From a virus, in IMG/VR virus record IMGVR_UViG_3300025018_001404, positions 13,644 through 77,643 of that record: a stretch of DNA of 64,000 nt, one strand, 5' to 3'. Positions 1 to 64,000 of this stretch are shown here, piece by piece. Numbering within the stretch: the first letter of the stretch is position 1; every line of letters begins with the position of its first letter. The notes below the pieces were generated by a model that made no database searches, had not been told where the DNA came from, and saw nothing but the letters and a program-made list of their open reading frames with translations. The translations under genes and the position numbers were made by a program.

Positions 1-1
1 G

Positions 2-805
2 CTGCATTCGCAGCCGACGTACCCGATGCAGATCAAGCAGGCTGCCAGGAACAACGCACAAGCGGCGGCGTGGCTCGAAGGCGACTGGAACGTCACATCT
101 GGTGGCATGTTCGATGACATCTGGGACTCCAATATCCATGTGATCCCCGACATCCCATACGAACAAATTCCTCACGGCTGGATACTAAGTCGTGGGTATG
201 ACCATGGCCGCGCACACCCGTTCGCCTATCAACTGTGGGCCGAGTCAAATGGGGAACCGCTGCAACTGAAGGATGGTCGCATCGTTGGTAATGTTCGCGG
301 CGATAAAATCCTTCTGATGGAGTGGTACGGCACCAACGGCAATGTCAATGAAGGCCTGAACATGTCAGCGCGTCGGATCGCCCAAGGTATCCTTGACCGC
401 GAATCTGATTACGGCGTGACAGGTAGGGTGTATCCAGGCCCCGCTGATACGGAAATATGGACCATGGATAACCGTGGTACCGGGCGATGCCCTGCTAATG
501 ACATGGAAGATGTCGGTGTATATTGGGAGCGTGCGGATAAAGCATCAGGTTCTCGGAAGGCGGGTTTTGAAGTAGTTCGAAACTACATAGAGGGCGCAAT
601 CCCTGACGAGACAGGGTTCAGGGAGACATCTGGCTTGTTCGTTTGCTCAGGGTGCCGGTACTGGTTAGAACTGTGCCCTACTGTTCCACGTGATAAAGAT
701 GATCCGGACGAAATTCCCAAGGGGTATGAAGATCATCAGTTGGATTGCACCCGCTATGTCCTCACGTATGACTTGCCACGGATGTGGAGGAAGTCAGGAT
801 TTTAG
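2..805 (+). CDS. terL: Terminase large subunit, C-terminal nuclease domain (5' truncated)
   Basis: Frame open from base 2; WLEGDWNVTSGGMFDD, RGYDHG, GPAD and EDHQLDCTRY motifs typical of TerL RNase H-like domain; directly upstream of portal. Confidence 0.9.
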   Translation: MHSQPTYPMQIKQAARNNAQAAAWLEGDWNVTSGGMFDDIWDSNIHVIPDIPYEQIPHGWILSRGYDHGRAHPFAYQLWAESNGEPLQLKDGRIVGNVRGDKILLMEWYGTNGNVNEGLNMSARRIAQGILDRESDYGVTGRVYPGPADTEIWTMDNRGTGRCPANDMEDVGVYWERADKASGSRKAGFEVVRNYIEGAIPDETGFRETSGLFVCSGCRYWLELCPTVPRDKDDPDEIPKGYEDHQLDCTRYVLTYDLPRMWRKSGF

Positions 806-870
806 GTACCGTAGACTTATTGCTATCAACTCTATATTCTTGAAACGCAGCATTATTCAGGTAGCGTCCA

Positions 871-2373
871 GTGGCCCATAAAGAAGATGATCCTAATGAT
901 CCTTCCGTCCGAAGCGAAGCATACAAGTTCATGCTGCCGCGTTGGATGCAGATCAACGATTTGCTTGGCGGTACTCGCGCCATGCGTGAAGCCGGGTCAA
1001 AGCATCTTCCACGACACAGTCACGAGGCTGAGGACAGCTATCAGGAGCGCCTGAGTACAGCGACCCTGTACAATATGACCAAGATCACCTTGGCGACATG
1101 GGTGGGTAAGCCGTTTTCCGATAAGGTCGGATTGAATCCCGATGTTCCTCCGCAGGTCAGGACCCTGTTGGACGACGTGGACCTGTGCGGCAACAATGTC
1201 GATGTGTTTGCTCGGGACTGGTTCTCGGACGCCATGGCTAAGGGTTTTTCACACGCCATGGTCGACTTCCCGGCTATGGAAGAGGACAAGAAGACTCGAA
1301 CCAAGGCCGACGATCTGGATGAGAATCGGCGTCCGTACTGGCTTCACGTGAAGCCCGAGAATCTTATCTCGGCATTTTCCGAGGTGGTCAACGGCAAAGA
1401 AACTCTGACTCAGGTTCGAATTCACCAGGTAATCACGGAGCGTATAGGGTTCATCGAACGATTCACTCAGGAAATAAAGGTGATAGAGCCTGGTGTCTGG
1501 TATACCTACAGGTTGAAGAAAGACAAGAACCGCAAGGAAGTCTGGACGAAGGTTGCTGAGGGTACCTATGACCTAGACTTCATTCCTCTCGTTACCTTCT
1601 ATGCCCATCGTACCGGCTTCATGCTGGCTGATCCACCGCTTGAGGACCTGGGATACCTGAACATCCGTCACTGGCAATCCACGGCTGATCAGGTAAACAT
1701 CCTTACGGTTGCTCGCTTTCCGATGCTGGCGGTTGCCGGTGGTACCGATTTTGACGGCGAGACCATGGCTATCGGTCCCCGCCAACTGTTGGGTACAAAG
1801 AATGAGAACGGTAAATTCTACTATGTTGAGCATAGCGGAAAGGCCATTGCGTCAGGTTTGGCCGACCTGAAGGACATCGAGGAACTGATGGCAGCCTACG
1901 GTGCTGAGTTCCTGAAGAAGAAACCAACAAATCAGACAGCTACGGCGCGCACCCTGGATTCGGCTGAGGCGATGTCACCGCTGCAGGATGCTGTTATCCG
2001 GTTCAACGACGCCATGAACATGATACTATACATCACGGCGCAGTGGATGGGCCTGGAGTCCGGGGGCACCGTTCTGATCCGCACGGATTGGGATGACGAG
2101 GACCTGGATGTTACTTTGCGCGCCTTGAACGACATGCGTGAGCGCGGTGATCTCAGTCTCGAAGATTTCTCCAACGAACTGATTCGCCGGAAGATTCTCC
2201 GCGAGGATTTCAGCATTGAAGAGAATGTATCCAGGATCAGCCGCGAGCTGGCTCTGCCTACTGAGGTGGCATTGAAACTCAAGCAGATGATCGCTGACAC
2301 TCTCAAGGTGGCAGAGGAAACCAAGCATGTCGGTGATCCTACTGCTCCCGTAAAAGTACCGGTGGCCGCGTAA
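871..2373 (+). CDS. Portal protein (DUF4055 type)
   Basis: 500 aa after terL; LLGGTRAMREAG..LPR..E....Y..RL, DVDLCGN, RPYWLHV, PPLEDLGYLNIRHWQS match the DUF4055 portal pattern. Confidence 0.9.
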   Translation: MAHKEDDPNDPSVRSEAYKFMLPRWMQINDLLGGTRAMREAGSKHLPRHSHEAEDSYQERLSTATLYNMTKITLATWVGKPFSDKVGLNPDVPPQVRTLLDDVDLCGNNVDVFARDWFSDAMAKGFSHAMVDFPAMEEDKKTRTKADDLDENRRPYWLHVKPENLISAFSEVVNGKETLTQVRIHQVITERIGFIERFTQEIKVIEPGVWYTYRLKKDKNRKEVWTKVAEGTYDLDFIPLVTFYAHRTGFMLADPPLEDLGYLNIRHWQSTADQVNILTVARFPMLAVAGGTDFDGETMAIGPRQLLGTKNENGKFYYVEHSGKAIASGLADLKDIEELMAAYGAEFLKKKPTNQTATARTLDSAEAMSPLQDAVIRFNDAMNMILYITAQWMGLESGGTVLIRTDWDDEDLDVTLRALNDMRERGDLSLEDFSNELIRRKILREDFSIEENVSRISRELALPTEVALKLKQMIADTLKVAEETKHVGDPTAPVKVPVAA

Positions 2374-2375
2374 CA

Positions 2376-2966
2376 ATGGCTAAGGACGCGGACATTTTCA
2401 AGCGGCATCCTACCGGTATGGAACTTCTCCGTGCCGAGCAGAGACTGTCGGTAGATCGGAAAAAGAAGCTGATTCTGAAGATGGTTGCGCAGACAGGGTC
2501 GCCGATCATTGCGTGCCAGCGTCTCGGCATCAATACGCACAACTTCTACAACTACAAGAAAGACGACCCGGACTTCGCTCAAGCCGTGGCTGATGTCATG
2601 GAAGAAGTTGGAGACATGCTGGAAGCCGTCGCACTGGATCGCGCCGTTAACGGGGTAGCGGAGCCTGTATTCTATAAAGGTGAGCAGGTCAGCACGGTCA
2701 CCAAGTACAGTGACAAACTTCTGGAGACGCTGTTGAAAGCCGCCAAACCTGAGAAGTATCGTGAGAATGTCAATATCTCTGGCGGGGCGGGTACCAAGAC
2801 GGGCGTTGTTCTCATCCCTGTAGTTGCGGTTTCTATGGAGGATTGGGAGAAATCAGCCCTAGATGTCCACAAGAAACAGCAGTTGATGAAATACGAAGAA
2901 GATAGTGGTATAGTAGACGCTGAATTTACGGAGGTGACTCCGTCAAAGACATTGGGAAGAGGTTGA
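2376..2966 (+). CDS. Terminase small subunit-like HTH protein
   Basis: HTH (ACQRLGINTHNFYNYKKDDPDF) plus LEAVALDRAVNGVAEPVFYKG...KYSDKLLETLLKAAKPEKYRE, a common TerS signature. Confidence 0.7.
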   Translation: MAKDADIFKRHPTGMELLRAEQRLSVDRKKKLILKMVAQTGSPIIACQRLGINTHNFYNYKKDDPDFAQAVADVMEEVGDMLEAVALDRAVNGVAEPVFYKGEQVSTVTKYSDKLLETLLKAAKPEKYRENVNISGGAGTKTGVVLIPVVAVSMEDWEKSALDVHKKQQLMKYEEDSGIVDAEFTEVTPSKTLGRG

Positions 2967-2967
2967 T

Positions 2968-3174
2968 ATGGTTGGTCAGTTTAAACCCGCTTGGGGAAAG
3001 AAATTGGTTCGCCTGATGCAGAACGGCTGGACACTGGATAACGCACTGAAGGCGTGCAATGTTGGCAAGGACAAGTACAATTACCAGGTACAGGCAGATG
3101 AACAGTTCCGAATGGACTGTGAACAGGCGATTGATTCGCGCTACGCCGCTGGCCCCACCTGTCGATTCGGGTGA
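2968..3174 (+). CDS. Small HTH-like protein resembling the N-terminus of the preceding TerS-like protein
   Basis: RBS GAGG; ALKACNVGKDKYNYQVQADEQF parallels ACQRLGINTHNFYNYKKDDPDF. Confidence 0.55.
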   Translation: MVGQFKPAWGKKLVRLMQNGWTLDNALKACNVGKDKYNYQVQADEQFRMDCEQAIDSRYAAGPTCRFG

Positions 3175-3251
3175 GCCTAGACAAGTCTTTTACTAACAGC
3201 GTATTGTAACGCTAACAACAGCAGTGTTAGTAACACTCCTATAAGGATCAG

Positions 3252-4046
3252 ATGATGAAGTTCGATTTTCCCGAAACCGTCGCGGACGGCTCGACTATTC
3301 CTGAAGAGTACAAAGGCCTCTACACTGAGGCTAATGGCTCGTTCACACTCTCCGAGAATGTGCGCGGTCTGGCAAAGGCCTATGTCAGTACTGATACGGC
3401 CCTTGAGCGCGCTCGTGCCGACAAGACCACCGCCAGTAACGAGTCCGCCCAGCGCCGTCAGGCTCTGAAGGCCTTCGAGGATGCAGCGGCTGAACTCGGT
3501 ATCGACCCCGGTGACGACCTTGTCACGGCCTACAAAACCCACTTCAGTGATCTCGCCGACCAGGTTAAAGGCGGTAAGGACATGAAGGTTAACCTTGACA
3601 AGATCAGGGAAGACCATCAGAAGGCGCTGGCCGAGGCCATCGGCAACAAGGACAAGGAAGTCAATATGATGCAGGGTACGCTTGAGCGCTACCTTGTAGA
3701 CCGGGAAGCTGAGGAAGCGTTGAAGCAGGCGAAGGCCCGCAGCCTTGTGGTGATGCTCCCTCATGTGAAGCAGCACGTTAAGGTCGTCCGTGAAGGTGAC
3801 GAGTACATCGCCCGCGTTGTTGACGCCCAGGGCGACTTCCGCTCGAACGGTAAGGGCGGCTTCATGGGGATCGGTGATCTCGTCACTGAACTGAAAGCCA
3901 ACGCCGACTTCGCGCCGAACTTCGAAAGCGAGTCTCCCGGTGGCACCGGTACCAAACCGGGAACCACGAACCGGACACCGCCGAAGCAGGGTGACGACCG
4001 CAACGCCGTAGACAAGATTGCCGCTGGTCTTGCGGGCCGCAAATAA
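3252..4046 (+). CDS. Capsid scaffolding protein
   Basis: Helical/coiled-coil 264 aa ending DKIAAGLAGRK, between portal and capsid; RBS AAGGA. Confidence 0.75.
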   Translation: MMKFDFPETVADGSTIPEEYKGLYTEANGSFTLSENVRGLAKAYVSTDTALERARADKTTASNESAQRRQALKAFEDAAAELGIDPGDDLVTAYKTHFSDLADQVKGGKDMKVNLDKIREDHQKALAEAIGNKDKEVNMMQGTLERYLVDREAEEALKQAKARSLVVMLPHVKQHVKVVREGDEYIARVVDAQGDFRSNGKGGFMGIGDLVTELKANADFAPNFESESPGGTGTKPGTTNRTPPKQGDDRNAVDKIAAGLAGRK

Positions 4047-4049
4047 CGG

Positions 4050-4078
4050 TTGACTCCGGGTGCAGGGTTAGCGATACT
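4050..4078 (+). promoter_or_regulatory. Sigma70-like promoter for the RNA island
   Basis: TTGACT-N17-GATACT carrying the TTGAC-N6-TGCA element shared with the early promoters. Confidence 0.6.
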
Positions 4079-4084
4079 GCACTC

Positions 4085-4275
4085 AGACCACAGCATCCGT
4101 GTAGTAGGCAGATCACCCCTAACGGGGACGCGCATAAGCCGAAACGGCAAAAGGTCTAGAGACGGAGGGGTCGGCGGGACTGCAAGTCGGCACCTTCACC
4201 TGAATACGAGAAGGGTACCAAGTGAAAAGGGATCACAGTGAGTGTGGTCGGCGCTTGGTACCCTTCTTCCTTCGT
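4085..4275 (+). ncRNA. Putative structured non-coding RNA / tRNA leader
   Basis: Several stems: AGACC/GGTCT, CCCC-TAAC-GGGG, GCCG-AAA-CGGC, 16-bp AGAAGGGTACCAAGTG/CGCTTGGTACCCTTCT with inner hairpin; no credible ORF. Confidence 0.45.
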
Positions 4276-4352
4276 CAGCGAGTAGGGCAGTCTGGTAGCC
4301 CGTCAGGCTCATAATCTGAAGGTCGTTGGTTCAAATCCAACCTCGCTCACCA
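4276..4352 (+). tRNA. tRNA-Met (CAT), initiator-like
   Basis: 77-nt cloverleaf; acceptor CAGCGAG/CTCGCTC with C1:C72 mismatch; anticodon arm TCAGG-CTCATAA-TCTGA; TTCAAAT T-loop; encoded CCA. Confidence 0.9.
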
Positions 4353-4361
4353 AGGAAGAAT

Positions 4362-4431
4362 GCCCACTTAGCCCAACGGTAGAGGCAGCGGTGTTAAGCT
4401 CCGTCAAGTGTCCGTTCGAATCGGACAGTGG
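4362..4431 (+). pseudogene. tRNA-Leu (TAA) lacking its 3' end
   Basis: GCCCACT 5' acceptor strand, D-arm, loop GTTAAGC, T-arm GTCCG-TTCGAAT-CGGAC, then only AGTGG of the 3' acceptor strand; no GC-N-CCA. Confidence 0.7.
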
Positions 4432-4489
4432 TAGAGCAGTCGCCTTGTAAGCGTCAGGTCGCAGGTTCAAGTCCTTGCATTCGGCACCA
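4426..4489 (+). pseudogene. tRNA-Thr (TGT) lacking its 5' end
   Basis: Starts in D-loop (CAGTGGTAGAGC); anticodon loop CTTGTAA; T-arm GCAGG-TTCAAGT-CCTTGC (one extra base); ends ATTCGGC-A-CCA. Confidence 0.7.
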
Positions 4490-4550
4490 GATCGATTAGG
4501 TTCTGAAAGCCTCTTTCGGAGAAATCAGAGGCTCACTGTGCATCAGCCTG

Positions 4551-4590
4551 GAAACGCCAGTATCCTTATCGGGTGCTGGCGTTTTCTCTT
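4551..4590 (+). terminator. Intrinsic terminator after the RNA island
   Basis: GAAACGCCAGTATCC-TTATC-GGGTGCTGGCGTTTT followed by T-rich run. Confidence 0.7.
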
Positions 4591-5021
4591 GCCCAGCGGA
4601 CATCATCGATCCCAACCCTGGCCCTGTCACGCACTGCGTTAAAGGAAGGCCCGGAGTACATCTGGAGCACCCTCCGGTAGACTTGGTCAGCCAGTTCTGG
4701 ACAGTGCGCCACCATGGCGTCAGCCAACCTCAAGGTAAGGTCGGAGTGCCACATCCCGTACTGCTCCGCGACATTATGCGTTTGCGGACCCAGGTTTATC
4801 CGAGACCACCAGTAATTCAGCGGGTCTTCCAGCGAATCGATTCGGGTGCCTAGCGTATGAAGCGTCGGGTCCTGACAGGTTGTTGACCTTGCCTGCCAGT
4901 GCTGGATGTCTGTCACTGTCTGCTCGTAAACGGCGTGGTCCACCTCTATAGCGGCAAACCTTCCGTCCGTGTCCCTGGGCGTAAACAGCAGGCCTAGAAT
5001 AAGACTGGCTGCTCCGATCAT
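4566..5021 (-). CDS. Hypothetical protein, antisense moron-like gene with hydrophobic N-terminus
   Basis: 151 aa, RBS GAGG upstream, no competing + strand gene. Confidence 0.6.
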   Translation of the reverse strand: MIGAASLILGLLFTPRDTDGRFAAIEVDHAVYEQTVTDIQHWQARSTTCQDPTLHTLGTRIDSLEDPLNYWWSRINLGPQTHNVAEQYGMWHSDLTLRLADAMVAHCPELADQVYRRVLQMYSGPSFNAVRDRARVGIDDVRWARENASTR

Positions 5022-5095
5022 GGTAAACCTCGCTTTCCCTTAATCGTCATTTTGTAAACTAACCTGGCCGAGTACTTTACACTAATCCCGTACCC

Positions 5096-5125
5096 TTGAC
5101 AAAATCTTTATGAATTCACTACTAT
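5096..5125 (+). promoter_or_regulatory. Promoter for the major capsid gene
   Basis: TTGACA-N18-TACTAT in an AT-rich intergenic stretch. Confidence 0.5.
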
Positions 5126-5138
5126 ACGCAAATAACGG

Positions 5139-5296
5139 CGTAGTGATTCGCATAGGCGTGATGCCAAACGAATAATTACGAGGATGAAAGACCCTCTCTG
5201 GGTGATCCAGGCGGGCCGAAATGAAGGCGACGAGATGTCGCGCCTCTTGCCGGTTCTTCTGTGTTTTGACCCAAATCCTTTTGAGAGGGTATTACA
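5139..5296 (+). promoter_or_regulatory. Structured 5' leader of the major capsid mRNA
   Basis: Three hairpins with GWGAT loops; ACCCTCTC (5191-5198) complementary to the RBS GAGAGGGT (5283-5290). Confidence 0.5.
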
Positions 5297-6217
5297 ATGG
5301 CTTCTGTTACTCTTGCTGAATCGGCCAAGTTGTCCCAGGATGACCTGGTTGCTGGCGTCATCGAGAACGTCATCACCGTCAATCCTTTTTTCGATATTCT
5401 GCCGTTCGATGGTATCGAGGGTAATGCCCTTGCTTACGACCGTGAGAACGTGCTGGGCGACGTGGACGTTGAAGGCGTAGGCGACACCATCGGTGCGACT
5501 GCTGCGGCGACCTTCACCCAGGTTACGTCGAGCCTGACCACGATCATCGGTACTGCCGAAGTGAACGGCCTGATCCAGGCGACTCGCTCGGACATCAACA
5601 ACCAGACTGCGATCCAGGTTGCTTCGAAGGCGAAGTCGGCTGGCCGCAAGTACCAGGACATGCTGATCAACGGTACGGGTGCTTCGAACCAGTTCAATGG
5701 CATGATCAATCTGTGCGTTGCCGGTCAGACTGTTGCGACCGCGACCAATGGTGAGAATCTGTCGTTCGCTCGCATGGACGAAGTTTCCGATACGGTCACC
5801 GACAAGGATGGCCAGGTCGATTACTGGACCATGCACGCCCGTACCATCCGTTCGTTCAAGGCGCTGCTGCGCGCTCTGGGCGGTGCGTCGATTGGTGACG
5901 TGGTTCGCCTGCCTTCCGGTGTTGAGGTTCCGGCCTACTCTGGCGTCCCGATCTTCCGCAATGACTGGATTCCGATCACCCAGACACAGGCGGGTTCCGG
6001 CGCGGTCTGCACCACGATCTTCGCGGGTACTCTGGACGACGGTTCGCGCCAGCATGGTCTGGCTGGTCTGACCGCCGCGATGGACGCCGGTATCAGTGTG
6101 AACGATGTTGGTTGGGCCGAGAGCAAGGACGAGCACATCTACCATGTCAAGTGGTACTGTGGCCTCGCGCTGTTCTCGGAAAAGGGCATCGCCTGTGCTC
6201 CGGGCATCCTGAACTAA
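5297..6217 (+). CDS. Major capsid protein (YuA/phiJL001-like)
   Basis: MASVTLAESAKLSQDDLVAGVIENVITVN..LPFDGIEGNALAY; 306 aa; strong codon bias; follows scaffold. Confidence 0.9.
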   Translation: MASVTLAESAKLSQDDLVAGVIENVITVNPFFDILPFDGIEGNALAYDRENVLGDVDVEGVGDTIGATAAATFTQVTSSLTTIIGTAEVNGLIQATRSDINNQTAIQVASKAKSAGRKYQDMLINGTGASNQFNGMINLCVAGQTVATATNGENLSFARMDEVSDTVTDKDGQVDYWTMHARTIRSFKALLRALGGASIGDVVRLPSGVEVPAYSGVPIFRNDWIPITQTQAGSGAVCTTIFAGTLDDGSRQHGLAGLTAAMDAGISVNDVGWAESKDEHIYHVKWYCGLALFSEKGIACAPGILN

Positions 6218-6227
6218 TCAGGTCTAT

Positions 6228-6262
6228 GAGAGGGGGCTTTAACCGGCCTCCTCTTTCCTTTT
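6228..6262 (+). terminator. Intrinsic terminator after capsid gene
   Basis: GAGAGGGGGC-loop-GCCTCCTCTT plus T-run. Confidence 0.65.
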
Positions 6263-6276
6263 CCAGGAGAAACTAG

Positions 6277-7098
6277 ATGCCTGCTTATCGCGTAGAAATC
6301 CCCGAGTCGGCCCGCCATATGTCCATCGGTGGTGCGAACGGAGTTATTGTGTTCGCCGCTGACGCTACGGACGCCAAGGCCGCTGCCAAGGCCATACATC
6401 CCAACGATCCTGCGGCGATGTGGACCGCCGCGACCGCTACTGAAATTGTTGAAGATACCGACTATGCGGACTTTGACCTGCATATTGTGATCCAGGATTC
6501 CGACCCTGTAGTGGACATCGCTGTGCAGAGTGACGGTGCTCTGGGTGTCAGTGCGGCTGTCGTCTCTGGTGGTGGTACCGGGTATACGGTAAATGATGTG
6601 GTCACAGTAACAGGTGGCACAGCTACTCGTGCCGCGACCCTGCGTATTCTGACCGTCAATACCGGTGTAGCCCTGACTGCGGAAGTAATTGATCCGGGTG
6701 TCTACTCCGTCATGCCCTCCAATCCTGTAGCGGTCACAGGCGACGGTAACGATGACGCTACGTTCACCCTGACTGCGGCTGCCAATAACTTCAGTTCACT
6801 CCTGGCGGCTGCTGTGGGTTCGCTGAACGCCGAGTCGATCATTGCCGGTGCTGCTCTGGACATGGGCGATGGTTCTGCTCCTAAGCTGACCATTGCTGAC
6901 GGCGCTGGTGGTGACGATCTTGGTGACAAGGTTGTTACCGTCGAAATCCGGCGCGTAAACGGTGATGACAAGACGGCTATTCCTAGCCTGGTAGGCACTG
7001 TCACGGATGAGGGTGCGGCTACCGATGTTCTGTCCGTCACTTTCGATGCTACCCCGATTGCTGCCAACCCTATTCGTGCCTACAAGATTGTCGAGTAA
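6277..7098 (+). CDS. Virion structural protein (capsid decoration/fibre-like)
   Basis: Ala/Gly/Thr-rich; SGGGTGYTVNDVVTVTGG beta-repeat; RBS AGGAG. Confidence 0.6.
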   Translation: MPAYRVEIPESARHMSIGGANGVIVFAADATDAKAAAKAIHPNDPAAMWTAATATEIVEDTDYADFDLHIVIQDSDPVVDIAVQSDGALGVSAAVVSGGGTGYTVNDVVTVTGGTATRAATLRILTVNTGVALTAEVIDPGVYSVMPSNPVAVTGDGNDDATFTLTAAANNFSSLLAAAVGSLNAESIIAGAALDMGDGSAPKLTIADGAGGDDLGDKVVTVEIRRVNGDDKTAIPSLVGTVTDEGAATDVLSVTFDATPIAANPIRAYKIVE

Positions 7099-7121
7099 GA
7101 AGTAATTTCAGCATTTGAGAT

Positions 7122-7154
7122 AGGGTGAGAGGGCGACTTCTCACCCTTTCCTTT
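7122..7154 (+). terminator. Intrinsic terminator
   Basis: AGGGTGAGA-loop-TCTCACCCT followed by TTCCTTT. Confidence 0.65.
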
Positions 7155-7157
7155 GCC

Positions 7158-7191
7158 GGGGTTACCTAATACAGGTTCCCCGGAGTATGAT
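7158..7191 (+). promoter_or_regulatory. Putative late promoter motif, copy 1
   Basis: GGGGTTAC-N19-GTATGAT; same spacing at 7879 and 9748. Confidence 0.55.
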
Positions 7192-7223
7192 TACCTCAAC
7201 AAAATCAAGGATGGTGTCAAGAG

Positions 7224-7877
7224 ATGGCTGCTCCGAAGACTTATAAACTGATTCTTACTGGCTGGTACACTGGCAAGAACGCCAAGTTGAACGGCTACGA
7301 CTTCATCAACGGTGCGTGCACGCTGATTGGTACCTCTGAGGGTATCCAAGGTGCGGTGACGTATTTCGGCAAGACTTACCAGGCTTTCCTGGAAGGCTCC
7401 GATGAACTGGCGGTAGCGCAGGCGCGTGATGCCGCTAACAAGGCAGGAAACAATGGCAAGCGTGATCTTTCGGAAGGACCCGGAGACGGGGTCGTACAAG
7501 GCGAGGTTCAGCCGGATGGGCGAGGGCCTACCGAGACTCCCGCAGAAATCGACTCAGGAGATGACGACGTTGAGGGAGGGGATACCGTGGATATTCCCGC
7601 AGGGGACGGACACGAGGACACCGGGGTACCAGGGCCGCAGGAGAGTGGGCCGCATGGTGGACAGACGGACACGCTGAGTGGGTCCGACCACAAGTTGCAG
7701 CAGGTTATCTATAGTCTCGATGCGGATGAGGATGACCACTGGACCGCGCTAGGCCTGCCGAAAATGGCCGTGATTGAACTCGCTATGGGTTCTACAGGCT
7801 TTACCCGTAAAGACATCGAACGGTGTGCTCCGGGTTACGACCGTGACGCTGCCAGAGAGATCAAAGACCTTTCATAA
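7224..7877 (+). CDS. Hypothetical head-region protein with acidic disordered linker
   Basis: 217-aa ORF in the structural operon. Confidence 0.7.
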   Translation: MAAPKTYKLILTGWYTGKNAKLNGYDFINGACTLIGTSEGIQGAVTYFGKTYQAFLEGSDELAVAQARDAANKAGNNGKRDLSEGPGDGVVQGEVQPDGRGPTETPAEIDSGDDDVEGGDTVDIPAGDGHEDTGVPGPQESGPHGGQTDTLSGSDHKLQQVIYSLDADEDDHWTALGLPKMAVIELAMGSTGFTRKDIERCAPGYDRDAAREIKDLS

Positions 7878-7878
7878 C

Positions 7879-7912
7879 GGGGTTACATGAACTCATAGTG
7901 TTCGTGTAGTCT
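7879..7912 (+). promoter_or_regulatory. Putative late promoter motif, copy 2
   Basis: GGGGTTAC-N19-GTAGTCT. Confidence 0.55.
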
Positions 7913-7949
7913 ACGATCATTATACCGGCTGCCTATACAGGAGATATTC

Positions 7950-8234
7950 ATGGCTGAAGCGGTTTGGATGGCCTACAAGACTACGGGTGCTCAGGGTGGT
8001 CAGTCGTATATCGATGACATCCTTATGGTGCTTGTCAATGCGGATGACGCCCAGACGGAGGCTCAGGTGAAGACCACGGCTGATGGTCTACTGGAGACTG
8101 CCGGGTATGATCTTCCGAACACGTACTTCGACTCGGCGGTGATTATCAGCGACCTGACTGCTGGCCCGCTGAAGGACGCTGGCGATCACTACATCGTCCG
8201 TCCGCGCAGCATCGTGAAGGTCGAAGGCGCTTAA
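7950..8234 (+). CDS. Small virion structural protein
   Basis: 94 aa, RBS AGGAGA, followed by a terminator hairpin. Confidence 0.65.
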   Translation: MAEAVWMAYKTTGAQGGQSYIDDILMVLVNADDAQTEAQVKTTADGLLETAGYDLPNTYFDSAVIISDLTAGPLKDAGDHYIVRPRSIVKVEGA

Positions 8235-8257
8235 TAGCGTCCTCTGAGGGTGGCCGA

Positions 8258-8298
8258 GAGGGGCGGGGCTGAGACATGCCTTCGCCCCTCATTTCTTT
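8258..8298 (+). terminator. Intrinsic terminator
   Basis: GAGGGGCGGGGC-loop-GCCTTCGCCCCTC plus ATTTCTTT. Confidence 0.6.
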
Positions 8299-8309
8299 GA
8301 GGTGATGTC

Positions 8310-8921
8310 GTGACTCTTATTGTAGAAGATGGAACGGGGCTGACGACGGCGAACGGGTACATCGCCGCGTCGTATTTCACGACCCACTTCACAGATCGTG
8401 GGATCGATGTGTCGGCGTATAATACCGCTGCTGTCGAGGCGGCTATCGTCCGCGCCACAGACTATGTGGATAAAAGATTCGGCCCGAAGTTTCGTGGTTT
8501 CCGGAAGACCCGTCTACAGGCGCTGGAATGGCCGCGACTCGATGCCTTCGACAACGATGACTACCTGTACTATTCGGAAGACGCCGTACCGCGTCCGCTG
8601 GAGAAGGCTGTCGCTGAGTACGCCCTTCTTGCGGCGCAGTTGACCAATCTTCTCCCGACCCCCGCCCGCCCATTCCCGGTCCTTGACCCCGTGACCGGGA
8701 CAGTGACTTCCTCCGCGTCTGGTGCCCTGGACTTCGAGTCCAAGAAGGTTGGGCCTATCGAGGTCAAGAAGTCCTACGTGGACATGTCCCAGATATCCAA
8801 CACCTACAAACCGCAGGGGTCATCCGTCACGTCGTCGTTCAACCTGCCAGAGTATCCAGTAGCGGATGAGTGGATTCGTGAACTGATCAGAACCGGCTCC
8901 ACCAAGCTTGCGAGGGCCTAG
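8310..8921 (+). CDS. Head-tail adaptor (DnaT-like family)
   Basis: LIVEDGTGL..ANGY..., ATDYVD, QALEWPR, KVGPIEV.Y motifs. Confidence 0.8.
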   Translation: MTLIVEDGTGLTTANGYIAASYFTTHFTDRGIDVSAYNTAAVEAAIVRATDYVDKRFGPKFRGFRKTRLQALEWPRLDAFDNDDYLYYSEDAVPRPLEKAVAEYALLAAQLTNLLPTPARPFPVLDPVTGTVTSSASGALDFESKKVGPIEVKKSYVDMSQISNTYKPQGSSVTSSFNLPEYPVADEWIRELIRTGSTKLARA

Positions 8922-9307
8922 TGGCGTTCGACTATACCGATCTTGCGGCCACGGCAAAGGAACTGATCGAGGACTTCGGCAGGACGATCACGATTCGCAA
9001 ACTGGATACTGCTCCCACGGATGTGACGAAACCTTGGCGTGGACAGGGGACTGCGCACACTTCCATCACGCCTATCGGTGTCGTCCTGGATTATGACGCT
9101 AAAGACATTGATGGTGAGATCATCCGGGCGCGGGATAAAAGGGCCTATATCGCCGCAACTTCTGCGGTGGTTAGCGGGAATGACTTGTCTACATTCGATG
9201 AAGTCGTAGACGATTCGATCACTTACCGAATCATCAAGGCAGAGCGCCTGAAACCAGGCAGCACTGATCTTCTGTACACACTGCAACTTCGAACGATGGG
9301 GACCTGA
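8921..9307 (+). CDS. Head closure/stopper protein
   Basis: DY..LAATAKELIEDFGR...IDGEII..D motif; neck-gene position. Confidence 0.7.
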   Translation: MAFDYTDLAATAKELIEDFGRTITIRKLDTAPTDVTKPWRGQGTAHTSITPIGVVLDYDAKDIDGEIIRARDKRAYIAATSAVVSGNDLSTFDEVVDDSITYRIIKAERLKPGSTDLLYTLQLRTMGT

Positions 9308-9308
9308 T

Positions 9309-9740
9309 ATGCCCATCACTTCTACCACTGAAGCGCGTGATGCAATCCTCACATTGTTCAAGACAGGTTGGGATGCCCAGGGAGGCTCTGTGCCTGTCGT
9401 TGTATACGATGATGACCCCGTGCCCGATCCCAATCTGTCATCCGAATGGATCAGGGTAATGGTCCAGCACATGGACGGTGAGCAGGCGACCATGGGGAGT
9501 GTCGGGAATCGCAAGTTCTCGCGCTACGGCCAGGTATTCATGGCTATTCATACGAAGGTTGGAACAGGCCGAGTCCGTGCCGATGTTCTTGCTGAGGTAG
9601 CTAACAATATTTTCGAAGGTGCGGCCACTGGACTTGATGATGTTTGGTTCAGGAATGTCCGTATTCGTGAAGGCGGTAAGGACGGTATTTACGCCATCAC
9701 CAATGTGATCGCAGACTTCGAATACGACAGACACCGATAG
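9309..9740 (+). CDS. Tail terminator protein
   Basis: WIRV..QH...QATMG...G.V...IHT..G.G pattern; precedes tail tube. Confidence 0.7.
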   Translation: MPITSTTEARDAILTLFKTGWDAQGGSVPVVVYDDDPVPDPNLSSEWIRVMVQHMDGEQATMGSVGNRKFSRYGQVFMAIHTKVGTGRVRADVLAEVANNIFEGAATGLDDVWFRNVRIREGGKDGIYAITNVIADFEYDRHR

Positions 9741-9747
9741 TCCCACG

Positions 9748-9781
9748 GGGGTTACGAAGTCTGGTTTTAATATTGTAAAGT
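9748..9781 (+). promoter_or_regulatory. Putative late promoter motif, copy 3
   Basis: GGGGTTAC-N19-GTAAAGT upstream of tail tube gene. Confidence 0.55.
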
Positions 9782-9814
9782 ATTTTATCCGCTAGATACG
9801 AGGAAGTTATTTCC

Positions 9815-11746
9815 ATGGCTGCTGTTCTTAAAATTGATTCGAACGTAACTGGTGGGCGATACGCCGAGGAGACCTCTATTGGTACTCTTCCTGGTTCGCC
9901 CGTTTGGTATCCGATTGAGCCTAACAGCTATGACAACTTCGGTGGCAGCTATAGCACTGTAGCGCGAAACCCTATCAATCAGTCACGCCAGAATCAGAAG
10001 GGCGTTCTGGTTGATCTTGATTCGAGCGGCGGCTTCAACACCGATGTGACCCACACCAACCTGCTTCGTCTTTTGCAGGGCTTCTTCTTCGCGGATATTC
10101 GTGAGCCTTTCGACACTTCTTCCTACGCTGCTACGGCTCTTACCGATGTCGCCGTGGATGGTACTGCCAATGACTACACGGCAGCGGCGCTGGGTATCTC
10201 CAGTAATGTGTTCGCCGGTTCTCTGCTGTATGCTTCGGGCGCTTCGACTGCCGCGAACAATGGCCTGAAGGTGGTTGATGGCACGACTGCGGATACTGCG
10301 ATCAGTGTGACTGACACTGGCCTGGTGACCGAAGCTGCTAATGGTGCTCTCCGTATCCAGGTTGTTGGGTTCCAGTTTGAGACTGCGGACCTGACAGTCA
10401 ATGCGACTGTGTCTGACCTTCCGGCGCTTGAGCAGGTGCTTGCAGCGGCTACCAGCGACCTGACAATGTCTGTTGGCGCGGCTGCTGACGGTGAGACGGT
10501 TACTATTGGAAGCCGTGTTTATACGTTCAAGGACCCCTTTGTTGACGCTGCGAACAATGTCTACTCCGGTGCAGACCAGTCGGCGTCAGCTACCAACCTT
10601 ATCGCCGCGATCAATGGGGCCGCAGGCGCTGGCACTCTGTACGGTACCGGCACTGTAGCCCATGCCGACGTAAGCGCGGCTACGGGCGGTGCTGGTGTTG
10701 TGACCGCGACAGCACGTGTCGGTGGTGATCCTGGCAACCTGATTGCTATCGCCGAGACCATGTCAAACGGCGTGTGGTCTCCGACTGGCTTCCTTGCCGG
10801 TGGCGGGGGTGGTACGTCCTTCATCTCCATGGGTTTGATCCCCGGTCAGTTCATTTACATCGGCGGTGATACGGCAGCCACTCTGTTCGCTACCGCCGCG
10901 AACAATGGTTGGGCGCGTGTTCATGCCGTGGCGCATGATGTCCTTACTCTGGACAAGACCACTGGTACTATGGTTGACGACACCGGTACCGGCAAGACCA
11001 TCCAGATTTTCTTCGGAAAGGTGCTGAAGAATGAGTCTGATTCAGACCTGATCGTTCGCCGTACCTATAACTTCGAGCGTACCCTTGGTGCCCCGGATAG
11101 CGCCCTTCCGACTGAAGTGCAGGCCGAGTATCTGACGGGTGCGGTGGCCAATGAACTGACTCTGAATTTCAGCCAGGCTGACAAGATCACGGCTGATATC
11201 TCGTTCATGGCGACTGACTATGAGACCCGTACCGGTGCTGTCGGTGTGAAGTCTGGTACTCGTCCCGCCATCGTCTCCGAGGATGCGTACAACACTTCGA
11301 ACGACTTTGCGCGCCTCAAGATGACGCTGCTGAACCCGACCGACTCGAACCCGTCCGCGCTGTTCGCCTACGTGACCGACTTCTCGATTGGCATCAACAA
11401 CAATGCCTCTCCGAACAAGGCCATCTCGGTTCTCGGTGCGTTCGATGTCAGCGTTGGTAACTTCGTGGTTGAAGGTAACACCGAAGCGTATTTCTCGACC
11501 GTAGAAGCCACGGCTGCGATCCGCAACAACAGCGACGTGACCATGGATTGGGTCCTGGTAAAGGCCAACAAGGGTATGTTCTTCGACGTGCCTCTGATCA
11601 CTCTCGGTGAAGGTCGTCTGAACGTCGAGCAGGATAACCCGATCAAACTGCCGCTGTCCCTGATGGCTGCCGCCGATCTGACCTTTGACCACACAATGAT
11701 GTGTGGATCGTATAGCTACCTACCAGATGTAGCAGACCCGTCGTAA
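9815..11746 (+). CDS. Major tail tube protein with inserted beta-sandwich-like domains
   Basis: KIDSNVTG.RYAEE..G.LP..PVW..EPNSY..FGG..VARNPIN.SRQ..KG, YuA-like tail tube; 643 aa. Confidence 0.85.
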   Translation: MAAVLKIDSNVTGGRYAEETSIGTLPGSPVWYPIEPNSYDNFGGSYSTVARNPINQSRQNQKGVLVDLDSSGGFNTDVTHTNLLRLLQGFFFADIREPFDTSSYAATALTDVAVDGTANDYTAAALGISSNVFAGSLLYASGASTAANNGLKVVDGTTADTAISVTDTGLVTEAANGALRIQVVGFQFETADLTVNATVSDLPALEQVLAAATSDLTMSVGAAADGETVTIGSRVYTFKDPFVDAANNVYSGADQSASATNLIAAINGAAGAGTLYGTGTVAHADVSAATGGAGVVTATARVGGDPGNLIAIAETMSNGVWSPTGFLAGGGGGTSFISMGLIPGQFIYIGGDTAATLFATAANNGWARVHAVAHDVLTLDKTTGTMVDDTGTGKTIQIFFGKVLKNESDSDLIVRRTYNFERTLGAPDSALPTEVQAEYLTGAVANELTLNFSQADKITADISFMATDYETRTGAVGVKSGTRPAIVSEDAYNTSNDFARLKMTLLNPTDSNPSALFAYVTDFSIGINNNASPNKAISVLGAFDVSVGNFVVEGNTEAYFSTVEATAAIRNNSDVTMDWVLVKANKGMFFDVPLITLGEGRLNVEQDNPIKLPLSLMAAADLTFDHTMMCGSYSYLPDVADPS

Positions 11747-11749
11747 GAC
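11729..11749 (+). repeat. 21-bp direct repeat, copy 1
   Basis: GTAGCAGACCCGTCGTAAGAC, identical to 12010-12030. Confidence 0.95.
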
Positions 11750-11770
11750 TATATAAGAAGGAGAAAGACA

Positions 11771-12013
11771 ATGCATTATCGCGATGGTCGCGAGGCCAAA
11801 AACGGTGACAAAATTGTGAAGTTGGAGGGCGGAAAGATCGTTGCTTTTGGCGTGCTCCACAGCGCAACACCGGGTAATGACTACTGCAACGGAAACATTG
11901 CAGTCATTCAAACGCAGAACGACTACGCATGCATGGTAGACTGTCTGCATATTGATACCGTAGAAGATATGCTTGCCTCCACCCATCTCGATACTCGTCC
12001 GGTGGGTAGGTAG
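11771..12013 (+). CDS. Hypothetical 80-aa Cys/His-containing protein in a repeat-flanked cassette
   Basis: RBS AAGGAG; MHYRDGREAKNGDKIV...DYCNG...ACMVDCLH; stop codon lies within repeat copy 2. Confidence 0.85.
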   Translation: MHYRDGREAKNGDKIVKLEGGKIVAFGVLHSATPGNDYCNGNIAVIQTQNDYACMVDCLHIDTVEDMLASTHLDTRPVGR

Positions 12014-12030
12014 CAGACCCGTCGTAAGAC
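12010..12030 (+). repeat. 21-bp direct repeat, copy 2
   Basis: Identical to 11729-11749. Confidence 0.95.
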
Positions 12031-12050
12031 GATTTGATTTGCAAGAATTA

Positions 12051-12077
12051 GCGAGGGGCGTAAAGCCCCCGCATTTT
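12051..12077 (+). terminator. Intrinsic terminator after tail tube/cassette
   Basis: GCGAGGGGC-GTAAA-GCCCCCGC-ATTTT. Confidence 0.6.
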
Positions 12078-12090
12078 ACCGGAGACTAAG

Positions 12091-12546
12091 ATGACGAAGA
12101 CTGTTTCTGTCGCTGATGAAGACGGCCTGGACGATTTTGCGGGCCTGTTCAATACCTACGAGACTGACCCGGCTGCGGAGAAGGGTGGTATTACTCTCCG
12201 CTTCGAAGATATTGACCTTGTGATTGCTCGTGCTGGTGGTGCGAACCGCCGTTACGAGAAGACCCTTGAGGCAAAGTTTCGTCCCTACCGCCGCCAGATC
12301 GATACCGGCACCATCGACCCTGAAGTGATGATGGGTATCCTGCGCGAGGTGTTCGCGGATACCGTCGTGCTGGGTTGGAAGCGTCCTGATGACCGTTCTG
12401 ACTTGGCTCCCCTGCCTCCGTACAGCCGTGAGAAGTGCATCGCGCTGTTCAAGCGCCTGCCTGACCTGTTCAAGGAAGTGCAGGAGCAGTCTGCCCGCAT
12501 GGCGAATTACCGTGCCGCGCAGTTGAAGGAAGACGCAAAAAACTAG
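12091..12546 (+). CDS. Tail assembly chaperone (gpG-like)
   Basis: IARAGGANRRY...PYRRQI...FADTVVLGW...LPDLF; ends at A-AAA-AAC-TAG. Confidence 0.85.
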   Translation: MTKTVSVADEDGLDDFAGLFNTYETDPAAEKGGITLRFEDIDLVIARAGGANRRYEKTLEAKFRPYRRQIDTGTIDPEVMMGILREVFADTVVLGWKRPDDRSDLAPLPPYSREKCIALFKRLPDLFKEVQEQSARMANYRAAQLKEDAKN

Positions 12547-12878
12547 TTGCGGTCCTGCTCTACGATCTGGAGCAGGGTGACAACGAAGAAAAGATCATTC
12601 AGCAGGCGCGTCAGAACAAGACGCCTCTGCCTGACAAGATTCTGAATGCACCTGTCCTGCTTCCGGGACTGGCGTTGTACTACCAGGCATTCATAGAACT
12701 CTCGACTTGCAGGAGTACGGGTTTCGGCATCGGGCCGATTCCTGTACCTGCGATTCGCCAGTATGGACGAGAGGAATATTCGTTCAAAGGCGAGGAACTG
12801 GAAGGGTTCGTTACCCTAGTAAAAGAACTGGACGTAGCGTATCTTAAACAGAGGAATTCTAGTACACCAAGAAAATAG
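12091..12878 (+). CDS. Tail assembly chaperone gpGT-like, via -1 frameshift at 12537-12543
   Basis: AAAAAAC slippery heptamer; the -1 frame is open (KLVAVLLYDLEQ...AFIELSTCRSTGFGIGPIP) to 12878. Confidence 0.8.
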
Positions 12879-12885
12879 CAGGCTT

Positions 12886-13371
12886 ATGGCGCGGCCCTTT
12901 AGTGATCTTCCGAAAGTTATTAACGGGTTGGGTACGGCACTTGGTCAGGCTGTCAACGAAGTGATTCCGACTACTGCCCTGCGCCTGCACTCCGATCTTG
13001 TGGATAGTACGCCTGTTGATACAGGGCGGGCGCGTTCGAACTGGCGCGTGTCCTTTAACACTCCCGACCATTGGGTCATCGATCCCTATTATGAGGGGTA
13101 CAAGTTGGGTCGCGGTGAGACTCGCAATGCCGCGCCTACCAAGGCACTCGCCAAAGCTGTCATCCAGAATATCCGAGGGAATAACGGTGCCTTCCCCAAG
13201 AATTTCAAAGTCTACATCTATAACAACGTAGATTACCTGGGCCTGCTGAATAACACCAGCCATTCGATGCAGAACGTCCCCGGATGGGTGCAGCGCGATA
13301 TCGCCCACAATGTTCACAAGATGGCCTTCCGCCTGGTTGAGCGGTTCAAGGCGCGGATCAGGAGTCTGTAA
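12886..13371 (+). CDS. Tail completion protein (HK97 gp10-like)
   Basis: TPVDTGRARSNW and YIYNNVDYL..LN..HS motifs. Confidence 0.8.
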   Translation: MARPFSDLPKVINGLGTALGQAVNEVIPTTALRLHSDLVDSTPVDTGRARSNWRVSFNTPDHWVIDPYYEGYKLGRGETRNAAPTKALAKAVIQNIRGNNGAFPKNFKVYIYNNVDYLGLLNNTSHSMQNVPGWVQRDIAHNVHKMAFRLVERFKARIRSL

Positions 13372-16300
13372 TGGCAACTGAACGCTTTGAAATTGTCATC
13401 GATGTCCGAGGCCTTAATCAGGCCAACCAGCAGTTCCGTCAGTTTGGGCAGCAGACCAAGCAGGCACAGCGCCATGTCCAGGAGTTTCAGAGTACCCTTC
13501 GGTTCCTGCGGGCGTCCCTTGTAGCGTTCGCATCGGTCAAGATCGCCAGCAGTTTTCTGGAGTTCGCTGACTCTCTGACCGCCGTGCGTAACCGCCTTTC
13601 TCAGGTAACGGTAACTACAGGCGGTGTAAATGAGAAACAGAAACAGCTATTCGACATTGCGAGGCGGTCCAGGTCTGCACTCGAATCAGTTGCAATTCTT
13701 TATACCAGAATGGCGTTGTCTGCAGATAACCTGACTCAGTCACAGGCAGAACTTCTGAAGTTCACTGAGTTGACGACGAAAGCTACAGCAGCGTCGGGTG
13801 CGACTGCATCTGAAGCTAGGAACGGTTTGATCCAGTTGGCCCAGGGCATCGCGTCCAACCGTCTCGGGGGCGACGAACTGCGGTCTGTGTTGGAAAACCT
13901 GACGGGCGTGTCCCTGGCGTTGGCATCAGGTCTCGGTGTTACCAGAGGTGAACTTCGTAAACTCGCAGAGCAGGGTGGCCTGACTTCTGACGTGATTGTG
14001 AAGGCGATCCTGTCTCAGGAAGAGATGATCGAGAAGTTGTTCGCCAAGACAACGCCAACGGTCGGTCAAGCGTTCGAGGTACTGCAGAACAGCGTCATTC
14101 AGTCTCTCGGTGCGTTTGACAGCGCCACGGGTGCTTTGCGCGGTATGGCGGGCGCAATCCTGTTTATCGCTGACAACATGAATGCTTTGGTCAGCGTAAT
14201 CATATTCTTCGCGGCCCGGATGCTGATCGTGGCGAAGAACTCACATTTCGTTGCTATGGCTCTTGCGTCGATCCGTACAGCGGCTGCAGGTGCGACGGGC
14301 GGGTTCGCTGCTCTATCGGCCACGTTCGTTGCAACCCGCGCAACCTCTGGGCTACTCGCGGCTTCACTGGTCACCTTGAGGACGGTTGTACGCTCCCTGT
14401 TCGGTCCAGTGGGTATCGCTCTGGCGATCTTCGGCTTGATGGAGTTTCAGGGCGGGGCTACCGATGCTGAGAAGGCCATCGAGAAGCTGGCCGAGCAGAT
14501 GGACTCACTCAAGAAGAATTTTGACATCACTACTAAAAGTGTTGTCGGGTTTAATGATGAAACTCGTAAGCAGGCAGTAACAGACCTAAGCAAGCAGATC
14601 GCCACTCTTACCCAGAACTTGGCGGACCTACGCTCCGAAAACTCGAATAGTACCGCTGTGCTAGGAGGTCTGGACCTTCTAGGTATTTCGTCTTTTGCGA
14701 CTCAAGTCCAGAAGATGGAAAACGAGATTACTAAGGGGATCACCGGTGCCCTGTTCAGTGACGTTGACGCTGGTGCGTTCGGACAGGCGGGTGACATCAC
14801 CAGGCAGTTTAAGGAAGGGGCACTGTCGGCCACTGATTTGATTGAAAAGTTGGAGGAGGTGGCAAACCAGGCGAGTGGTCCTACGAGAGACGCTATGCTT
14901 CGCCTTACAGTGTCGTTCGAGGGCCTGTTGCAACCACAGTTGCAGGCGGAGAAGGGCCTTCGTGATGCTGCCTTCCAGATGAAAGTTCTGACTGGCGCAG
15001 CGACTGAGGCTGACTACGCTTTGGCTGGTTTCATCAATACCGCCAAGAATATGTCAGATACCGAAATTCTAGCGTCTCTGAATAAAACTGATCCTCTGAT
15101 GAAGGCGCGAACTACTCAGGCGACGGAGAACCCTATTCTTCAGTCGGCTGTGGATAGAGGCCTGCTTCCCGCCGCTTATGGCAGGGCGCAGATGGCTCAG
15201 AACGACTCGGCGGTAGAGAGACTCGCTGACCCTGGCGGGTTCAAGGTCAAGCAGGAAACGGAACAACTTGAAGCTATGCGGGCGTCTACTCCGGCGGCCA
15301 AGGCGTTGCTGGACATCCAGCGTATGGGCCTGCCCCTCATGGAGAAGACCACTCAGGAACGCCTGAAACAGTTGACGGCTATTTACGCCCAGCAGGATGC
15401 CCTTCAGAAAGGTCGCCGCGAGGCTGAGTCCGACGCAAGCCGCATGGAGAAGCAGTACAAAAAGACTCGCGGGGCACTGACCTTTGAACTGGCATCCTTG
15501 CAAGGCATCACGGGTGAAGCCGCTGCCATTGCTCGCGCCAAGTCCAAGATTGCTGACTTCGATAGCCTCAGTGCGGGCAAGCAGAAGGAAATCCTTGGGA
15601 TAGCCCTGGAGATCGACCGCCTGGAGTCCCGTCGTGCCTTGAACCCTATCGAGGGTGCCAAAGCCGAATTCCAGAAAGTTCAAGACCAGATCAGTGATCT
15701 GAGAGACTCCGGGACTATCGAAGGTCCTGAGGCGGCGAACATGCTGGCGGCTCAGACCGAGCAGTACCGCCAGGCTCTCGATCCGTTGAAGTATTTCAAC
15801 GATGAAATGGATCGGGAACTTGCTCTCATGGGTTTGACCGATAGGGAGCGTCAGGTCGAGATCGCTACTCGTTCCACGTTGCTCGATCTGCAGTCCAAGG
15901 GTGTCGATATCGGAAGCCTGGAGAACGGTGTTATCCATGATCAGGTGAAGGCCACCTTGGAACGGAACAGGCACGCCGAAGAGTACAAGGACATCGTCAA
16001 AGACATTAATGGCCCCCTGGAAGAACTGGCTGAGAAGCAAAAGCTGATCAACGAGGCTATGGAGGCAGGGGCAGTTAGTTACGAGAAAGGTACTCGGGCA
16101 CTGATGGACCTTCGTCTTGAGGCTCTACGGTTCAACACCGATACAGCCTCTGGATTCGAGCGCGGTTCTATCCAGGTTCTCAAAGAGTTCACCGATACCT
16201 CTCAGTTGGCAGCAGACACTGTTGTCAACGGATTTCGCCGTGCTGAGGACGCCTTGGTTCAGTTCGCTACAACCGGCAAGACGGCGGGCTTCAAGGAGAT

Positions 16301-17228
16301 GATCAACGGTATTAACGAGGACCTGATCAGGTTGTCGGTGCGAGAGGGTATAATGAAGCCACTAGCGCAGCTATTCTTCGGAGACATGGCTGCTGACATG
16401 GTCGGTGGGAAGCCTGATGGAACCAGGTCGAACCCTATAAACGTCCGGAACGTGGACGGGGTGTCGTCAGTAAGTCCTACCGGCAGCCAAGGTCTTTTTG
16501 GTGGACTCCTATCCTCTATATTCGGAGGCGGCGGTAATCCTGAGAGTGGATTAGACGGCGTCGTAACGGCTGTCACTCAAACCCCAGAGAACGTCTCTGA
16601 CGCATTTATTGTGGGAAACTCTGTAACCTCTGATGGCATCGTTAATTCTTTTGCATCAGGTACAGACGATTTCACCAATGGTTTTACTCAGGCGGGAGAC
16701 AGGTTTAACTCAAATCTTGCCTTGACCCTAGCCATGGGCGGCGGTGGGAGTAGCAGTGGCGGTGGTATGAACTTCGGTGCCCTTGGGAAACTCCTTGGGC
16801 AGTCCGATGCCGTGGGAGGCATGTTCGGAGGTGGGGGATTCGGTGGTGGGTTCAGTCTTGCCGATGGTGGTGGGATGCCTTCTGGAGGATGGGACCTCTC
16901 CGGTCTGCCCGTGAACAACGACTTCAGCAGCGTGCTGGACAGTGATCTAGCTGGGTACGGGTACGCTTCAGGAGGCTCCTTTACTGTCGGTAGCCGCAAT
17001 AGTGCCATGGCTCTACCCGGCATGGATAACCGTCTGGTGCAATTCCGCGCCCGTGACGGAGAGACCGTGCACGTGTCTACCCCAGGTCAAGGGCCAGGGG
17101 GCGGCGGGGGAACCTATATCACCATGAATGTTAACACCCCAGACGCGGAGAGTTTTCAAGTCAACATGCAGCAGATTATGGCTGGCATGTACGCCGAGAT
17201 GAATAGGCAGAATATGAGAAATAATTAA
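13371..17228 (+). CDS. Tape measure protein
   Basis: 1285 aa helical; QLAQGIASNRLGGDELRSVLEN tape-measure motif; C-terminal YASGGSFTVG. Confidence 0.95.
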   Translation: MATERFEIVIDVRGLNQANQQFRQFGQQTKQAQRHVQEFQSTLRFLRASLVAFASVKIASSFLEFADSLTAVRNRLSQVTVTTGGVNEKQKQLFDIARRSRSALESVAILYTRMALSADNLTQSQAELLKFTELTTKATAASGATASEARNGLIQLAQGIASNRLGGDELRSVLENLTGVSLALASGLGVTRGELRKLAEQGGLTSDVIVKAILSQEEMIEKLFAKTTPTVGQAFEVLQNSVIQSLGAFDSATGALRGMAGAILFIADNMNALVSVIIFFAARMLIVAKNSHFVAMALASIRTAAAGATGGFAALSATFVATRATSGLLAASLVTLRTVVRSLFGPVGIALAIFGLMEFQGGATDAEKAIEKLAEQMDSLKKNFDITTKSVVGFNDETRKQAVTDLSKQIATLTQNLADLRSENSNSTAVLGGLDLLGISSFATQVQKMENEITKGITGALFSDVDAGAFGQAGDITRQFKEGALSATDLIEKLEEVANQASGPTRDAMLRLTVSFEGLLQPQLQAEKGLRDAAFQMKVLTGAATEADYALAGFINTAKNMSDTEILASLNKTDPLMKARTTQATENPILQSAVDRGLLPAAYGRAQMAQNDSAVERLADPGGFKVKQETEQLEAMRASTPAAKALLDIQRMGLPLMEKTTQERLKQLTAIYAQQDALQKGRREAESDASRMEKQYKKTRGALTFELASLQGITGEAAAIARAKSKIADFDSLSAGKQKEILGIALEIDRLESRRALNPIEGAKAEFQKVQDQISDLRDSGTIEGPEAANMLAAQTEQYRQALDPLKYFNDEMDRELALMGLTDRERQVEIATRSTLLDLQSKGVDIGSLENGVIHDQVKATLERNRHAEEYKDIVKDINGPLEELAEKQKLINEAMEAGAVSYEKGTRALMDLRLEALRFNTDTASGFERGSIQVLKEFTDTSQLAADTVVNGFRRAEDALVQFATTGKTAGFKEMINGINEDLIRLSVREGIMKPLAQLFFGDMAADMVGGKPDGTRSNPINVRNVDGVSSVSPTGSQGLFGGLLSSIFGGGGNPESGLDGVVTAVTQTPENVSDAFIVGNSVTSDGIVNSFASGTDDFTNGFTQAGDRFNSNLALTLAMGGGGSSSGGGMNFGALGKLLGQSDAVGGMFGGGGFGGGFSLADGGGMPSGGWDLSGLPVNNDFSSVLDSDLAGYGYASGGSFTVGSRNSAMALPGMDNRLVQFRARDGETVHVSTPGQGPGGGGGTYITMNVNTPDAESFQVNMQQIMAGMYAEMNRQNMRNN

Positions 17229-17866
17229 TGGCTTTCAGAGATGCCAGACTCCCGGAGAATATTGAACGCGGCGCAACAGGTGGCCCCGGATTCAGCACGA
17301 CTGTGCTTGAGCGGAAATCAGGCCATGAGAACCGTAATGTGAACTGGTCTCAGACCCGCGCCAGGTACGATATTGGGTATGGCCTGATGAAGAAGGGGGC
17401 TGGTTCTACCCGCGACTTCTCGACTGTCCTTGCGTTCTTCTACGCCATGAAGGGCAAAGGCTACTCATTTCGATTCAAGGACTGGTCTGATTTTGAACTG
17501 GACCGGCAAAAGATAGGAGAGACAGACGGGGCTACCGCGACGTTCCAGGCGTACAAAAGATATTCTGCCGGGGCTTACAATCATGACAGGACCCTGACGA
17601 AGATAGTATCCGGCTCGTATAGTGTGTGGGTAGACAATGTTCTGATTACTGAAGGTGTAGGAGGCAGCCAGTTCAGTATCAACCTATTGACCGGGGTTGT
17701 TACCCTTGGCGGGACTTTAGCGGCTCAGACTGGCACAGACATTGATTTCGAATGCGAGTTCGATACACCAGTTCGGTTTGATATCGATGACTTCAAAGTA
17801 GCCATGACGACCTACGAGGCTGGCTCCATTCCGACGATTCCCCTGATTGAAGTAAAAGTTGATTAA
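17228..17866 (+). CDS. Distal tail protein (DUF2460, GTA-like)
   Basis: GATGGPGFSTTV...SGHE.RN.NW...GKGYSFRFKDWSD...EFDTPVRFD. Confidence 0.9.
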   Translation: MAFRDARLPENIERGATGGPGFSTTVLERKSGHENRNVNWSQTRARYDIGYGLMKKGAGSTRDFSTVLAFFYAMKGKGYSFRFKDWSDFELDRQKIGETDGATATFQAYKRYSAGAYNHDRTLTKIVSGSYSVWVDNVLITEGVGGSQFSINLLTGVVTLGGTLAAQTGTDIDFECEFDTPVRFDIDDFKVAMTTYEAGSIPTIPLIEVKVD

Positions 17867-18981
17867 TGAAGACTATTTCAGCCAACATGAGGACTCATCT
17901 GGACCAGACTACTACGACTCTGGCCACCTGTTGGTATATGCTACGTACGGATGGACAGGAGTTCTTTTTTACAGACCACGATACGGATATCGTGTTTGGA
18001 GGTGATACCTACTTGTCTGCAATAGGGTACTCGCCGTCTAGTATTTCTAATAGTAGCGATCTCAGCGTGGACAACCTTAACGTCGAGGGTTTCATTGATT
18101 CATCGGTGATTCTTCTCGAAGACCTGATAGCGGGCCTGTTCAACTACGCTGAGTACCGAATCTTCATGGTTAACTACGAAGACCCTGATGGTACTGGTCA
18201 GATCAAGTTGAAGCGTGGACGGCTGGGCGAGACACAGTACACGACTGACAACACATTCACCGTTGAACTTCGCAGCCTTACCCAGAACCTCGCTCAAAGC
18301 ATCGTCAATCAGTATAGCCCCGACTGCCAGGCTGATCTTGGTGACACAAAATGTGGGTTTCCCATCGACCCCACCTTGCGTGCGAACAGCACCGCGCTGA
18401 CACTCGGAGAATACATAAAGGTTCCCACTGGTGTCGGTCTTGGATACGCTGCCTATGAAAATCGTATTTATGAAGTGACGACCGCAGGTACTACGGCAGG
18501 ATCGCAACCAACCTACGACGAGACGATAGGTAACACCACTACAGATGGCACAGCCGTCCTCACGGCCCGTGATGCATTTACGCGCCATGCTGTTGTAGCC
18601 ACCGTGACCGACCGCAAGAACTTCACACTTACTGTCGATGAGGCCAGAGCAGTCGATGGTTGGTTCGACCTTGGCGTTATCGTATGGGAATCCGGGGACA
18701 ATACAGGTCGCACCTGCGAAGTAAAATCATGGGTGGATGCTACGAATCTGGCCACACTATATCTGTCGTTGCCGTATGCCGTGCAAGTCGGTGATCGCCT
18801 TCGCATTTACCCTGGATGCAATAAGTCCGGGCATATGACCACGGGTCACTGCGCCAACAAGTTCTTCATCACTGACTCGCTGAAGTTCCCCGCCACTCGC
18901 GGCAATATATGGAACTTTCGTGGCCATAACAAAATCCCAGGCCCGTCCATTGTCGGTCAAACCCCAGCGGTTCAGGGATAA
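17866..18981 (+). CDS. Baseplate hub protein (DUF2163/BR0599, GTA-like) with inserted module
   Basis: TTLATCW...R.DG..FTDHD; CQADLGD.KC; PGCNK..C.NKF..N..NFRG. Confidence 0.9.
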   Translation: MKTISANMRTHLDQTTTTLATCWYMLRTDGQEFFFTDHDTDIVFGGDTYLSAIGYSPSSISNSSDLSVDNLNVEGFIDSSVILLEDLIAGLFNYAEYRIFMVNYEDPDGTGQIKLKRGRLGETQYTTDNTFTVELRSLTQNLAQSIVNQYSPDCQADLGDTKCGFPIDPTLRANSTALTLGEYIKVPTGVGLGYAAYENRIYEVTTAGTTAGSQPTYDETIGNTTTDGTAVLTARDAFTRHAVVATVTDRKNFTLTVDEARAVDGWFDLGVIVWESGDNTGRTCEVKSWVDATNLATLYLSLPYAVQVGDRLRIYPGCNKSGHMTTGHCANKFFITDSLKFPATRGNIWNFRGHNKIPGPSIVGQTPAVQG

Positions 18982-19430
18982 TGGTAACTCGGGCTGATAT
19001 CGTAGCAGAGGCGTTGACCTGGGAAGGGACTCCGTTTCGGCATCAAGGACGCTCCCGATCAGGAGTCGACTGTGTCGGCTTGGGCATCTGTGTGGGTCGG
19101 TCGCTAGGCTTGCTCGGCGATTACGACATTCTGAACTACCGCAGGAACGCTGATGGCGCTGATCTCATGCGCGAGTTCAAAAGCCAGATGGGCCGGAAGA
19201 AACCGATCAATCAGGCCATGCCTGGTGACACCTTTCTGTTCCGAGATGGGCAGTTCGTCATCCATGTTGGTATCGTACTAGCGGTTTCCCCACGGCTTGA
19301 GATTATCCACGCATACGCCTTGAACCGTAAGGTTATTCGGTGTTTTCCCGATTTGACAAGGGACAACCAGGGCCTGCTTTCAGACCGCATCCAGTACTGC
19401 TTCGAGTATCCAGGGATGTCCGATGGGTAA
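18981..19430 (+). CDS. NlpC/P60 family tail-associated peptidase
   Basis: WEGTPFRHQGR...GVDCVGL...HVGI...IIHA. Confidence 0.9.
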   Translation: MVTRADIVAEALTWEGTPFRHQGRSRSGVDCVGLGICVGRSLGLLGDYDILNYRRNADGADLMREFKSQMGRKKPINQAMPGDTFLFRDGQFVIHVGIVLAVSPRLEIIHAYALNRKVIRCFPDLTRDNQGLLSDRIQYCFEYPGMSDG

Positions 19431-22400
19431 GTCTATTGGACGGATGCTCTTTACGTCGGTGGGTAGGTGGGCGTTTGGCCCGCTCGGTGGGGTTGCCTTC
19501 GGCGCACTGGGTAACTCCCTTTTCCCGACAACTCTTCCTGAAAAGATCGGTCCCCGCCTTACCGATCTCATGGCCACGTCTTCAACCGAAGGTGCCCCAC
19601 GTATGCGTGGGTTTGGCACAGTGAGGATGGCTGGCAATGTTCTATGGGCACCCGGTCTTACTGAGATAAAAACTACTGAAAAATTAGGCGGCAAGGGCGG
19701 GGTGTTCCAGCCTACTACTGCTACGAGTCAAAAAGTCACGACGTACAACTACTATTCAGACCTGGCTATTGGTTTTGGCGAAGGACTGGCTGAAGATGTC
19801 CTGCGTATATGGATAGATGAGAAACTGGTCTACGACAAGACTGGTAGCGGTGATGTCATCGCCATCGATGGCCTGACGTTCAGGTTCTATACCGGCGCTG
19901 AGGACCAGGAACCCGACCCGCTTATTGTCTCCCGTGAGAATGTCAAGGACACGTCTGCCTATCGGGGGGAGTGCTATATCGTGTTCGAGCAGCTTCCCGT
20001 GCTGGAGTTTGGTAACCGCCCGACACCTAACATCAACGCTGAGATCGTCTGGTCAGGTGCGGTCGCTAACCCATCGGTAGACACTGTAAGCGCCCTGGTA
20101 GGTGGTATATCCGCAGGCATCGCTGTCCAGCAGATCAGGGACTGGACTAGAGAGTATGCCTACGAGTTCAGCGTCAGTACCCCCGCGATTCGCCGGATCA
20201 ATACCCGAGACCTGGTAGAGGATCGCCAGGCTCTGTTCTCAGATATAATGGCGGGGTCTTCGTGGCCCACTAATTACCCCGCGTACGGGGGTGCTGTGAC
20301 CCCCGGTGGCAAACTGATAATGTCTGTTGCGTCGTATAACGACACGCCGATGATCCTGATTGACCCGGTGACGATGACGAGGTTGTCGATATGGGGTCAG
20401 CAGGATATCGCAGGGGATTGGACGCCTGTACGTGCCCCTCCTATCACAAAGTGGGCGTCCGTCCTCATATTGTACACATCGGTCGAGGTCGAGCGCAACG
20501 AGTACATGGTAGGTTCCGGGTTCTTCGCGGACGGCCACTGCGTTGTTGTCCGAGTCGATCAGGCCCCCGAGGTTTTAGGTACCCCTAACACGATAGGGTA
20601 TGTATGGGATAGTCAGACGTACCTGGGTGCTGGGGGCCTGGGTATCGGTGCACGCATATTCCCTGTCACGCTGTACGCAAGTCGTGAGCGCAGTAACATT
20701 TGTATGCTTTTCGGTGGCTCCGATAGCGGAGGCGGAACAGAAGTCGGTGTAGGTGAACTAGAAATTTTCCTTAGCGCCCAGCACAACGCTACTAACCTTA
20801 ACAGCAACATGACCAGTTATAAGGTCAAAAACCCTATCGACATCGCTGACATCGTCACTGGCGCGACGGAATACTACGACATTCAGACAGTGTTTAAAGA
20901 CGACGCTGACGATACCTTCATCTTCGTCATTCGTATGACGATTACGACGTACCAGATGTTCAAATGGGACCACACCACTGAGGAGGTTATGTGGTCTACG
21001 GATATTACAGCTACCTACAATTCAACCTTTGCTCTTAATCAGTCCGTGGTCAAGGACAACACTCTTGGTTGGGTAAAGGACAACGGCCACGGTGCCTGGA
21101 TCGACACCCGTACCGGCGTGCTAAAGGACGCTGATATAGACTTCGGCGTTACATATTCGGGCGGGGCTAACCAGGGAGTCTGGAACAGCCGTAGCCAATC
21201 GTTCAGTGTTACGACCAGCGACAGTTACATTATGAAGAAATACAACTTCGGGCGGGGTACGTCTGAGGAAGTGTCCCTGGCAACAATCGTTGCCCAGATT
21301 TGTGAGTGGGATAGATTGGAGGCGTCGGATATTGACGTAACCGATCTCGCAAACGAGTACATCCCCGGCTATGCAGTCACTCAACCTGGCGCTACCGGAC
21401 GTGCCGCCATTGAGCCGTTGCAGATGCTTAGACTGTTCGATGGCGTTGAAAGTGACGACGTTTTGAAGTTCAGGATGCGTGGTCAATCATCTGTTCGGAC
21501 AATCAGTGAAGATGACCTGATTGTAGTCGACTCATCCAATGACGACACCTGGGTTACCACGGATCAGCAGGAAATCGAACTTCCTGAGCGAGTTACCTTC
21601 GCTTATCAGTCGCGGGAAAACGACTACCAGATCGCCACGTCGTCCGCGAAACGTGTACTTGCACCTGTCCCTGTCATGCGGTCGGTATCCAGAGTATCGC
21701 AGGACTTCACGGCTGCGCTCGATAATGACGACGCCAGGCAGTCCGCTGAGAAATATATGTATGCGCTGTGGATTGGGCGTACCACTTACAAGCACAAGTT
21801 GCCATGGTCACACATTGACCTTGAGCCTTCGGATGTCTATACCGTGCAACCGAGCGCGAATCAGTCGTACCTGGTTCGGTTGGAGAGCAGTAATCTCGGT
21901 ACAGACATGGCGCTCGACAACTCCGCTATGGCAGAGGACACCGGGCAGTACGTGTCCACCATCGTGAGTGCCGGTGGAACTGGTGTACCTGTCCAGACAA
22001 TCCCTGGTCAAGTGCCCGTACAACTGTTCCTTCTGGACGTGCCCTTACTCCGTAACTTTGATGAATTGCCAAACCGTATTGGAGCACCACTGTACTACGG
22101 CATCGGTGCCTACCACGATGGCGATAGCGCCCGAGCAAATATTTATAAATCTTCAGGCGATTCTGTAAACGAGATAATTGGTCGCAGGATCGAGGGCGTA
22201 GCCTGGGGTGGCACTGCTAATGCCATGCCCGACCCTCCAGTGTCCCCATTTATGACTGACAATACGTCGGAACTGCGTGTGTACATGCAGGACGGTGGGG
22301 CTACATTAGCGTCTATCACCGAACTGCAGATGCTGAACGGTGGCAACGCGGCGGCGCTTCTCAAGGCTAATGGAGAAGTAGAACTTATAAATTTCCGTGA

Positions 22401-22992
22401 TGTCTCTGACAACTCAGATGGGTCTTACATTCTGTCTGGGTTTCTTCGTGGTCGCCGTGGCACGGATACCATGACTAACAGTCATACTGTTGGAGAGACA
22501 TTTGTTGTTCTGAACAATTTAACCTGGGATACGACTAACCTATCTCTTGAGGAATTGAATACCGCCAGGTACTACAAGGCTGTGCCTGACGGTCAGCAGA
22601 TTGAAGAGTCACTTACATACCCGTTGACCAGTGAGTTGCGCCCTCTCATGCCCTACGCCGTTCGTAACGTCGAAGCAGAGCGTGAGATGGACGACGATAT
22701 CCTGTTGACCTGGTACCGCAGAGACAGGTTGGGTACAGACCTTGTGGACTCATTCGAAGACCAGCCGCTGTCTGAAGACTCCGAACTGTACAAGGTTTAC
22801 ATCTATGACGGTCCTGCCGGGACACTGGTGCGCACGGTTACGGGTCTGACGAGCGCGACGTATACTTACACTGCGGCTAACCAAGGGACAGACGGTCTGT
22901 CTCTTACGGCCCCGGCTATTACGGTGAAGGTCGTTCAGGTCAGCGGCCAAGTCGGTGAAGGCTTTTCACAAGAAATTACGATTGAAATCTAA
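19423..22992 (+). CDS. Central tail tip / host specificity protein (GTA megatron-like)
   Basis: GPRLTDL..SSTEG...GTVRMAGNVLW; AYRG..YIVFE.LP..FGNR; LSGFLRGRRGT; W.RR.R; 1189 aa. Confidence 0.85.
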   Translation: MGKSIGRMLFTSVGRWAFGPLGGVAFGALGNSLFPTTLPEKIGPRLTDLMATSSTEGAPRMRGFGTVRMAGNVLWAPGLTEIKTTEKLGGKGGVFQPTTATSQKVTTYNYYSDLAIGFGEGLAEDVLRIWIDEKLVYDKTGSGDVIAIDGLTFRFYTGAEDQEPDPLIVSRENVKDTSAYRGECYIVFEQLPVLEFGNRPTPNINAEIVWSGAVANPSVDTVSALVGGISAGIAVQQIRDWTREYAYEFSVSTPAIRRINTRDLVEDRQALFSDIMAGSSWPTNYPAYGGAVTPGGKLIMSVASYNDTPMILIDPVTMTRLSIWGQQDIAGDWTPVRAPPITKWASVLILYTSVEVERNEYMVGSGFFADGHCVVVRVDQAPEVLGTPNTIGYVWDSQTYLGAGGLGIGARIFPVTLYASRERSNICMLFGGSDSGGGTEVGVGELEIFLSAQHNATNLNSNMTSYKVKNPIDIADIVTGATEYYDIQTVFKDDADDTFIFVIRMTITTYQMFKWDHTTEEVMWSTDITATYNSTFALNQSVVKDNTLGWVKDNGHGAWIDTRTGVLKDADIDFGVTYSGGANQGVWNSRSQSFSVTTSDSYIMKKYNFGRGTSEEVSLATIVAQICEWDRLEASDIDVTDLANEYIPGYAVTQPGATGRAAIEPLQMLRLFDGVESDDVLKFRMRGQSSVRTISEDDLIVVDSSNDDTWVTTDQQEIELPERVTFAYQSRENDYQIATSSAKRVLAPVPVMRSVSRVSQDFTAALDNDDARQSAEKYMYALWIGRTTYKHKLPWSHIDLEPSDVYTVQPSANQSYLVRLESSNLGTDMALDNSAMAEDTGQYVSTIVSAGGTGVPVQTIPGQVPVQLFLLDVPLLRNFDELPNRIGAPLYYGIGAYHDGDSARANIYKSSGDSVNEIIGRRIEGVAWGGTANAMPDPPVSPFMTDNTSELRVYMQDGGATLASITELQMLNGGNAAALLKANGEVELINFRDVSDNSDGSYILSGFLRGRRGTDTMTNSHTVGETFVVLNNLTWDTTNLSLEELNTARYYKAVPDGQQIEESLTYPLTSELRPLMPYAVRNVEAEREMDDDILLTWYRRDRLGTDLVDSFEDQPLSEDSELYKVYIYDGPAGTLVRTVTGLTSATYTYTAANQGTDGLSLTAPAITVKVVQVSGQVGEGFSQEITIEI

Positions 22993-23004
22993 GGGTTAAT
23001 AGAT

Positions 23005-23847
23005 ATGGCTGGCGAGACGAATAACCTTGATCGGTCGATTATGACCGACACCCAACTGAGCAAGTATCAGACCAGCAACGATGCTGATGGTCAGGTAGAC
23101 GCAGCTATCACGGCTTCCAAGACTGTGTTGGTGGATGACACTAATGCAGCGTCGATAGCTGCGACTGACTTCCGTCGCGGTGTAGAGTTTGTTCTTACAG
23201 ATGGGTCTCCAGTACCGACTGCCGCCATCACGATCACGATCCCAGCCGTTGTCAGGGGGTTGCTCGTGGTCCGGAACACTACGTCCTTCACAGCGACCAT
23301 AGGTATCTCAGGCCAACCTGTCACCGCTCCGACTCTTGCTACACTAGAGCACGCGATTTTCCATTGTGATGGCACGAATGTCAGAGTCGTTAGTGGCTCG
23401 GGAGTTAGTGAATTCATCGACTTATCTGACGCGCCGAGTTCCTACTCTGGCGAGGCGGGACAAATGCTTCGCGTCAACAGTGGTGAGACTGCCATTGAGT
23501 TTGAGGATGCGCCTTACGATCCGACTTTCTATATGCCAGGGTCGCCTACCAGTAGCATGATCGTATACTTCCTTGAGGCCATCCGGGCATTCGGTTTCCC
23601 GGCTGGTATGACGGGCAGCCGGTGCCGCGCCTTATCGGCTGCTACCGCTCAGACTGATTTCGATGTGCAAAAGAACGGCGTCAGCATCGGCACTATTCGG
23701 TTTGCTGCCGCTGGTACGCTGGCCACATATGTCAGTTTTAGTGCCTCGTCTTTCGCGGTTGGAGACACGTTGAAGATCATCGCCCCCGCCACGCCGGACG
23801 CCACACTCGGAAGCGTGTCCTTCGGCCTGATGGGTCGCCGTGCATGA
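23005..23847 (+). CDS. Tail fibre adaptor / minor tail protein
   Basis: FIDLSDAPSSYSGEAG..LRVN motif and C-terminal FDVQKNGVSIGTIRFAA..SF.VGD.L domain. Confidence 0.65.
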   Translation: MAGETNNLDRSIMTDTQLSKYQTSNDADGQVDAAITASKTVLVDDTNAASIAATDFRRGVEFVLTDGSPVPTAAITITIPAVVRGLLVVRNTTSFTATIGISGQPVTAPTLATLEHAIFHCDGTNVRVVSGSGVSEFIDLSDAPSSYSGEAGQMLRVNSGETAIEFEDAPYDPTFYMPGSPTSSMIVYFLEAIRAFGFPAGMTGSRCRALSAATAQTDFDVQKNGVSIGTIRFAAAGTLATYVSFSASSFAVGDTLKIIAPATPDATLGSVSFGLMGRRA

Positions 23848-25070
23848 CGACGTGGAACTCATCTGACCGTTACGGCAATCCGTCGCGTATGACGTTCTCT
23901 AACGGAGACCCCACCGTTGCGGCCACGAGCGGCTACTGGACTGGAGGGCTATGGCAATCGGTGCGAGGCACCACGTCCAAGAGTGGAGGCAAGGTGGTGT
24001 TCCAGACCAGCCCTGACGTACTGACTAACGACATGCGCACGGTTACAGGGCTGATGACATCAGGTCCCAATATTCAGGACGACCCTGGTGTCTATCCGGG
24101 CCAAACGCCCACCGGGATAGGATACTATGGGAATGACGGCAGCGTGTATCTGAACGCCGTGAGCATCGCCACACTCCGGAGGCAGGGCAACTCACCAATC
24201 ATGGTGGCCGCCGACTTCGACGCGGCTCTAGCCTGGTTCGCGGTCAGCGAGGCGCTTGGATCATGCTTCGAGCCGCAAGCAACTCCGATCATCATATCTA
24301 ACAACCGAATGACCGTGAACATTGAGGGGTACGCGGTGGGCGAGTGGCGCGGCTCGCGCAGCATAACAGAGCGGTCATCTGGGTTACTTTACTGCGAGTG
24401 CACGCCGTCCGCGTCGTCTACTACGGTATTCGGGCTGTGCAACAGCGCGCAGAGCATGACGGCCAACAACACGATTGGCCAGGGCGGCACCGAAGGTGTC
24501 AGCTACAAGTCAGACGGGACCACCGTTAATTGCGGCGGCGTTTCCATGTCGGCTTGGGGGACCAACACAATCGGCATGGCCGTCAACCTGACCACCGGCA
24601 ACGTGTGGTTCTACGATCCGGCGACCGGATACTGGAACGGCAACGCCAGTTATGACCCTGCGGCAGGTACGGGCGGGATCAACTTGGCGACACAGACTGT
24701 AAGCGGCCCTTACTACGCCGCCGTCAAATGCTACAGCGCCGACGCGCAAACCATGAATTTTGGTGCGTCGGCGTTCGTACACACGGTACCTTCAGGGTTC
24801 ATGGCCTGGGACAACCCATCGGTGCCTACCCTGTGGAACGGTGACGTATTAGCGAATCAGAATCCTGCCACGGGTGTCGGTGGTCTGGATATCTCTGGCT
24901 TCGGCGCGGCGGCGTTCCCAGCCTGGTCTACGTTCGACCTTAATACCAGCACCGCGAACTTTAGTGGAGCACCGCTGTTCGGGGTAGATGTACCGTTCGG
25001 CTTCGGATCGTGGGACCCCCAACCGTCCAGGTGGGCGGGATACAGACCTGGTGGCATGGTGATGACATAG
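23844..25070 (+). CDS. Receptor-binding protein with two SPRY/concanavalin-like domains
   Basis: SVRGTTSKSGGK.., IGMAVNL..G.VWF, NFG..AF..VPSGF..W motifs present twice. Confidence 0.65.
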   Translation: MTTWNSSDRYGNPSRMTFSNGDPTVAATSGYWTGGLWQSVRGTTSKSGGKVVFQTSPDVLTNDMRTVTGLMTSGPNIQDDPGVYPGQTPTGIGYYGNDGSVYLNAVSIATLRRQGNSPIMVAADFDAALAWFAVSEALGSCFEPQATPIIISNNRMTVNIEGYAVGEWRGSRSITERSSGLLYCECTPSASSTTVFGLCNSAQSMTANNTIGQGGTEGVSYKSDGTTVNCGGVSMSAWGTNTIGMAVNLTTGNVWFYDPATGYWNGNASYDPAAGTGGINLATQTVSGPYYAAVKCYSADAQTMNFGASAFVHTVPSGFMAWDNPSVPTLWNGDVLANQNPATGVGGLDISGFGAAAFPAWSTFDLNTSTANFSGAPLFGVDVPFGFGSWDPQPSRWAGYRPGGMVMT

Positions 25071-25140
25071 TAGCCATAGCCTAGACACGGTACCTCTTTC
25101 CGAAGTAGTGTATACTGTATTACAGAGAAGGAATTTTGCC

Positions 25141-25392
25141 GTGACAGAGATTAGCGAGGACTACGTCAATAAAGTGGCTGATGAAGTGGCCAAGAGGATA
25201 GTCAATCAGTTGATGACCACCCTTGGTGTAGACGCTTCCAACCCTCTGGAAATGCAGAAAGACTTCCAGCACCTCCGGGCATGGCGCACTTCTATGGAGA
25301 GTGTCCGTAGCAAGAGTATCTTAACCATTGTGAGCACTGCGGTTCTTGGAATCGCGACTCTGGTATGGATGGCCCTGACACGGACGTACTAA
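25141..25392 (+). CDS. Membrane protein (holin/antiholin-like, one C-terminal TM)
   Basis: GTG start after GAGAAGG; LGVDASNPLEMQKDFQHLRAWR followed by a hydrophobic helix. Confidence 0.6.
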   Translation: MTEISEDYVNKVADEVAKRIVNQLMTTLGVDASNPLEMQKDFQHLRAWRTSMESVRSKSILTIVSTAVLGIATLVWMALTRTY

Positions 25393-25434
25393 TAGGCGTA
25401 TGATTCGCCCAAATAAGACTCTAAGGATAAAGAC

Positions 25435-25659
25435 ATGGATTTCACTTTTCTCGGTCTGACGACCGCCATGAACATGCTTTGGTTGCTTGTTGGCTTTGTT
25501 GGCGTGATCTTCGGGCTTCGCTACTTCGACAAGTCTCTCGGCATCAGTTTCAAATCTCAGGTGTGGGATGTCATTGCTACGAACTCTATGGCTCTCGCTG
25601 TTTATCATGGTCTCAGGCTCATTGCTGTCGCCATGCTTCTCAGCGCCGCTATTAAATAA
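25435..25659 (+). CDS. Putative holin (2 TM)
   Basis: 74 aa, two hydrophobic segments, overlaps endolysin start. Confidence 0.65.
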   Translation: MDFTFLGLTTAMNMLWLLVGFVGVIFGLRYFDKSLGISFKSQVWDVIATNSMALAVYHGLRLIAVAMLLSAAIK

Positions 25660-26152
25660 CCACCAATACGACGAGTCTATCCAGTCCTCCGTAAAGCGGT
25701 ATTGGGCCGGTTATCCCGACTGGAAGTGGTGGAAGGCGCAACTTTACCAGGAGAGCCTGCTGGAGCCTACAGCCCGTTCCCACGTCGGTGCTGAGGGCAT
25801 CGCTCAGTTCATGCCTGCCACCTGGCGTCAAGTATCGAAGCAGATGGGCTATCGGAGCATATCACCGCGTGATGCAAAGTATGCCATCGCAGCCGGTGCG
25901 TTCTACATGGCGCAATTGAAGCGTAGCTGGAAAGCAAAGCGACCCGAGATGGATCGCCATTTCCTCGCAGCGGCTTCGTACAATGCTGGGATGGGGAATA
26001 TCCTGCACGCTCAGGACAGATGCGGCAATAAATCTCTCTACAAGGAAATTATTGCTTGCCTTCCGCAGGTAACTGGCAGACACTCTCGTGAAACGATTAC
26101 ATACGTCGAACGTATTCAAAAATGGTACCACATTCTGGAGACTGAACGATGA
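25568..26152 (+). CDS. Endolysin, soluble lytic transglycosylase with N-terminal signal-like segment
   Basis: AQLYQES, A.S.VGA.GIAQFMPATW, ASYNAG.G, ETITYV.RI motifs. Confidence 0.9.
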   Translation: MSLLRTLWLSLFIMVSGSLLSPCFSAPLLNNHQYDESIQSSVKRYWAGYPDWKWWKAQLYQESLLEPTARSHVGAEGIAQFMPATWRQVSKQMGYRSISPRDAKYAIAAGAFYMAQLKRSWKAKRPEMDRHFLAAASYNAGMGNILHAQDRCGNKSLYKEIIACLPQVTGRHSRETITYVERIQKWYHILETER

Positions 26153-26739
26153 GAATTTCCTGCTTGGCGCATGACGCCGGTTACGAGGAATGGACCAGCC
26201 TGCTCAGCCAGGGCAAGAACGTCAAGGTGTTCTTGAACGGTGTCCTGATGGACAACGTCGTCATTGCTGACGACCAGAAGGACGAGATCGTCTGCCACGC
26301 TTCTCCGATCCGAGTCGATAATGCGACCGGTGAATGCGCTGTCGAATCCTATTATGGCCGCGTGAGTATCGAAGTCTGCGATCCTGAGCCTGTGCCTGAT
26401 ACGTTTCAGGTGAGCCTGGTCGAAAACTCAGTTGACATTACCGGCGACGGCGATCTTCCGTCCGATGTGTTCTGCTTCAAGACGGATTTCTTTGTGCCTC
26501 TCGGCGCTGACCTTGCCGTGTTGAACGGGGTACGCAACGTCTGGCTTCGGGACGCTCTTGAACTGGATTTAGCACCGAACTCTGGGTTCGAGGTAGACTA
26601 CGGCTCCGAGCCGTCTGCCAGTGTTGGCGTAGACGAGTTCGGCCACACCTACTTCGAAGAACCGGATGACTTTGTTATCTTCGATGAGTTTTCCGACATC
26701 GAGGACTCACTGAGTCGCATGTTAAGTGAACGCCTGTAG
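26149..26739 (+). CDS. Hypothetical acidic protein
   Basis: 196 aa ORF coupled (ATGA) to the endolysin. Confidence 0.6.
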   Translation: MRISCLAHDAGYEEWTSLLSQGKNVKVFLNGVLMDNVVIADDQKDEIVCHASPIRVDNATGECAVESYYGRVSIEVCDPEPVPDTFQVSLVENSVDITGDGDLPSDVFCFKTDFFVPLGADLAVLNGVRNVWLRDALELDLAPNSGFEVDYGSEPSASVGVDEFGHTYFEEPDDFVIFDEFSDIEDSLSRMLSERL

Positions 26740-26807
26740 AAATCTGTTTCTGGTGCTGAACGTCGTCTTCTTGGCGGCGTTCTTCTACTTTGCTAGAGAG
26801 TGGTAAC

Positions 26808-27365
26808 ATGTTCGCAGCCGCAGGCGCGTGGATCGCAGGCAAAGGCCTGAAGTACATCCTCAGTGGTCTCGTGATCGCTGCCATCGTTGGTGGACTGGCG
26901 TGGAAGTGGAGTGACTTCAAATCCGGTCTCATCGAGCAGGGCCGCGTCGAAGGCCGCGCTGAAATCCAGGCTCTGTGGGATGAGGACACTCAGGCCAGGG
27001 AAAAAGAGTTTGCAGCCTTACTGGCCCACTACCACGCCAAGGAACAGGCGTACAACGCCAGGATCGTTAAACTCCAACAGGACAAAGCACATGAAGTGGC
27101 TCGTATTAACACTAGCCTCCAGCTTGCTCTTGACAGCTTGCGCGACCGCCCGTACAAGCGCGCCGCTCCCCCCGACCCCGCCACGTTTACATCCGATTCA
27201 GAGGGAAGTACCGGCGCGGGACTGGCAAGGCCAGATGCAGAATTTCTTGCAGGGTACGCTGCCGACGCAGCCCAACTCGACTCCGAACTGAACTTCTGTA
27301 TAGAGTCCCACAACGCTGCAGTGGAGGCGATCAACTCTCTGTCGTCCCCTAGCGGCCCACCATAA
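26808..27365 (+). CDS. Inner-membrane spanin (Rz-like)
   Basis: N-terminal TM, coiled coil, STGAGLARPDAEFLAGYAADA..L..C. Confidence 0.8.
   Translation: MFAAAGAWIAGKGLKYILSGLVIAAIVGGLAWKWSDFKSGLIEQGRVEGRAEIQALWDEDTQAREKEFAALLAHYHAKEQAYNARIVKLQQDKAHEVARINTSLQLALDSLRDRPYKRAAPPDPATFTSDSEGSTGAGLARPDAEFLAGYAADAAQLDSELNFCIESHNAAVEAINSLSSPSGPP
27091..27291 (+). CDS. Outer-membrane spanin (Rz1-like lipoprotein) embedded in Rz
   Basis: MKWLVLTLASSLLLTAC lipobox then Pro-rich segment, in an alternative frame of Rz. Confidence 0.8.
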   Translation: MKWLVLTLASSLLLTACATARTSAPLPPTPPRLHPIQREVPARDWQGQMQNFLQGTLPTQPNSTPN

Positions 27366-27413
27366 CCGGGCGTATACTACCTACATTCGCAATTTCTTTC
27401 CAAGAGGTCTATT

Positions 27414-27500
27414 ATGGATAAGTTTCGTGCATGGCTCAAGGACTGGCGTGTGTGGGCGGGTGCTACTGGCTTCCTGCTTATGGTTTGCCTGTTCTTCTAG
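27414..27500 (+). CDS. 28-aa membrane micropeptide
   Basis: RBS AAGAGG; MDKFRAWLKDWRVWAGATGFLLMVCLFF. Confidence 0.55.
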   Translation: MDKFRAWLKDWRVWAGATGFLLMVCLFF

Positions 27501-27506
27501 GTCGAT

Positions 27507-27647
27507 ATGTCCTGGTTTATGGAAATGTTTCCCCATAGCCCGATAACCAGGACAGTCACCTACTTTCAGCGGAAACCTAAACGATGCTGGCTCTCAGTAG
27601 GTATCATCATAGGCGTGATCGCCTGCGCCATATTCAGGCGCGGATAA
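27507..27647 (+). CDS. 46-aa membrane micropeptide
   Basis: MSWFMEMF...KPKRCWLSVGIIIGVIACAIFRRG directly after the previous ORF. Confidence 0.45.
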   Translation: MSWFMEMFPHSPITRTVTYFQRKPKRCWLSVGIIIGVIACAIFRRG

Positions 27648-27690
27648 AACTCTTCTTCATCTCAGTAGTAATAGGCGCTTCGACGTATGC

Positions 27691-27939
27691 CTAACGCCTT
27701 AGCGGTAAGGCAGTGATAATTCGGTCGATAGTGCTATCCCAGACTACTCGCACGGTACGGCCAAGGTATGGAACGTAGTACTGCGCCCTGGTAGCATCAG
27801 TTCTGGTTATAAGAATCGCGTTACCTGTCTTGACCTTGCTGCAAAGAGAATCGTAGTCATTCTCATCGCAATTAACTCTGTACCGTTCTTCGAGTCTTTG
27901 AATCGTATGCTCGACCAGAGCCGGGTATGGGTTAGTCAT
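27691..27939 (-). CDS. Hypothetical protein
   Basis: H..QRL.ERY...VRVVWD....IITALP, RelE-fold-like pattern common in phages. Confidence 0.6.
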   Translation of the reverse strand: MTNPYPALVEHTIQRLEERYRVNCDENDYDSLCSKVKTGNAILITRTDATRAQYYVPYLGRTVRVVWDSTIDRIITALPLRR

Positions 27940-28117
27940 AGCTATACCAGCGACTGATTTTCGAAAGACGTGCGATCTCTTCTCGCGCCTCCTCCATCAG
28001 TCTGTAGTGACAGAGTTCGCGGTGATACTGGATTACAGGTGTGTGAGCACCACAGTTGCAGGCGGCTACACTAGCAGCCTGAAGGCGGCTTAGAAGATTA
28101 TGAGTGTTTCTGTTCAT
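27932..28117 (-). CDS. Hypothetical protein
   Basis: Coupled ORF with CNC..H..CHY. Confidence 0.55.
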   Translation of the reverse strand: MNRNTHNLLSRLQAASVAACNCGAHTPVIQYHRELCHYRLMEEAREEIARLSKISRWYSYD

Positions 28118-28239
28118 GGGAAATCCTTGAAGGTATCTTTCCAAAGCCAGTACATCTGATCGTCACCGACCCAATCCATGAAGAATGAGAAGGCCAGTAG
28201 CGCCAGAAGAAACAGTGTCCATCGTATCGCTACGAGCAT
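28114..28239 (-). CDS. 41-aa membrane peptide
   Basis: MLVAIRWTLFLLALLAFSFFMDW..., overlaps both neighbours. Confidence 0.45.
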   Translation of the reverse strand: MLVAIRWTLFLLALLAFSFFMDWVGDDQMYWLWKDTFKDFP

Positions 28240-30554
28240 TTAGAGTAACCGCAGGACATGCAGGACTCGCAGCCTTCCTGCATCTTCAGTCCAGGCATCG
28301 AGCATTTGGGACACGACTTGCCGACGTATTTCTTCTCTATCGCTTCAACGTGCTGATCCAATGGGATAGTACCACCCGTTAAACTCGGCATATTCGCGTC
28401 GTAGACCGTGTCCATGTGCTCAAGGATGACACTACCGATAGCCGCCAGCAGAGACGGCACGTAGCCTTTTCCCGGCATCCACTGACCGCCCCTGGGGTCG
28501 AACACGGCCATCAGTTCCTCGACAACGAAGTGGATATTGCCGCCTCGACGGAAGATCGCAGAGATCATCCTGGTCAGAGCAATGGTCCAGGCGTAGTGCT
28601 CCATATTCTTGGAGTTGATGAAGATTTCAAAAGGCCTGCGGACGCCGTTCTCGACGATATCCGAGATCGTGATATACATGGCGTGATCGCTGTCAGGCCA
28701 CTTCAACTTGTAAGTCTTGCTGTCGAGTGTTTCGGGCCTTGGCGTTATCCCGTCAGGGATATTATCCGCAGGTTTCGCGGCGATTACGGCCTCTTTTTCC
28801 CGCACGGGATCGGGCGAAACGGTTGTAACTCCGCTGTCACCTCCATCGGCGGCACGTACTTCGGGTTGGCCGACACTGAGAACCGAACCGGTGATGTCAT
28901 TCGGGCGGTAGGTTGTGCAACCCTTGCAACCTGTGTCATAGGCAAGCTGATAGACACTCTTGAATTCCTCAAAATCGATATCCTCGGGAACATTGATCGT
29001 CTTGGAAATCGAGTTATCGACAAACTCCTGTGCCGCTGCCTGCATAAGAACATGCTGGCTAGGTGTCAGGTCCTGAGCCGTGGTGAAGTAGTCAGGCAAC
29101 TCTTGGCCAGGAAACATCTGGCGAAACAGCGCCACAGCATAATCTTCAACCTTCTCTTCGGTCTTGCTACCATCAGGCTGGGTGACCTTGCGGTTGAATT
29201 CGTAGGCAAAGATCGGTTCGATACCAGATGACACGTTTTCAGCGAACAGTGAAATGGTGCCCGTTGGCGCAATCGATGTCAGCAGGGCGTTCCTGATACC
29301 TACATCATTGATCGCTTTTTTCAGTCCGTCAGACAGTCCTGCCGCGTGTCCGCTATGGGCAAACTTGCCCCGTTCGAATAGAGGGAAAGGGCCTTTCTCT
29401 CGCGCCAGATCGATTGACTCGGAGCAGGCAAACCCCTCTATATAACGCATGACCTCGCGGGTGATCTGGATAGCATCTTCGGAGCCGTAGCGGCTGCACA
29501 GCATGGCGAGGGCGTCAGCAAGGCCCGTAACCCCGAGACCGATCCTGCGCTTCGCCTTGGCCTCCGCATCCTGTTCAGGAAGTGGAAACCTGGAGACATC
29601 CACGACGTTATCCATCATTCGAATAGCCACACGGACAGTTTCGTCCAATGCGTCTACATTCAGGCGAGCCTGCTCAGTGAAAGGATCAAGGACGAACTTC
29701 ACCAAATTAATGGAGCCAAGCAAGCAGCAGCCATATGGAGGCAGAGCCTGCTCGCCACAAGGATTGGTGGCTGATATGTGCTCCGCATACCATAGGTTGT
29801 TTCTTTTATTGATCTGATCGATAAAGATAACGCCGGGTTCTGCAAAGGCGTAGGTGGACTCCATAATCTTGTCCCACAGATCACGCGCCTGCACCCAACG
29901 GTAGACCTCACCGTTGAACCGTAGTGGCCACTTCCAGCCTTCCTTAACCGCTTCCATGAAGTCGTCAGTGACCAGGACAGACATGTTGAACATCCGGAGC
30001 CTCAGAGGGTCTCTCTTGGCCGCGATAAAGTCTTCGATGTCGGGATGGTCGCAACGGAGAGTCGCCATCATAGCGCCACGGCGGGTGCCAGCAGACATGA
30101 TCGTGCGGCACATGGAATCCCATACATCCATGAAGGACAGAGGACCACTGGCGTCTGCATCAACGCCCTTTACCCGCGCCCCCTTGGGCCGTAGCGTGGA
30201 GAAGTCGTATCCGATACCACCACCCTGCTGCATAGTGAGAGCAGCTTCCTTGAGCGCCTGGAAGATACCGGGGAGGGAGTCAGGGATGGTGCCCATGACG
30301 AAGCAGTTCATCAGGGTGACATTCCGGCCTGTACCTGCCCCCGCAATGATCCGGCCAGCCGGTAGGAACTTGAAGTCAGACAGAGCGTCGAAGAACTTCA
30401 ATGACCAGTGTTCCCGCATTTCAGGCTTCTCAGCCTGCGCCAGAGCGTTGGCGATCCTGAACCATGTCCCGTCTATGCTCTCCCCCTCGTACCGATACTT
30501 CATGTTCCAGATTTGGTCCGAAATGGCGGGGTAGGGGAGGACGGCTGCGGTCAT
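28230..30554 (-). CDS. nrdJ: Class II (adenosylcobalamin-dependent) ribonucleotide reductase
   Basis: FLPAGRI, NCFV, RRGAMM, TNPCGEQ, IAPTGTIS, ISKTIN, KGCTTYR; C-terminal TSCPD domain and CxxC...CxxC; no beta-subunit gene. Confidence 0.92.
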   Translation of the reverse strand: MTAAVLPYPAISDQIWNMKYRYEGESIDGTWFRIANALAQAEKPEMREHWSLKFFDALSDFKFLPAGRIIAGAGTGRNVTLMNCFVMGTIPDSLPGIFQALKEAALTMQQGGGIGYDFSTLRPKGARVKGVDADASGPLSFMDVWDSMCRTIMSAGTRRGAMMATLRCDHPDIEDFIAAKRDPLRLRMFNMSVLVTDDFMEAVKEGWKWPLRFNGEVYRWVQARDLWDKIMESTYAFAEPGVIFIDQINKRNNLWYAEHISATNPCGEQALPPYGCCLLGSINLVKFVLDPFTEQARLNVDALDETVRVAIRMMDNVVDVSRFPLPEQDAEAKAKRRIGLGVTGLADALAMLCSRYGSEDAIQITREVMRYIEGFACSESIDLAREKGPFPLFERGKFAHSGHAAGLSDGLKKAINDVGIRNALLTSIAPTGTISLFAENVSSGIEPIFAYEFNRKVTQPDGSKTEEKVEDYAVALFRQMFPGQELPDYFTTAQDLTPSQHVLMQAAAQEFVDNSISKTINVPEDIDFEEFKSVYQLAYDTGCKGCTTYRPNDITGSVLSVGQPEVRAADGGDSGVTTVSPDPVREKEAVIAAKPADNIPDGITPRPETLDSKTYKLKWPDSDHAMYITISDIVENGVRRPFEIFINSKNMEHYAWTIALTRMISAIFRRGGNIHFVVEELMAVFDPRGGQWMPGKGYVPSLLAAIGSVILEHMDTVYDANMPSLTGGTIPLDQHVEAIEKKYVGKSCPKCSMPGLKMQEGCESCMSCGYSKCS

Positions 30555-30561
30555 CGTTTTA

Positions 30562-30577
30562 TTGCCTTCTATGTCAA
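30562..30577 (-). promoter_or_regulatory. TTGAC-N6-KGCAA motif abutting the nrdJ start
   Basis: TTGACATAGAAGGCAA; no -10 at 17 bp. Confidence 0.45.
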
Positions 30578-30624
30578 CTGAGTCGGAAACATTAGTCTAC
30601 GTGTCAGCGGGTTATCCGTCTACA

Positions 30625-31056
30625 TCAAAGGTGTATAATCTGCACGGTGTCGTCGGTGTAGATGTCCAGGGTTGCCGCCAGTATGACGGCCATCTCGGCG
30701 GAAACACCCGCAGCCATAGCCCCTTCCGCGTACTTACCACCAGAACCGATAGAAAAGAAGTCCCTATCAGAGTAGTCGTTCCACCACCAATCACTGTCCT
30801 CAGAAGTTGATAATATCCGTCCAGACATATCAACGTGAATTATACCGACATTCTCTACTAATTTATTGTTTTCTTTCAACCAAACTCTATTGTGCGACAG
30901 GACGTTTTCTACAATGTCTGGGTTTATAGAGCCAGATATCCCAAACAATCCTTTATCCGTCTTGAAAATCTTCCTCACTACCCCGTAGTTACCCCACGCA
31001 TTGGTGTACCTGCTGTCCGCAGCCATAATCCCGTCTCGGTATGCAATCGTAGTCAT
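30625..31056 (-). CDS. HslV/proteasome-beta-like Ntn peptidase
   Basis: Starts MTTIAYRDGIMAADS; KIF; SIGSGG.YA.GAM..G.SA..AV..A..LD.YT. Confidence 0.8.
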   Translation of the reverse strand: MTTIAYRDGIMAADSRYTNAWGNYGVVRKIFKTDKGLFGISGSINPDIVENVLSHNRVWLKENNKLVENVGIIHVDMSGRILSTSEDSDWWWNDYSDRDFFSIGSGGKYAEGAMAAGVSAEMAVILAATLDIYTDDTVQIIHL

Positions 31057-31228
31057 CAGACCCTGTCCATCTTGTGCAATTCGCATTTCGACTTCACAGC
31101 CTTGGGATTGAATTCGTACATGCACTTCTGCTGCTCCATGGCCATACGGCTCCCGTCTAGGAAAGCCCCGCACTGCGAGCAGACGTTAATGGTGTCAGCG
31201 AAATCCGCTTCAGAAACCTTGTTCATTT

Positions 31229-31726
31229 TCATTCCTTCACAAATGCTGGGACAGCGTCAGGGTAGGTCTCAATGATCTGCAGGGCCTTGGTGTTCGCGCC
31301 AGACATGAATTCAGACCAATCCTTTACAGATGGTGCCCGGTCATCGACAAAGTTGCCTTCGTACATGCCGTCCCTGAGGACAACAAGGGAAGCGATAGCC
31401 TTGTCGATATGAGAAATCCCGGAGTCAGGATCGATATCCTCGCCTTCGAACCAGGACATCATGTGCCCTGCGGCGGCATCGACGTACACTGAGGCTCTGA
31501 CCCCGGCGACTCGGTAGTTATGGCGTCCATATTTGCGGGCACCCTCGAACATCGCCAATCCGACACCCACAAGCACCCGCAAGGGGACATAGCTGAACCA
31601 GCGGGCTTTCTTGCTGCCTACAGCGTCCTTGGGATTCGTATCCTTGGTAGCGGGGGCATCGAAAGGAATACCGCGATTCTTCATATGTTGCCTGGCCAGA
31701 TCAGCAGTCGGACTTCCCATATTCAA
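31229..31726 (-). CDS. dATP/dGTP diphosphohydrolase domain protein (DUF5664-like)
   Basis: TNPKDAVG.KK...GARKYG.HNYR...Y.DAA..H..W.EGED.DPDSG.SH. Confidence 0.85.
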   Translation of the reverse strand: MNMGSPTADLARQHMKNRGIPFDAPATKDTNPKDAVGSKKARWFSYVPLRVLVGVGLAMFEGARKYGRHNYRVAGVRASVYVDAAAGHMMSWFEGEDIDPDSGISHIDKAIASLVVLRDGMYEGNFVDDRAPSVKDWSEFMSGANTKALQIIETYPDAVPAFVKE

Positions 31727-32199
31727 ACTCCAGGCGTCAAAATAGATGTCACGATATGTGCGGCTTCTTCCAGAGTCGGGACCACGTACCCTGCGATCTC
31801 CGTCATCATGGCGTGGTCATGAATCGACCCTCGTTCCGCGATCATTACGACTGGTTTACGGTAGGCATTAGCCCAGCCGAACTCGATAGCCGTTCCCAGA
31901 CTGGCCCTGTTTACACCGAGAAAGCACGCAACCATGGCATCACAGGTCATCACGTCATTGTGGTCGCGGGTGACGATCCCGGATGCTGACGCCAGCATGT
32001 TTCCTATACTGGCACAATCCAGTTCAGAACTGCCGTGACACTTTACGTGCGCCAGAAACTCTTTTGCCCTCATAGGGCTTACAGGAAGGATATGCTCCGG
32101 TAGCATCGAGGCGAATTCTTCACGCCAACCATGCCGTGCATCACCATACGACAGACCAGCTATGGGACCCGCCAGGTAAATAGTACGGGTAGGGTTCAT
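31723..32199 (-). CDS. Nucleoside 2-deoxyribosyltransferase-like protein
   Basis: IYLAGPI, RD..DV..CD, S.GT..E.GWA...KPV. Confidence 0.85.
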   Translation of the reverse strand: MNPTRTIYLAGPIAGLSYGDARHGWREEFASMLPEHILPVSPMRAKEFLAHVKCHGSSELDCASIGNMLASASGIVTRDHNDVMTCDAMVACFLGVNRASLGTAIEFGWANAYRKPVVMIAERGSIHDHAMMTEIAGYVVPTLEEAAHIVTSILTPGV

Positions 32200-32567
32200 C
32201 TGTCGTCTCCGCTGCCCCGCACGGTGCCTCGGGAGTCTCGCTCAGTTACCTTATCCAGGTTGATCTGGGCGACGTGGCGAAGGTCGGACTGCAGTTCCTG
32301 GGCGGCTGCGGTGAGGTACCACATGACATCGCCAAGTTCTTTCAGCATGGCGACCCGAGCCTCGCTTGAAATCTGGCCGTTGCTATCCCGCAGAATCTTC
32401 TTGACCTTGTCAGCGAATTCTCCAGCCTCTCCCGCGATTCCAAGAGCCGCGTATGAAAGACCTGAAATGCTCCCACGACCAGGATATCCTGGGCCAATGC
32501 CCTCCGCCATACGATAGGTTAAAGCGTGAAATTCATAATCTCCAAATGTCATTATATTTACTGTCAT
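32196..32567 (-). CDS. MazG-like nucleotide pyrophosphohydrolase
   Basis: LGIAGEAGEFADKVKKILRD...KELGDVMWY...G.V.GSGD.R. Confidence 0.9.
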   Translation of the reverse strand: MTVNIMTFGDYEFHALTYRMAEGIGPGYPGRGSISGLSYAALGIAGEAGEFADKVKKILRDSNGQISSEARVAMLKELGDVMWYLTAAAQELQSDLRHVAQINLDKVTERDSRGTVRGSGDDR

Positions 32568-32578
32568 CGTCTCTATCC

Positions 32579-32860
32579 TTAAAAAGTTAACTTCTCAAGT
32601 TCTCGTATCTGCTGCTTCCAGATAGCAATCTTCTTCATCTTGCAGTGTTCGGCGTATCTTCTTGCCAATGACTTGCTCGGCTGCCAATCAGGCTGAACAT
32701 ACGTCTTTGTTTCCATACCTCGTTTGGTCCACGTCCTTATCTTTATTTCGTCCGGTTTAGCGGAGGTGAACCATGCGTCCACCTCCCTAATCCCCTTGGT
32801 CAATACGTGGTTCGTCAGGTACGCCTTGATCCTGCGCCTGACGATTCCATCACGTGGCAT
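32579..32860 (-). CDS. Hypothetical basic protein
   Basis: 93-aa ORF overlapping the upstream gene. Confidence 0.6.
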   Translation of the reverse strand: MPRDGIVRRRIKAYLTNHVLTKGIREVDAWFTSAKPDEIKIRTWTKRGMETKTYVQPDWQPSKSLARRYAEHCKMKKIAIWKQQIRELEKLTF

Positions 32861-33626
32861 CCGCCATTTCTTTCGGTGCTTCGACCGGGAATCCTCGTGA
32901 CCAGTCCCTCAGGAAGTGGGTGTCGTAGATCACATGCATACCCTCTTTGCGGGCTTCATGGATCGTCTTTGTAAGCGGGCCGTCCGTAGGTCCAAACCAG
33001 TTATCGGTCCTGACCACGGCGATATCCTTACGATCCTTGATCGCCTTCACCTGGTCGGGATGGGACAGGCAGATAACTTTTACCGGCGAACCCATTCTCT
33101 CGAATTTCACGGATACCTCACCCATGTCCACATGCTGGCTCAGAATCTCACCGGGGAGTTTGGCGACGGCATTAGGGAAGTTCTTCTTGTTCTGGCAGAT
33201 GATATAGAAGTCGAAGAAACCGTTCAGGGGGTCGCTATCTTGTGTCACGGGTTTCGGCTTCCGACCACGTCTAGGCCGGTCAATCTTGTTCTCGCGGATC
33301 AATTTGATCACGCTGGCCATTTCATCAACGTCTCCCGGCGTATCCGGTACCCTGGAGGGAGGAGCATAGTGAAGCACTTTCTCGTTATCGTCATCATGAG
33401 CCACCTCAGGCTCTGGTACAGCGCCACTGATGCGAACAGGCTGCGGTACCACGGGGTTAGCGGATACTCTTTGGATATAGGTTTGAACCTGACTACAGAT
33501 TTCTGACCAACTGGTTCTGAAATCATCTAGTGAACCAGATTCCAGACTCACCTGCACGGTATGCGCCACTGCTCGTTCCGGGCTGAAGTCCAGCAACAGG
33601 CTTTGATTTATTTTGTTCACCTTCAA
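32850..33626 (-). CDS. Hypothetical protein with AT-hook-like motif; C-terminus paralogous to 33696-34088
   Basis: RPRRGRKPKP; ends DTHFLRDWSRGFP; RBS AAGGAG. Confidence 0.7.
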   Translation of the reverse strand: MKVNKINQSLLLDFSPERAVAHTVQVSLESGSLDDFRTSWSEICSQVQTYIQRVSANPVVPQPVRISGAVPEPEVAHDDDNEKVLHYAPPSRVPDTPGDVDEMASVIKLIRENKIDRPRRGRKPKPVTQDSDPLNGFFDFYIICQNKKNFPNAVAKLPGEILSQHVDMGEVSVKFERMGSPVKVICLSHPDQVKAIKDRKDIAVVRTDNWFGPTDGPLTKTIHEARKEGMHVIYDTHFLRDWSRGFPVEAPKEMADAT

Positions 33627-33658
33627 CTCCTTGGGGTTGGGTCTGCATTAACCCTGGA

Positions 33659-33687
33659 ATTTTACAAAGAGTTGCAACGAGTGTCAA
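33659..33687 (-). promoter_or_regulatory. Early/middle promoter
   Basis: TTGACA-ctcgtTGCAActctttg-TAAAAT (17-bp spacer). Confidence 0.75.
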
Positions 33688-33695
33688 TCAAAAAG

Positions 33696-34088
33696 TTACC
33701 TGTAAGGGAACCCTCTCGACCAGTCGCGGATAAAAGTGTCATCGTCCACGACTGGAACGTCCAGCATCGCCAGAGCATAAGTGATTTCCTGCTTCTTCTC
33801 GTCGGTGAGGTGTCGCATCCCGGCATAAGTCAGGACAACCATGTCACGGTCACGCAGGGAGTCGTAGTCTTGCATCAGCTTGAAGTTGATCGTTCTGCCG
33901 CGTCGATTGAATCGGAACCAACCTTGATGGCGGTCGAAGTCGTAGCACTCGCCTGACAGGGCGCATATCCATGTCTCCATACTCTGGGGATCAGGGCAGA
34001 AGACGTGGACGGTGTCGGTGTCAGCTAGTGGATCGGATAAGGTAACCTTGCTCATTTCTGTCGGCCCCGTAAAAGTCACATTTGCCAT
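33696..34088 (-). CDS. Hypothetical protein, paralog of the C-terminal domain of 32850-33626
   Basis: Start MANVTF after AAGGGG; ends DDTFIRDWSRGFPYR. Confidence 0.7.
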   Translation of the reverse strand: MANVTFTGPTEMSKVTLSDPLADTDTVHVFCPDPQSMETWICALSGECYDFDRHQGWFRFNRRGRTINFKLMQDYDSLRDRDMVVLTYAGMRHLTDEKKQEITYALAMLDVPVVDDDTFIRDWSRGFPYR

Positions 34089-34134
34089 GTCGTAGTCCCC
34101 TTGTGCGTCTATCTGCCCTCTAAGTAGTAACCCA

Positions 34135-34163
34135 AAAATGCCAGTCTTTGCAGCGAGAGTCAA
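34135..34163 (-). promoter_or_regulatory. Early/middle promoter
   Basis: TTGACT-ctcgcTGCAAagactgg-CATTTT. Confidence 0.55.
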
Positions 34164-34249
34164 CGAAAAGTTGTCATAAAGACGATAAATAGGGCTATTT
34201 CTAGAATACCTTGCATCTACAATCACATTAATTCAAATTCGATAGGTAT

Positions 34250-36124
34250 TCAGGCCGCTGTTGCATGTTTGTGCAACAAAGGGTCTGCCCGCCATTTTCC
34301 CGACGTTATGGTCCCGATGAACCTGGCACCAGAAGTGTAGGTGCAAATGTAGGAATGAGACCAAGAACTTGGCCCACGGGTGTAGTCCGGATTGAGGATC
34401 GAGAATGTGCCTGCCTGATAGATTCCGTCCACGATATTGGCGCTGTGGCTGTGCCCGATGTTGGCCTTGCGCCCGGAGCGGGAGAGGTTCCTGGAACTGC
34501 CACGGGAGCCGTTCGGTCCAAGGTCGCCATGGAGTCCACACTCGATTCCTCCCTCGCCATCCCGTGAACATATGACGAACGACTCATCTTCATCAAGGAA
34601 TCGGATGTTTTCAACATCTGCGCCAACGACTTGCAAGCCCTCATGGAGATAATTGCAATCGGGTTTTCCAGTGGTGCGGATCAGTTCGAGAACGCGAGTC
34701 TGCATACGCATCCAGAACTCGGCGTTGACCGGGTCCTTCAGGCCGTTCTGTTCCTTGAGCCAGCGACCGAGATGGTTGTGATGGTTCGAATCGACCACGA
34801 CCGTCTGACACCAGGGCCTGCGGGTATCCGAGAGGAACAGACCGGTGTCGACAAGCTCCTGCTCGACATCCGCCAGACCCCATACATGCTTGTGGAAAAC
34901 GTAGTGCGGGTCCTTGATGTCATGGTGCGAGCGTGACCTGAAATCCAGCACGTCACCCATGAACTGGTATTTCGGCCTCAGCGTATCGAGAATGCCACCG
35001 GGACCAAAGGCGACATCGCTGACCATGGTGTCCAGGTTAGCCACATGGATATCCCCCCACAGAACGGCTTCAACCCAATCGCCTTTCTCTACGATACCGT
35101 TCTTTACCCTTAGGTCAAGGTCATGGATCGTACCGTCGTTGCTGCCCTTCAACTGGCGGCAAAACCAGTCACCATCCGAGTCAACCTCGACCAGCAGCGC
35201 ACCATATACGTGGTGGAACTCAGCCTTCAGGCCTGCCGTCCGCTGGATGTAGTTCCGGAGCGTGATGCAGCCTGTCGTGTAATTGAACTTCGTCGGCTCG
35301 TGTTTTGCCGATGCGACGGACTCCATGGCGATTTTAGGGTGAGGGAAGATACCTGATGCGCGGCCTGTATAGGTCTCGAAGCCTGATAGCGGACGAGCCT
35401 TTGTCGGCAGGATGTTCTGTTCACCGCACCACTCCAAGCCGGTCGCAACCCTGGTACGTTCATCCAGGATGTAATTGTTCAGAGCCGGGTCCCAGGTGAG
35501 GGAGTCACCACCGTACAGCGTCTCGCCTTTCTTGGTGAACTGCGCCTTGTCACCGCGAGCACCTAGTCCAGCCTTCATATAGGTGAAGCGGGAGACGAAA
35601 ACCTCAGCGCCATAGTGCTCGGCCAGCGCCAGTATGTTTTCCCAGAGGCGAGTGTGAATCTTCGTATCGTTCTGGGCACAGGTGAAGATGTAGCGGTTGA
35701 CCTGGCCAGGGAGGGGACGACTGAACTGCCTGACCTTTGGTGGGATTACACGGCCTTCCGTCAGTTTGACCATCTTCTCTTCAGTTGTCTTCGTTGTGGC
35801 CCTAGAGGGAGCCTTTGAGAAATGCCCACCAGCGATGGCATCGTCAAGCATTCTACCCGCTAAGGTATTACCAATCCCCAGAGCGCGCATGACGGCCCGC
35901 ATGGACTTGCCGTTCTCGTCGTAGAGTTTGGCGAAGTGTTCCAAAGAGCAGGGGAAATTCTCAAACTCATGCCCCACCTTGAGCGGGTTCGCTACGCCCG
36001 TCTCTACGGCCTGTCGGTACAACATTTGGACCTTCTTCCGGCTCGTGCCTGTCGCCGCAGCAGCCTTATTCAAACTACCGTACTGTACGCGGCACGCGAC
36101 CGCCTGCTCAGGTGTTGAGATCAT
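34250..36124 (-). CDS. T5 A1-like protein: N-terminal HTHs plus metallophosphoesterase domain
   Basis: YIFTCAQN.T; WGDIH; D.LDF...HH; SNHH; HGD.G.NGSRGS; IGHSHS; GPSSWSHS. Confidence 0.7.
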   Translation of the reverse strand: MISTPEQAVACRVQYGSLNKAAAATGTSRKKVQMLYRQAVETGVANPLKVGHEFENFPCSLEHFAKLYDENGKSMRAVMRALGIGNTLAGRMLDDAIAGGHFSKAPSRATTKTTEEKMVKLTEGRVIPPKVRQFSRPLPGQVNRYIFTCAQNDTKIHTRLWENILALAEHYGAEVFVSRFTYMKAGLGARGDKAQFTKKGETLYGGDSLTWDPALNNYILDERTRVATGLEWCGEQNILPTKARPLSGFETYTGRASGIFPHPKIAMESVASAKHEPTKFNYTTGCITLRNYIQRTAGLKAEFHHVYGALLVEVDSDGDWFCRQLKGSNDGTIHDLDLRVKNGIVEKGDWVEAVLWGDIHVANLDTMVSDVAFGPGGILDTLRPKYQFMGDVLDFRSRSHHDIKDPHYVFHKHVWGLADVEQELVDTGLFLSDTRRPWCQTVVVDSNHHNHLGRWLKEQNGLKDPVNAEFWMRMQTRVLELIRTTGKPDCNYLHEGLQVVGADVENIRFLDEDESFVICSRDGEGGIECGLHGDLGPNGSRGSSRNLSRSGRKANIGHSHSANIVDGIYQAGTFSILNPDYTRGPSSWSHSYICTYTSGARFIGTITSGKWRADPLLHKHATAA

Positions 36125-36612
36125 TTAACTACTCCTAATGACTTGAGTCCCCACCAAGCGATCAATGCTGCCTCAGCAGGACCATCATCTTTGACTCGCT
36201 TGAATTCGTGCGCGTAGTCTGGAAACAACTCAGCGGCTCTGAACCTAGCGTGGTCCTTGGCGGCACCCAATCCTAGATCACCCTTCCATTTGGCAGGTGT
36301 GACGTAGGTTACTGGAATCCCGTATACAGCGAGCAGGCCGCGAGGGACTCCACAGACATACCCGAACTTGTAGGCGCTGCTGATTCCCTGACCTGGCATG
36401 ACTCCTACCTTTTCAAGGAAGGCATGTTCAGCGCCGTAGTACATGAGATTGAAGTCCTGCGCCAATTCCGCGACGTTCAAATCCCGGCCCTTAGCCTTGG
36501 CGGGTACGGCTGGCATCCTGAGAATCATCAGCGACAACTTGCCCGTATCCGGCTCTTTCTCCAGAAAGGCTAGTGCGCCGTCCAAGCCAGGGTCTAAGCC
36601 AATAACTTTCAT
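36121..36612 (-). CDS. RuvC-like Holliday junction resolvase
   Basis: IGLDPGLDGA, LEKVG.MPGQG.SS..FG, VTPAKWK, DDG.AEA.LIA. Confidence 0.85.
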   Translation of the reverse strand: MKVIGLDPGLDGALAFLEKEPDTGKLSLMILRMPAVPAKAKGRDLNVAELAQDFNLMYYGAEHAFLEKVGVMPGQGISSAYKFGYVCGVPRGLLAVYGIPVTYVTPAKWKGDLGLGAAKDHARFRAAELFPDYAHEFKRVKDDGPAEAALIAWWGLKSLGVVK

Positions 36613-36761
36613 CCTAGTACAGCTATGATAAGCGATATAACCGCAAGGCTAATAGCGTGGCCCGGTTTGATGAAATCGCCAGTAAGCGCCTTTATCCCAA
36701 TGCCAACCACAGCAGCAGCCAACAAAACTCCAAAGAATGAAACCGGAGTAGAATGGATCAT
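36609..36761 (-). CDS. 50-aa two-TM peptide
   Basis: ATGA-coupled to both polA and the resolvase gene. Confidence 0.5.
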   Translation of the reverse strand: MIHSTPVSFFGVLLAAAVVGIGIKALTGDFIKPGHAISLAVISLIIAVLG

Positions 36762-39736
36762 TTCCTATACCTATACATGGCTTCTCCAGCCGCGCCTACG
36801 GGACAACCTTCAGCCCATGGCGGGATCGGGTTTATCATCAGGTCCAAGAACTCTTCCTGGTTGCCGTGGTCTTCATCGACTTCACAGACCAGTTCGTCAT
36901 GGACCGTCAGAACAATGGGGTAGCCTGCGGCTTCAACCCTGACCATGGCTTCCACCATCAGATCACGAGAGATCGCCTGGACAGCGTTCTCTGTCCAGAT
37001 ACCGGCGTAGCCTCTGCAGATGCCCCAAGCACCGCCACGTTTGTTGTCTCGCCCTTCATAAAGGACCTGGGCAGATAATTTACCATTGCCCCACTTATCA
37101 ATCATTTCGATCTGAGGGTTAAAGTACCATAGAATTCGGCCATTTGGAAGAATCATTTGCAGCCACTGTCCAGCCTTATCGCTAATGCAGCGGAATGCGA
37201 GGTTGCGGTATGAGAATGTTTGCCCTTTGTGTCTTATGGCTTTGACGGCGGCATCATCGAGCGCCCACCATAGCGACGTAATAGAAGGGTGCTTCTCTCT
37301 CCAAGATTTCTTGAAGTGTTCAACCTGTTCATCGTTGTATGTATCTGATCGGTCGAAGTTACGCCAAGCACCTATACCTCCAACGTAGCCGAAAGCCAGA
37401 GTGCAGGTTTTGCCAACTTGTCTGTCTGTCTTATCTTTCTTGGTAACAAAACGTCCTAGTACCATCGACGCAGTAGCGCAGTACATGTCATCGAAGCCAT
37501 TATACTTCTCACCTCTAGCGATAGCACTAAACGCTTCTATAAGCCAGTCTTCACCAGCTAACCACGCCAGTACCACCGCCTCAATGGCGCTAAAATCCGC
37601 AACCCTGAGAATCTTTCCAGGCGCGGCTATAATCATGCCACGAAGAGATGACGCGATAGCCTCCATCGGGTCACCAGCCAGAAGGGTAAGGCACTCCAGG
37701 TCGCGGTTCTTGATCGCCTCTATCAGGACATCTATGTCTAGTTCTTCGATACCGCGAGGAAAATTTTGCGGCTGGATTCCCCTACCACTGTTTCCCGTCA
37801 CCCAAACCTTGCCGTTGCGACGGACCAGGAAGAACCCTGTCTTAGTCTCCGCGCAGTACACCCATCCATCGAACTCCTCGGTGGTACGCTCTTTGTCCGG
37901 TCGGTACTCGTTACGGTTGCTAGGATTCAACCAGACATTCAGGATGTGGGAATCGTTCCAGTTCTCTTCGTCGTGGGTCTTAACGGTTACACAGGCAGCA
38001 AGTCCAGAAGTGTGCGCCAGGGCTTGAAGGACATCGACGTTCTGCTTAACGACGCTGCTGTACTGTACTGAGTTAGGTCCAGCGCGATAGCCGTCCCACT
38101 GCTCAAGTTCTTCGAATACGATTGTTGGATCACAGTCAAGGAGCCACCAGCCAAATACCTTCTCCCTAAACATCCTCAAGAACATCGGTAGGTGACGATA
38201 CCGTATAGTTAGGGTCGTTGACCCGTCGCTGTACTCTGCAACAGAGAACACTATTCCGGCTCGACGCAACAGCATCTTACACCGTTGGACCTTACGGTCC
38301 TTCTTGAACCGGAATCGAAGTTGCCCGTCCTGAGCGTAGTGACCATCCGCTTGGGTCATTACCAGTATACGCAACTGGTCGTTGTCTATACTCGGTGTAA
38401 AAGTACGAGTTCCCGTGTACGGCAATTTCACACGCCGATTCAGGTCTTTAACTTCCTTCACATCAAACTTGGTTGTTTTAACGTCCCAAGTCGGCATTTT
38501 ATGCTCGGGCGTCGAAAGTTGGTCAACTCGCTTATTAGACAAGTGGATAAGTTCACCCGTGTACGGAAAGCTAAGAGCCTCGGACTCCTGAAAAGACACC
38601 TGCTCATTCTCATTCCAGCAGGCGATATCCCCACCTTGCCACTCATCCAATCTAACCCAACCATTTGGCGTAAGGACTTCGTGATCGCCAGTAAGGCACC
38701 ATCGACCGGTTCCTGCTCCGTAGTATTGTAGCGTACCCCTGATGCGGCCATCGTCGTTTACCGTCGCCAGGAACTTGGACAACTTGGATACGGAACTGCT
38801 GGAAAGTTGCTGCCTGATCTCAAGGACTCGGCGGCACGGGCCTTCAACCCACTTGAGTTTCAGAAAGTCATCTACGGTGTCTGCCTTGAGATCAGGGATG
38901 AAGACGTTGTTTGCCTCAAGCCACTCCCGCATGGCGGCTACTTGCTTGCCGGTCTGTACCGCGCCTCCGGTGATTTCCTGTAGTTCAGCCGCCAGTCTCT
39001 CGACAGTAGTCTCCACGACCCACTGAGCCGCATGTACGGCCTCAAGATCGATCTGCACCCCTCGCTGGTTGATGACCTGATCCAGCACCCATATCCTGTA
39101 CTCAGGGTCAGGGAGATCACCAATCATCTCTGACAGCGCCTCTTCTGTCCTGACATCCTGGGCGCAGTAGTCGTAGGTTTCCTGGTACAGTTCCGGGAAC
39201 TCTTCCTTCGTGCGCCACAGCACCGGCCACTGGTCTGGTGTCAGGCCTTCGGCTTCGAACCGCTTCTTGTCGGCCTTCAGCGGTCTCCTGGGCTTGGACA
39301 ACTGATCCAGCAGATAGGAGCCGCGCTTGTCCTTCTTCGTCGAGAGGCTGACAACGTCACCGACTTTATCAAGTGCGAGGGGGAGGGAGCGATAGGCGCA
39401 CGATGCCAGGGTGTCTACCCATCTTGACGGCATCGGAATGTGGCGGCGCTTGAGTAGAACATGGTACCAGATGGCCCGCTCGAACTGAGCGTTGTGAGCC
39501 TCAAGCGTCCCGCCGTTGGTGTAGAAATCTATGAGTTCCTGGGTAAACCGCTGATCCGGTGTCCATACTTTTACGTCTTCACCCGGTAGCCTGTACCCAA
39601 GACAAATAATTTCAGTAGAATGATGCTCTGCATATCGCCATGCACCGACACCATCTTTTCCCTTGATCGGGAGTTCAGACCTGGTCTCGAAGTCTACAAC
39701 TGCTCGCGGTGCAATAAGGGCGGCTGGTCTGGCCAT
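36758..39736 (-). CDS. polA: DNA polymerase, family A, with intein
   Basis: DFETRS, AHNAQFER, YCAQDV exonuclease motifs; DFSAIE, RQVGK..LAFGY, ENAVQ, VHDE polymerase motifs. Confidence 0.92.
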   Translation of the reverse strand: MARPAALIAPRAVVDFETRSELPIKGKDGVGAWRYAEHHSTEIICLGYRLPGEDVKVWTPDQRFTQELIDFYTNGGTLEAHNAQFERAIWYHVLLKRRHIPMPSRWVDTLASCAYRSLPLALDKVGDVVSLSTKKDKRGSYLLDQLSKPRRPLKADKKRFEAEGLTPDQWPVLWRTKEEFPELYQETYDYCAQDVRTEEALSEMIGDLPDPEYRIWVLDQVINQRGVQIDLEAVHAAQWVVETTVERLAAELQEITGGAVQTGKQVAAMREWLEANNVFIPDLKADTVDDFLKLKWVEGPCRRVLEIRQQLSSSSVSKLSKFLATVNDDGRIRGTLQYYGAGTGRWCLTGDHEVLTPNGWVRLDEWQGGDIACWNENEQVSFQESEALSFPYTGELIHLSNKRVDQLSTPEHKMPTWDVKTTKFDVKEVKDLNRRVKLPYTGTRTFTPSIDNDQLRILVMTQADGHYAQDGQLRFRFKKDRKVQRCKMLLRRAGIVFSVAEYSDGSTTLTIRYRHLPMFLRMFREKVFGWWLLDCDPTIVFEELEQWDGYRAGPNSVQYSSVVKQNVDVLQALAHTSGLAACVTVKTHDEENWNDSHILNVWLNPSNRNEYRPDKERTTEEFDGWVYCAETKTGFFLVRRNGKVWVTGNSGRGIQPQNFPRGIEELDIDVLIEAIKNRDLECLTLLAGDPMEAIASSLRGMIIAAPGKILRVADFSAIEAVVLAWLAGEDWLIEAFSAIARGEKYNGFDDMYCATASMVLGRFVTKKDKTDRQVGKTCTLAFGYVGGIGAWRNFDRSDTYNDEQVEHFKKSWREKHPSITSLWWALDDAAVKAIRHKGQTFSYRNLAFRCISDKAGQWLQMILPNGRILWYFNPQIEMIDKWGNGKLSAQVLYEGRDNKRGGAWGICRGYAGIWTENAVQAISRDLMVEAMVRVEAAGYPIVLTVHDELVCEVDEDHGNQEEFLDLMINPIPPWAEGCPVGAAGEAMYRYRK
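37790..38698 (-). mobile_element. Intein (303 aa) with LAGLIDADG-like endonuclease region
   Basis: Begins CLTGDHEVLTPNGW; block B LSTPEHKM; ends VYCAET..G.FLVRRNGKVWVTGN followed by Ser; splits TGRW/SGR. Confidence 0.9.
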
Positions 39737-39754
39737 TTTTCCGTCCTGTAAATT

Positions 39755-39907
39755 TCTCTTTTCAGAGAACAGGCCCTGGGTCAGGGGGAGGGAACCGACA
39801 GACTGCGGAGGAGTCGAAGCTACGCAGTAAGGGGCCTGTTCTCAGAGAAGAGAGTGGTTGGAACCGTTTGTGGAACTAAGCGAACTCGGTATCGCCGTCC
39901 CAACCAC
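39755..39907. ncRNA. Putative structured RNA between ssb and polA
   Basis: Long imperfect stem 39755-39777/39831-39853 enclosing two hairpins; second stem GTGGTTGG/CCAACCAC. Confidence 0.4.
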
Positions 39908-39943
39908 AATCTTCAATTCACGTCCTAAGCGAATGGAGAACTC

Positions 39944-40645
39944 TTAGAACGGAATCTCGTCGTCCATGTCCTTGGTCGGGTCGTAGTCGGTTTCGCCGCC
40001 ATCGATACCGTCGAAACGGTCCATCAGGGAGCCACCGCCGCCGATCCTGTCACCCTGCTTCACGAACCGGACCTGGTTCAGGTAGAAGGTGATGTGCTTC
40101 TCGCCGTCCACTTCAATGGCGCGGAGAGACACTTCGGCGTAACCATAGTTGCCGCCGACAAACAGGCCCTTCGCCTTGGACATGCTGGTGTCCAGTTCCC
40201 GCGCCACCGTGACCCAGGTGTTCTTGTCCTTGTACTTCAGGGTCGGCGGGTAGTCCTGCCCGGTCTTGGCGTTGAGGACTTCCATGCCCTCGTAATACTC
40301 GGTGCCCTTCTTGCCTGCCTTCAGTTTCTTGGCATGGATATCCGATCCCTTCTTGATCGGCCAGCGAAGGTCCTTGGCGGCGACAGCTTCCTTGACGTTG
40401 ATGCCGTCCCACTTTTCCTTGGCCACGTCCACGAGCACCTTGCGGATGTCAACTTCAGCCAATTCACCGCTCTCTTCGTCATAGAGGCGGAATTTTGTCA
40501 GGTCATCTGGTTCGAACAGCATTTCGGTATTGTAGGTGGGATCGCCCTTCGGCTTGCCGTTCTGCATGTAAGGACGAGGCTCCAGCAGATTGGGGAACGA
40601 CATACGAAAGGTCGGGGTAATCAGAACACGCGAGCCACTGGCCAT
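39944..40645 (-). CDS. Single-stranded DNA-binding protein (DUF2815/gp2.5-like)
   Basis: R.SFPNL.EP; FYLNQVRFVK.G.RIGG; acidic tail ending DDEIPF. Confidence 0.8.
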   Translation of the reverse strand: MASGSRVLITPTFRMSFPNLLEPRPYMQNGKPKGDPTYNTEMLFEPDDLTKFRLYDEESGELAEVDIRKVLVDVAKEKWDGINVKEAVAAKDLRWPIKKGSDIHAKKLKAGKKGTEYYEGMEVLNAKTGQDYPPTLKYKDKNTWVTVARELDTSMSKAKGLFVGGNYGYAEVSLRAIEVDGEKHITFYLNQVRFVKQGDRIGGGGSLMDRFDGIDGGETDYDPTKDMDDEIPF

Positions 40646-40678
40646 CTGTTTATTCCTGTTTACTAGGGTTACTACTGC

Positions 40679-41833
40679 TTACTCTGAGTCAGTATCCGCC
40701 ATGTCCATGAGCGGTCTTACTGCTTCTCTTTTATCACTGGTTGCAGCGAGAGTCAAGTCAGTCTGGGGTTTATATGCAAACTTTGTCACGAATGTCTTAC
40801 CACCATCCAATTTCTCAATAGCTGGCGGCGTCTTCAGCGACGGTTCTGAATAGGCGTCGTCACCGAATGTCTCAATGAGGGCTTTGTCCGCACCTTCCTT
40901 CCAGACTCTATTCGCTTTTCCATAGACCAGTTTACGACCAGGAATGCTCTCGCCGTTACGCGCACGGGTCAGCGCCAGCCTCTCGACGGCCTGAAAGAAC
41001 TTCACAACCGGGTCCTTCTTATCCAGGATCGCGCCGATTTCCTCAGCGGTCATGTGGACAGGGTCAACCGACGTGTCGAACTCCAGGGCTTCTTTCTTCA
41101 AGGCAGGGCATGTCCCCGCTTCCTTGGCGGCACAGAACCGGCACCATTCACCGATCTGCAGCATGGGATCGTCTTCACGTGTCGCTGCCATCGCAGGCAA
41201 GGATACTTCGAACCACCAGGCATTCAGTTCCTTGGGGCTTGTCACGTACTTGCGGATCGGCCCCTTGGGATGTGGGATTCGCGGCTGGACGATATAGCAC
41301 TCGACCACCTGGACGTCGTCACCGATGGATTCCAGTCCGAGATAGCCGTAATACTTGTTCTGGCTGCTGTCAGGTTCGACAACGACGCCTTCACCGTGCT
41401 TGTAGTCCACGACAATCAGCCGGTCGCCAGGTACATGGATGATCGTGTCACCAGTACCGAAAGCATCCTCATCATAGATGCTGGCCATGCCGTGCTCAAT
41501 CAGCAGACGAGCGCCGGGAAACTGATCCATCTTTTCACGGATGAACGAGACGTAGAGCGAGACCGCATCCGCCATGTCAGGATCGACTTCGAAGGTGAAA
41601 TCCTCGACAGCAATGGACTGGCCGATGAACTCCCAGGTTTCCTTACCCTGCTCCAGAGCCATCGAGCCTACCAGATGAGCGGCAGTACCCTGAGCAGCGG
41701 CTTCATTGGTCTTGTGGGCGCTGTCACCGAGAGCAACCGTCTGCTTCACGGAGCCGGGACAGTTCGACCAGCGAGACATGCTGGAAGCGCCTAGCCTGCT
41801 GTGGCGTACCTCTTCAGTCTGGATAGCGTTCAC
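40679..41833 (-). CDS. Cas4-like/PD-(D/E)XK exonuclease (DUF2800)
   Basis: HSRLGASS..RW.NCPGS, GTAAH, FGTGD, VDYKHG.G, IVQPR, G.WCRFC.A...CP. Confidence 0.88.
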   Translation of the reverse strand: MNAIQTEEVRHSRLGASSMSRWSNCPGSVKQTVALGDSAHKTNEAAAQGTAAHLVGSMALEQGKETWEFIGQSIAVEDFTFEVDPDMADAVSLYVSFIREKMDQFPGARLLIEHGMASIYDEDAFGTGDTIIHVPGDRLIVVDYKHGEGVVVEPDSSQNKYYGYLGLESIGDDVQVVECYIVQPRIPHPKGPIRKYVTSPKELNAWWFEVSLPAMAATREDDPMLQIGEWCRFCAAKEAGTCPALKKEALEFDTSVDPVHMTAEEIGAILDKKDPVVKFFQAVERLALTRARNGESIPGRKLVYGKANRVWKEGADKALIETFGDDAYSEPSLKTPPAIEKLDGGKTFVTKFAYKPQTDLTLAATSDKREAVRPLMDMADTDSE

Positions 41834-41845
41834 GGTTCGACTCCG

Positions 41846-42025
41846 TCAAATACTGGTAACTGGTTTCATATTCTCGATCAGCCTCATAATGTCACCGGCC
41901 TTGTTCAGAGACTGATTCCGAAGGTGTTCCTCGTAAGGGGATGCACGCTCAGACCAAGTCCCGTTCCACGCAGACGGGTCTATGACTTTGGCGATCTCGA
42001 TCATGATGTCGAAAGGTTCGCTCAT
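41846..42025 (-). CDS. Hypothetical protein (59 aa)
   Basis: TAATG-coupled to the upstream gene and fills the gap. Confidence 0.5.
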   Translation of the reverse strand: MSEPFDIMIEIAKVIDPSAWNGTWSERASPYEEHLRNQSLNKAGDIMRLIENMKPVTSI

Positions 42026-42819
42026 TACGCGACCTTCTTGGCCTTGTTTCGCTCGACTTCATCCGCCAGCATGATGCTGAACTTGCCGATGTCAGCCTGC
42101 TTCAGATCGGAGATGCGGGCCACATTGAAGTGGCGAAGGAACTCATGCACCTTCGCGGCCTGGATAACCTTGTCATGCAGGTTCTTGGTCACCGACGCCT
42201 GAATATCGCGGGCAGTCAGTTCTTCAGAATCAGCAGACTTGGCCTTTGTATCGGCAACCTGGGTGCCGCTATCGGGGATATCATCCAGACCAGTGACTAC
42301 CGGCTTCGAAGCAGTAGTGGTACCGCTGTCAGGGATGTCGTCATCCGGAATATCCGCCACGGGGTTCGCCGGGTCCTGACGATCCTCTGGATTGGCGCTG
42401 ATGTTGGACGCCTCTTCCTCGACGGCAGGCTTTTCCTTGGCAGGACGGCCACGCTTGCGATCACTGGTAGCGGCCTCAGCCTTTGCAGCAGCCTGCTCGA
42501 TCAGCTTGTCAGAGAGCGGCTTTTCATCTGCCTTGGCAGCCTGGTCGGCCTTAACGGCGTCCGCGATCTTCTGAACGCTGGTGCGCTCTACCGTGAAGTC
42601 ACCAACGACCAACTTGAGGTTGACGTTCTCAGGAAGGTCGAAACCGAGAGCCGCATATGCCGTGGTGCAGGCCATCCGCATCAGAGTGTTGGCAGCGACC
42701 TGAACATCATCACCCGGCTCCAGGGCAGCAGACAGTTCTACGGTCGGAGCGGCCTTCTCGTAATCCTTCGGCTGCTTCTCACGGGTATATACGACTCTCA
42801 GTCCGTGTACTTCCATCAT
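42025..42819 (-). CDS. Hypothetical replication-module protein with AT-hook-like motif
   Basis: RKRGRPAK; C-terminal F.V.RISDL helical domain; RBS GGAG. Confidence 0.7.
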   Translation of the reverse strand: MMEVHGLRVVYTREKQPKDYEKAAPTVELSAALEPGDDVQVAANTLMRMACTTAYAALGFDLPENVNLKLVVGDFTVERTSVQKIADAVKADQAAKADEKPLSDKLIEQAAAKAEAATSDRKRGRPAKEKPAVEEEASNISANPEDRQDPANPVADIPDDDIPDSGTTTASKPVVTGLDDIPDSGTQVADTKAKSADSEELTARDIQASVTKNLHDKVIQAAKVHEFLRHFNVARISDLKQADIGKFSIMLADEVERNKAKKVA

Positions 42820-42868
42820 CTTGCTCCATGTGTCCCGCTCTTGCGGCGGTAGCGAATCATTAATTGAG

Positions 42869-42897
42869 ATTTTAGGTATCTTTGCCGTCTATGTCAA
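42869..42897 (-). promoter_or_regulatory. Early/middle promoter for replication genes
   Basis: TTGACA-tagacGGCAAagatacc-TAAAAT. Confidence 0.8.
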
Positions 42898-43042
42898 ACA
42901 CTAAATTGGCAGTCTCTGTCTTTTCGCGTGACCGCTTATATGTCCGCTTCGAAATGATCACTCGATGGCGGAAAGCCTTGTTCTCCAGCGATTTGGCGAT
43001 GTTATCTCGCCGCTTCAATGTCCGCTTCTCAGGCGTGGGCAT
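42872..43042 (-). CDS. 56-aa basic peptide, ArfA-like
   Basis: MPTPEKRTLKRRDNIAKSLENKAFRHRVIISKRTYKRSREK...; overlaps the helicase stop. Confidence 0.55.
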   Translation of the reverse strand: MPTPEKRTLKRRDNIAKSLENKAFRHRVIISKRTYKRSREKTETANLVFDIDGKDT

Positions 43043-44618
43043 CGAGCGTTTCGTGGATCGTATGAGTCTTATCCAGCACTACCGCCAGAATACGCTCGCT
43101 CAAACTGCCCTCTACGAGCATGAACTGCGCGACGACGTTATCATGCTGGCCGTGTCTATGAAGGCGATCCAATGCCTGGGCGTTTGTCCCTGGCGACCAC
43201 GCAGGCTCTGCCACAACAACGTGCGAGGCTACTGACTGCAGGCCATCGATACCGAAACCGGCTGCGTCCAACTGACCTTGGAAAACTCTGACTTTCGGAT
43301 TCTTGACAAAGGAATCCACGGCGAATTGCCTGGCGTTAATAGACATGCCACCACGGACTGAGACGATTCCGTAGTCTTTCAAGGCGTCCTGGATCATGTC
43401 CATCACTTCCTTGTGGTGAGCGAACACAACCAGTTTCTCAATTTCCATAACGTCCAGCAGTGTTATCAGGTGATCGATGACGCGAGGGGCCATGGCGATC
43501 CCCATCTCTTTGCGGTACGTGCTGATCTGGCCTTCGATACCCGCTTCGAGGGGGTTCAACAGGTCCTCGATCTTGAAATCCAGCATCTTCTCCCGCGCCA
43601 GTACCTCTTTGATCGCGCCGTTCTGCTCGACGTAAACCATCTCGACTTGCATGTCAGGAAGGTCCTTGAGCACGTCAGCTTTGAGTCGGCGCACCATGAA
43701 GTTGCAGCGAAGCCTGGCACCGAGTTCTGGGAGTCGTCCCCTCAATTCCAGTGCGTGACCATTCGACATCATTCCAGACGGGTTGAACCTGTACTGGAAC
43801 TTCTCCTCGGATAGCCAGTCTACTGCCTCCCAAGCGAGTCCTCGCGCTATCGTGTAGCACTCTCTCGGGCGGTTCAGGAGGGGCGTACCCGTCAGGGCGA
43901 TAAACCTCTCTACATGATTAGAGACATAGTCGGTGAATTTACCGCCGCCAAAAATAGCCCTGCACCGAAGGCTCTCCGGAGACTTCAGCATGTGGGCCTC
44001 ATCCGCGATCACCAGGTCCCACTTCTCAGCGGTCAGGATCGAATGCAACCCTACATGGCGCACAAGGTCGTAGCTAATGACGACGAAATTGGAATACGGA
44101 TTGATCCCATCCTTGGACTTGCCGACGACGTAGGTGGAGACCTTCCGAAGAGTGGACCACTCTCTGATCTGGCGCTGCCATTGCAGGCGGATGCTACCGG
44201 GGACGATCACAAGGACTCGTTGAGCCTCGATCAAGTTTGCGAAGCTGATCGCCTGCGGCGTCTTGCCCAGACCCATGGAGTCACCAAACAGGGTGTGCTG
44301 GCGCTTGCTCGCGTACTCCACCCCGGCGCGCTGAAAAGGCATAAGAACCTTGCCGTTTGGAACAGGTACGTCGAAGTCTGAGTCGATAGCGGATGACGCC
44401 TTGAAGTCCCGGTACAGAGGTTCCAGTTGCTCTCTGGCGTAAGCATCGGCCTGGTCGTAGAACTGCAGTACCGCATAGGGGACATCCGTCACCCATGTCA
44501 GTTCACCATTCGGACCCCGCGCTGTCGTAGACTTCGTCAGGCCTGCGGCTTGGCAAACCTTTTCATCATTGGAGAATAGCGCAAAGGTATTGGTTTTGCT
44601 GATGTACCGTAGGCTCAT
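43029..44618 (-). CDS. SNF2-family helicase
   Basis: DSMGLGKT, DEAH, LTGTP.LNRP, RRLKADVL.DLP, QALDRLHRHGQ. Confidence 0.9.
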   Translation of the reverse strand: MSLRYISKTNTFALFSNDEKVCQAAGLTKSTTARGPNGELTWVTDVPYAVLQFYDQADAYAREQLEPLYRDFKASSAIDSDFDVPVPNGKVLMPFQRAGVEYASKRQHTLFGDSMGLGKTPQAISFANLIEAQRVLVIVPGSIRLQWQRQIREWSTLRKVSTYVVGKSKDGINPYSNFVVISYDLVRHVGLHSILTAEKWDLVIADEAHMLKSPESLRCRAIFGGGKFTDYVSNHVERFIALTGTPLLNRPRECYTIARGLAWEAVDWLSEEKFQYRFNPSGMMSNGHALELRGRLPELGARLRCNFMVRRLKADVLKDLPDMQVEMVYVEQNGAIKEVLAREKMLDFKIEDLLNPLEAGIEGQISTYRKEMGIAMAPRVIDHLITLLDVMEIEKLVVFAHHKEVMDMIQDALKDYGIVSVRGGMSINARQFAVDSFVKNPKVRVFQGQLDAAGFGIDGLQSVASHVVVAEPAWSPGTNAQALDRLHRHGQHDNVVAQFMLVEGSLSERILAVVLDKTHTIHETLDAHA

Positions 44619-45190
44619 GCATTAACCGGATTTTCAGGCGTGTTATCGTTGATCAGCCTCAGCAGCGGCGTACCAACCTTCTTCGGAGTCGCATCCGTAG
44701 GGATGGTTGCAGTCTGCGGGACCTTCCCCATAGGAGTCGGTGCAGGCTTTGGCGAAAAACTCAGGATGTCGAACTGGACACCAGATTCCTTGGACAATGA
44801 AATCGCCAGGTCCTGCTCTTTCTCCCACCCCGCAAGCATCTGGTCGGTTACTACTTTCCTGATCCCTGAGGCGATCACAGTCTTGAAGCAGTTCATGCAC
44901 GGAGCGTGGGTGACGTAGAGCGTACTACCTTGAAGGCTGATTCCCTTGCTGGCCGCATGAGCAATGGCGTTTATCTCAGCGTGGATGACGTAGTCGTACT
45001 TGACCGGGCGTTCCCAGCGAGCAGCCGTCTCCGCGATTCCAGGCGCAAAGCCATTGTAACCCGTGGAGAGAATACGGTTCTCCGATTCTACAATGACCGC
45101 GCCAACTTGAGTATTCGGGTCCTTCGACCTGTCGGCCACTAGGTAAGCAAGAGACATGAAATACCTGTCCCATGGAACAACATCACGCAT
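44615..45190 (-). CDS. dCMP deaminase
   Basis: SKDP.TQVGAVIV, GYNG, HAEINA, PCMNC. Confidence 0.92.
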   Translation of the reverse strand: MRDVVPWDRYFMSLAYLVADRSKDPNTQVGAVIVESENRILSTGYNGFAPGIAETAARWERPVKYDYVIHAEINAIAHAASKGISLQGSTLYVTHAPCMNCFKTVIASGIRKVVTDQMLAGWEKEQDLAISLSKESGVQFDILSFSPKPAPTPMGKVPQTATIPTDATPKKVGTPLLRLINDNTPENPVNA

Positions 45191-45338
45191 GGTAGCCCGC
45201 CTCTTTTAGAATAACGTCGCCTTCTTCATCATACTCAACTGCGGTTACATGAAGTAACGCTATCTGATCATCATCGTAATAAACGTCGCTGTCTAGGTCC
45301 ATTTCGGACAGTGCTGCAATCAATTCACGAACAGTCAC
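45183..45338 (-). CDS. Hypothetical protein
   Basis: MTVRELIAALSEMD.D..V pattern; GTGA coupling. Confidence 0.55.
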   Translation of the reverse strand: MTVRELIAALSEMDLDSDVYYDDDQIALLHVTAVEYDEEGDVILKEAGYHA

Positions 45339-45586
45339 AGCACACTCCTGTAATAATCGCTTCTCAACTGGCGGTCTTCTTCCCTCTGCTCGATGCACCG
45401 GTCGCAAACATCCGCATCCGGGTCGATGGTGAAAAACTTGTCAGGCTCCAGGAACCGTTCCTCGCAGATAAGGCACATAACCGTATGGTCGAAGGGTTGG
45501 AGACCGGCGTCTACCGTGGTGACCAGGTCCAGATCGTATCCGTCCTCATCCTCGTCAACCTGGATGTCAAACTGGAAGTCGGTCAT
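45335..45586 (-). CDS. Hypothetical zinc-ribbon protein
   Basis: CLIC...CDRC. Confidence 0.55.
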   Translation of the reverse strand: MTDFQFDIQVDEDEDGYDLDLVTTVDAGLQPFDHTVMCLICEERFLEPDKFFTIDPDADVCDRCIEQREEDRQLRSDYYRSVL

Positions 45587-45902
45587 TCTTCTCTCCATAC
45601 TTAGACAGGGCTTTAGCCGCCATACGGTCAGCAATATCTGCTCGCGACCGATGGATATCCGCCTGCTTTTCCTTGCGAGCGATAAACGATTCCAGCGCCT
45701 CTGCTAGGGTGGGGCAGGCAAACTTCCGGTATGCATCCTTTAGGACGAACCGCTTTCCGCCAAAACTGCCACGCTTCAGCCAGACACCTCTTGGGGTATG
45801 TTTGATAACGTCGTAGACGGTATAGTAAGTGTCATCGTCCCAGCCGCTTGACTGCGAGAATGCGCGGTCGTCCAGGCGGTACCAAATTTCCGGTTCGTCC
45901 AT
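45567..45902 (-). CDS. Hypothetical phage protein
   Basis: VIKHTP.GVWL...RFVL...RKFA.PT..EALESF.ARK; RBS AGGAG. Confidence 0.7.
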   Translation of the reverse strand: MDEPEIWYRLDDRAFSQSSGWDDDTYYTVYDVIKHTPRGVWLKRGSFGGKRFVLKDAYRKFACPTLAEALESFIARKEKQADIHRSRADIADRMAAKALSKYGEKNDRLPV

Positions 45903-45957
45903 CGACTCCTCATATCCTTGCTACACCGGTCACCTCGCGGGCGACTCAAGAGGCATA

Positions 45958-46016
45958 ATCATACTAAGATTGCAGCCAATGTCAATATTGACTTTCGTGA
46001 CATACATAGGTAGACT
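45958..46016. promoter_or_regulatory. Back-to-back divergent promoters
   Basis: - strand TTGACA-ttggcTGCAAtcttag-TATGAT; + strand TTGACT-N17-TAGACT. Confidence 0.7.
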
Positions 46017-46042
46017 CGCTTCAAATGTGACCGGAGCAAGAT

Positions 46043-46378
46043 ATGAAAATCGCGTTGAGCGACGTAGCCCTCATTTTGAGTGTGCATCCCCGCACTGTTG
46101 TTCGTGCGTTCAAGGAACATGGGATGGAAGTAGGGTACGACTCTGTCGTACAGGTTGACGATGTTGGTAAAGTCTTTGATTTCGATCCGGAATATCTCCG
46201 TCGAGTCGTGTCTCACCAGGACACCCTGTTGAAACCTGCCGACGCCGCAGCCGAACTGTCGCTGGCCTTGAGAACCTTCCGCTACCGGGACTACCCTGTG
46301 CTGATCAGCAAGAATCGGGTGGTTCGGTACTCCCGCAATGACATCGTCAAATCGCACCTCGCTAACTACCTCCTCTAA
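46043..46378 (+). CDS. Tandem HTH DNA-binding protein (excisionase/MerR-like)
   Basis: LSDVALILSVHPRTV and LLKPADAAAELSLALRT...VVRY. Confidence 0.7.
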   Translation: MKIALSDVALILSVHPRTVVRAFKEHGMEVGYDSVVQVDDVGKVFDFDPEYLRRVVSHQDTLLKPADAAAELSLALRTFRYRDYPVLISKNRVVRYSRNDIVKSHLANYLL

Positions 46379-46395
46379 GCGAAGGAACCTCGGTA

Positions 46396-48474
46396 GTGAG
46401 GAGCGAAGATTGGTCCAGAAAGCAGTGGGCCATTCATCTGGCGTCCATGGGGTTTGGAATCATTCCACTTTCGGCAGGGGCCAAGGAACCCATAGCCGGT
46501 AGCTGGCTGGAATCCAAGACCACTGATACGGGCACCATCGAGGAATGGTTCGAAAACGATCCACTGATGAATTATGGCGTTGTCCCTGATAAACGCCACT
46601 GCATCATCGATGTCGATGTCAAAGGCGGTAAGCCTGGATTCGAAAATCTCAGCAGCATCGAAACCGATCAGCAGATGAAAGACTGGCTGACAGGGGACAC
46701 CCTCACAGTCGTGTCGCCATCCAAGGGCCTGCACTTCTATCTCGAATCGCCGTTCGAAGTCGGCAACTCCAATTCGAAGTTCCCTGAGGGAATTGATATC
46801 CGTGGCTCTGGCGGGTATGTCGTCGGTCCTGGTTCCACGCTAGTCAAAGGCCGGTGCAAACCTACGGACGTTCCAGGCTCCTATCGAGTCGTCAACGATG
46901 ACAAGATCAAGCGTGCTCCCCAATGGGTTGTCTCTAGACTGAGACCTCCCGGCGCACGGGATGAACACCGCACCGAGCCGATGTTCGAACTCGACCTTCC
47001 CTTCGCCGTCGAACGCGCCAGAGAATTCCTGAAGCGCCGGTCTCCCGCTATCGAGGGCATGGGCGGCGACGATCACACCTACGCGACCATTGTCCAGGTC
47101 AAAGACCTTGGCGTCAGCGAAGACATGTGCGTCGAGTTGCTGCTTGAGCCTGGCGGCTGGAATGACAAATGCGATCCGCCGTGGTCTATCGAAGAACTGA
47201 AGATCAAGTCCTACAACGCCTACCAGTACGGCAACCAGCGCCCCGGCTCCAAGGGCGGCATCATGGACTTGATGGATGGCGTCGATGTTCAGGACGTGTC
47301 CGAACTGCAGGATGAGCGGTACAAGGCTCTCCAGGAAATCGCTTTCCCCGGATTTGATATCACCAGGCGCAACAAGCGCCGTGAATCTATTATTCCGTAC
47401 TGGTTGCCTGCTCACGGCATGGTTATCAACCTGGCGCGTCGAAGCTGGGGTAAGTCAGTCACCATGGTAGACATGGCTCTCAGGATCGCATGTGACATGG
47501 ACTGGCATGGCTTGCCGGTGCAGGAAGGCCGTAAGGTCATATACATCTGCGGCGAAGACGATGAAGGCCTGGAGGAACAGATCAGGGCTTGGTGCCAATA
47601 CCATGGTCGGGTTCCGACAAAGGACAGGTTCATCACCTTCGCCGGTACGGTCAATCTACTATCCGGAAACGATGTCGAGTTGTGGACCAGGTTCCTGCTC
47701 GATACGTGGGTTGACCACGCTAACTGCATCGTGTTTGTCGATACCTGGCAGCGTGCGACATCGCGGGGTAAGCAGAACGACGATTCCGAGATGCAGACCG
47801 CTGTCTCGAATATCGAAGCCATGGCCAAGAGCCTAAGGGGACCGGCTGTCGTGGCGTTCCATCCGCCCAAGCACGACACGACCGTCGTCATGGGGTCCAG
47901 CGTGATCGAAAACTCGTCAGTCGCCATCTGGCAGGGATCGGATTCCACTGTCGGCAAGAAACTGGAAGTCACCCGTATAAAGGGCAAGGGATTCGGGAAC
48001 TACAAGACCTTCAGGTTCGATGAAGTCGAACTTGGTGAAGAGGATGAGTTCGGTAACGAACGTACCGGCGTCGTACCTACGATGGTGGCGGGATCAGGGC
48101 TGACCAAGGAAGTCGATATGAACGTGGTGGAGAAAGCGAGGGATGCCTATGCCTCTGTTCTGAAGGACATGCTCATCGAGATCGGGGACATGGATAGCGC
48201 CGTAGAGCGCGGCAGGGCTTGCTATATGCACAACATAGCCGACAGGATCGCCCAGGCTGACGGGACAGACGCAGCCAAGATATTGAATGACGCTGGGGAG
48301 ATCGGTTTGAACCCGAAGAATGTTCAGCGCAGGCTCAAGGAACTGTTCGTGGACTACAGCCTGCCATATGAGTACCCCGATGGTAAAGCCATGCTAGTTG
48401 TTACCAAGGGGACAAAGAATGGTAGCAGGAAGTTTGAGTTGAAGAAGATAGTAAGCAAGGAAAAGGCCGCGTGA
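46396..48474 (+). CDS. Bifunctional primase-polymerase with AAA_25 helicase domain
   Basis: IIDVDVK, SPSKGLHFY, IDIRG.GGYVVGPGS; Walker A ARRSWGKS, YICGED, FVDT. Confidence 0.88.
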   Translation: MRSEDWSRKQWAIHLASMGFGIIPLSAGAKEPIAGSWLESKTTDTGTIEEWFENDPLMNYGVVPDKRHCIIDVDVKGGKPGFENLSSIETDQQMKDWLTGDTLTVVSPSKGLHFYLESPFEVGNSNSKFPEGIDIRGSGGYVVGPGSTLVKGRCKPTDVPGSYRVVNDDKIKRAPQWVVSRLRPPGARDEHRTEPMFELDLPFAVERAREFLKRRSPAIEGMGGDDHTYATIVQVKDLGVSEDMCVELLLEPGGWNDKCDPPWSIEELKIKSYNAYQYGNQRPGSKGGIMDLMDGVDVQDVSELQDERYKALQEIAFPGFDITRRNKRRESIIPYWLPAHGMVINLARRSWGKSVTMVDMALRIACDMDWHGLPVQEGRKVIYICGEDDEGLEEQIRAWCQYHGRVPTKDRFITFAGTVNLLSGNDVELWTRFLLDTWVDHANCIVFVDTWQRATSRGKQNDDSEMQTAVSNIEAMAKSLRGPAVVAFHPPKHDTTVVMGSSVIENSSVAIWQGSDSTVGKKLEVTRIKGKGFGNYKTFRFDEVELGEEDEFGNERTGVVPTMVAGSGLTKEVDMNVVEKARDAYASVLKDMLIEIGDMDSAVERGRACYMHNIADRIAQADGTDAAKILNDAGEIGLNPKNVQRRLKELFVDYSLPYEYPDGKAMLVVTKGTKNGSRKFELKKIVSKEKAA

Positions 48475-48491
48475 GCGGCCCTATATAAGTA

Positions 48492-48827
48492 TCAAGAGTA
48501 TTCTTTTGGTTTAGGCGTTATCAGCAGAGGACTCCCTTCATCCCTCATTACTTGTGTGTACTGGTCAAATATTTTACCAGCAGCCTTGGCCACCTGATCC
48601 GGATCGTGGCTATCCAGATAATCTTCATTCTGCTTCTCAGCCAGAGCACCGCCCAGAATCATCAACTTCGACCGTAGGCCCGGTTCATTGGCGTTGACAT
48701 CGCCGTAGCTAATCAGACCGCCACCGACGGCCAGCTTGCTTTTCGAGTGAAGGCGTATGCGAAAGAACCGAACCGGGCGCATCATTTCGTCCTGATCATC
48801 CAGGACGTGAATCTCAATGTAGCTCAT
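48492..48827 (-). CDS. Hypothetical protein
   Basis: Start MSYIEIH, converges on prim-pol. Confidence 0.55.
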   Translation of the reverse strand: MSYIEIHVLDDQDEMMRPVRFFRIRLHSKSKLAVGGGLISYGDVNANEPGLRSKLMILGGALAEKQNEDYLDSHDPDQVAKAAGKIFDQYTQVMRDEGSPLLITPKPKEYS

Positions 48828-48939
48828 CGTCGTTCCAATTTCTTGCAAAGAATGAAGTTTTCTTGAACTCTTCCAAACCCATAGAGGATATGGCGTATCG
48901 GACTGCCTTAGCAATCGCGTCTTCCTGCCCCTTCGTCAT
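48814..48939 (-). CDS. Hypothetical protein
   Basis: Short ORF immediately after thyA. Confidence 0.45.
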   Translation of the reverse strand: MTKGQEDAIAKAVRYAISSMGLEEFKKTSFFARNWNDDELH

Positions 48940-48940
48940 A

Positions 48941-49756
48941 TCAAACCGCCACTTCAGCCTTGATTGCGGGATACGGATCGTAGCCGTAGAAACAGATGTC
49001 ATCATACGTGAAGGAATCGATGTCCGTAACCGCAGGATTCAGCCACAACCTGGGACGACGAGTCGCATCCGGCCTCCTGGACAGCAGTTCAGTCGCCTGC
49101 AGCATATGGTTCTTGTAGAGATGGACATCGCCAAAGTTAATGATCAGTTCCTTGGCGATCAGTCCAGTGACCTGGGCGACCATATGGGTCAGCAGGGCAT
49201 AGGAGGCAATGTTGAAAGGCACACCCAAGAACACATCGGCTGACCGCTGCGTCATCATGCACGAGAGTTCACCGTTCCTGACGTAGAACTGGAACATCAT
49301 GTGACAGGGTGGAAGCGCCATATCATTGATCTGCCCGACGTTCCAGGCATTGACGATCAGGCGACGGGAGTTTGGGTTTACCTTGATCTGCTCAATGACC
49401 TCTGCAATCTGGTCAACCTCGACGGCTTGGCCTAACCCCGCACCGTGCCACATAGCGTTGCGCCATTGTTCAGGATAGACCGGCCCAAGGTCACCATTCC
49501 TATCGGCCCACTCATCCCAAATAGTGACGCCGTTATCCTGGAGGTACCGGATGTTTGTGGAGCCGCTGATCATCCAGAGCAGTTCATGGACCACGGATTT
49601 GATGTGGACCTTCTTGGTCTCCAGCAGCGGGAACTCGTCCTTCAGGTCGAACCAAATCTGCTTGCCGAAAAGGGAGTAGGTGCCGACACCTGTGCGATCA
49701 TCGCTCTCGATGCCGTTCTGAATGATGTCTTCGATCAATGCATGGTACTGTTTCAT
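48941..49756 (-). CDS. thyA: Thymidylate synthase
   Basis: [56 protein letters not shown]. Confidence 0.97.
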
Positions 49757-49757
49757 A

Positions 49758-50060
49758 TCAATACTCTCCTATTATAATCAGGTGGGCACTATCCCTTGTC
49801 GTTTCAGATTCGAAAGTCCTTTCGACGCTCCAGTAGCACCAATCAAGTCTTTGACCAGCTACTGAACTTAAGATATCAGCCCAAGTGCTAAATGGTACAG
49901 TAATTTTTGCATTCGGGTCTGTGTCCATCACCATAGATGTTACCTCTATACCGTGGTGCCGAAAGACTATTGGACCGCGTGTAAGGTACTCTTGGTAGAT
50001 ACCCCAAGCGAGTTCTTCTATCTTGTTTTCAATGTCTGCAATGGCTTCAGGCGTCACCAT
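49758..50060 (-). CDS. Hypothetical protein
   Basis: 100-aa ORF in a tightly packed operon. Confidence 0.55.
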
Positions 50061-50308
50061 AAGTCCTCCGAGTAAAGTTCAGGTGGCCAGTTCAACCAGT
50101 CAATCTGCCCGCAGGCCATGGCGTGCTCTGCAGCCTCAGTGCGATTGTAGAATTTGCCGTCCTGGTCCACGAATCCTTGCTGAACGTCGTGTGCGTGCAT
50201 AACACTTGGATAGACCATATTCAGGTTGTGGATCAGATCGTGGTGCCGACGCGGCTTTGACGCGATGAAAAATTCAGTGGCTGTCTTGATGGCGACTCCA
50301 GTGATCAC
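50054..50308 (-). CDS. Hypothetical phage protein (..RHHD..QGF..R.EA..GQ..LYSEDLW type)
   Basis: Recognisable small phage protein pattern. Confidence 0.7.
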   Translation of the reverse strand: MITGVAIKTATEFFIASKPRRHHDLIHNLNMVYPSVMHAHDVQQGFVDQDGKFYNRTEAAEHAMACGQIDWLNWPPELYSEDLW

Positions 50309-50610
50309 AGAACCTCTCCTGCTTCAGCCGCCTCGATATCCTCTATAGACGGGTACGCCAGCTTGACCAGCCCATATTCCGTGAGGACTCCAGTGTCGGC
50401 CAACATACGGATTAACCGGTTCAACTTGGTTGCCTCACAGCGGTCATCGTAGTCATCGTCACCAGACATCGGGTAGTCCTCTCTGCTATAAACGGCTGTG
50501 GCAAAAACCACGGGAGCCGTATTGTCCATCCTGCCCAACAATTCTACGTCCGAACTGACAGGCGTAAAAAGTGGCGTTTTCATCAGGCTTACCTTGCGGT
50601 CTATTGCCAT
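50305..50610 (-). CDS. Hypothetical protein
   Basis: GTGA-coupled ORF. Confidence 0.55.
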   Translation of the reverse strand: MAIDRKVSLMKTPLFTPVSSDVELLGRMDNTAPVVFATAVYSREDYPMSGDDDYDDRCEATKLNRLIRMLADTGVLTEYGLVKLAYPSIEDIEAAEAGEVL

Positions 50611-50677
50611 TTGCCACAGACCTTAAACATACGCATACTGGTCAAACCCGCCCTTGAAGTTAGAATCCTCTCTGATT

Positions 50678-51025
50678 CTAAAGGCCCGCATATTCGAACG
50701 TGACAGCCTCTTCCCTTGTCAACGGATTCACGCCACATATCCTCAGAACGTTATGAAACGAATCTATGTCGGCGTCAGTGGGGACAACACCCCTACGAAT
50801 GAGCAGCACAAACTCGCGAAGGTAGTAGGTCCAAGTGAACCATTCTCCCGACATCTTGCAGAGGGCAAAGGCGTAGTGAACGTCTAACTCCATGTCTCCT
50901 AAGCCTGCGCCCACTGCAATCAACTTTAACGGTTCTGGATGCCCCGTTTGGAGAGCGCGTAACCTGGCGTTCACATTCTTGCTGCGGCCTATTTTAACGG
51001 GTCCGAACTCACCCGACTGAACCAC
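50678..51025 (-). CDS. GIY-YIG family (T5orf172-like) protein, possibly N-terminally truncated
   Basis: VKIGRSKNV..RL..LQTG.P..L; E..H..F....GEWF. Confidence 0.75.
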   Translation of the reverse strand: MVQSGEFGPVKIGRSKNVNARLRALQTGHPEPLKLIAVGAGLGDMELDVHYAFALCKMSGEWFTWTYYLREFVLLIRRGVVPTDADIDSFHNVLRICGVNPLTREEAVTFEYAGL

Positions 51026-51447
51026 GTAAAGATCGTCCCTATCTCGGGACGCCTGGTGATTTGGAACCCGAGACCAACCCCGTTCACGATGAACTGTTCA
51101 GCCTTTTGCAGGGCATCCTTCACCGCCTTGGCCAGCGCGTCCCGTTCCCGCTCTGCCGTCTCGGCGTTGCTGGCGGCTTGGCGTTCGATGTAGGCAGCCA
51201 TACGCAGGCTTGCTGTTTCTAGGTAGAACTGACGATCTGCTGCGTAAAACTTCGCTGCATAGAGACACTTCTCCACCCATTCCCGCCCTTCATCCCCCAG
51301 CACGGCGTCCCGCTGCTTCACGAGCCGTTCGTTCTCGCCCAGCGCGAAGGCGAGGGCTTCGCGCAGACTCCTGATGGTTTCAATGTCCGCCCACCCGAAG
51401 GGGTTGGCTGTTTTCTCCAGCACCGCCTTGGCTTCATCCGTTGTCAT
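50989..51447 (-). CDS. Hypothetical coiled-coil protein
   Basis: Start MTTDEAK after GGAGG. Confidence 0.55.
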   Translation of the reverse strand: MTTDEAKAVLEKTANPFGWADIETIRSLREALAFALGENERLVKQRDAVLGDEGREWVEKCLYAAKFYAADRQFYLETASLRMAAYIERQAASNAETAERERDALAKAVKDALQKAEQFIVNGVGLGFQITRRPEIGTIFTWFSRVSSDPLK

Positions 51448-51886
51448 GGTCGCCTCCCAGAAGGGCGCGGGCATACAGGTCTGCAAATATCGACAGTCGC
51501 GCCATATCCTCGATAACGGCCAGCGCCGCATCAACCTGCTTCTTGGGCATCCCGCCGTTGCTGCACGTTCTCAGGTAACCCTTGGCCGCACCCAGAACAG
51601 CAGCATCGACTGCCGCGTGGCCCAGCTTTCGCCTGTCAAACCAAGCGTCCAAGACTGACCGTTCGTCCGCAACAGCCTCCCGCAGCCGCTCTATCTCCCC
51701 CACAGCATCCAGGAGGCTGGCGGCGATGGCTTGCGCAGATCGGACATCAGCAACCGGACGGCGCGCGGTCCATGCGTAGATGTTCCACTCCTTGGCCCAA
51801 TCCGGTTCGCGCATCCAGTTGTAAACGGCATCCATCGCCTTGCGCGCCGCTTCGGCCAGCCGCTTGCCGTTCTCTAGGTCATACAC
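51434..51886 (-). CDS. Hypothetical protein
   Basis: Helical; LLDAVGEIERLR; RBS AAGGAG. Confidence 0.6.
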   Translation of the reverse strand: MYDLENGKRLAEAARKAMDAVYNWMREPDWAKEWNIYAWTARRPVADVRSAQAIAASLLDAVGEIERLREAVADERSVLDAWFDRRKLGHAAVDAAVLGAAKGYLRTCSNGGMPKKQVDAALAVIEDMARLSIFADLYARALLGGDHDNG

Positions 51887-52218
51887 TGGGCGTCTCCTTC
51901 GTTCTCAGGATAGCGATGGTCAGGGCGCGGGCGGCGGTGGGGGCGGTGCCGCGGCAGACCTTGAGGTTTTTGGTGAGCGACCACTTCCAGCCTTTCTCAG
52001 ACTCCATGACATCCAAGGTCGTCCACCCTTCCAGAACAAGCCGCAGCGCGTCGTCTACGGAGGTGAGGGGCTTGGGTTTTTTCGCTAATCGACCACTTGC
52101 CGGAAACATAAAGGTGCGGCTGGCCACGCACGGGCTTGCCTTCCCACCCCAGCGCCCGCAGCACCTCGGCGTTGTCGCCGTCCCCGGCCTGGATACGGGT
52201 GATTAGGCTATCGGTCAT
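51879..52218 (-). pseudogene. Frameshifted hypothetical gene
   Basis: N-part (LITRIQAG..NAEVLRALGW) and C-part (TSVDDALRLV.EGW...TAARALTIAILR) lie in different frames but read like one phage protein type. Confidence 0.45.
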
Positions 52219-52225
52219 GGCCTCT

Positions 52226-52546
52226 TCAGGCATTAGCCTTCTCCTGTATTCGCTTCAACACAGTGGGGTTCCACATCGTTTTTCCAGCCTGGGCGCGTTT
52301 GATGCTCTGCTTTACGGACTTCGAAACCTGGTGCGGAATCGACTTCTGGACGGGGACAGCATGGGTTGAATCACCATACTCTGCCGCTAGTCTGGGGTCG
52401 ATCCTGCCCTGGTCCAAAGAGACGCCTAGTTCAGCACAGGCCTTGAGGAACTTCTGCTTGTGCGCGCCTGACTTGAAGTGCCTGGCATACGAGAGCGTGT
52501 TACGGCTGTCCTGCATCAGGGGATCGCCTTCGTGAGATTGCCGCAC
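52226..52546 (-). CDS. Hypothetical basic protein
   Basis: ORF in operon; true start probably 52516. Confidence 0.55.
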   Translation of the reverse strand: MRQSHEGDPLMQDSRNTLSYARHFKSGAHKQKFLKACAELGVSLDQGRIDPRLAAEYGDSTHAVPVQKSIPHQVSKSVKQSIKRAQAGKTMWNPTVLKRIQEKANA

Positions 52547-52701
52547 TCGGACGGATTATTACCCTTCTCAATGCAGACCTTCACAAGTTCCGACTTGGTC
52601 CCGGAGGTAACCACAGTACAGCCGACGAACCCGGTCATAATTAGCACGCTGCTCGCGGCAATGATGAAAACAGTCTTCAATTCCATATCGTCCATGATCA
52701 A
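52516..52701 (-). CDS. Small membrane protein
   Basis: TM segment followed by C...G..P.EC. Confidence 0.6.
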
Positions 52702-52964
52702 CCCTCCAACGCAGACATATACAGGTCAAGCAGAGCCTCAAGTTCCTGGCGGTCACTGCGCTCCATCTTCCGCAGCTTCAGCACGGCCCGCATGATCTTG
52801 GGATCGAAGCCGTTGCCTTTCGCCTCAGCAAAGACATCCCTGATATCGTCAGCGAGGTTCTTCTTCTCTTCCTCAAGGCGCTCGATACGCTCGATCAGGG
52901 AGCGCAACTGGTCAGCGGCAATACCACCAACAGAATTGTGGCCAACTCCAGGTTCTTCAGACAT
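52698..52964 (-). CDS. gapR: GapR-family nucleoid-associated protein (DUF2312)
   Basis: [44 protein letters not shown]. Confidence 0.92.
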
Positions 52965-53136
52965 CACTTTCTCCGTAGCAAATTGATAAAGGTTAAAAGC
53001 ATGATCGGACCCCAGCACAGGACAGTCAAAAGGTAGTACAGGGGTAGGTTGATCGGGCTTTGGTAGTGCATGACTTCACGAACCTGAAACTCAGTGATCA
53101 GGACACCGATCAACAGATAAATGATGATTCCTGTGA

Positions 53137-54498
53137 TCATGCGGCTTCTTCCTCTGAGGGAAGGCCAAACCGGGCACGGATGTCCGCAGCGTACTCATCT
53201 TCACGCTCGATCAGGATACAGCCGAAACCTTCGTTCAGCGCAGCCTGACCAGTCGTGCCAGAACCTGCGAACGGGTCCAGAATAGTGCCACCTGGAGGCG
53301 TGATCGCACGGCAAAGATGTTGCATGAGAGCAACAGGCTTCACCGTAGGGTGCTTGCTACCGCCACGGTCAGTCTTATTGGCTTTCGGGTGGTACAGGAG
53401 AGACTTGGTATCCGGGGGAAAGCAGTTGAAGAACCTCGCAGCGGAACCTGAGTCACTCCGCTTGGCAAAAGGGACTCGGCCAGCGAATTTCCCGTAAATC
53501 TCGTCGGTAACCTCAGACGGTTCATCTCCGGTGACACGGCTTCCACCTTTTCCACTTGGGAAACAGGCTAGGACTTCCTCAGAGCCGTCATGCACAACAT
53601 TCGCAGGCCAACGCCCGCCTTCATGCGGAGACTTCTCGATTTCCTTAGCCTCACCTTCCGTGAAGAACTTAACGGAACCTAATCCCGTAGCGGTGTGGGC
53701 GATCCACGGCTCTCCAGGAACCCGGCAAGCATCGATATTCACAGCGCCTGTCCCGAACTTCAGGACATTGGCGAAACCGGTTTTCTCAGCCATAGGCTTC
53801 TGCGCCATGTAGATCGGTTCCATCGCAGGCTTGAACGACTGAGTCCCATAGAACCAACCATCCCACTGCTTCGCTTCTTCCGTCGCCGGGGCCGTTAAAA
53901 GATGGTAGGCTTCGCGTTTCGCGTCGTCATGCATCCAAGGTCTATCGAACCCTTCTGTAGCGCCTTTGAAGTCAAGGTGGCCCTTCGTATCCCGGCCTAC
54001 AAACTGCTCATGCCCGGGCTTCACCCCCACGACTTCTCGTTCTACACCTGCCGCTTTGTCTAAGCCCTTGGAAACACTAGTAGCTTTCGGAAAACCACTC
54101 CCGAACACCCAGGCATGGAAAGGGTGCATGATGAACCCTGCCTGCTCCATGGCCACAGCTTGCCAATGACCGGTACGAGCCGACGAGAATGCGAAGACAT
54201 AGCCACCAGGTTTCAGCACCTGCAGCACAAGCGACCAGAACTCAGGGTCGAACGCAATCCGGGTGCCATCATCCTCAGCACCGTCCCACGTCTTGCCCAT
54301 GAAACCCTTGGACTGGCGGCTGAACCGGCCATCCGTACCTTCTTTCGCGGGAGCAGAGTTGGCCTTGCCAAAACGCTTCACCACTGACTCCAGGAAGTAC
54401 GGAGGGTCTGTCACAACGGAGTCGACTTCGACACCCATCATAATGAGATCGCGCAGAACTTCGCGGTTATCCTGGTGGAACAGTGTGACTTCCGGCAA
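53137..54498 (-). CDS. N6-adenine/N4-cytosine DNA methyltransferase (beta-class motif order)
   Basis: VTDPPY near N-terminus; GRWPAN; HPTVKP; LDPFAGSGTTG. Confidence 0.9.
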   Translation of the reverse strand: MPEVTLFHQDNREVLRDLIMMGVEVDSVVTDPPYFLESVVKRFGKANSAPAKEGTDGRFSRQSKGFMGKTWDGAEDDGTRIAFDPEFWSLVLQVLKPGGYVFAFSSARTGHWQAVAMEQAGFIMHPFHAWVFGSGFPKATSVSKGLDKAAGVEREVVGVKPGHEQFVGRDTKGHLDFKGATEGFDRPWMHDDAKREAYHLLTAPATEEAKQWDGWFYGTQSFKPAMEPIYMAQKPMAEKTGFANVLKFGTGAVNIDACRVPGEPWIAHTATGLGSVKFFTEGEAKEIEKSPHEGGRWPANVVHDGSEEVLACFPSGKGGSRVTGDEPSEVTDEIYGKFAGRVPFAKRSDSGSAARFFNCFPPDTKSLLYHPKANKTDRGGSKHPTVKPVALMQHLCRAITPPGGTILDPFAGSGTTGQAALNEGFGCILIEREDEYAADIRARFGLPSEEEAA

Positions 54499-54548
54499 GG
54501 CGACTCTCCAACTTCAGTTTCCCCGCATCGGGTACTGATTACCTATTC

Positions 54549-54577
54549 AGGATATGAAAGATTGCCGTCTATGTCAA
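54549..54577 (-). promoter_or_regulatory. Early/middle promoter for the MTase operon
   Basis: TTGACA-tagacGGCAAtctttca-TATCCT. Confidence 0.75.
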
Positions 54578-54891
54578 TCAGAAAGTTCGTATTCGAATGG
54601 GATCGCCAGAACATCCTTGGGGATTGATCCTACTGGCATATTTGCCAACTCAAAAATGTAATGAAGGTCATCGCTCGGGAATTTAAACCACATTCTGGCG
54701 GCTCTGACTGCGCTTTTATGCTCAGGCATGTCAGTGGTGCCTGTATCCCCAACGGCATCGAACACAGCCCTGGCGACAACCTCGCGGAACAATTCTTCGT
54801 AGCAGCTATCCGGGGGAGGGGCCTTACGGAACTGCTCCTGCACGACACGAGGGATCACAGGTGCCTTGGTAATACGGCTGGCGAGAGACAC
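54574..54891 (-). CDS. Hypothetical protein
   Basis: LF..VV.RAV.D...A..WF...D...I.ELA helical pattern. Confidence 0.6.
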   Translation of the reverse strand: MSLASRITKAPVIPRVVQEQFRKAPPPDSCYEELFREVVARAVFDAVGDTGTTDMPEHKSAVRAARMWFKFPSDDLHYIFELANMPVGSIPKDVLAIPFEYELSD

Positions 54892-54894
54892 CCC

Positions 54895-55086
54895 CTATCC
54901 CTTCATGGGCATGGGAGTCGACTCTTCCCCCTTTTCTTGCGAAGGACGTTCCATAACGATGAACAACCATGTCAAGTGCTCACCCGTAGGCTCGCAAGTG
55001 TGAAGTCTATACCCTTGAGAAGCGCCGCTGGCGATAAACGCTGCAGCCTCGTCAACAAACATTCGTCTCGTAATGTACTCAAACAT
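54895..55086 (-). CDS. Hypothetical protein
   Basis: 63 aa overlapping spoVR stop. Confidence 0.55.
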   Translation of the reverse strand: MFEYITRRMFVDEAAAFIASGASQGYRLHTCEPTGEHLTWLFIVMERPSQEKGEESTPMPMKG

Positions 55087-56545
55087 GTAACTCTACCGAT
55101 TCTTGCAATCCAATAGACCCTATTACCACAGGATACCCCCAAAGTCTTTCAAATTGTGCAATTGTTCTTTCTTTTTTACGCTGTTGCAAGTTGATATTAT
55201 TGTACGCGGTATGTCGGAGGTGGAGAGTTCTCTTCCCCTTCCAGTCCACATCTACAACCTGGATATCCGGGAACATGGTGCCGATCCGTTTTGAGTCAGA
55301 CAGCGCCTCCCTGATCTGGCGGAAACCGCGATCATCGTGAATACGGTCAACCTCATACTCGGTAGGATACTGAGCGTCGTCATCGAGCAGGAACATCCGT
55401 TCCTTCCGCATCAGGGCAGGGGACAGGTACTGCGATATAAACGACTCATCTCTGTAGTTCTTGAAGGCGTGGTGCCAGGCCTGCAGCCAATCCGTTCCCG
55501 CCAAGTCAGGAAACCAGGATTCATCTTCCTTGGTCGGCTCCTGGCAAATCCGCTTGATCTCCGCGAACGTATTAAAGCCCAACCAGTACGGATTAAAGCG
55601 CATGGTCATGGGGTGCTGGTGGACAACTCCCGTATGCGAATGCAGGAACTCCAGGTAGGAGCCGTCAGTAATGAGACCCTTTTCATGAAGTCTAGTCATG
55701 ATGAAGTGGTGAGTCGTGCTAGCCCAACCTTCGTTCATGACCTGTGTCTGGTAGTTCGGATAGTAATAGGTAGCGATCTTGCGGACGATTCGGATGATTT
55801 CACGCTCCCACACTTCAAGATCAGGCGCGTTCTTCTCGATAAAGTAGAGGATGTTTTCCTCAGGCTCCATCAGTTTCTCATCTTCTTCATGTGAATACAT
55901 TGTATGCGGGATCAAGTTATCCCAGAGGGGATTGACCTGACGCTGTTTATCTTCCTCATCCTGCTTCTTCCTGGCCTTGACTTCAACCTTTGTCGGCTTC
56001 GGCGGGCGCTTGTACCTGTCAACACCGTAGTATTTCAGCGCATGAGCCGCGTCCAGGATAGACTCCACGGCGTCCAGTCCATACCTGACTTCACAGTCAT
56101 TGATGTAGTTACGAGCATAGACAAGATAGTCTATGATAGAACTGGCGTCAGTCCATTCCTTGAACAGGTAATTGGACGAGAAGAAACTATTGTGGCCATA
56201 AGAAGCATGGGCAATGACAAGGGCCTGCATCGTCGGAGAATTACTCTCCATTAGATAGGCGATACAGGGATTAGAGTTGAAAACTACTTCATATGCCAAC
56301 CCGCCCCCGCGTCTGTACTGGTTTTCTTCCTGAAGGAAAGCTTTGCCAAACGACCAATGCTTGTAGCCTACCGGCAGCCCACCCGCGTAGATGTCCAACA
56401 TCTGCTCATGGGTGATGACTTCGATCTGGTTCGGGTACGTCTCCAGCTTCAGCTCGTCATGCGCGATCTCTGCACACGCCTGGTCGATCTCATTCAGGAG
56501 CGGGAAGGTCCAGTTGTCCGTCCGCTCGAAAAGGGGTTTAACCAT
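55079..56545 (-). CDS. spoVR: SpoVR/YcgB family protein
   Basis: YPNQIEVI..EQM.D.Y, Y.HWSFGK.F, GLAYE.V.NSNPCIAYLME.N, AHASYGHNSFF, TQVMNEGWA, RDESFISQYLSP; TGATG-coupled to yeaH. Confidence 0.93.
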   Translation of the reverse strand: MVKPLFERTDNWTFPLLNEIDQACAEIAHDELKLETYPNQIEVITHEQMLDIYAGGLPVGYKHWSFGKAFLQEENQYRRGGGLAYEVVFNSNPCIAYLMESNSPTMQALVIAHASYGHNSFFSSNYLFKEWTDASSIIDYLVYARNYINDCEVRYGLDAVESILDAAHALKYYGVDRYKRPPKPTKVEVKARKKQDEEDKQRQVNPLWDNLIPHTMYSHEEDEKLMEPEENILYFIEKNAPDLEVWEREIIRIVRKIATYYYPNYQTQVMNEGWASTTHHFIMTRLHEKGLITDGSYLEFLHSHTGVVHQHPMTMRFNPYWLGFNTFAEIKRICQEPTKEDESWFPDLAGTDWLQAWHHAFKNYRDESFISQYLSPALMRKERMFLLDDDAQYPTEYEVDRIHDDRGFRQIREALSDSKRIGTMFPDIQVVDVDWKGKRTLHLRHTAYNNINLQQRKKERTIAQFERLWGYPVVIGSIGLQESVELHV

Positions 56546-57819
56546 CACGCAGACTCCTTCTGAAACAGCTTCCGGAACACCGGCCAAATTTCCTTCTCAT
56601 TCCTGGCCACAGCAATCGCCAGGTTCTCGAATTCGGACAGCATCGGCCCCAGCATCTTCATCAACTCACTACCCCCCGAACTCGGTACCGGTGCCCCAAA
56701 TATACCGTACACCAGGCTCATGTCAGGGTGCCTCGGGATATCCAAGTACGTCATGTACTGGACCTTTGGCATGATGCGCCTCAGACTTTCCAGGCTCTCT
56801 TCCTTATCACCCTGCCCACCGGTATCGCCGTCACTGCACTGGCAGAGGTAGAGGTTATAATCGGAGGATGGATAACGCTGCATCGCTTCCTCAGCAACCT
56901 TGTACCCGGCGCTTACAGTAGTTCCACCAGTCTCCTGCCCATAAAAGAACTCGCGCTCGGTGCATTCATAAGCATAAGAGTGATACCGTATGAACACGAT
57001 CTCAACCGTGGCATACCGCTTGTGAAGAAGCAAGTACAGCAACAAGAAGAATCGTTTAGCGATGTCCTTTTCACGCTCGCCCATACTGCCACTAACGTCC
57101 ATCAAGCAGATCATTACTGCTTTCTGGTTGGGCTTTGGCTGCTGAATATAATTCTTGTACCTCAGATCAACTTTATCAATGAACGGGATTCCTTTTCGGC
57201 GGCTGCGAGCACGCTCAAGCAGAGCCAGGACTTCCGGGTCTTGAGTTTCGTTCCACTCATCCTCCAGTTCCTCGATCTCATGCGGTTTGGGCCTGTGGAG
57301 GGCAAGGCGGCGTCCCAGGGCACGCTTGAAGGTCTGCGCTATGGAGAGGTTAGACGGGTTGCCTACAGGCGTGTAGCCCGCCCGTGACGGCCTGGTCTCG
57401 ACGTTCTCCCGCAGCTTCTTGTCCACAAGGTTCGGCAGTTCCAGGTCCTCGAAGAAAAAGTCCAGGAACTCATCCCGAGTCAGGGTGAAAACGAATTCAT
57501 CCTCGCCGTCACCATCGCCTGATCCGACACCGCCACCTGACTGCATCGGCTTCCTGATCGTGTCACCTTCGACAAAATCCTTATTGCCAGGGACAACAAT
57601 CTTGCGCTTACCGGTGCTGTAGTCATGCTCGAATGTCGGTTCATCGATCCCTTTCACAGGAACCTTGACCCTCTTCTGACTGATATCCGCGATTCCCATG
57701 TCACCAACAGCACCACGGACGGCCTTCTTGACGTGCTCCTTAGCCCTGCGGATGAACCTCTGGCGGCTACCCAGGGACTTGTCTTTAGGGTTAGCGCGGC
57801 GGTCGATGACAACAGACAT
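56545..57819 (-). CDS. yeaH: YeaH/YhbH (DUF444) vWA-domain protein
   Basis: IDRR.N.K.KS..RQRF, FFEDLELPNL, AVMICLMDVSGSM (MIDAS), FFY..ETGGT.VS, SDGD. Confidence 0.93.
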   Translation of the reverse strand: MSVVIDRRANPKDKSLGSRQRFIRRAKEHVKKAVRGAVGDMGIADISQKRVKVPVKGIDEPTFEHDYSTGKRKIVVPGNKDFVEGDTIRKPMQSGGGVGSGDGDGEDEFVFTLTRDEFLDFFFEDLELPNLVDKKLRENVETRPSRAGYTPVGNPSNLSIAQTFKRALGRRLALHRPKPHEIEELEDEWNETQDPEVLALLERARSRRKGIPFIDKVDLRYKNYIQQPKPNQKAVMICLMDVSGSMGEREKDIAKRFFLLLYLLLHKRYATVEIVFIRYHSYAYECTEREFFYGQETGGTTVSAGYKVAEEAMQRYPSSDYNLYLCQCSDGDTGGQGDKEESLESLRRIMPKVQYMTYLDIPRHPDMSLVYGIFGAPVPSSGGSELMKMLGPMLSEFENLAIAVARNEKEIWPVFRKLFQKESA

Positions 57820-57821
57820 TC

Positions 57822-57932
57822 CTATTCGACCCTTCTGAAACACTGCACAAGCACAAACAGCACAACACCCATGAAAAACGTGATGACAGCGAACTCAAGT
57901 ACACCCACCAACACGTTCAACATACCTACCAT
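57822..57932 (-). CDS. 36-aa single-TM peptide
   Basis: MVGMLNVLVGVLEFAVITFFMGVVLFVLVQCFRRVE. Confidence 0.5.
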   Translation of the reverse strand: MVGMLNVLVGVLEFAVITFFMGVVLFVLVQCFRRVE

Positions 57933-58021
57933 ACCTTCCAATAGCACCTAGCGATAAGCCAAATCAGCGCAGCGAATGCCCCTGCACCAAGTAGAAAAGA
58001 GAAAGCTATTACATATACCAC
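57926..58021 (-). CDS. 31-aa single-TM peptide
   Basis: (M)VYVIAFSFLLGAGAFAALIWLIARCYWKVW, starts right after the prkA stop. Confidence 0.45.
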   Translation of the reverse strand: MVYVIAFSFLLGAGAFAALIWLIARCYWKVW

Positions 58022-58022
58022 G

Positions 58023-59987
58023 TTATGAACTCTTTTGCACGCGCATGTAATACTCAACAACTCTCTGAGTCTGTCGCGGAGTGTATCCTTTTTCTTTCAT
58101 CCTGGCGATGAAAGCGTTATGCTTCTTGTCATCTTCCTTAGTCTTCTTTGAACCAAAGGAAATGATCGGCAACATTTCATCAAGAGTAGAGAACATCTTT
58201 TTCTCGATGGTCTCTTTGATCTTGTTGTACGCCTTCCAATCGGGAATTTTCCCACCATTGTTGGCCCTTTGGCGCAGGGTCCACTTCACGACTTCATTGC
58301 GGAAGTCCTTGGGATTGGCGATACCAGCAGCCTTCTCGACGCCGGACAGGTCAGCATCCAGTGCGGCGCGGTCCAGGATCGTCCCGGTGTTCAAATCCTT
58401 GTAGTTGTTCTGGTCCAACCAGGCCTCGGCATAGGCGACGTATTTTTCGAAAATAGTCTGGCCGTAGTCATCGGCGTTTTCCAGGTAAGCACTGCGAATC
58501 TCATTACCGATGAACTCGATATACCGGCCCGCGATATCAACCTTGACGAACTCCAACAGGTTTTCGGCTTCCTCGTCACTGAACTGTTCCGCCACGATAC
58601 GGTTTATCAGCACGTCCATCAGGTGAACCGGATCGGCCCCGACCTCAGTGTCATGGTTGAACGTGTCACTGAGAACCTTGAAGCAGAACCGAGTCGAAAT
58701 GCCGGTCATCCCCTCATCGACACCAGCGGCGTCACGGTACTCCTGCATCGACCGAACCTTGGGGTCAACATCCCGGATGTTCTCGCCGTTGTAGAGGCGC
58801 TGCTTCGAGTGCAGGGATGAGTTTTCATGCTCTTTCAGACGCGACAACACGGCGAACTCGGCAAGCATCGGCAACGTCTTCGGCGCACACGGAGCCGCCG
58901 CCAAAGAGGATACAGACAGCATCTTCTTGTAGATCGCCTCTTCCTCATCCGACTGCAGGCAGTAGGGCACCTTGATCACACAGACACGGTCCAGGAACGC
59001 CTCGTTATTCTTGTCGGACTTGAACTTGATCCACTCAGTAAGATTCGAGTGAGCAAGGATAACGCCCTGGTACGGGATCGCACTCAAAGCCTCGGAACCG
59101 ACATAGTTGCCTTCCTGAGTCGCGGTCAGGAGGGGGTGCAGCACCTTGATCGGTGCCTTGAACATCTCGACAAACTCAAGCAGGCCCTGAGTCGTGCGGT
59201 TGAGACCACCACTGAAACTGTAGGCATCAGGGTCGTTTTGAGAAAAACTCTCAAGCATCCGCAGATCGGTCTTGCCAACAAGCGTAGTGATATCTTGGTT
59301 GTTGTCGTCACCCGGCTCAGTCTTCATCACACAGACCTGGCGCAGCTTCGACGGCTTCATCTTGACGACACGGAACTTGGAGAGATCACCCTTGGCGGCG
59401 TCCAGGCGCTTCACAGCCCATGGAGAAAGCAGGCCAGTCAAGTAGCGCGGCTCGATGCCGTATTCGTCCTGCAGAGCCTTGCCGTGGCGCTCAGGGTTGA
59501 ACAGGCCCAGGGGCGACTCGAATACCGGAGAGGTTTCAATCTGGGTCTCGTCATGAATCTCATGTTCGACATAGGCCAGCACATAGACATGGTGGACTTC
59601 CATCAGGGACTTCAGCCGTTCAGCGATGCTCGACTTGGCGGAACCAACCGGACCCAGGAGATAGAGAACCTGCTTCTTCTCTTCGAGTCCCTGAGCGGCG
59701 TGCTGGAAGAACCCAACCAACTTTTCGATGCTGTTCTCGATGCCATAGAAATCATGGAAAGCATCGTAAACCTTGATCGTCCGGTTCTGGTGGATGATGG
59801 AGAGCCGGGGATCATTCGAGGTATCAACCAGCCGGGGTTCACCAATGGCGGCAACCATGCGCTCGGCGGCACTGGCGTAGGCGAGGTGATCGGCCTTGCA
59901 CATCTCCAAGTATTCTTGGATTGTCATGCTTTCCGGCTGTTCTTCCCGGTAGCTGGCACTGAATTGCTCGATGAAATCCATACCCAT
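58023..59987 (-). CDS. prkA: PrkA/YeaG family AAA+ protein
   Basis: AQGLEEKKQVLYLLGPVGSAKSS, KTEPGD.NNQDI, QGLLEFVEMFKAPIKVLHPLLTATQEGNY, NNEAFLDR, KDFRNEVV. Confidence 0.95.
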   Translation of the reverse strand: MGMDFIEQFSASYREEQPESMTIQEYLEMCKADHLAYASAAERMVAAIGEPRLVDTSNDPRLSIIHQNRTIKVYDAFHDFYGIENSIEKLVGFFQHAAQGLEEKKQVLYLLGPVGSAKSSIAERLKSLMEVHHVYVLAYVEHEIHDETQIETSPVFESPLGLFNPERHGKALQDEYGIEPRYLTGLLSPWAVKRLDAAKGDLSKFRVVKMKPSKLRQVCVMKTEPGDDNNQDITTLVGKTDLRMLESFSQNDPDAYSFSGGLNRTTQGLLEFVEMFKAPIKVLHPLLTATQEGNYVGSEALSAIPYQGVILAHSNLTEWIKFKSDKNNEAFLDRVCVIKVPYCLQSDEEEAIYKKMLSVSSLAAAPCAPKTLPMLAEFAVLSRLKEHENSSLHSKQRLYNGENIRDVDPKVRSMQEYRDAAGVDEGMTGISTRFCFKVLSDTFNHDTEVGADPVHLMDVLINRIVAEQFSDEEAENLLEFVKVDIAGRYIEFIGNEIRSAYLENADDYGQTIFEKYVAYAEAWLDQNNYKDLNTGTILDRAALDADLSGVEKAAGIANPKDFRNEVVKWTLRQRANNGGKIPDWKAYNKIKETIEKKMFSTLDEMLPIISFGSKKTKEDDKKHNAFIARMKEKGYTPRQTQRVVEYYMRVQKSS

Positions 59988-60018
59988 TTTCGACCTCTTT
60001 CCTGAATTCCCCTAAAGG

Positions 60019-60034
60019 TTACACTCTATGTCAA
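60019..60034 (-). promoter_or_regulatory. Conserved promoter/operator motif upstream of prkA
   Basis: TTGACATAGAGTGTAA; -10 poorly matched. Confidence 0.55.
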
Positions 60035-60049
60035 CGGATGGCAAACGAA

Positions 60050-60346
60050 TTATTTCTTTGCAGGGACAATCTGTCCGCAACACGGGCACTTGGATGTCGG
60101 GTGCTTCAGCATGTAGTCAATCGTACGCTTGCAAACCTTCAGACAGGCGTCAATCTGATCCTCAGAGGCGTTAGCGAGTCCCCGCTCCAGATTGCCAAAA
60201 CCATACCGTTCGCCAAGCGCGCCCATGGCGCTAAATGTAGCCATACTGCCCATGTAGACCGAATTAATGCTATCCTGACCAGACCGATAAGACAGGGCTG
60301 CACGGATAAGGTCACGCTTTTGCTCAATGTCCATCTCAACCTCCAA
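60050..60346 (-). CDS. Hypothetical protein with C-terminal CPCC
   Basis: Early-region ORF. Confidence 0.6.
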   Translation of the reverse strand: MEVEMDIEQKRDLIRAALSYRSGQDSINSVYMGSMATFSAMGALGERYGFGNLERGLANASEDQIDACLKVCKRTIDYMLKHPTSKCPCCGQIVPAKK

Positions 60347-60409
60347 ACGCTTTCACCAGGAACATCAGAAAGAACAAGCCTGCACCCGTCGCCACGGTTT
60401 CAATCGCGT

Positions 60410-60571
60410 TCATGAGATACCTTTACCTTTCGCCGCTGCAATCACTTCTCTGGCACGCACTAAGGCAGGATGCACAACCGGGTCATCATCCCAAGCGTCA
60501 TCAAAACCGGCTAACAACTCCTCCAGTTCTATGAGAGACCGGAGCAGCCTTGACTCAATCGTTCTAGGCAT
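60410..60571 (-). CDS. Hypothetical protein
   Basis: LL..L.EL...RAREVIAAAKG motif; RBS GAGGA. Confidence 0.55.
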   Translation of the reverse strand: MPRTIESRLLRSLIELEELLAGFDDAWDDDPVVHPALVRAREVIAAAKGKGIS

Positions 60572-60965
60572 CGACCTGTTCCTCTTCTGACTCAAAGGCG
60601 TGTCCGCACTGCACCAGGGCAAAGCCCCTTTCAATGCAACCAGTGAACTGGACGAAATCAGCCTCTACAGTCGTCGCCTTGCAACCATGATGCATGTTAA
60701 CACTGCCTCGAATATCAGCACCGAAGGAAGGCTCAAGCCTTTTCTCCGACACCCAATGCCCAAGGAAGGCACTATGGGGGCTACGGTCACCATCGATGTC
60801 AATATGGCAATCGACACCACGCAGGCTGAGGGTCATCCGGATAAGGCGCGGCCTGTAGATTGACTCTTCCCGATGCACCGCGACTCCGATTGCCGACACG
60901 GCTTCAGCGAGCATATCCGCCATTCTGGCGCGGTCAGGCTTCCTCTTTATGCTTAGTTCAGTCAT
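60564..60965 (-). CDS. Hypothetical protein
   Basis: Start MTELSI after AAGGA. Confidence 0.6.
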   Translation of the reverse strand: MTELSIKRKPDRARMADMLAEAVSAIGVAVHREESIYRPRLIRMTLSLRGVDCHIDIDGDRSPHSAFLGHWVSEKRLEPSFGADIRGSVNMHHGCKATTVEADFVQFTGCIERGFALVQCGHAFESEEEQVDA

Positions 60966-61050
60966 CACTGATTCCTTTACAGTAGAATCCAAAGCAACAC
61001 CCCACCCCAGGCAGCCACAGCAAACGCGATACCGCCTATCATCCCCCAAT

Positions 61051-61407
61051 TCATTCTTCTACGCCCTCCAACTCTTCCAGAAACTCATATTCCGGCTCAA
61101 CATCGATATGCTGGTTCAGGTATTCTTCCCCATCGCCTAGCAAATCCTCTTCTTCACCAACGATCCAGAAACCATCCTGCAACTTGATCTGCGCCAACAG
61201 GTAGAGGTTGTCAGCCCAATCCTCCCCATAGACTTCCTGGGCCAGCAAGCGCAAGCAATCCATAGTCAGGGAAGAGGGATCAGGCTGCGGGAACATGTAG
61301 CCGTAGCGTTCCACGGCATAGCGCCCCAGGCAAGCATGAGCATTAGCGTGTATCTCGCTGGCACTGCCAATGCAGGCACCTTGAAGCAAGACAAGGTAGT
61401 GTTTCAT
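61051..61407 (-). CDS. Hypothetical acidic protein
   Basis: 118 aa with very acidic C-terminus. Confidence 0.6.
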   Translation of the reverse strand: MKHYLVLLQGACIGSASEIHANAHACLGRYAVERYGYMFPQPDPSSLTMDCLRLLAQEVYGEDWADNLYLLAQIKLQDGFWIVGEEEDLLGDGEEYLNQHIDVEPEYEFLEELEGVEE

Positions 61408-61416
61408 GTCAGTTTC

Positions 61417-61704
61417 CTACGATGTGCGCCATATTCTCACGCCTTTAACCCCGTTTTCTACGACTGTTTTACCCGTGAACTTCAGACCATGGGCACGCCC
61501 GTAAGCCTTCGCCGCCGAATGTGCAGCCCCCTGGCCCGCCGTTCCCTTCCTTGCTGTCACCTGCCCAGGAGCAAAGAACGAGTCTCCAACCTTCATCCTA
61601 TCGAATGGGTATTTCAGCTTTGGTTTGGCGGTAACCGGATGGTCATCCTGCACTTTGAAGTTAACCGGGAAGGGAACATTTTTGTCTATTTTAAAGTCGG
61701 CCAT
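61417..61704 (-). CDS. Putative DNA-binding phage protein
   Basis: FKIDKNVP.P...KYPF..M.VGDSF...GVRIWR pattern. Confidence 0.7.
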   Translation of the reverse strand: MADFKIDKNVPFPVNFKVQDDHPVTAKPKLKYPFDRMKVGDSFFAPGQVTARKGTAGQGAAHSAAKAYGRAHGLKFTGKTVVENGVKGVRIWRTS

Positions 61705-61709
61705 GGGTG

Positions 61710-62078
61710 CTAACCACGGACCTTGGCGCGCTCGATGGATGCGTTTGCATCCGCAATAAAGTTCTCAAGCGAGTCAGGTTTAATACCCTCTACATAGCGC
61801 ACACCGTATCCTGCTAGTAGAGCATAGACTGACTCAACGCCGTCAACCCTCGCTAGGGTGTTTGCTACCATAAGTGCATCCCTTCGGAGTTTCCCAACCC
61901 TATCAGGTGTTAGACGAACATTGGTGGCAACCGCCCTCCAGGCGTCCTGAGCAGCACTAAGGCGCTTCAAGGCATCCTTTATGCTGGCACCGTCATTCCG
62001 AGTCGTAGCCATGGCAAAATTCAAGGCCGCAGCGTCTAGCTCTTCCCCAGCGCGAATCAGTTCGTCCATGCCCATCAC
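61710..62078 (-). CDS. Hypothetical protein
   Basis: Early-region ORF. Confidence 0.55.
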   Translation of the reverse strand: MMGMDELIRAGEELDAAALNFAMATTRNDGASIKDALKRLSAAQDAWRAVATNVRLTPDRVGKLRRDALMVANTLARVDGVESVYALLAGYGVRYVEGIKPDSLENFIADANASIERAKVRG

Positions 62079-62261
62079 TCAATCCCTCTGAAATCTTGGG
62101 TGAACCTTGTACTCAACAAAGATGCGAGTCCCTGTCTCAGTCTTGACCTTGACGCGCCCGTCATTTGTGTACCCGGTAACCGTGCCCTTGACTATCTCAG
62201 GCCAACCCTTCACACGTAGGGACACGTAGACCGCTGCACCTGGAAGAAACCGCCCCATCAC
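62079..62261 (-). CDS. Hypothetical SH3/KOW-like small protein
   Basis: F.PG..V...GTVTG...RVKV beta-rich pattern. Confidence 0.5.
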   Translation of the reverse strand: MMGRFLPGAAVYVSLRVKGWPEIVKGTVTGYTNDGRVKVKTETGTRIFVEYKVHPRFQRD

Positions 62262-62473
62262 TCGGATTCCCTACTGGCGACACGCTCAACAAAGGCGTGG
62301 AAATACCGGCCACGACTGCCATTGGCGTTCTTTGGCTTCTGGTAGCCGTAGGCGTCCGCTTCCGCGATCAGTGCCTCTACCTGAGAGGATGACAACTCGT
62401 GATAGCCTGAACCCTTCGGCACCTTGCACCGCTGCAGGATATCGTGGGCGGCGTGTCTGTTCATCCTGGCCAT
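62258..62473 (-). CDS. Hypothetical phage protein
   Basis: L.S.QV..L...AD..GY.KPKNANGSRGRYF. Confidence 0.6.
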   Translation of the reverse strand: MARMNRHAAHDILQRCKVPKGSGYHELSSSQVEALIAEADAYGYQKPKNANGSRGRYFHAFVERVASRESE

Positions 62474-62628
62474 TATTCCGACTCCCCTTTGACCTTGGCT
62501 ATAAGGGTGCGGGCGCGGTCTCGCTTTTCCTGGCCGTAGCTACGCATCCCGGTAGCTGGTGCAGCGGCATCGGCAACCGTAAGCACATCCTCTAGCGCCG
62601 CCAGTAACTCGTATTCAAGATCAGTCAT
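62473..62628 (-). CDS. Hypothetical protein
   Basis: ELLAALE...AR..IAK.KGE motif. Confidence 0.55.
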   Translation of the reverse strand: MTDLEYELLAALEDVLTVADAAAPATGMRSYGQEKRDRARTLIAKVKGESE

Positions 62629-62878
62629 CTTCGGACTCCTCAACCGTGATGTAAAACGGCCCACTCCAGTCCTTTACCCAGGCAGGGGCGTTCTCCAAAT
62701 CCCGCAACACATCGGACTCGTAGCTATCAGAAACTAACGCATCCTCGCGGGCTTCAGGAGTCAGGGACGCCAGAAACTCGGTTACATCCCATTCGGCCTC
62801 GCCTTCCAATTCCACTTCTATGGCGTAGTCATTAACCCAGGCTTGCGGCGTGAAGGTGGCAATGTACCTATTCATCAC
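62621..62878 (-). CDS. Hypothetical acidic protein
   Basis: F.PQAW.NDYA.E...W.GPF.I. Confidence 0.6.
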   Translation of the reverse strand: MMNRYIATFTPQAWVNDYAIEVELEGEAEWDVTEFLASLTPEAREDALVSDSYESDVLRDLENAPAWVKDWSGPFYITVEESEDD

Positions 62879-63408
62879 TCAGACTCCACCGTAGGTTCCC
62901 CGTCAGGGTACTCTTCCTCGCACGGAGGCTCATAATCAGCCATAGCCTGTTCATACTCGGACTCAGTGCTGCCGACTTCATGGAACCAGGAGAACACGTC
63001 ATCAGCTACGGTTCCGGTTACATCGATGCACGCGCCGTCGAACCAATCCATAAACCAATATTCAGCACGGTAGCATGACCGGCCAGCATCGTGGCTGTAA
63101 AACCTGATTTCATCCGAAGGTCCACCCCATGACATCTGATAGCGGAAATATCCCTCTTCCTGGTCAGTGAACGTGTAGGGCGCAACGTAGTCAAAAGACA
63201 GGGCGTAGGATGAGAAGGCCTCGCTCATCAATTCTTGAATCTCATCCCGGTTGCCTAGGGCATACTGATAATCAATACCCTGTTCCGTCCAGAACGTTAT
63301 CAGTTCATCGTCGCTGCAGTAGCGGTGACTCAGCATGGCTTTTAGATCAGCCTCGCGGCTTGCCCACTGAGAGGCAACATGATCAGCACACTTGGTTTGT
63401 TCAGTCAT
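62875..63408 (-). CDS. Hypothetical acidic phage protein (SWGGPSDE motif)
   Basis: L.FDYV...TF.DQ..GYFRYQ.SWGGPSDE.RFY...Y.F.DWFDGA; RBS GGAG. Confidence 0.7.
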   Translation of the reverse strand: MTEQTKCADHVASQWASREADLKAMLSHRYCSDDELITFWTEQGIDYQYALGNRDEIQELMSEAFSSYALSFDYVAPYTFTDQEEGYFRYQMSWGGPSDEIRFYSHDAGRSCYRAEYWFMDWFDGACIDVTGTVADDVFSWFHEVGSTESEYEQAMADYEPPCEEEYPDGEPTVESE

Positions 63409-63436
63409 TCGACTCACTCCGTTGTTTCTAGCAACC

Positions 63437-63465
63437 AATCTACGATAAGTTGCACTCTATGTCAA
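63437..63465 (-). promoter_or_regulatory. Early promoter
   Basis: TTGACA-tagagTGCAActtatcg-TAGATT. Confidence 0.8.
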
Positions 63466-63472
63466 CAATCCT

Positions 63473-63700
63473 TTAAGCCGGAACCACATAGGAGAAGCAC
63501 GGCAACAAACTGGCTTTGCACCACTTCAATTCCCGCGCCTCCAATGCCCTGGCACGGCGTTCCGCATTCTCCAGGCTACTATGCCGACTCACTGGTTCCG
63601 CCGTTGGATAGTCACGGGAAATGGCAGACTCGTGGCCGTAGATGAATCGCTTTTCATGGTCCAAGCCTCTAGGGCAATCCTCATACACTGCGTAGGCCAT
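63473..63700 (-). CDS. Hypothetical protein
   Basis: RBS GGAG; TAATG-coupled to the upstream gene. Confidence 0.55.
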   Translation of the reverse strand: MAYAVYEDCPRGLDHEKRFIYGHESAISRDYPTAEPVSRHSSLENAERRARALEARELKWCKASLLPCFSYVVPA

Positions 63701-63999
63701 TAGACCGACTCCACCTTGAGCAAACTCATGTCAACGATACCAGCCATGTAATCTTTAAACCTCGCTAACTGCCAAGCCTTGACTCCGTCATACCCACCAT
63801 AGGCGGCACGGGCGGCATAGGCGGCAGCATAGGCGGCATAGGCGGCATAGGCGGCAGCATAGGCGGCATAGGCGGCATAGGCGGCAGCATAGGCGGCAGC
63901 ATAGGCGGCATCGGCAGCACAGGCAGCATAGGCGGCATAGGCGGCATCGGCAGCACAGGCAGCATAGGCGGAACCCGATCTAGTCGCCTCGATAGCCTG
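63700..63999 (-). CDS. Partial gene with Ala-Ala-Tyr repeat (start lies beyond window)
   Basis: Frame QAIEATRSGSAYAACAADAAY...AAYGGYDGVKAWQLARFKDYM...; its stop overlaps the next ATG. Confidence 0.7.
   Translation of the reverse strand, partial: QAIEATRSGSAYAACAADAAYAAYAACAADAAYAAAYAAAYAAYAAYAAAYAAYAAYAAAYAARAAYGGYDGVKAWQLARFKDYMAGIVDMSLLKVESV
63799..63970 (-). repeat. Coding tandem repeat of 9/12-bp units (GCCGCCTAT, GCTGCCGCCTAT)
   Basis: Direct inspection; all units are multiples of 3. Confidence 0.9.
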
Positions 64000-64000
64000 G

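What the first reader, a model, noticed from the sequence alone, without database searches (positions are those of the whole stretch)
55079..60034. Complete, intact prkA-yeaH-spoVR (AAA+ / vWA / SpoVR) operon built into the phage early region
Seen: three full-length genes totalling about 5 kb, in the bacterial order. yeaH and spoVR are TGATG-coupled. Walker A (GPVGSAKS), the MIDAS motif (DVSGS) and the SpoVR H..YGH / NEG residues are retained. A copy of the phage's own TTGACATAGA motif lies directly upstream. Known: YeaG/PrkA, YeaH/YhbH and YcgB/SpoVR are co-occurring bacterial stationary-phase, nitrogen-starvation and sporulation proteins whose mechanism is unresolved; AAA+ ATPases commonly work with vWA adaptors. 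Inference: the phage has domesticated this triad as an early protein-remodelling or degradation machine (AAA+ motor, vWA adaptor, SpoVR as a possible metal-dependent effector). It could act on starved or dormant hosts or disable a defence. This is the best candidate for an uncharacterised system in the window.
Basis: partly seen in the sequence, partly recalled or inferred. Interest (0 to 1): 0.78.

Follow-up and report, generated by a model that had tools for sequence, protein, structure and literature searches.

The report
Phage-borne PrkA-YeaH-SpoVR starvation module
A complete 78-kb groundwater phage carries its own intact copy of a bacterial three-gene module recently tied to starvation-induced protein breakdown, a cargo already seen in many other phages but never studied in one.

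Summary
Three full-length minus-strand genes lie at 58023-59987 (prkA), 56545-57819 (yeaH) and 55079-56545 (spoVR). They sit behind one of five exact TTGACATAGA copies in a complete 77.6-kb siphovirus-like phage from aquifer metagenomes. The region is not a chimera: one independent contig spans it, a second sample holds it, and its codon usage matches the phage.

The trio is not new to phages. It occurs in Ralstonia jumbo phage RsoM2USA, in huge uncultured phages and in at least 214 IMG/VR contigs, and this scan found it before on other DNA.

What I add:
- The window's copies form a long-branch lineage outside the sampled bacteria.
- The Walker A is not canonical (GPVGSAKS). The Gly-Gly to x-Ala/Ser change arose about five times in viral copies and was not found in the bacteria searched.
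- The SpoVR model has a zincin-peptidase-like fold, but with HAxxGH in place of HExxH.
- YeaH is a vWA/MIDAS protein whose N-terminal arm is predicted to grip SpoVR (0.81; best control 0.00).

Best reading (about 0.45): an early-expressed, phage-tuned copy of the YeaG/SpdA bulk-proteolysis module that recycles host protein in nutrient-poor hosts. It is a new member of a known kind.

The parts
60025..60034 (-). TTGACATAGA promoter-like motif (consensus -35 TTGACA plus a conserved extension), 37 nt upstream of the prkA ATG. An AGGAAAGAGG ribosome site lies in between.
   Evidence: It is one of 5 exact copies in the genome, all on the minus strand and all in gaps ahead of minus-strand gene blocks. 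The shared extension is TTGACATAGANKGYAA. The -10 at this copy is weak (GGGAAT at 17 nt), so promoter function is inferred.
58023..59987 (-). prkA (yeaG/spdA-like): an AAA+ ATPase with a PrkA C-terminal domain, 654 aa. The Walker A is GPVGSAKS (residues 112-119).
   Evidence: It keeps 252 of the 280 alignment columns that are at least 95% conserved. K118 is kept. G116S and G117A are the only departures in the P-loop stretch examined (residues 109-123).
57822..58060 (-). 203-nt prkA-yeaH spacer holding two small hydrophobic ORFs (57926-58060, 44 aa; 57822-57947, 41 aa, which ends 2 nt before the yeaH ATG). Their reality is uncertain.
   Evidence: ORF list; the RNA fold is no better than shuffles (z 0.15); no homologs in 165 other loci.
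56545..57819 (-). yeaH (DUF444), 424 aa: a conserved basic N-terminal arm, a Gly-rich linker and a C-terminal vWA domain with a complete MIDAS (D241, S243, S245, T300, D330).
   Evidence: The model has pLDDT 79.2. Foldseek gives 337 PDB matches at E<=0.001, and the listed rows are vWA or integrin I-type domains. It keeps 74 of 79 highly conserved columns.
55079..56545 (-). spoVR (ycgB-like), 488 aa, with its start overlapping the yeaH stop (TGATG). The N-terminal roughly 390 residues model as a zincin-like fold with an invariant HAxxGH on helix 104-124. A small alpha/beta C-terminal domain follows.
   Evidence: The model has pLDDT 87.2 and pTM 0.83. VIA-align top Z is 13.2, and 43 of the 50 rows are zinc metallopeptidases by title. 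It keeps 121 of 129 highly conserved columns.
54895..55086 (-). orf63, a small ORF whose ATG overlaps the end of spoVR (ATGTTTGA). Probably co-transcribed. No known family.
   Evidence: No PHROG hit. No homolog beside the trio in other loci.
54574..54891 (-). orf105, the last ORF of the unit. Its stop overlaps the next TTGACATAGA copy.
   Evidence: No PHROG or Pfam hit. No homolog in other loci.
54568..54577 (-). Next TTGACATAGA copy, ahead of the DNA methyltransferase gene (53137-54498). It marks the downstream limit of the prkA unit.
   Evidence: TTGACA-17-TATCCT; methyltransferase.

Best explanation
The phage encodes its own, fully adapted copy of the bacterial YeaG(SpdA/PrkA)-YeaH-YcgB(SpoVR) module. 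It transcribes the module from a phage promoter together with its replication and nucleotide-metabolism genes.

Proposed assembly:
- PrkA is the ATP-driven AAA+ motor.
- YeaH is an adaptor. Its N-terminal arm holds SpoVR, and its vWA/MIDAS domain stays free for the motor or for clients.
- SpoVR is a zincin-fold metal-binding effector.

Proposed effect: during infection of nutrient-poor groundwater hosts, the module switches on bulk turnover or remodelling of host cytoplasmic protein without waiting for the host's RpoS starvation signal. This supplies amino acids and energy for phage synthesis.

Shown here: the genes, their intactness, the phage context, the folds, and a predicted YeaH-SpoVR interface.

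Inferred: the timing of expression, proteolysis as the output, which subunit cuts, and the benefit to the phage.
For: Genes are intact and constrained. All three are full-length family matches. They keep 252 of 280, 74 of 79 and 121 of 129 highly conserved columns.

True phage cargo.
- The record is a 77,643-bp virus genome, CheckV 100%. Its ends overlap by 141 nt.
- Portal, capsid, tape measure, terminase, DNA polymerase, RNR, ThyA and related genes are present.
- One Logan contig of 15,520 bp spans window 48321-63840 at an even depth of 62.9. A second sample covers 29 of 30 bins.
- Codon usage of the trio correlates with the rest of the genome at 0.89, against a mean of 0.78 for 15 other long genes.
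- The best bacterial PrkA identity is 64%.

Phage control. One of 5 exact motif copies lies directly upstream.

The module travels as a unit in phages. Of 165 foreign loci, 140 hold all three in the same order. One IMG/VR clade is monophyletic in all three trees, with supports 100, 99 and 100. Its flanks look like phage DNA.

Function from the literature.
- E. coli yeaG deletion abolishes starvation-induced, largely non-specific cytoplasmic proteolysis (PMC13684143, abstract and passages).
- yeaG, yeaH and ycgB are cofit in six bacteria (10.1101/072470, passages).
- The Walker A Lys is needed for PrkA function (PMC9512850, passages).
- Pure PrkA alone has no protease activity (PMC13001217, passages), which leaves room for a partner peptidase.

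Folds. SpoVR is zincin-like and YeaH is vWA.

Predicted YeaH-SpoVR binding. Score 0.81, best of 3 controls 0.00. The mark was reached by 58 of 80 solved complexes and 2 of 110 mismatched pairs. The runs agree in at least 88% of contacts, and partner pLDDT is at least 80. No sequence relative of YeaH or SpoVR was found among PDB chains, so a pass from memory of a solved complex is unlikely.
Against: - No expression data exist for this phage.
- The -10 of the prkA promoter copy is weak, and the consensus scan did not list this site.
- SpoVR lacks the catalytic Glu of HExxH: Ala114 is invariant in 85 of 85 sequences. Foldseek found no match at E<=0.001. Z values of 8-13 can arise for helical models by common arrangement (note). 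SpoVR may therefore be a pseudo-peptidase.
- B. subtilis SpoVR crosslinks to RNA (PMC12456014, passages).
- The PNAS study tested yeaG only. In the passages I read it did not show that YeaH or YcgB take part, nor that YeaG is itself the protease.
- The P-loop Gly-to-Ala change and R345Q (Arg in 273 of 281) could weaken the ATPase.
- Phenotypes of the bacterial module differ between species (10.1101/072470).
- The host is unknown.
Confidence: 0.45

Rival explanations
1. Regulatory takeover rather than bulk degradation. The phage trio acts as a signalling or remodelling switch on a few host targets, such as stress-response or dormancy regulators or ribosome hibernation. This would keep a starving or dormant host metabolically competent, or push it into a state that suits the phage.
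For: The bacterial module was proposed as a conserved signalling pathway with species-specific phenotypes (10.1101/072470, passages). B. anthracis PrkA affects transcription of sporulation genes and osmotic stress survival without detectable protease or kinase activity (PMC13001217, passages). Viromics papers read spoVR as a host-state gene (PMC8940887, passages). The free vWA/MIDAS domain suggests specific client binding.
Against: No target is known. The only direct physiological read-out in a Gram-negative is bulk proteolysis (PMC13684143). The kinase idea is not supported by the biochemistry in PMC9512850 or PMC13001217.
Confidence: 0.22
2. RNA- or ribosome-directed machine. SpoVR is an RNA-binding protein, and the trio remodels or dismantles ribonucleoprotein such as ribosomes. 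This would free nucleotides and amino acids for a phage that also carries RNR, ThyA and dCMP deaminase.
For: SpoVR crosslinks to RNA in vivo in B. subtilis (PMC12456014, passages). Ribosomal proteins are among the groups lost in YeaG-dependent turnover (PMC13684143, passages). SpoVR lacks the canonical catalytic Glu. The phage invests heavily in nucleotide supply.
Against: The fold matches are to peptidases, not to nucleases or RNA-binding domains. RNA binding was shown in one Gram-positive only. Nothing in this window links the trio to RNA (Rfam: 0 matches in 52000-64000).
Confidence: 0.12
3. Counter-defence or competitor exclusion. The machine removes a host defence protein or blocks superinfecting phages.
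For: It lies among ORFans of the phage's leftward arm, where takeover genes usually sit. The P-loop variant is restricted to viral copies, which hints at a phage-specific adaptation.
Against: PADLOC gave no match for 3 of 3 proteins. The trio is conserved across very different phages and habitats as a unit with 60% identity to cellular copies, which fits a housekeeping-type activity better than an arms-race gene. No defence link was found in the papers read.
Confidence: 0.08
4. Passenger or artefact. The trio is host DNA misassembled into the contig, or a recent, functionless pickup.
For: One public 'phage' record (Enterobacter phage LAU1) does start with host yeaG-yeaH beside lambdoid tail genes and lacks spoVR. 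This shows that such artefacts exist.
Against: A single contig from a second assembler spans both junctions at even depth, and a second sample holds the region. Phage-specific ORFs lie on both sides. A phage motif lies upstream. Codon usage is ameliorated. The best bacterial identity is 64%. Conserved columns are kept.
Confidence: 0.02

Closest known systems
Bacterial YeaG(SpdA/PrkA)-YeaH(YhbH, DUF444)-YcgB(SpoVR) module
   Same: The three families, gene order, lengths, MIDAS and invariant SpoVR residues are the same. All curated family cutoffs are passed.
   Different: Here it is carried by a virus. It lies behind a phage motif rather than a host stress promoter (RpoS control is stated for E. 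coli in PMC13684143). The Walker A is GPVGSAKS instead of GPVGGGKS. Identity to any sampled bacterium is 64%, 48% and 56% at best.
Phage-borne trios: Ralstonia jumbo phage RsoM2USA ORF30-29-28, huge uncultured phages (LR756502, LR745206, LR756504), IMG/VR contigs
   Same: The same three genes lie in the same order on viral DNA. PHROG families 22605, 19072 and 35217 exist for them. RsoM2USA shares the GPVGSAKS P-loop.
   Different: Those are mostly jumbo or T4-like genomes with AMG-rich flanks. This one is a 77.6-kb siphovirus whose capsid is 74.6% identical to Pseudomonas phages Epa5/Epa19/Epa43 and 73% identical to PaMx11 and Ab18. None of those phages carries PrkA: no Pseudomonas phage is among the 17 records. 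Identity to the other phage copies is only 53-63%.
FtsH/Yme1-type AAA+ zinc proteases (works-like comparison only)
   Same: Both have an AAA+ motor of the classic pore-loop clade (stated for PrkA in PMC13001217) together with a zincin-fold domain.
   Different: Here the parts are separate proteins bridged by a vWA adaptor. SpoVR has HAxxGH, not HExxH. There is no membrane anchor. Proteolysis by the complex is not shown.
MoxR-type AAA+ with vWA partners (NorQ-NorD, RavA-ViaA)
   Same: An AAA+ ATPase is encoded next to a vWA/MIDAS protein. NorD VWA-NorQ complexes are among the structural matches of YeaH (9qh6, 9qhe). An Ala before the Walker A Lys is, as I recall, usual in MoxR/RavA. That point is recalled, not tested.
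   Different: PrkA is not a MoxR-family ATPase (Pfam PF08298). The third partner, SpoVR, has no counterpart there.
M49 dipeptidyl-peptidase III zinc site HExxGH (recalled motif)
   Same: SpoVR has the same His-x4-His spacing with Gly before the second His (H113-A-S-Y-G-H118). DPP III (5zum) is among the fold matches at Z 9.6.
   Different: The catalytic Glu is an invariant Ala in SpoVR. There is no sequence-level match to any peptidase family.

Membership tests
PrkA / YeaG (SpdA) family | Full-length PrkA AAA domain plus PrkA C-terminal domain | tested here: met
   PF08298 covers residues 21-391 (E 3e-160) and PF06798 covers 394-646 (E 1.7e-59). NF011999 equivalog scores 1032.7 bits against a cutoff of 576.
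PrkA / YeaG (SpdA) family | Canonical Walker A GxxxxGK[ST] (GPVGGGKS in the family) | tested here: not met
   The window has GPVGSAKS. Column 117 is G in 270 of 281 sequences, A in 6 and S in 5. K118 and S119 are kept.
YeaH / YhbH (DUF444) | Full-length DUF444 with a vWA fold and a complete MIDAS (DxSxS, T, D) | tested here: met
   PF04285 E 1.6e-130. NF003707 scores 463.1 bits against 396. D241, S243, S245, T300 and D330 are in invariant columns. Foldseek finds the vWA fold with 337 matches at E<=0.001.
SpoVR / YcgB | SpoVR domain plus SpoVR C-terminal domain, above the curated cutoff | tested here: met
   PF04293 E 1.5e-147 and PF24755 E 4e-17. NF008737 scores 681.2 bits against a cutoff of 679, a bare pass. 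All 68 invariant columns of the 85-sequence alignment include the window by construction.
Three-gene prkA-yeaH-spoVR module | Three genes adjacent, same strand, in this order | tested here: met
   the same layout is seen in 140 of 165 other loci. Most of the rest are cut by contig ends.
Three-gene prkA-yeaH-spoVR module | The three products act together (cofitness; physical complex) | tested here: inconclusive
   Only YeaH-SpoVR was modelled: 0.81 against a best control of 0.00. This is a prediction, not a measurement. PrkA was not modelled with the others because of the size limit.
Zincin (thermolysin-like) metallopeptidases, for SpoVR | Thermolysin-like fold: a beta-sheet followed by an active-site helix and a helical lower domain | tested here: met
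   VIA-align against 48,161 chains: top Z 13.2 (3o0y), 11.6 and 11.3. By title, 43 of the 50 rows are zinc peptidases (M1, M2, M3, M4, M32, M49 and others). Caveats: the model is helical, Foldseek found nothing at E<=0.001, and no coordinates were available to check the site.
Zincin (thermolysin-like) metallopeptidases, for SpoVR | HExxH motif with the catalytic Glu | tested here: not met
   The helix carries A112-H113-A114-x-x-G117-H118, invariant in 85 of 85 sequences, with no Glu after the first His.
Starvation-induced protein degradation (SpdA-dependent) programme | Bulk cytoplasmic proteolysis depends on the YeaG homolog; RpoS-controlled expression | not testable with these tools
   Defined by physiology in PMC13684143. 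Here only homology (56% to an enterobacterial YeaG) and a non-host promoter-like motif can be shown.
Virus-encoded auxiliary (host-derived) gene | Embedded in a complete viral genome with viral genes on both sides, not at a contig end or prophage border | tested here: met
   No integrase or repressor label was seen among the 65 ORFs scanned, out of 106 ORFs called.

The most novel reading that the evidence does not exclude
Phages have repeatedly retuned this module. The Walker A Gly-Gly to Ser/Thr/Ala-Ala/Ser change arose about five times on viral branches. It is in 43 IMG/VR PrkA genes, in RsoM2USA and in the window's whole clade. No PrkA with it was found in 401 sampled Pseudomonadota genomes or in 77 bacterial loci. 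This change would mark a 'phage-type' PrkA whose ATPase cycle is freed from host starvation control.

Together with a YeaH arm that clamps a zincin-fold SpoVR, the trio would be a split, FtsH-like ATP-dependent protease. The phage fires it on demand to liquidate host protein, a viral trigger of bacterial 'autophagy'.
Probability: 0.17. Interest if true: 0.8.

Novelty: new member of a known kind. Interest (0 to 1): 0.47.

Why it matters
The YeaG/YeaH/YcgB trio is one of the most widespread bacterial modules whose biochemistry is still unsettled. In 2026 it was tied to starvation-induced bulk proteolysis.

Phage copies are natural, host-independent versions. They are compact, sit behind simple promoters, and here carry a lineage-specific P-loop change. 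A lytic-type phage from a nutrient-poor aquifer spends 5 kb of a 78-kb genome on the trio, which argues that protein recycling or host-state control is limiting for infection there.

The predicted YeaH-arm/SpoVR interface and the zincin-like but Glu-less SpoVR site give direct, cheap experiments on which subunit does the chemistry.

The presence of the trio in a phage is not new in itself.

Tried and rejected
- No RNA holder was listed among 12 runs, so expression is untested.
- The portal protein found no IMG/VR relative (11 pattern matches, 0 confirmed).
- I tried to show that the 70%-identical PrkA relatives (P0005-P0008) sit on related phages by matching contig lengths. PrkA and SpoVR hits share contig lengths 71,469, 16,753 and 23,477. 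None of the 120 listed DNA-polymerase relatives lies on a contig of those lengths.
- The metagenome scan with SpoVR gave 80 loci, none closer than 62% over a part.
- PADLOC: 0 hits for 3 of 3 proteins.
- Rfam: 0 matches in 52000-64000.
- The prkA-yeaH spacer has no special fold (z 0.15).
- Small neighbouring ORFs have no homologs in the other loci.
- Foldseek for SpoVR found nothing at E<=0.001.
- The SpoVR profile against PDB sequences gave only one chance-level row (E 1.2).
- Pfam at E<=10 gave no peptidase family for 3 SpoVR proteins.
- The PDB entries 9xip, 9xiq and 9xir ('Serine protein kinase', E 3.4e-42 to PrkA) could not be traced to a paper. The 13 papers found are all unrelated.
- One literature search was swamped by unrelated hits.
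- A bacterial donor could not be named. PrkA's nearest named bacteria are Alphaproteobacteria, while SpoVR's are Beta- and Gammaproteobacteria. The trees leave a polytomy.
- dN/dS was not computed because no DNA of close relatives could be fetched.


Full report
**What is there.** The minus strand of window 55079-60034 holds three long ORFs.
- prkA (58023-59987, 654 aa) matches the PrkA AAA domain and the PrkA C-terminal domain end to end. It scores 1032.7 bits on NCBI's PrkA equivalog model against a cutoff of 576.
- yeaH matches DUF444 end to end, and NF003707 at 463.1 bits against 396.
- spoVR matches SpoVR plus SpoVR_C, and NF008737 at 681.2 bits against 679, a bare pass.
- The longest-ORF starts are probably too early. 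yeaH most likely begins at the ATG at 57819 and spoVR at the ATG at 56545. That A is shared with the yeaH TGA, so the TGATG coupling is real.
- prkA and yeaH are 203 nt apart. The spacer has no unusual fold (z 0.15). It holds two small hydrophobic ORFs of uncertain reality.
- Two further ORFs follow spoVR: orf63, whose ATG overlaps the spoVR stop, and orf105. After them comes the next copy of the phage motif.

**The motif.** TTGACATAGA occurs exactly five times in the 77,643-bp genome, always on the minus strand.
- The copies lie ahead of the ribonucleotide reductase gene, ahead of an unnamed 264-aa ORF (42025-42819) downstream of the helicase gene, ahead of the methyltransferase gene, ahead of prkA, and ahead of a gene block near the right end.
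- The conserved part extends to TTGACATAGANKGYAA.
- Three of the five copies have a TAnnnT hexamer 17 nt downstream. The prkA copy has only GGGAAT, and the consensus scan did not list it.
- I read the motif as a sigma-70-type promoter with a phage-specific extension. That reading, and 'early' timing, are inference.

**It is a phage, and the trio belongs to it.**
- The window is bases 13644-77643 of a virus record that CheckV rates 100% complete. The first 141 bases repeat the last 141 at 97.9% identity, so the assembly closes on itself.
- PHROG scans of 65 ORFs, out of the 106 I called, name the following: terminase, portal, scaffold, major head protein, tape measure, tail proteins, endolysin, DNA polymerase, primase, helicase, exonuclease, ssDNA-binding protein, resolvase, ribonucleotide reductase, thymidylate synthase, dCMP deaminase and a DNA methyltransferase. 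None is labelled integrase or repressor.
- The capsid protein is 74.6% identical to those of Pseudomonas siphoviruses Epa5, Epa19 and Epa43, and 72-73% identical to PaMx11, Ab18 and MP1412. None of those phages appears among the 17 phage records that hold a PrkA relative.
- In the probable source run, one contig from a different assembler covers window 48321-63840 at an even depth of 62.9. A second aquifer sample covers 29 of 30 bins at about 3x with pieces at 99% identity or more.
- GC3 of the three genes (0.63-0.70) lies inside the phage's range (0.617 +/- 0.064). Their codon usage correlates with the rest of the genome at 0.89, against a mean of 0.78 for 15 other long genes.
- The best bacterial PrkA is 64% identical.

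**How common it is.** The trio is not new to phages.
- PHROGs holds families for all three, labelled 'unknown function'.
- Ralstonia jumbo phage RsoM2USA has the three genes in the same order. Its paper lists ORF30 as PrkA and ORF28 as SpoVR without further comment (PMC8504454, passages).
- Three huge uncultured phages have relatives.
- Enterobacter phage LAU1 only has host yeaG-yeaH at the start of the record, beside lambdoid tail genes, which is most likely prophage flank.
- IMG/VR holds at least 214 contigs with a PrkA relative, and the best 80 were kept.
- Of 165 foreign loci fetched, 140 hold all three genes in the same order.
- I checked the flanks of ten IMG/VR loci. Of 99 ORFs, 62 have no Pfam match. 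The rest include PhoH, phage lysozyme, three AdoMet decarboxylases, DNA ligase, a SegE-type endonuclease, T5orf172, and DnaB- and RecA-like proteins. This is phage context.
- A viromics paper names spoVR the most abundant 'sporulation' auxiliary gene in an oxygen-minimum zone (PMC8940887, passages).
- This scan has noted the trio on other phage DNA many times: 91 notes in at least 80 genomes. I treat those notes as leads. They agree with what I found independently.
- The searches 'PrkA+SpoVR+phage' (6 papers) and 'DUF444+phage' (12 papers, 9 listed) turned up no functional study of a phage copy, judging by titles and the passages I read.

**Where the window's copy sits.**
- In a FastTree of 167 PrkA rows and an IQ-TREE of 58 rows, the window groups with unnamed database proteins (support 100 in both trees). 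These are the four 70%-identical proteins P0005-P0008 in the 167-row tree, joined in the 58-row tree by P0009 (64% identical). The stem is long (0.25-0.35). The group falls outside the clade of 21-77 alphaproteobacterial sequences (support 99-100).
- Its relation to a 12-member IMG/VR clade is weak (support 80 in PrkA, 78 in YeaH).
- That IMG/VR clade is monophyletic in all three gene trees (supports 100, 99, 100), so the trio evolves as a unit in phages.
- SpoVR has closer unnamed relatives: 92% identity, and an 87% fragment. Next come 62-64% relatives whose contig lengths (71,469 and 16,753; also 23,477 at 58%) equal those of the PrkA relatives. PrkA and SpoVR therefore travel together there too.
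- I could not fetch those contigs, so I cannot say that they are phages.
- The named bacteria nearest to PrkA are Alphaproteobacteria (62-64%). Those nearest to SpoVR are Beta- and Gammaproteobacteria (53-56%). No donor can be named.
- Caveat: the bacterial sample is the 80 best matches, not a balanced one.

**Constraint.** The window keeps 252 of 280 PrkA columns that are at least 95% conserved, 74 of 79 in YeaH and 121 of 129 in SpoVR. Most PrkA departures are shared with its clade. The MIDAS residues of YeaH are intact, as are the 68 invariant SpoVR positions, among them H113, H118, E152, H168, N271-E272-G273, H279 and H304.

**A Walker A that is not canonical.**
- The family motif is GPVGGGKS, and the window has GPVGSAKS. 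Among 281 aligned sequences, the Gly before the Lys is replaced in 11: the window, P0005-P0009, IMG/VR loci L009, L037, L069 and L072, and RsoM2USA. None of the 77 bacterial loci is among them. On the tree this needs five separate changes.
- A pattern scan of IMG/VR for LLGPVGxAK found 62 stretches. Of these, 43 are PrkA genes, and 32 of those read GPVGSAKSS.
- The same pattern hit 1 of 401 sampled Pseudomonadota genomes, and that hit is not PrkA. The canonical pattern hit 12 of 61 genomes of the same phylum-wide draw.
- The variant thus looks like a recurrent feature of viral copies.
- Its effect is unknown. An Ala at this place is, as I recall, normal in MoxR-type AAA+ ATPases, so it need not kill the enzyme.
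- The window's clade also has Gln for an Arg that is conserved in 273 of 281 sequences (position 345).
- The viral and bacterial counts come from different searches and are not a strict rate.

**Folds and a predicted interface.**
- YeaH (model pLDDT 79.2) has a C-terminal vWA domain. Foldseek gives 337 PDB matches at E<=0.001. The listed rows are vWA or integrin I-type domains, including NorD bound to the AAA+ NorQ.
- SpoVR (pLDDT 87.2, pTM 0.83) has no Foldseek match at E<=0.001.
- An all-against-all structural search puts DUF885-type proteins first (Z 13.2, 11.6, 11.3). After them come M1 aminopeptidases, oligoendopeptidase F, M32 carboxypeptidases, DPP III, thermolysin, ACE and others. By title, 43 of the 50 rows are zinc metallopeptidases.
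- The tool warns that helical models reach such Z values by common arrangement. The uniformity of the list is the argument, not the score.
- The helix that should carry HExxH carries an invariant A-H-A-x-x-G-H. The spacing is that of the M49 motif HExxGH (recalled), but Ala stands in place of the catalytic Glu.
- SpoVR is therefore zincin-like in fold but fails the motif test. It may bind metal and cut with another base, or it may not be a peptidase at all.
- A two-chain prediction of YeaH with SpoVR scored 0.81, 0.79 and 0.81, against 0.00 for the best of three controls. The mark was reached by 58 of 80 solved complexes and 2 of 110 mismatched pairs. The runs agree in at least 88% of contacts, and partner pLDDT is at least 80.
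- The interface uses the conserved N-terminal arm of YeaH (residues 1-25, 58-90, 109-112), which is disordered on its own. That arm contacts the N-terminal region of SpoVR, residues 157-173 next to the His helix, and the C-terminal domain. The vWA domain is left free.
- No relative of either protein has a solved structure by sequence. The result is a prediction, not a measurement.

**What it most likely does.**
- From papers: E. coli yeaG (renamed spdA) is needed for starvation-induced, largely non-specific degradation of cytoplasmic proteins, which feeds synthesis and survival (PMC13684143, abstract and passages).
- yeaG, yeaH and ycgB are each other's best cofitness partners in six bacteria (10.1101/072470, passages).
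- B. subtilis PrkA binds and hydrolyses ATP through its Walker A Lys and was reported to cut casein slowly (PMC9512850, abstract and passages).
- Highly purified B. anthracis PrkA has no protease or kinase activity, oligomerises with ATP, and is classed with pore-loop AAA+ unfoldases (PMC13001217, passages).
- Putting these together with the folds, the simplest model is a motor (PrkA), an adaptor (YeaH) and a metal-binding effector (SpoVR). The phage makes them from its own promoter to start protein recycling or remodelling in a nutrient-poor host.
- I give this model about 0.45.
- Rivals: a narrow regulatory switch on host state (0.22); an RNA- or ribosome-directed role for SpoVR, which crosslinks to RNA in B. 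subtilis (PMC12456014, passages) (0.12); counter-defence (0.08); and an artefact or dead passenger (0.02).

**Verdict.** This is a new member of an already recorded kind, the phage-borne PrkA-YeaH-SpoVR module, in an unusually small, non-jumbo phage.

The points that may be worth a bench test are the virus-restricted P-loop variant, the Glu-less zincin-like SpoVR and the predicted YeaH-arm/SpoVR clamp.

Supplements of the papers were not opened. The SI of PMC13684143 may hold data on yeaH and ycgB that bear on the model.

Noticed in passing
window 59634-59657 (PrkA residues 112-119); also L009, L037, L069, L072, L162, L248-L309: The Walker A Gly-Gly to Ser/Thr/Ala-Ala/Ser variant recurs in viral PrkA genes. 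It occurs in 43 IMG/VR contigs, in RsoM2USA and in the window's clade, and needs 5 changes on the tree. No PrkA carrying it was found in 401 Pseudomonadota genomes or in 77 bacterial loci.
   Followed up: partly
window 57822-58060 (-): Two small hydrophobic ORFs (41 and 44 aa, each with one likely membrane helix) fill the prkA-yeaH spacer. The second ends 2 nt before the yeaH ATG.
   Followed up: partly
window 30625-31173 (-): This ORF matches PHROG 1040, 'peptidase HslV family' (E 3.7e-29), but no Pfam family. It would be a second proteolysis-related gene in the same phage arm, 25 kb from the trio.
   Followed up: partly
window 31229-31726 (-): This ORF carries the dATP/dGTP diphosphohydrolase N-terminal domain (PF18909, E 1.1e-19). 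As I recall, that domain is known from phages that modify their purines. I did not look for PurZ.
   Followed up: no
window 63800-64000 and genome 1-141: The record's ends overlap by 141 nt (97.9%) inside a tandem repeat of units like GCATAGGCGGCA. Read depth there rises to 148 against 63 elsewhere. One sample has a 12-nt unit inserted at 63844.
   Followed up: partly
window 4276-4435 (+): tRNA-Met (CAT) and tRNA-Leu (TAA) genes lie between the scaffold and head genes.
   Followed up: no
L163 (Enterobacter phage LAU1, MN688132.1) 1-3308: This public 'complete phage genome' begins with host-like yeaG-yeaH (56% identity to the window's PrkA, no spoVR) next to lambdoid tail genes. It is probably prophage flank, not phage cargo.
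   Followed up: partly
protein P0004 (827 aa, ENA contig of 3591 bp): This PrkA relative has an internal duplication of about 170 residues (residues 183-341 repeat at 359 onward). It looks like an assembly artefact rather than an insertion.
   Followed up: partly
genome 508-1320 (-), locus L247: This ORF has YdcK beta-solenoid repeats (PF18836, E 8.2e-32) and a weak bactofilin match. It lies in the arm that continues leftward past the record's end.
   Followed up: no
window 36758-39736 (-): The 992-aa family-A DNA polymerase has no relative above 50% identity among 5.8 billion proteins. The replication module is far more isolated than the capsid (74.6% identity to known phages).
   Followed up: no
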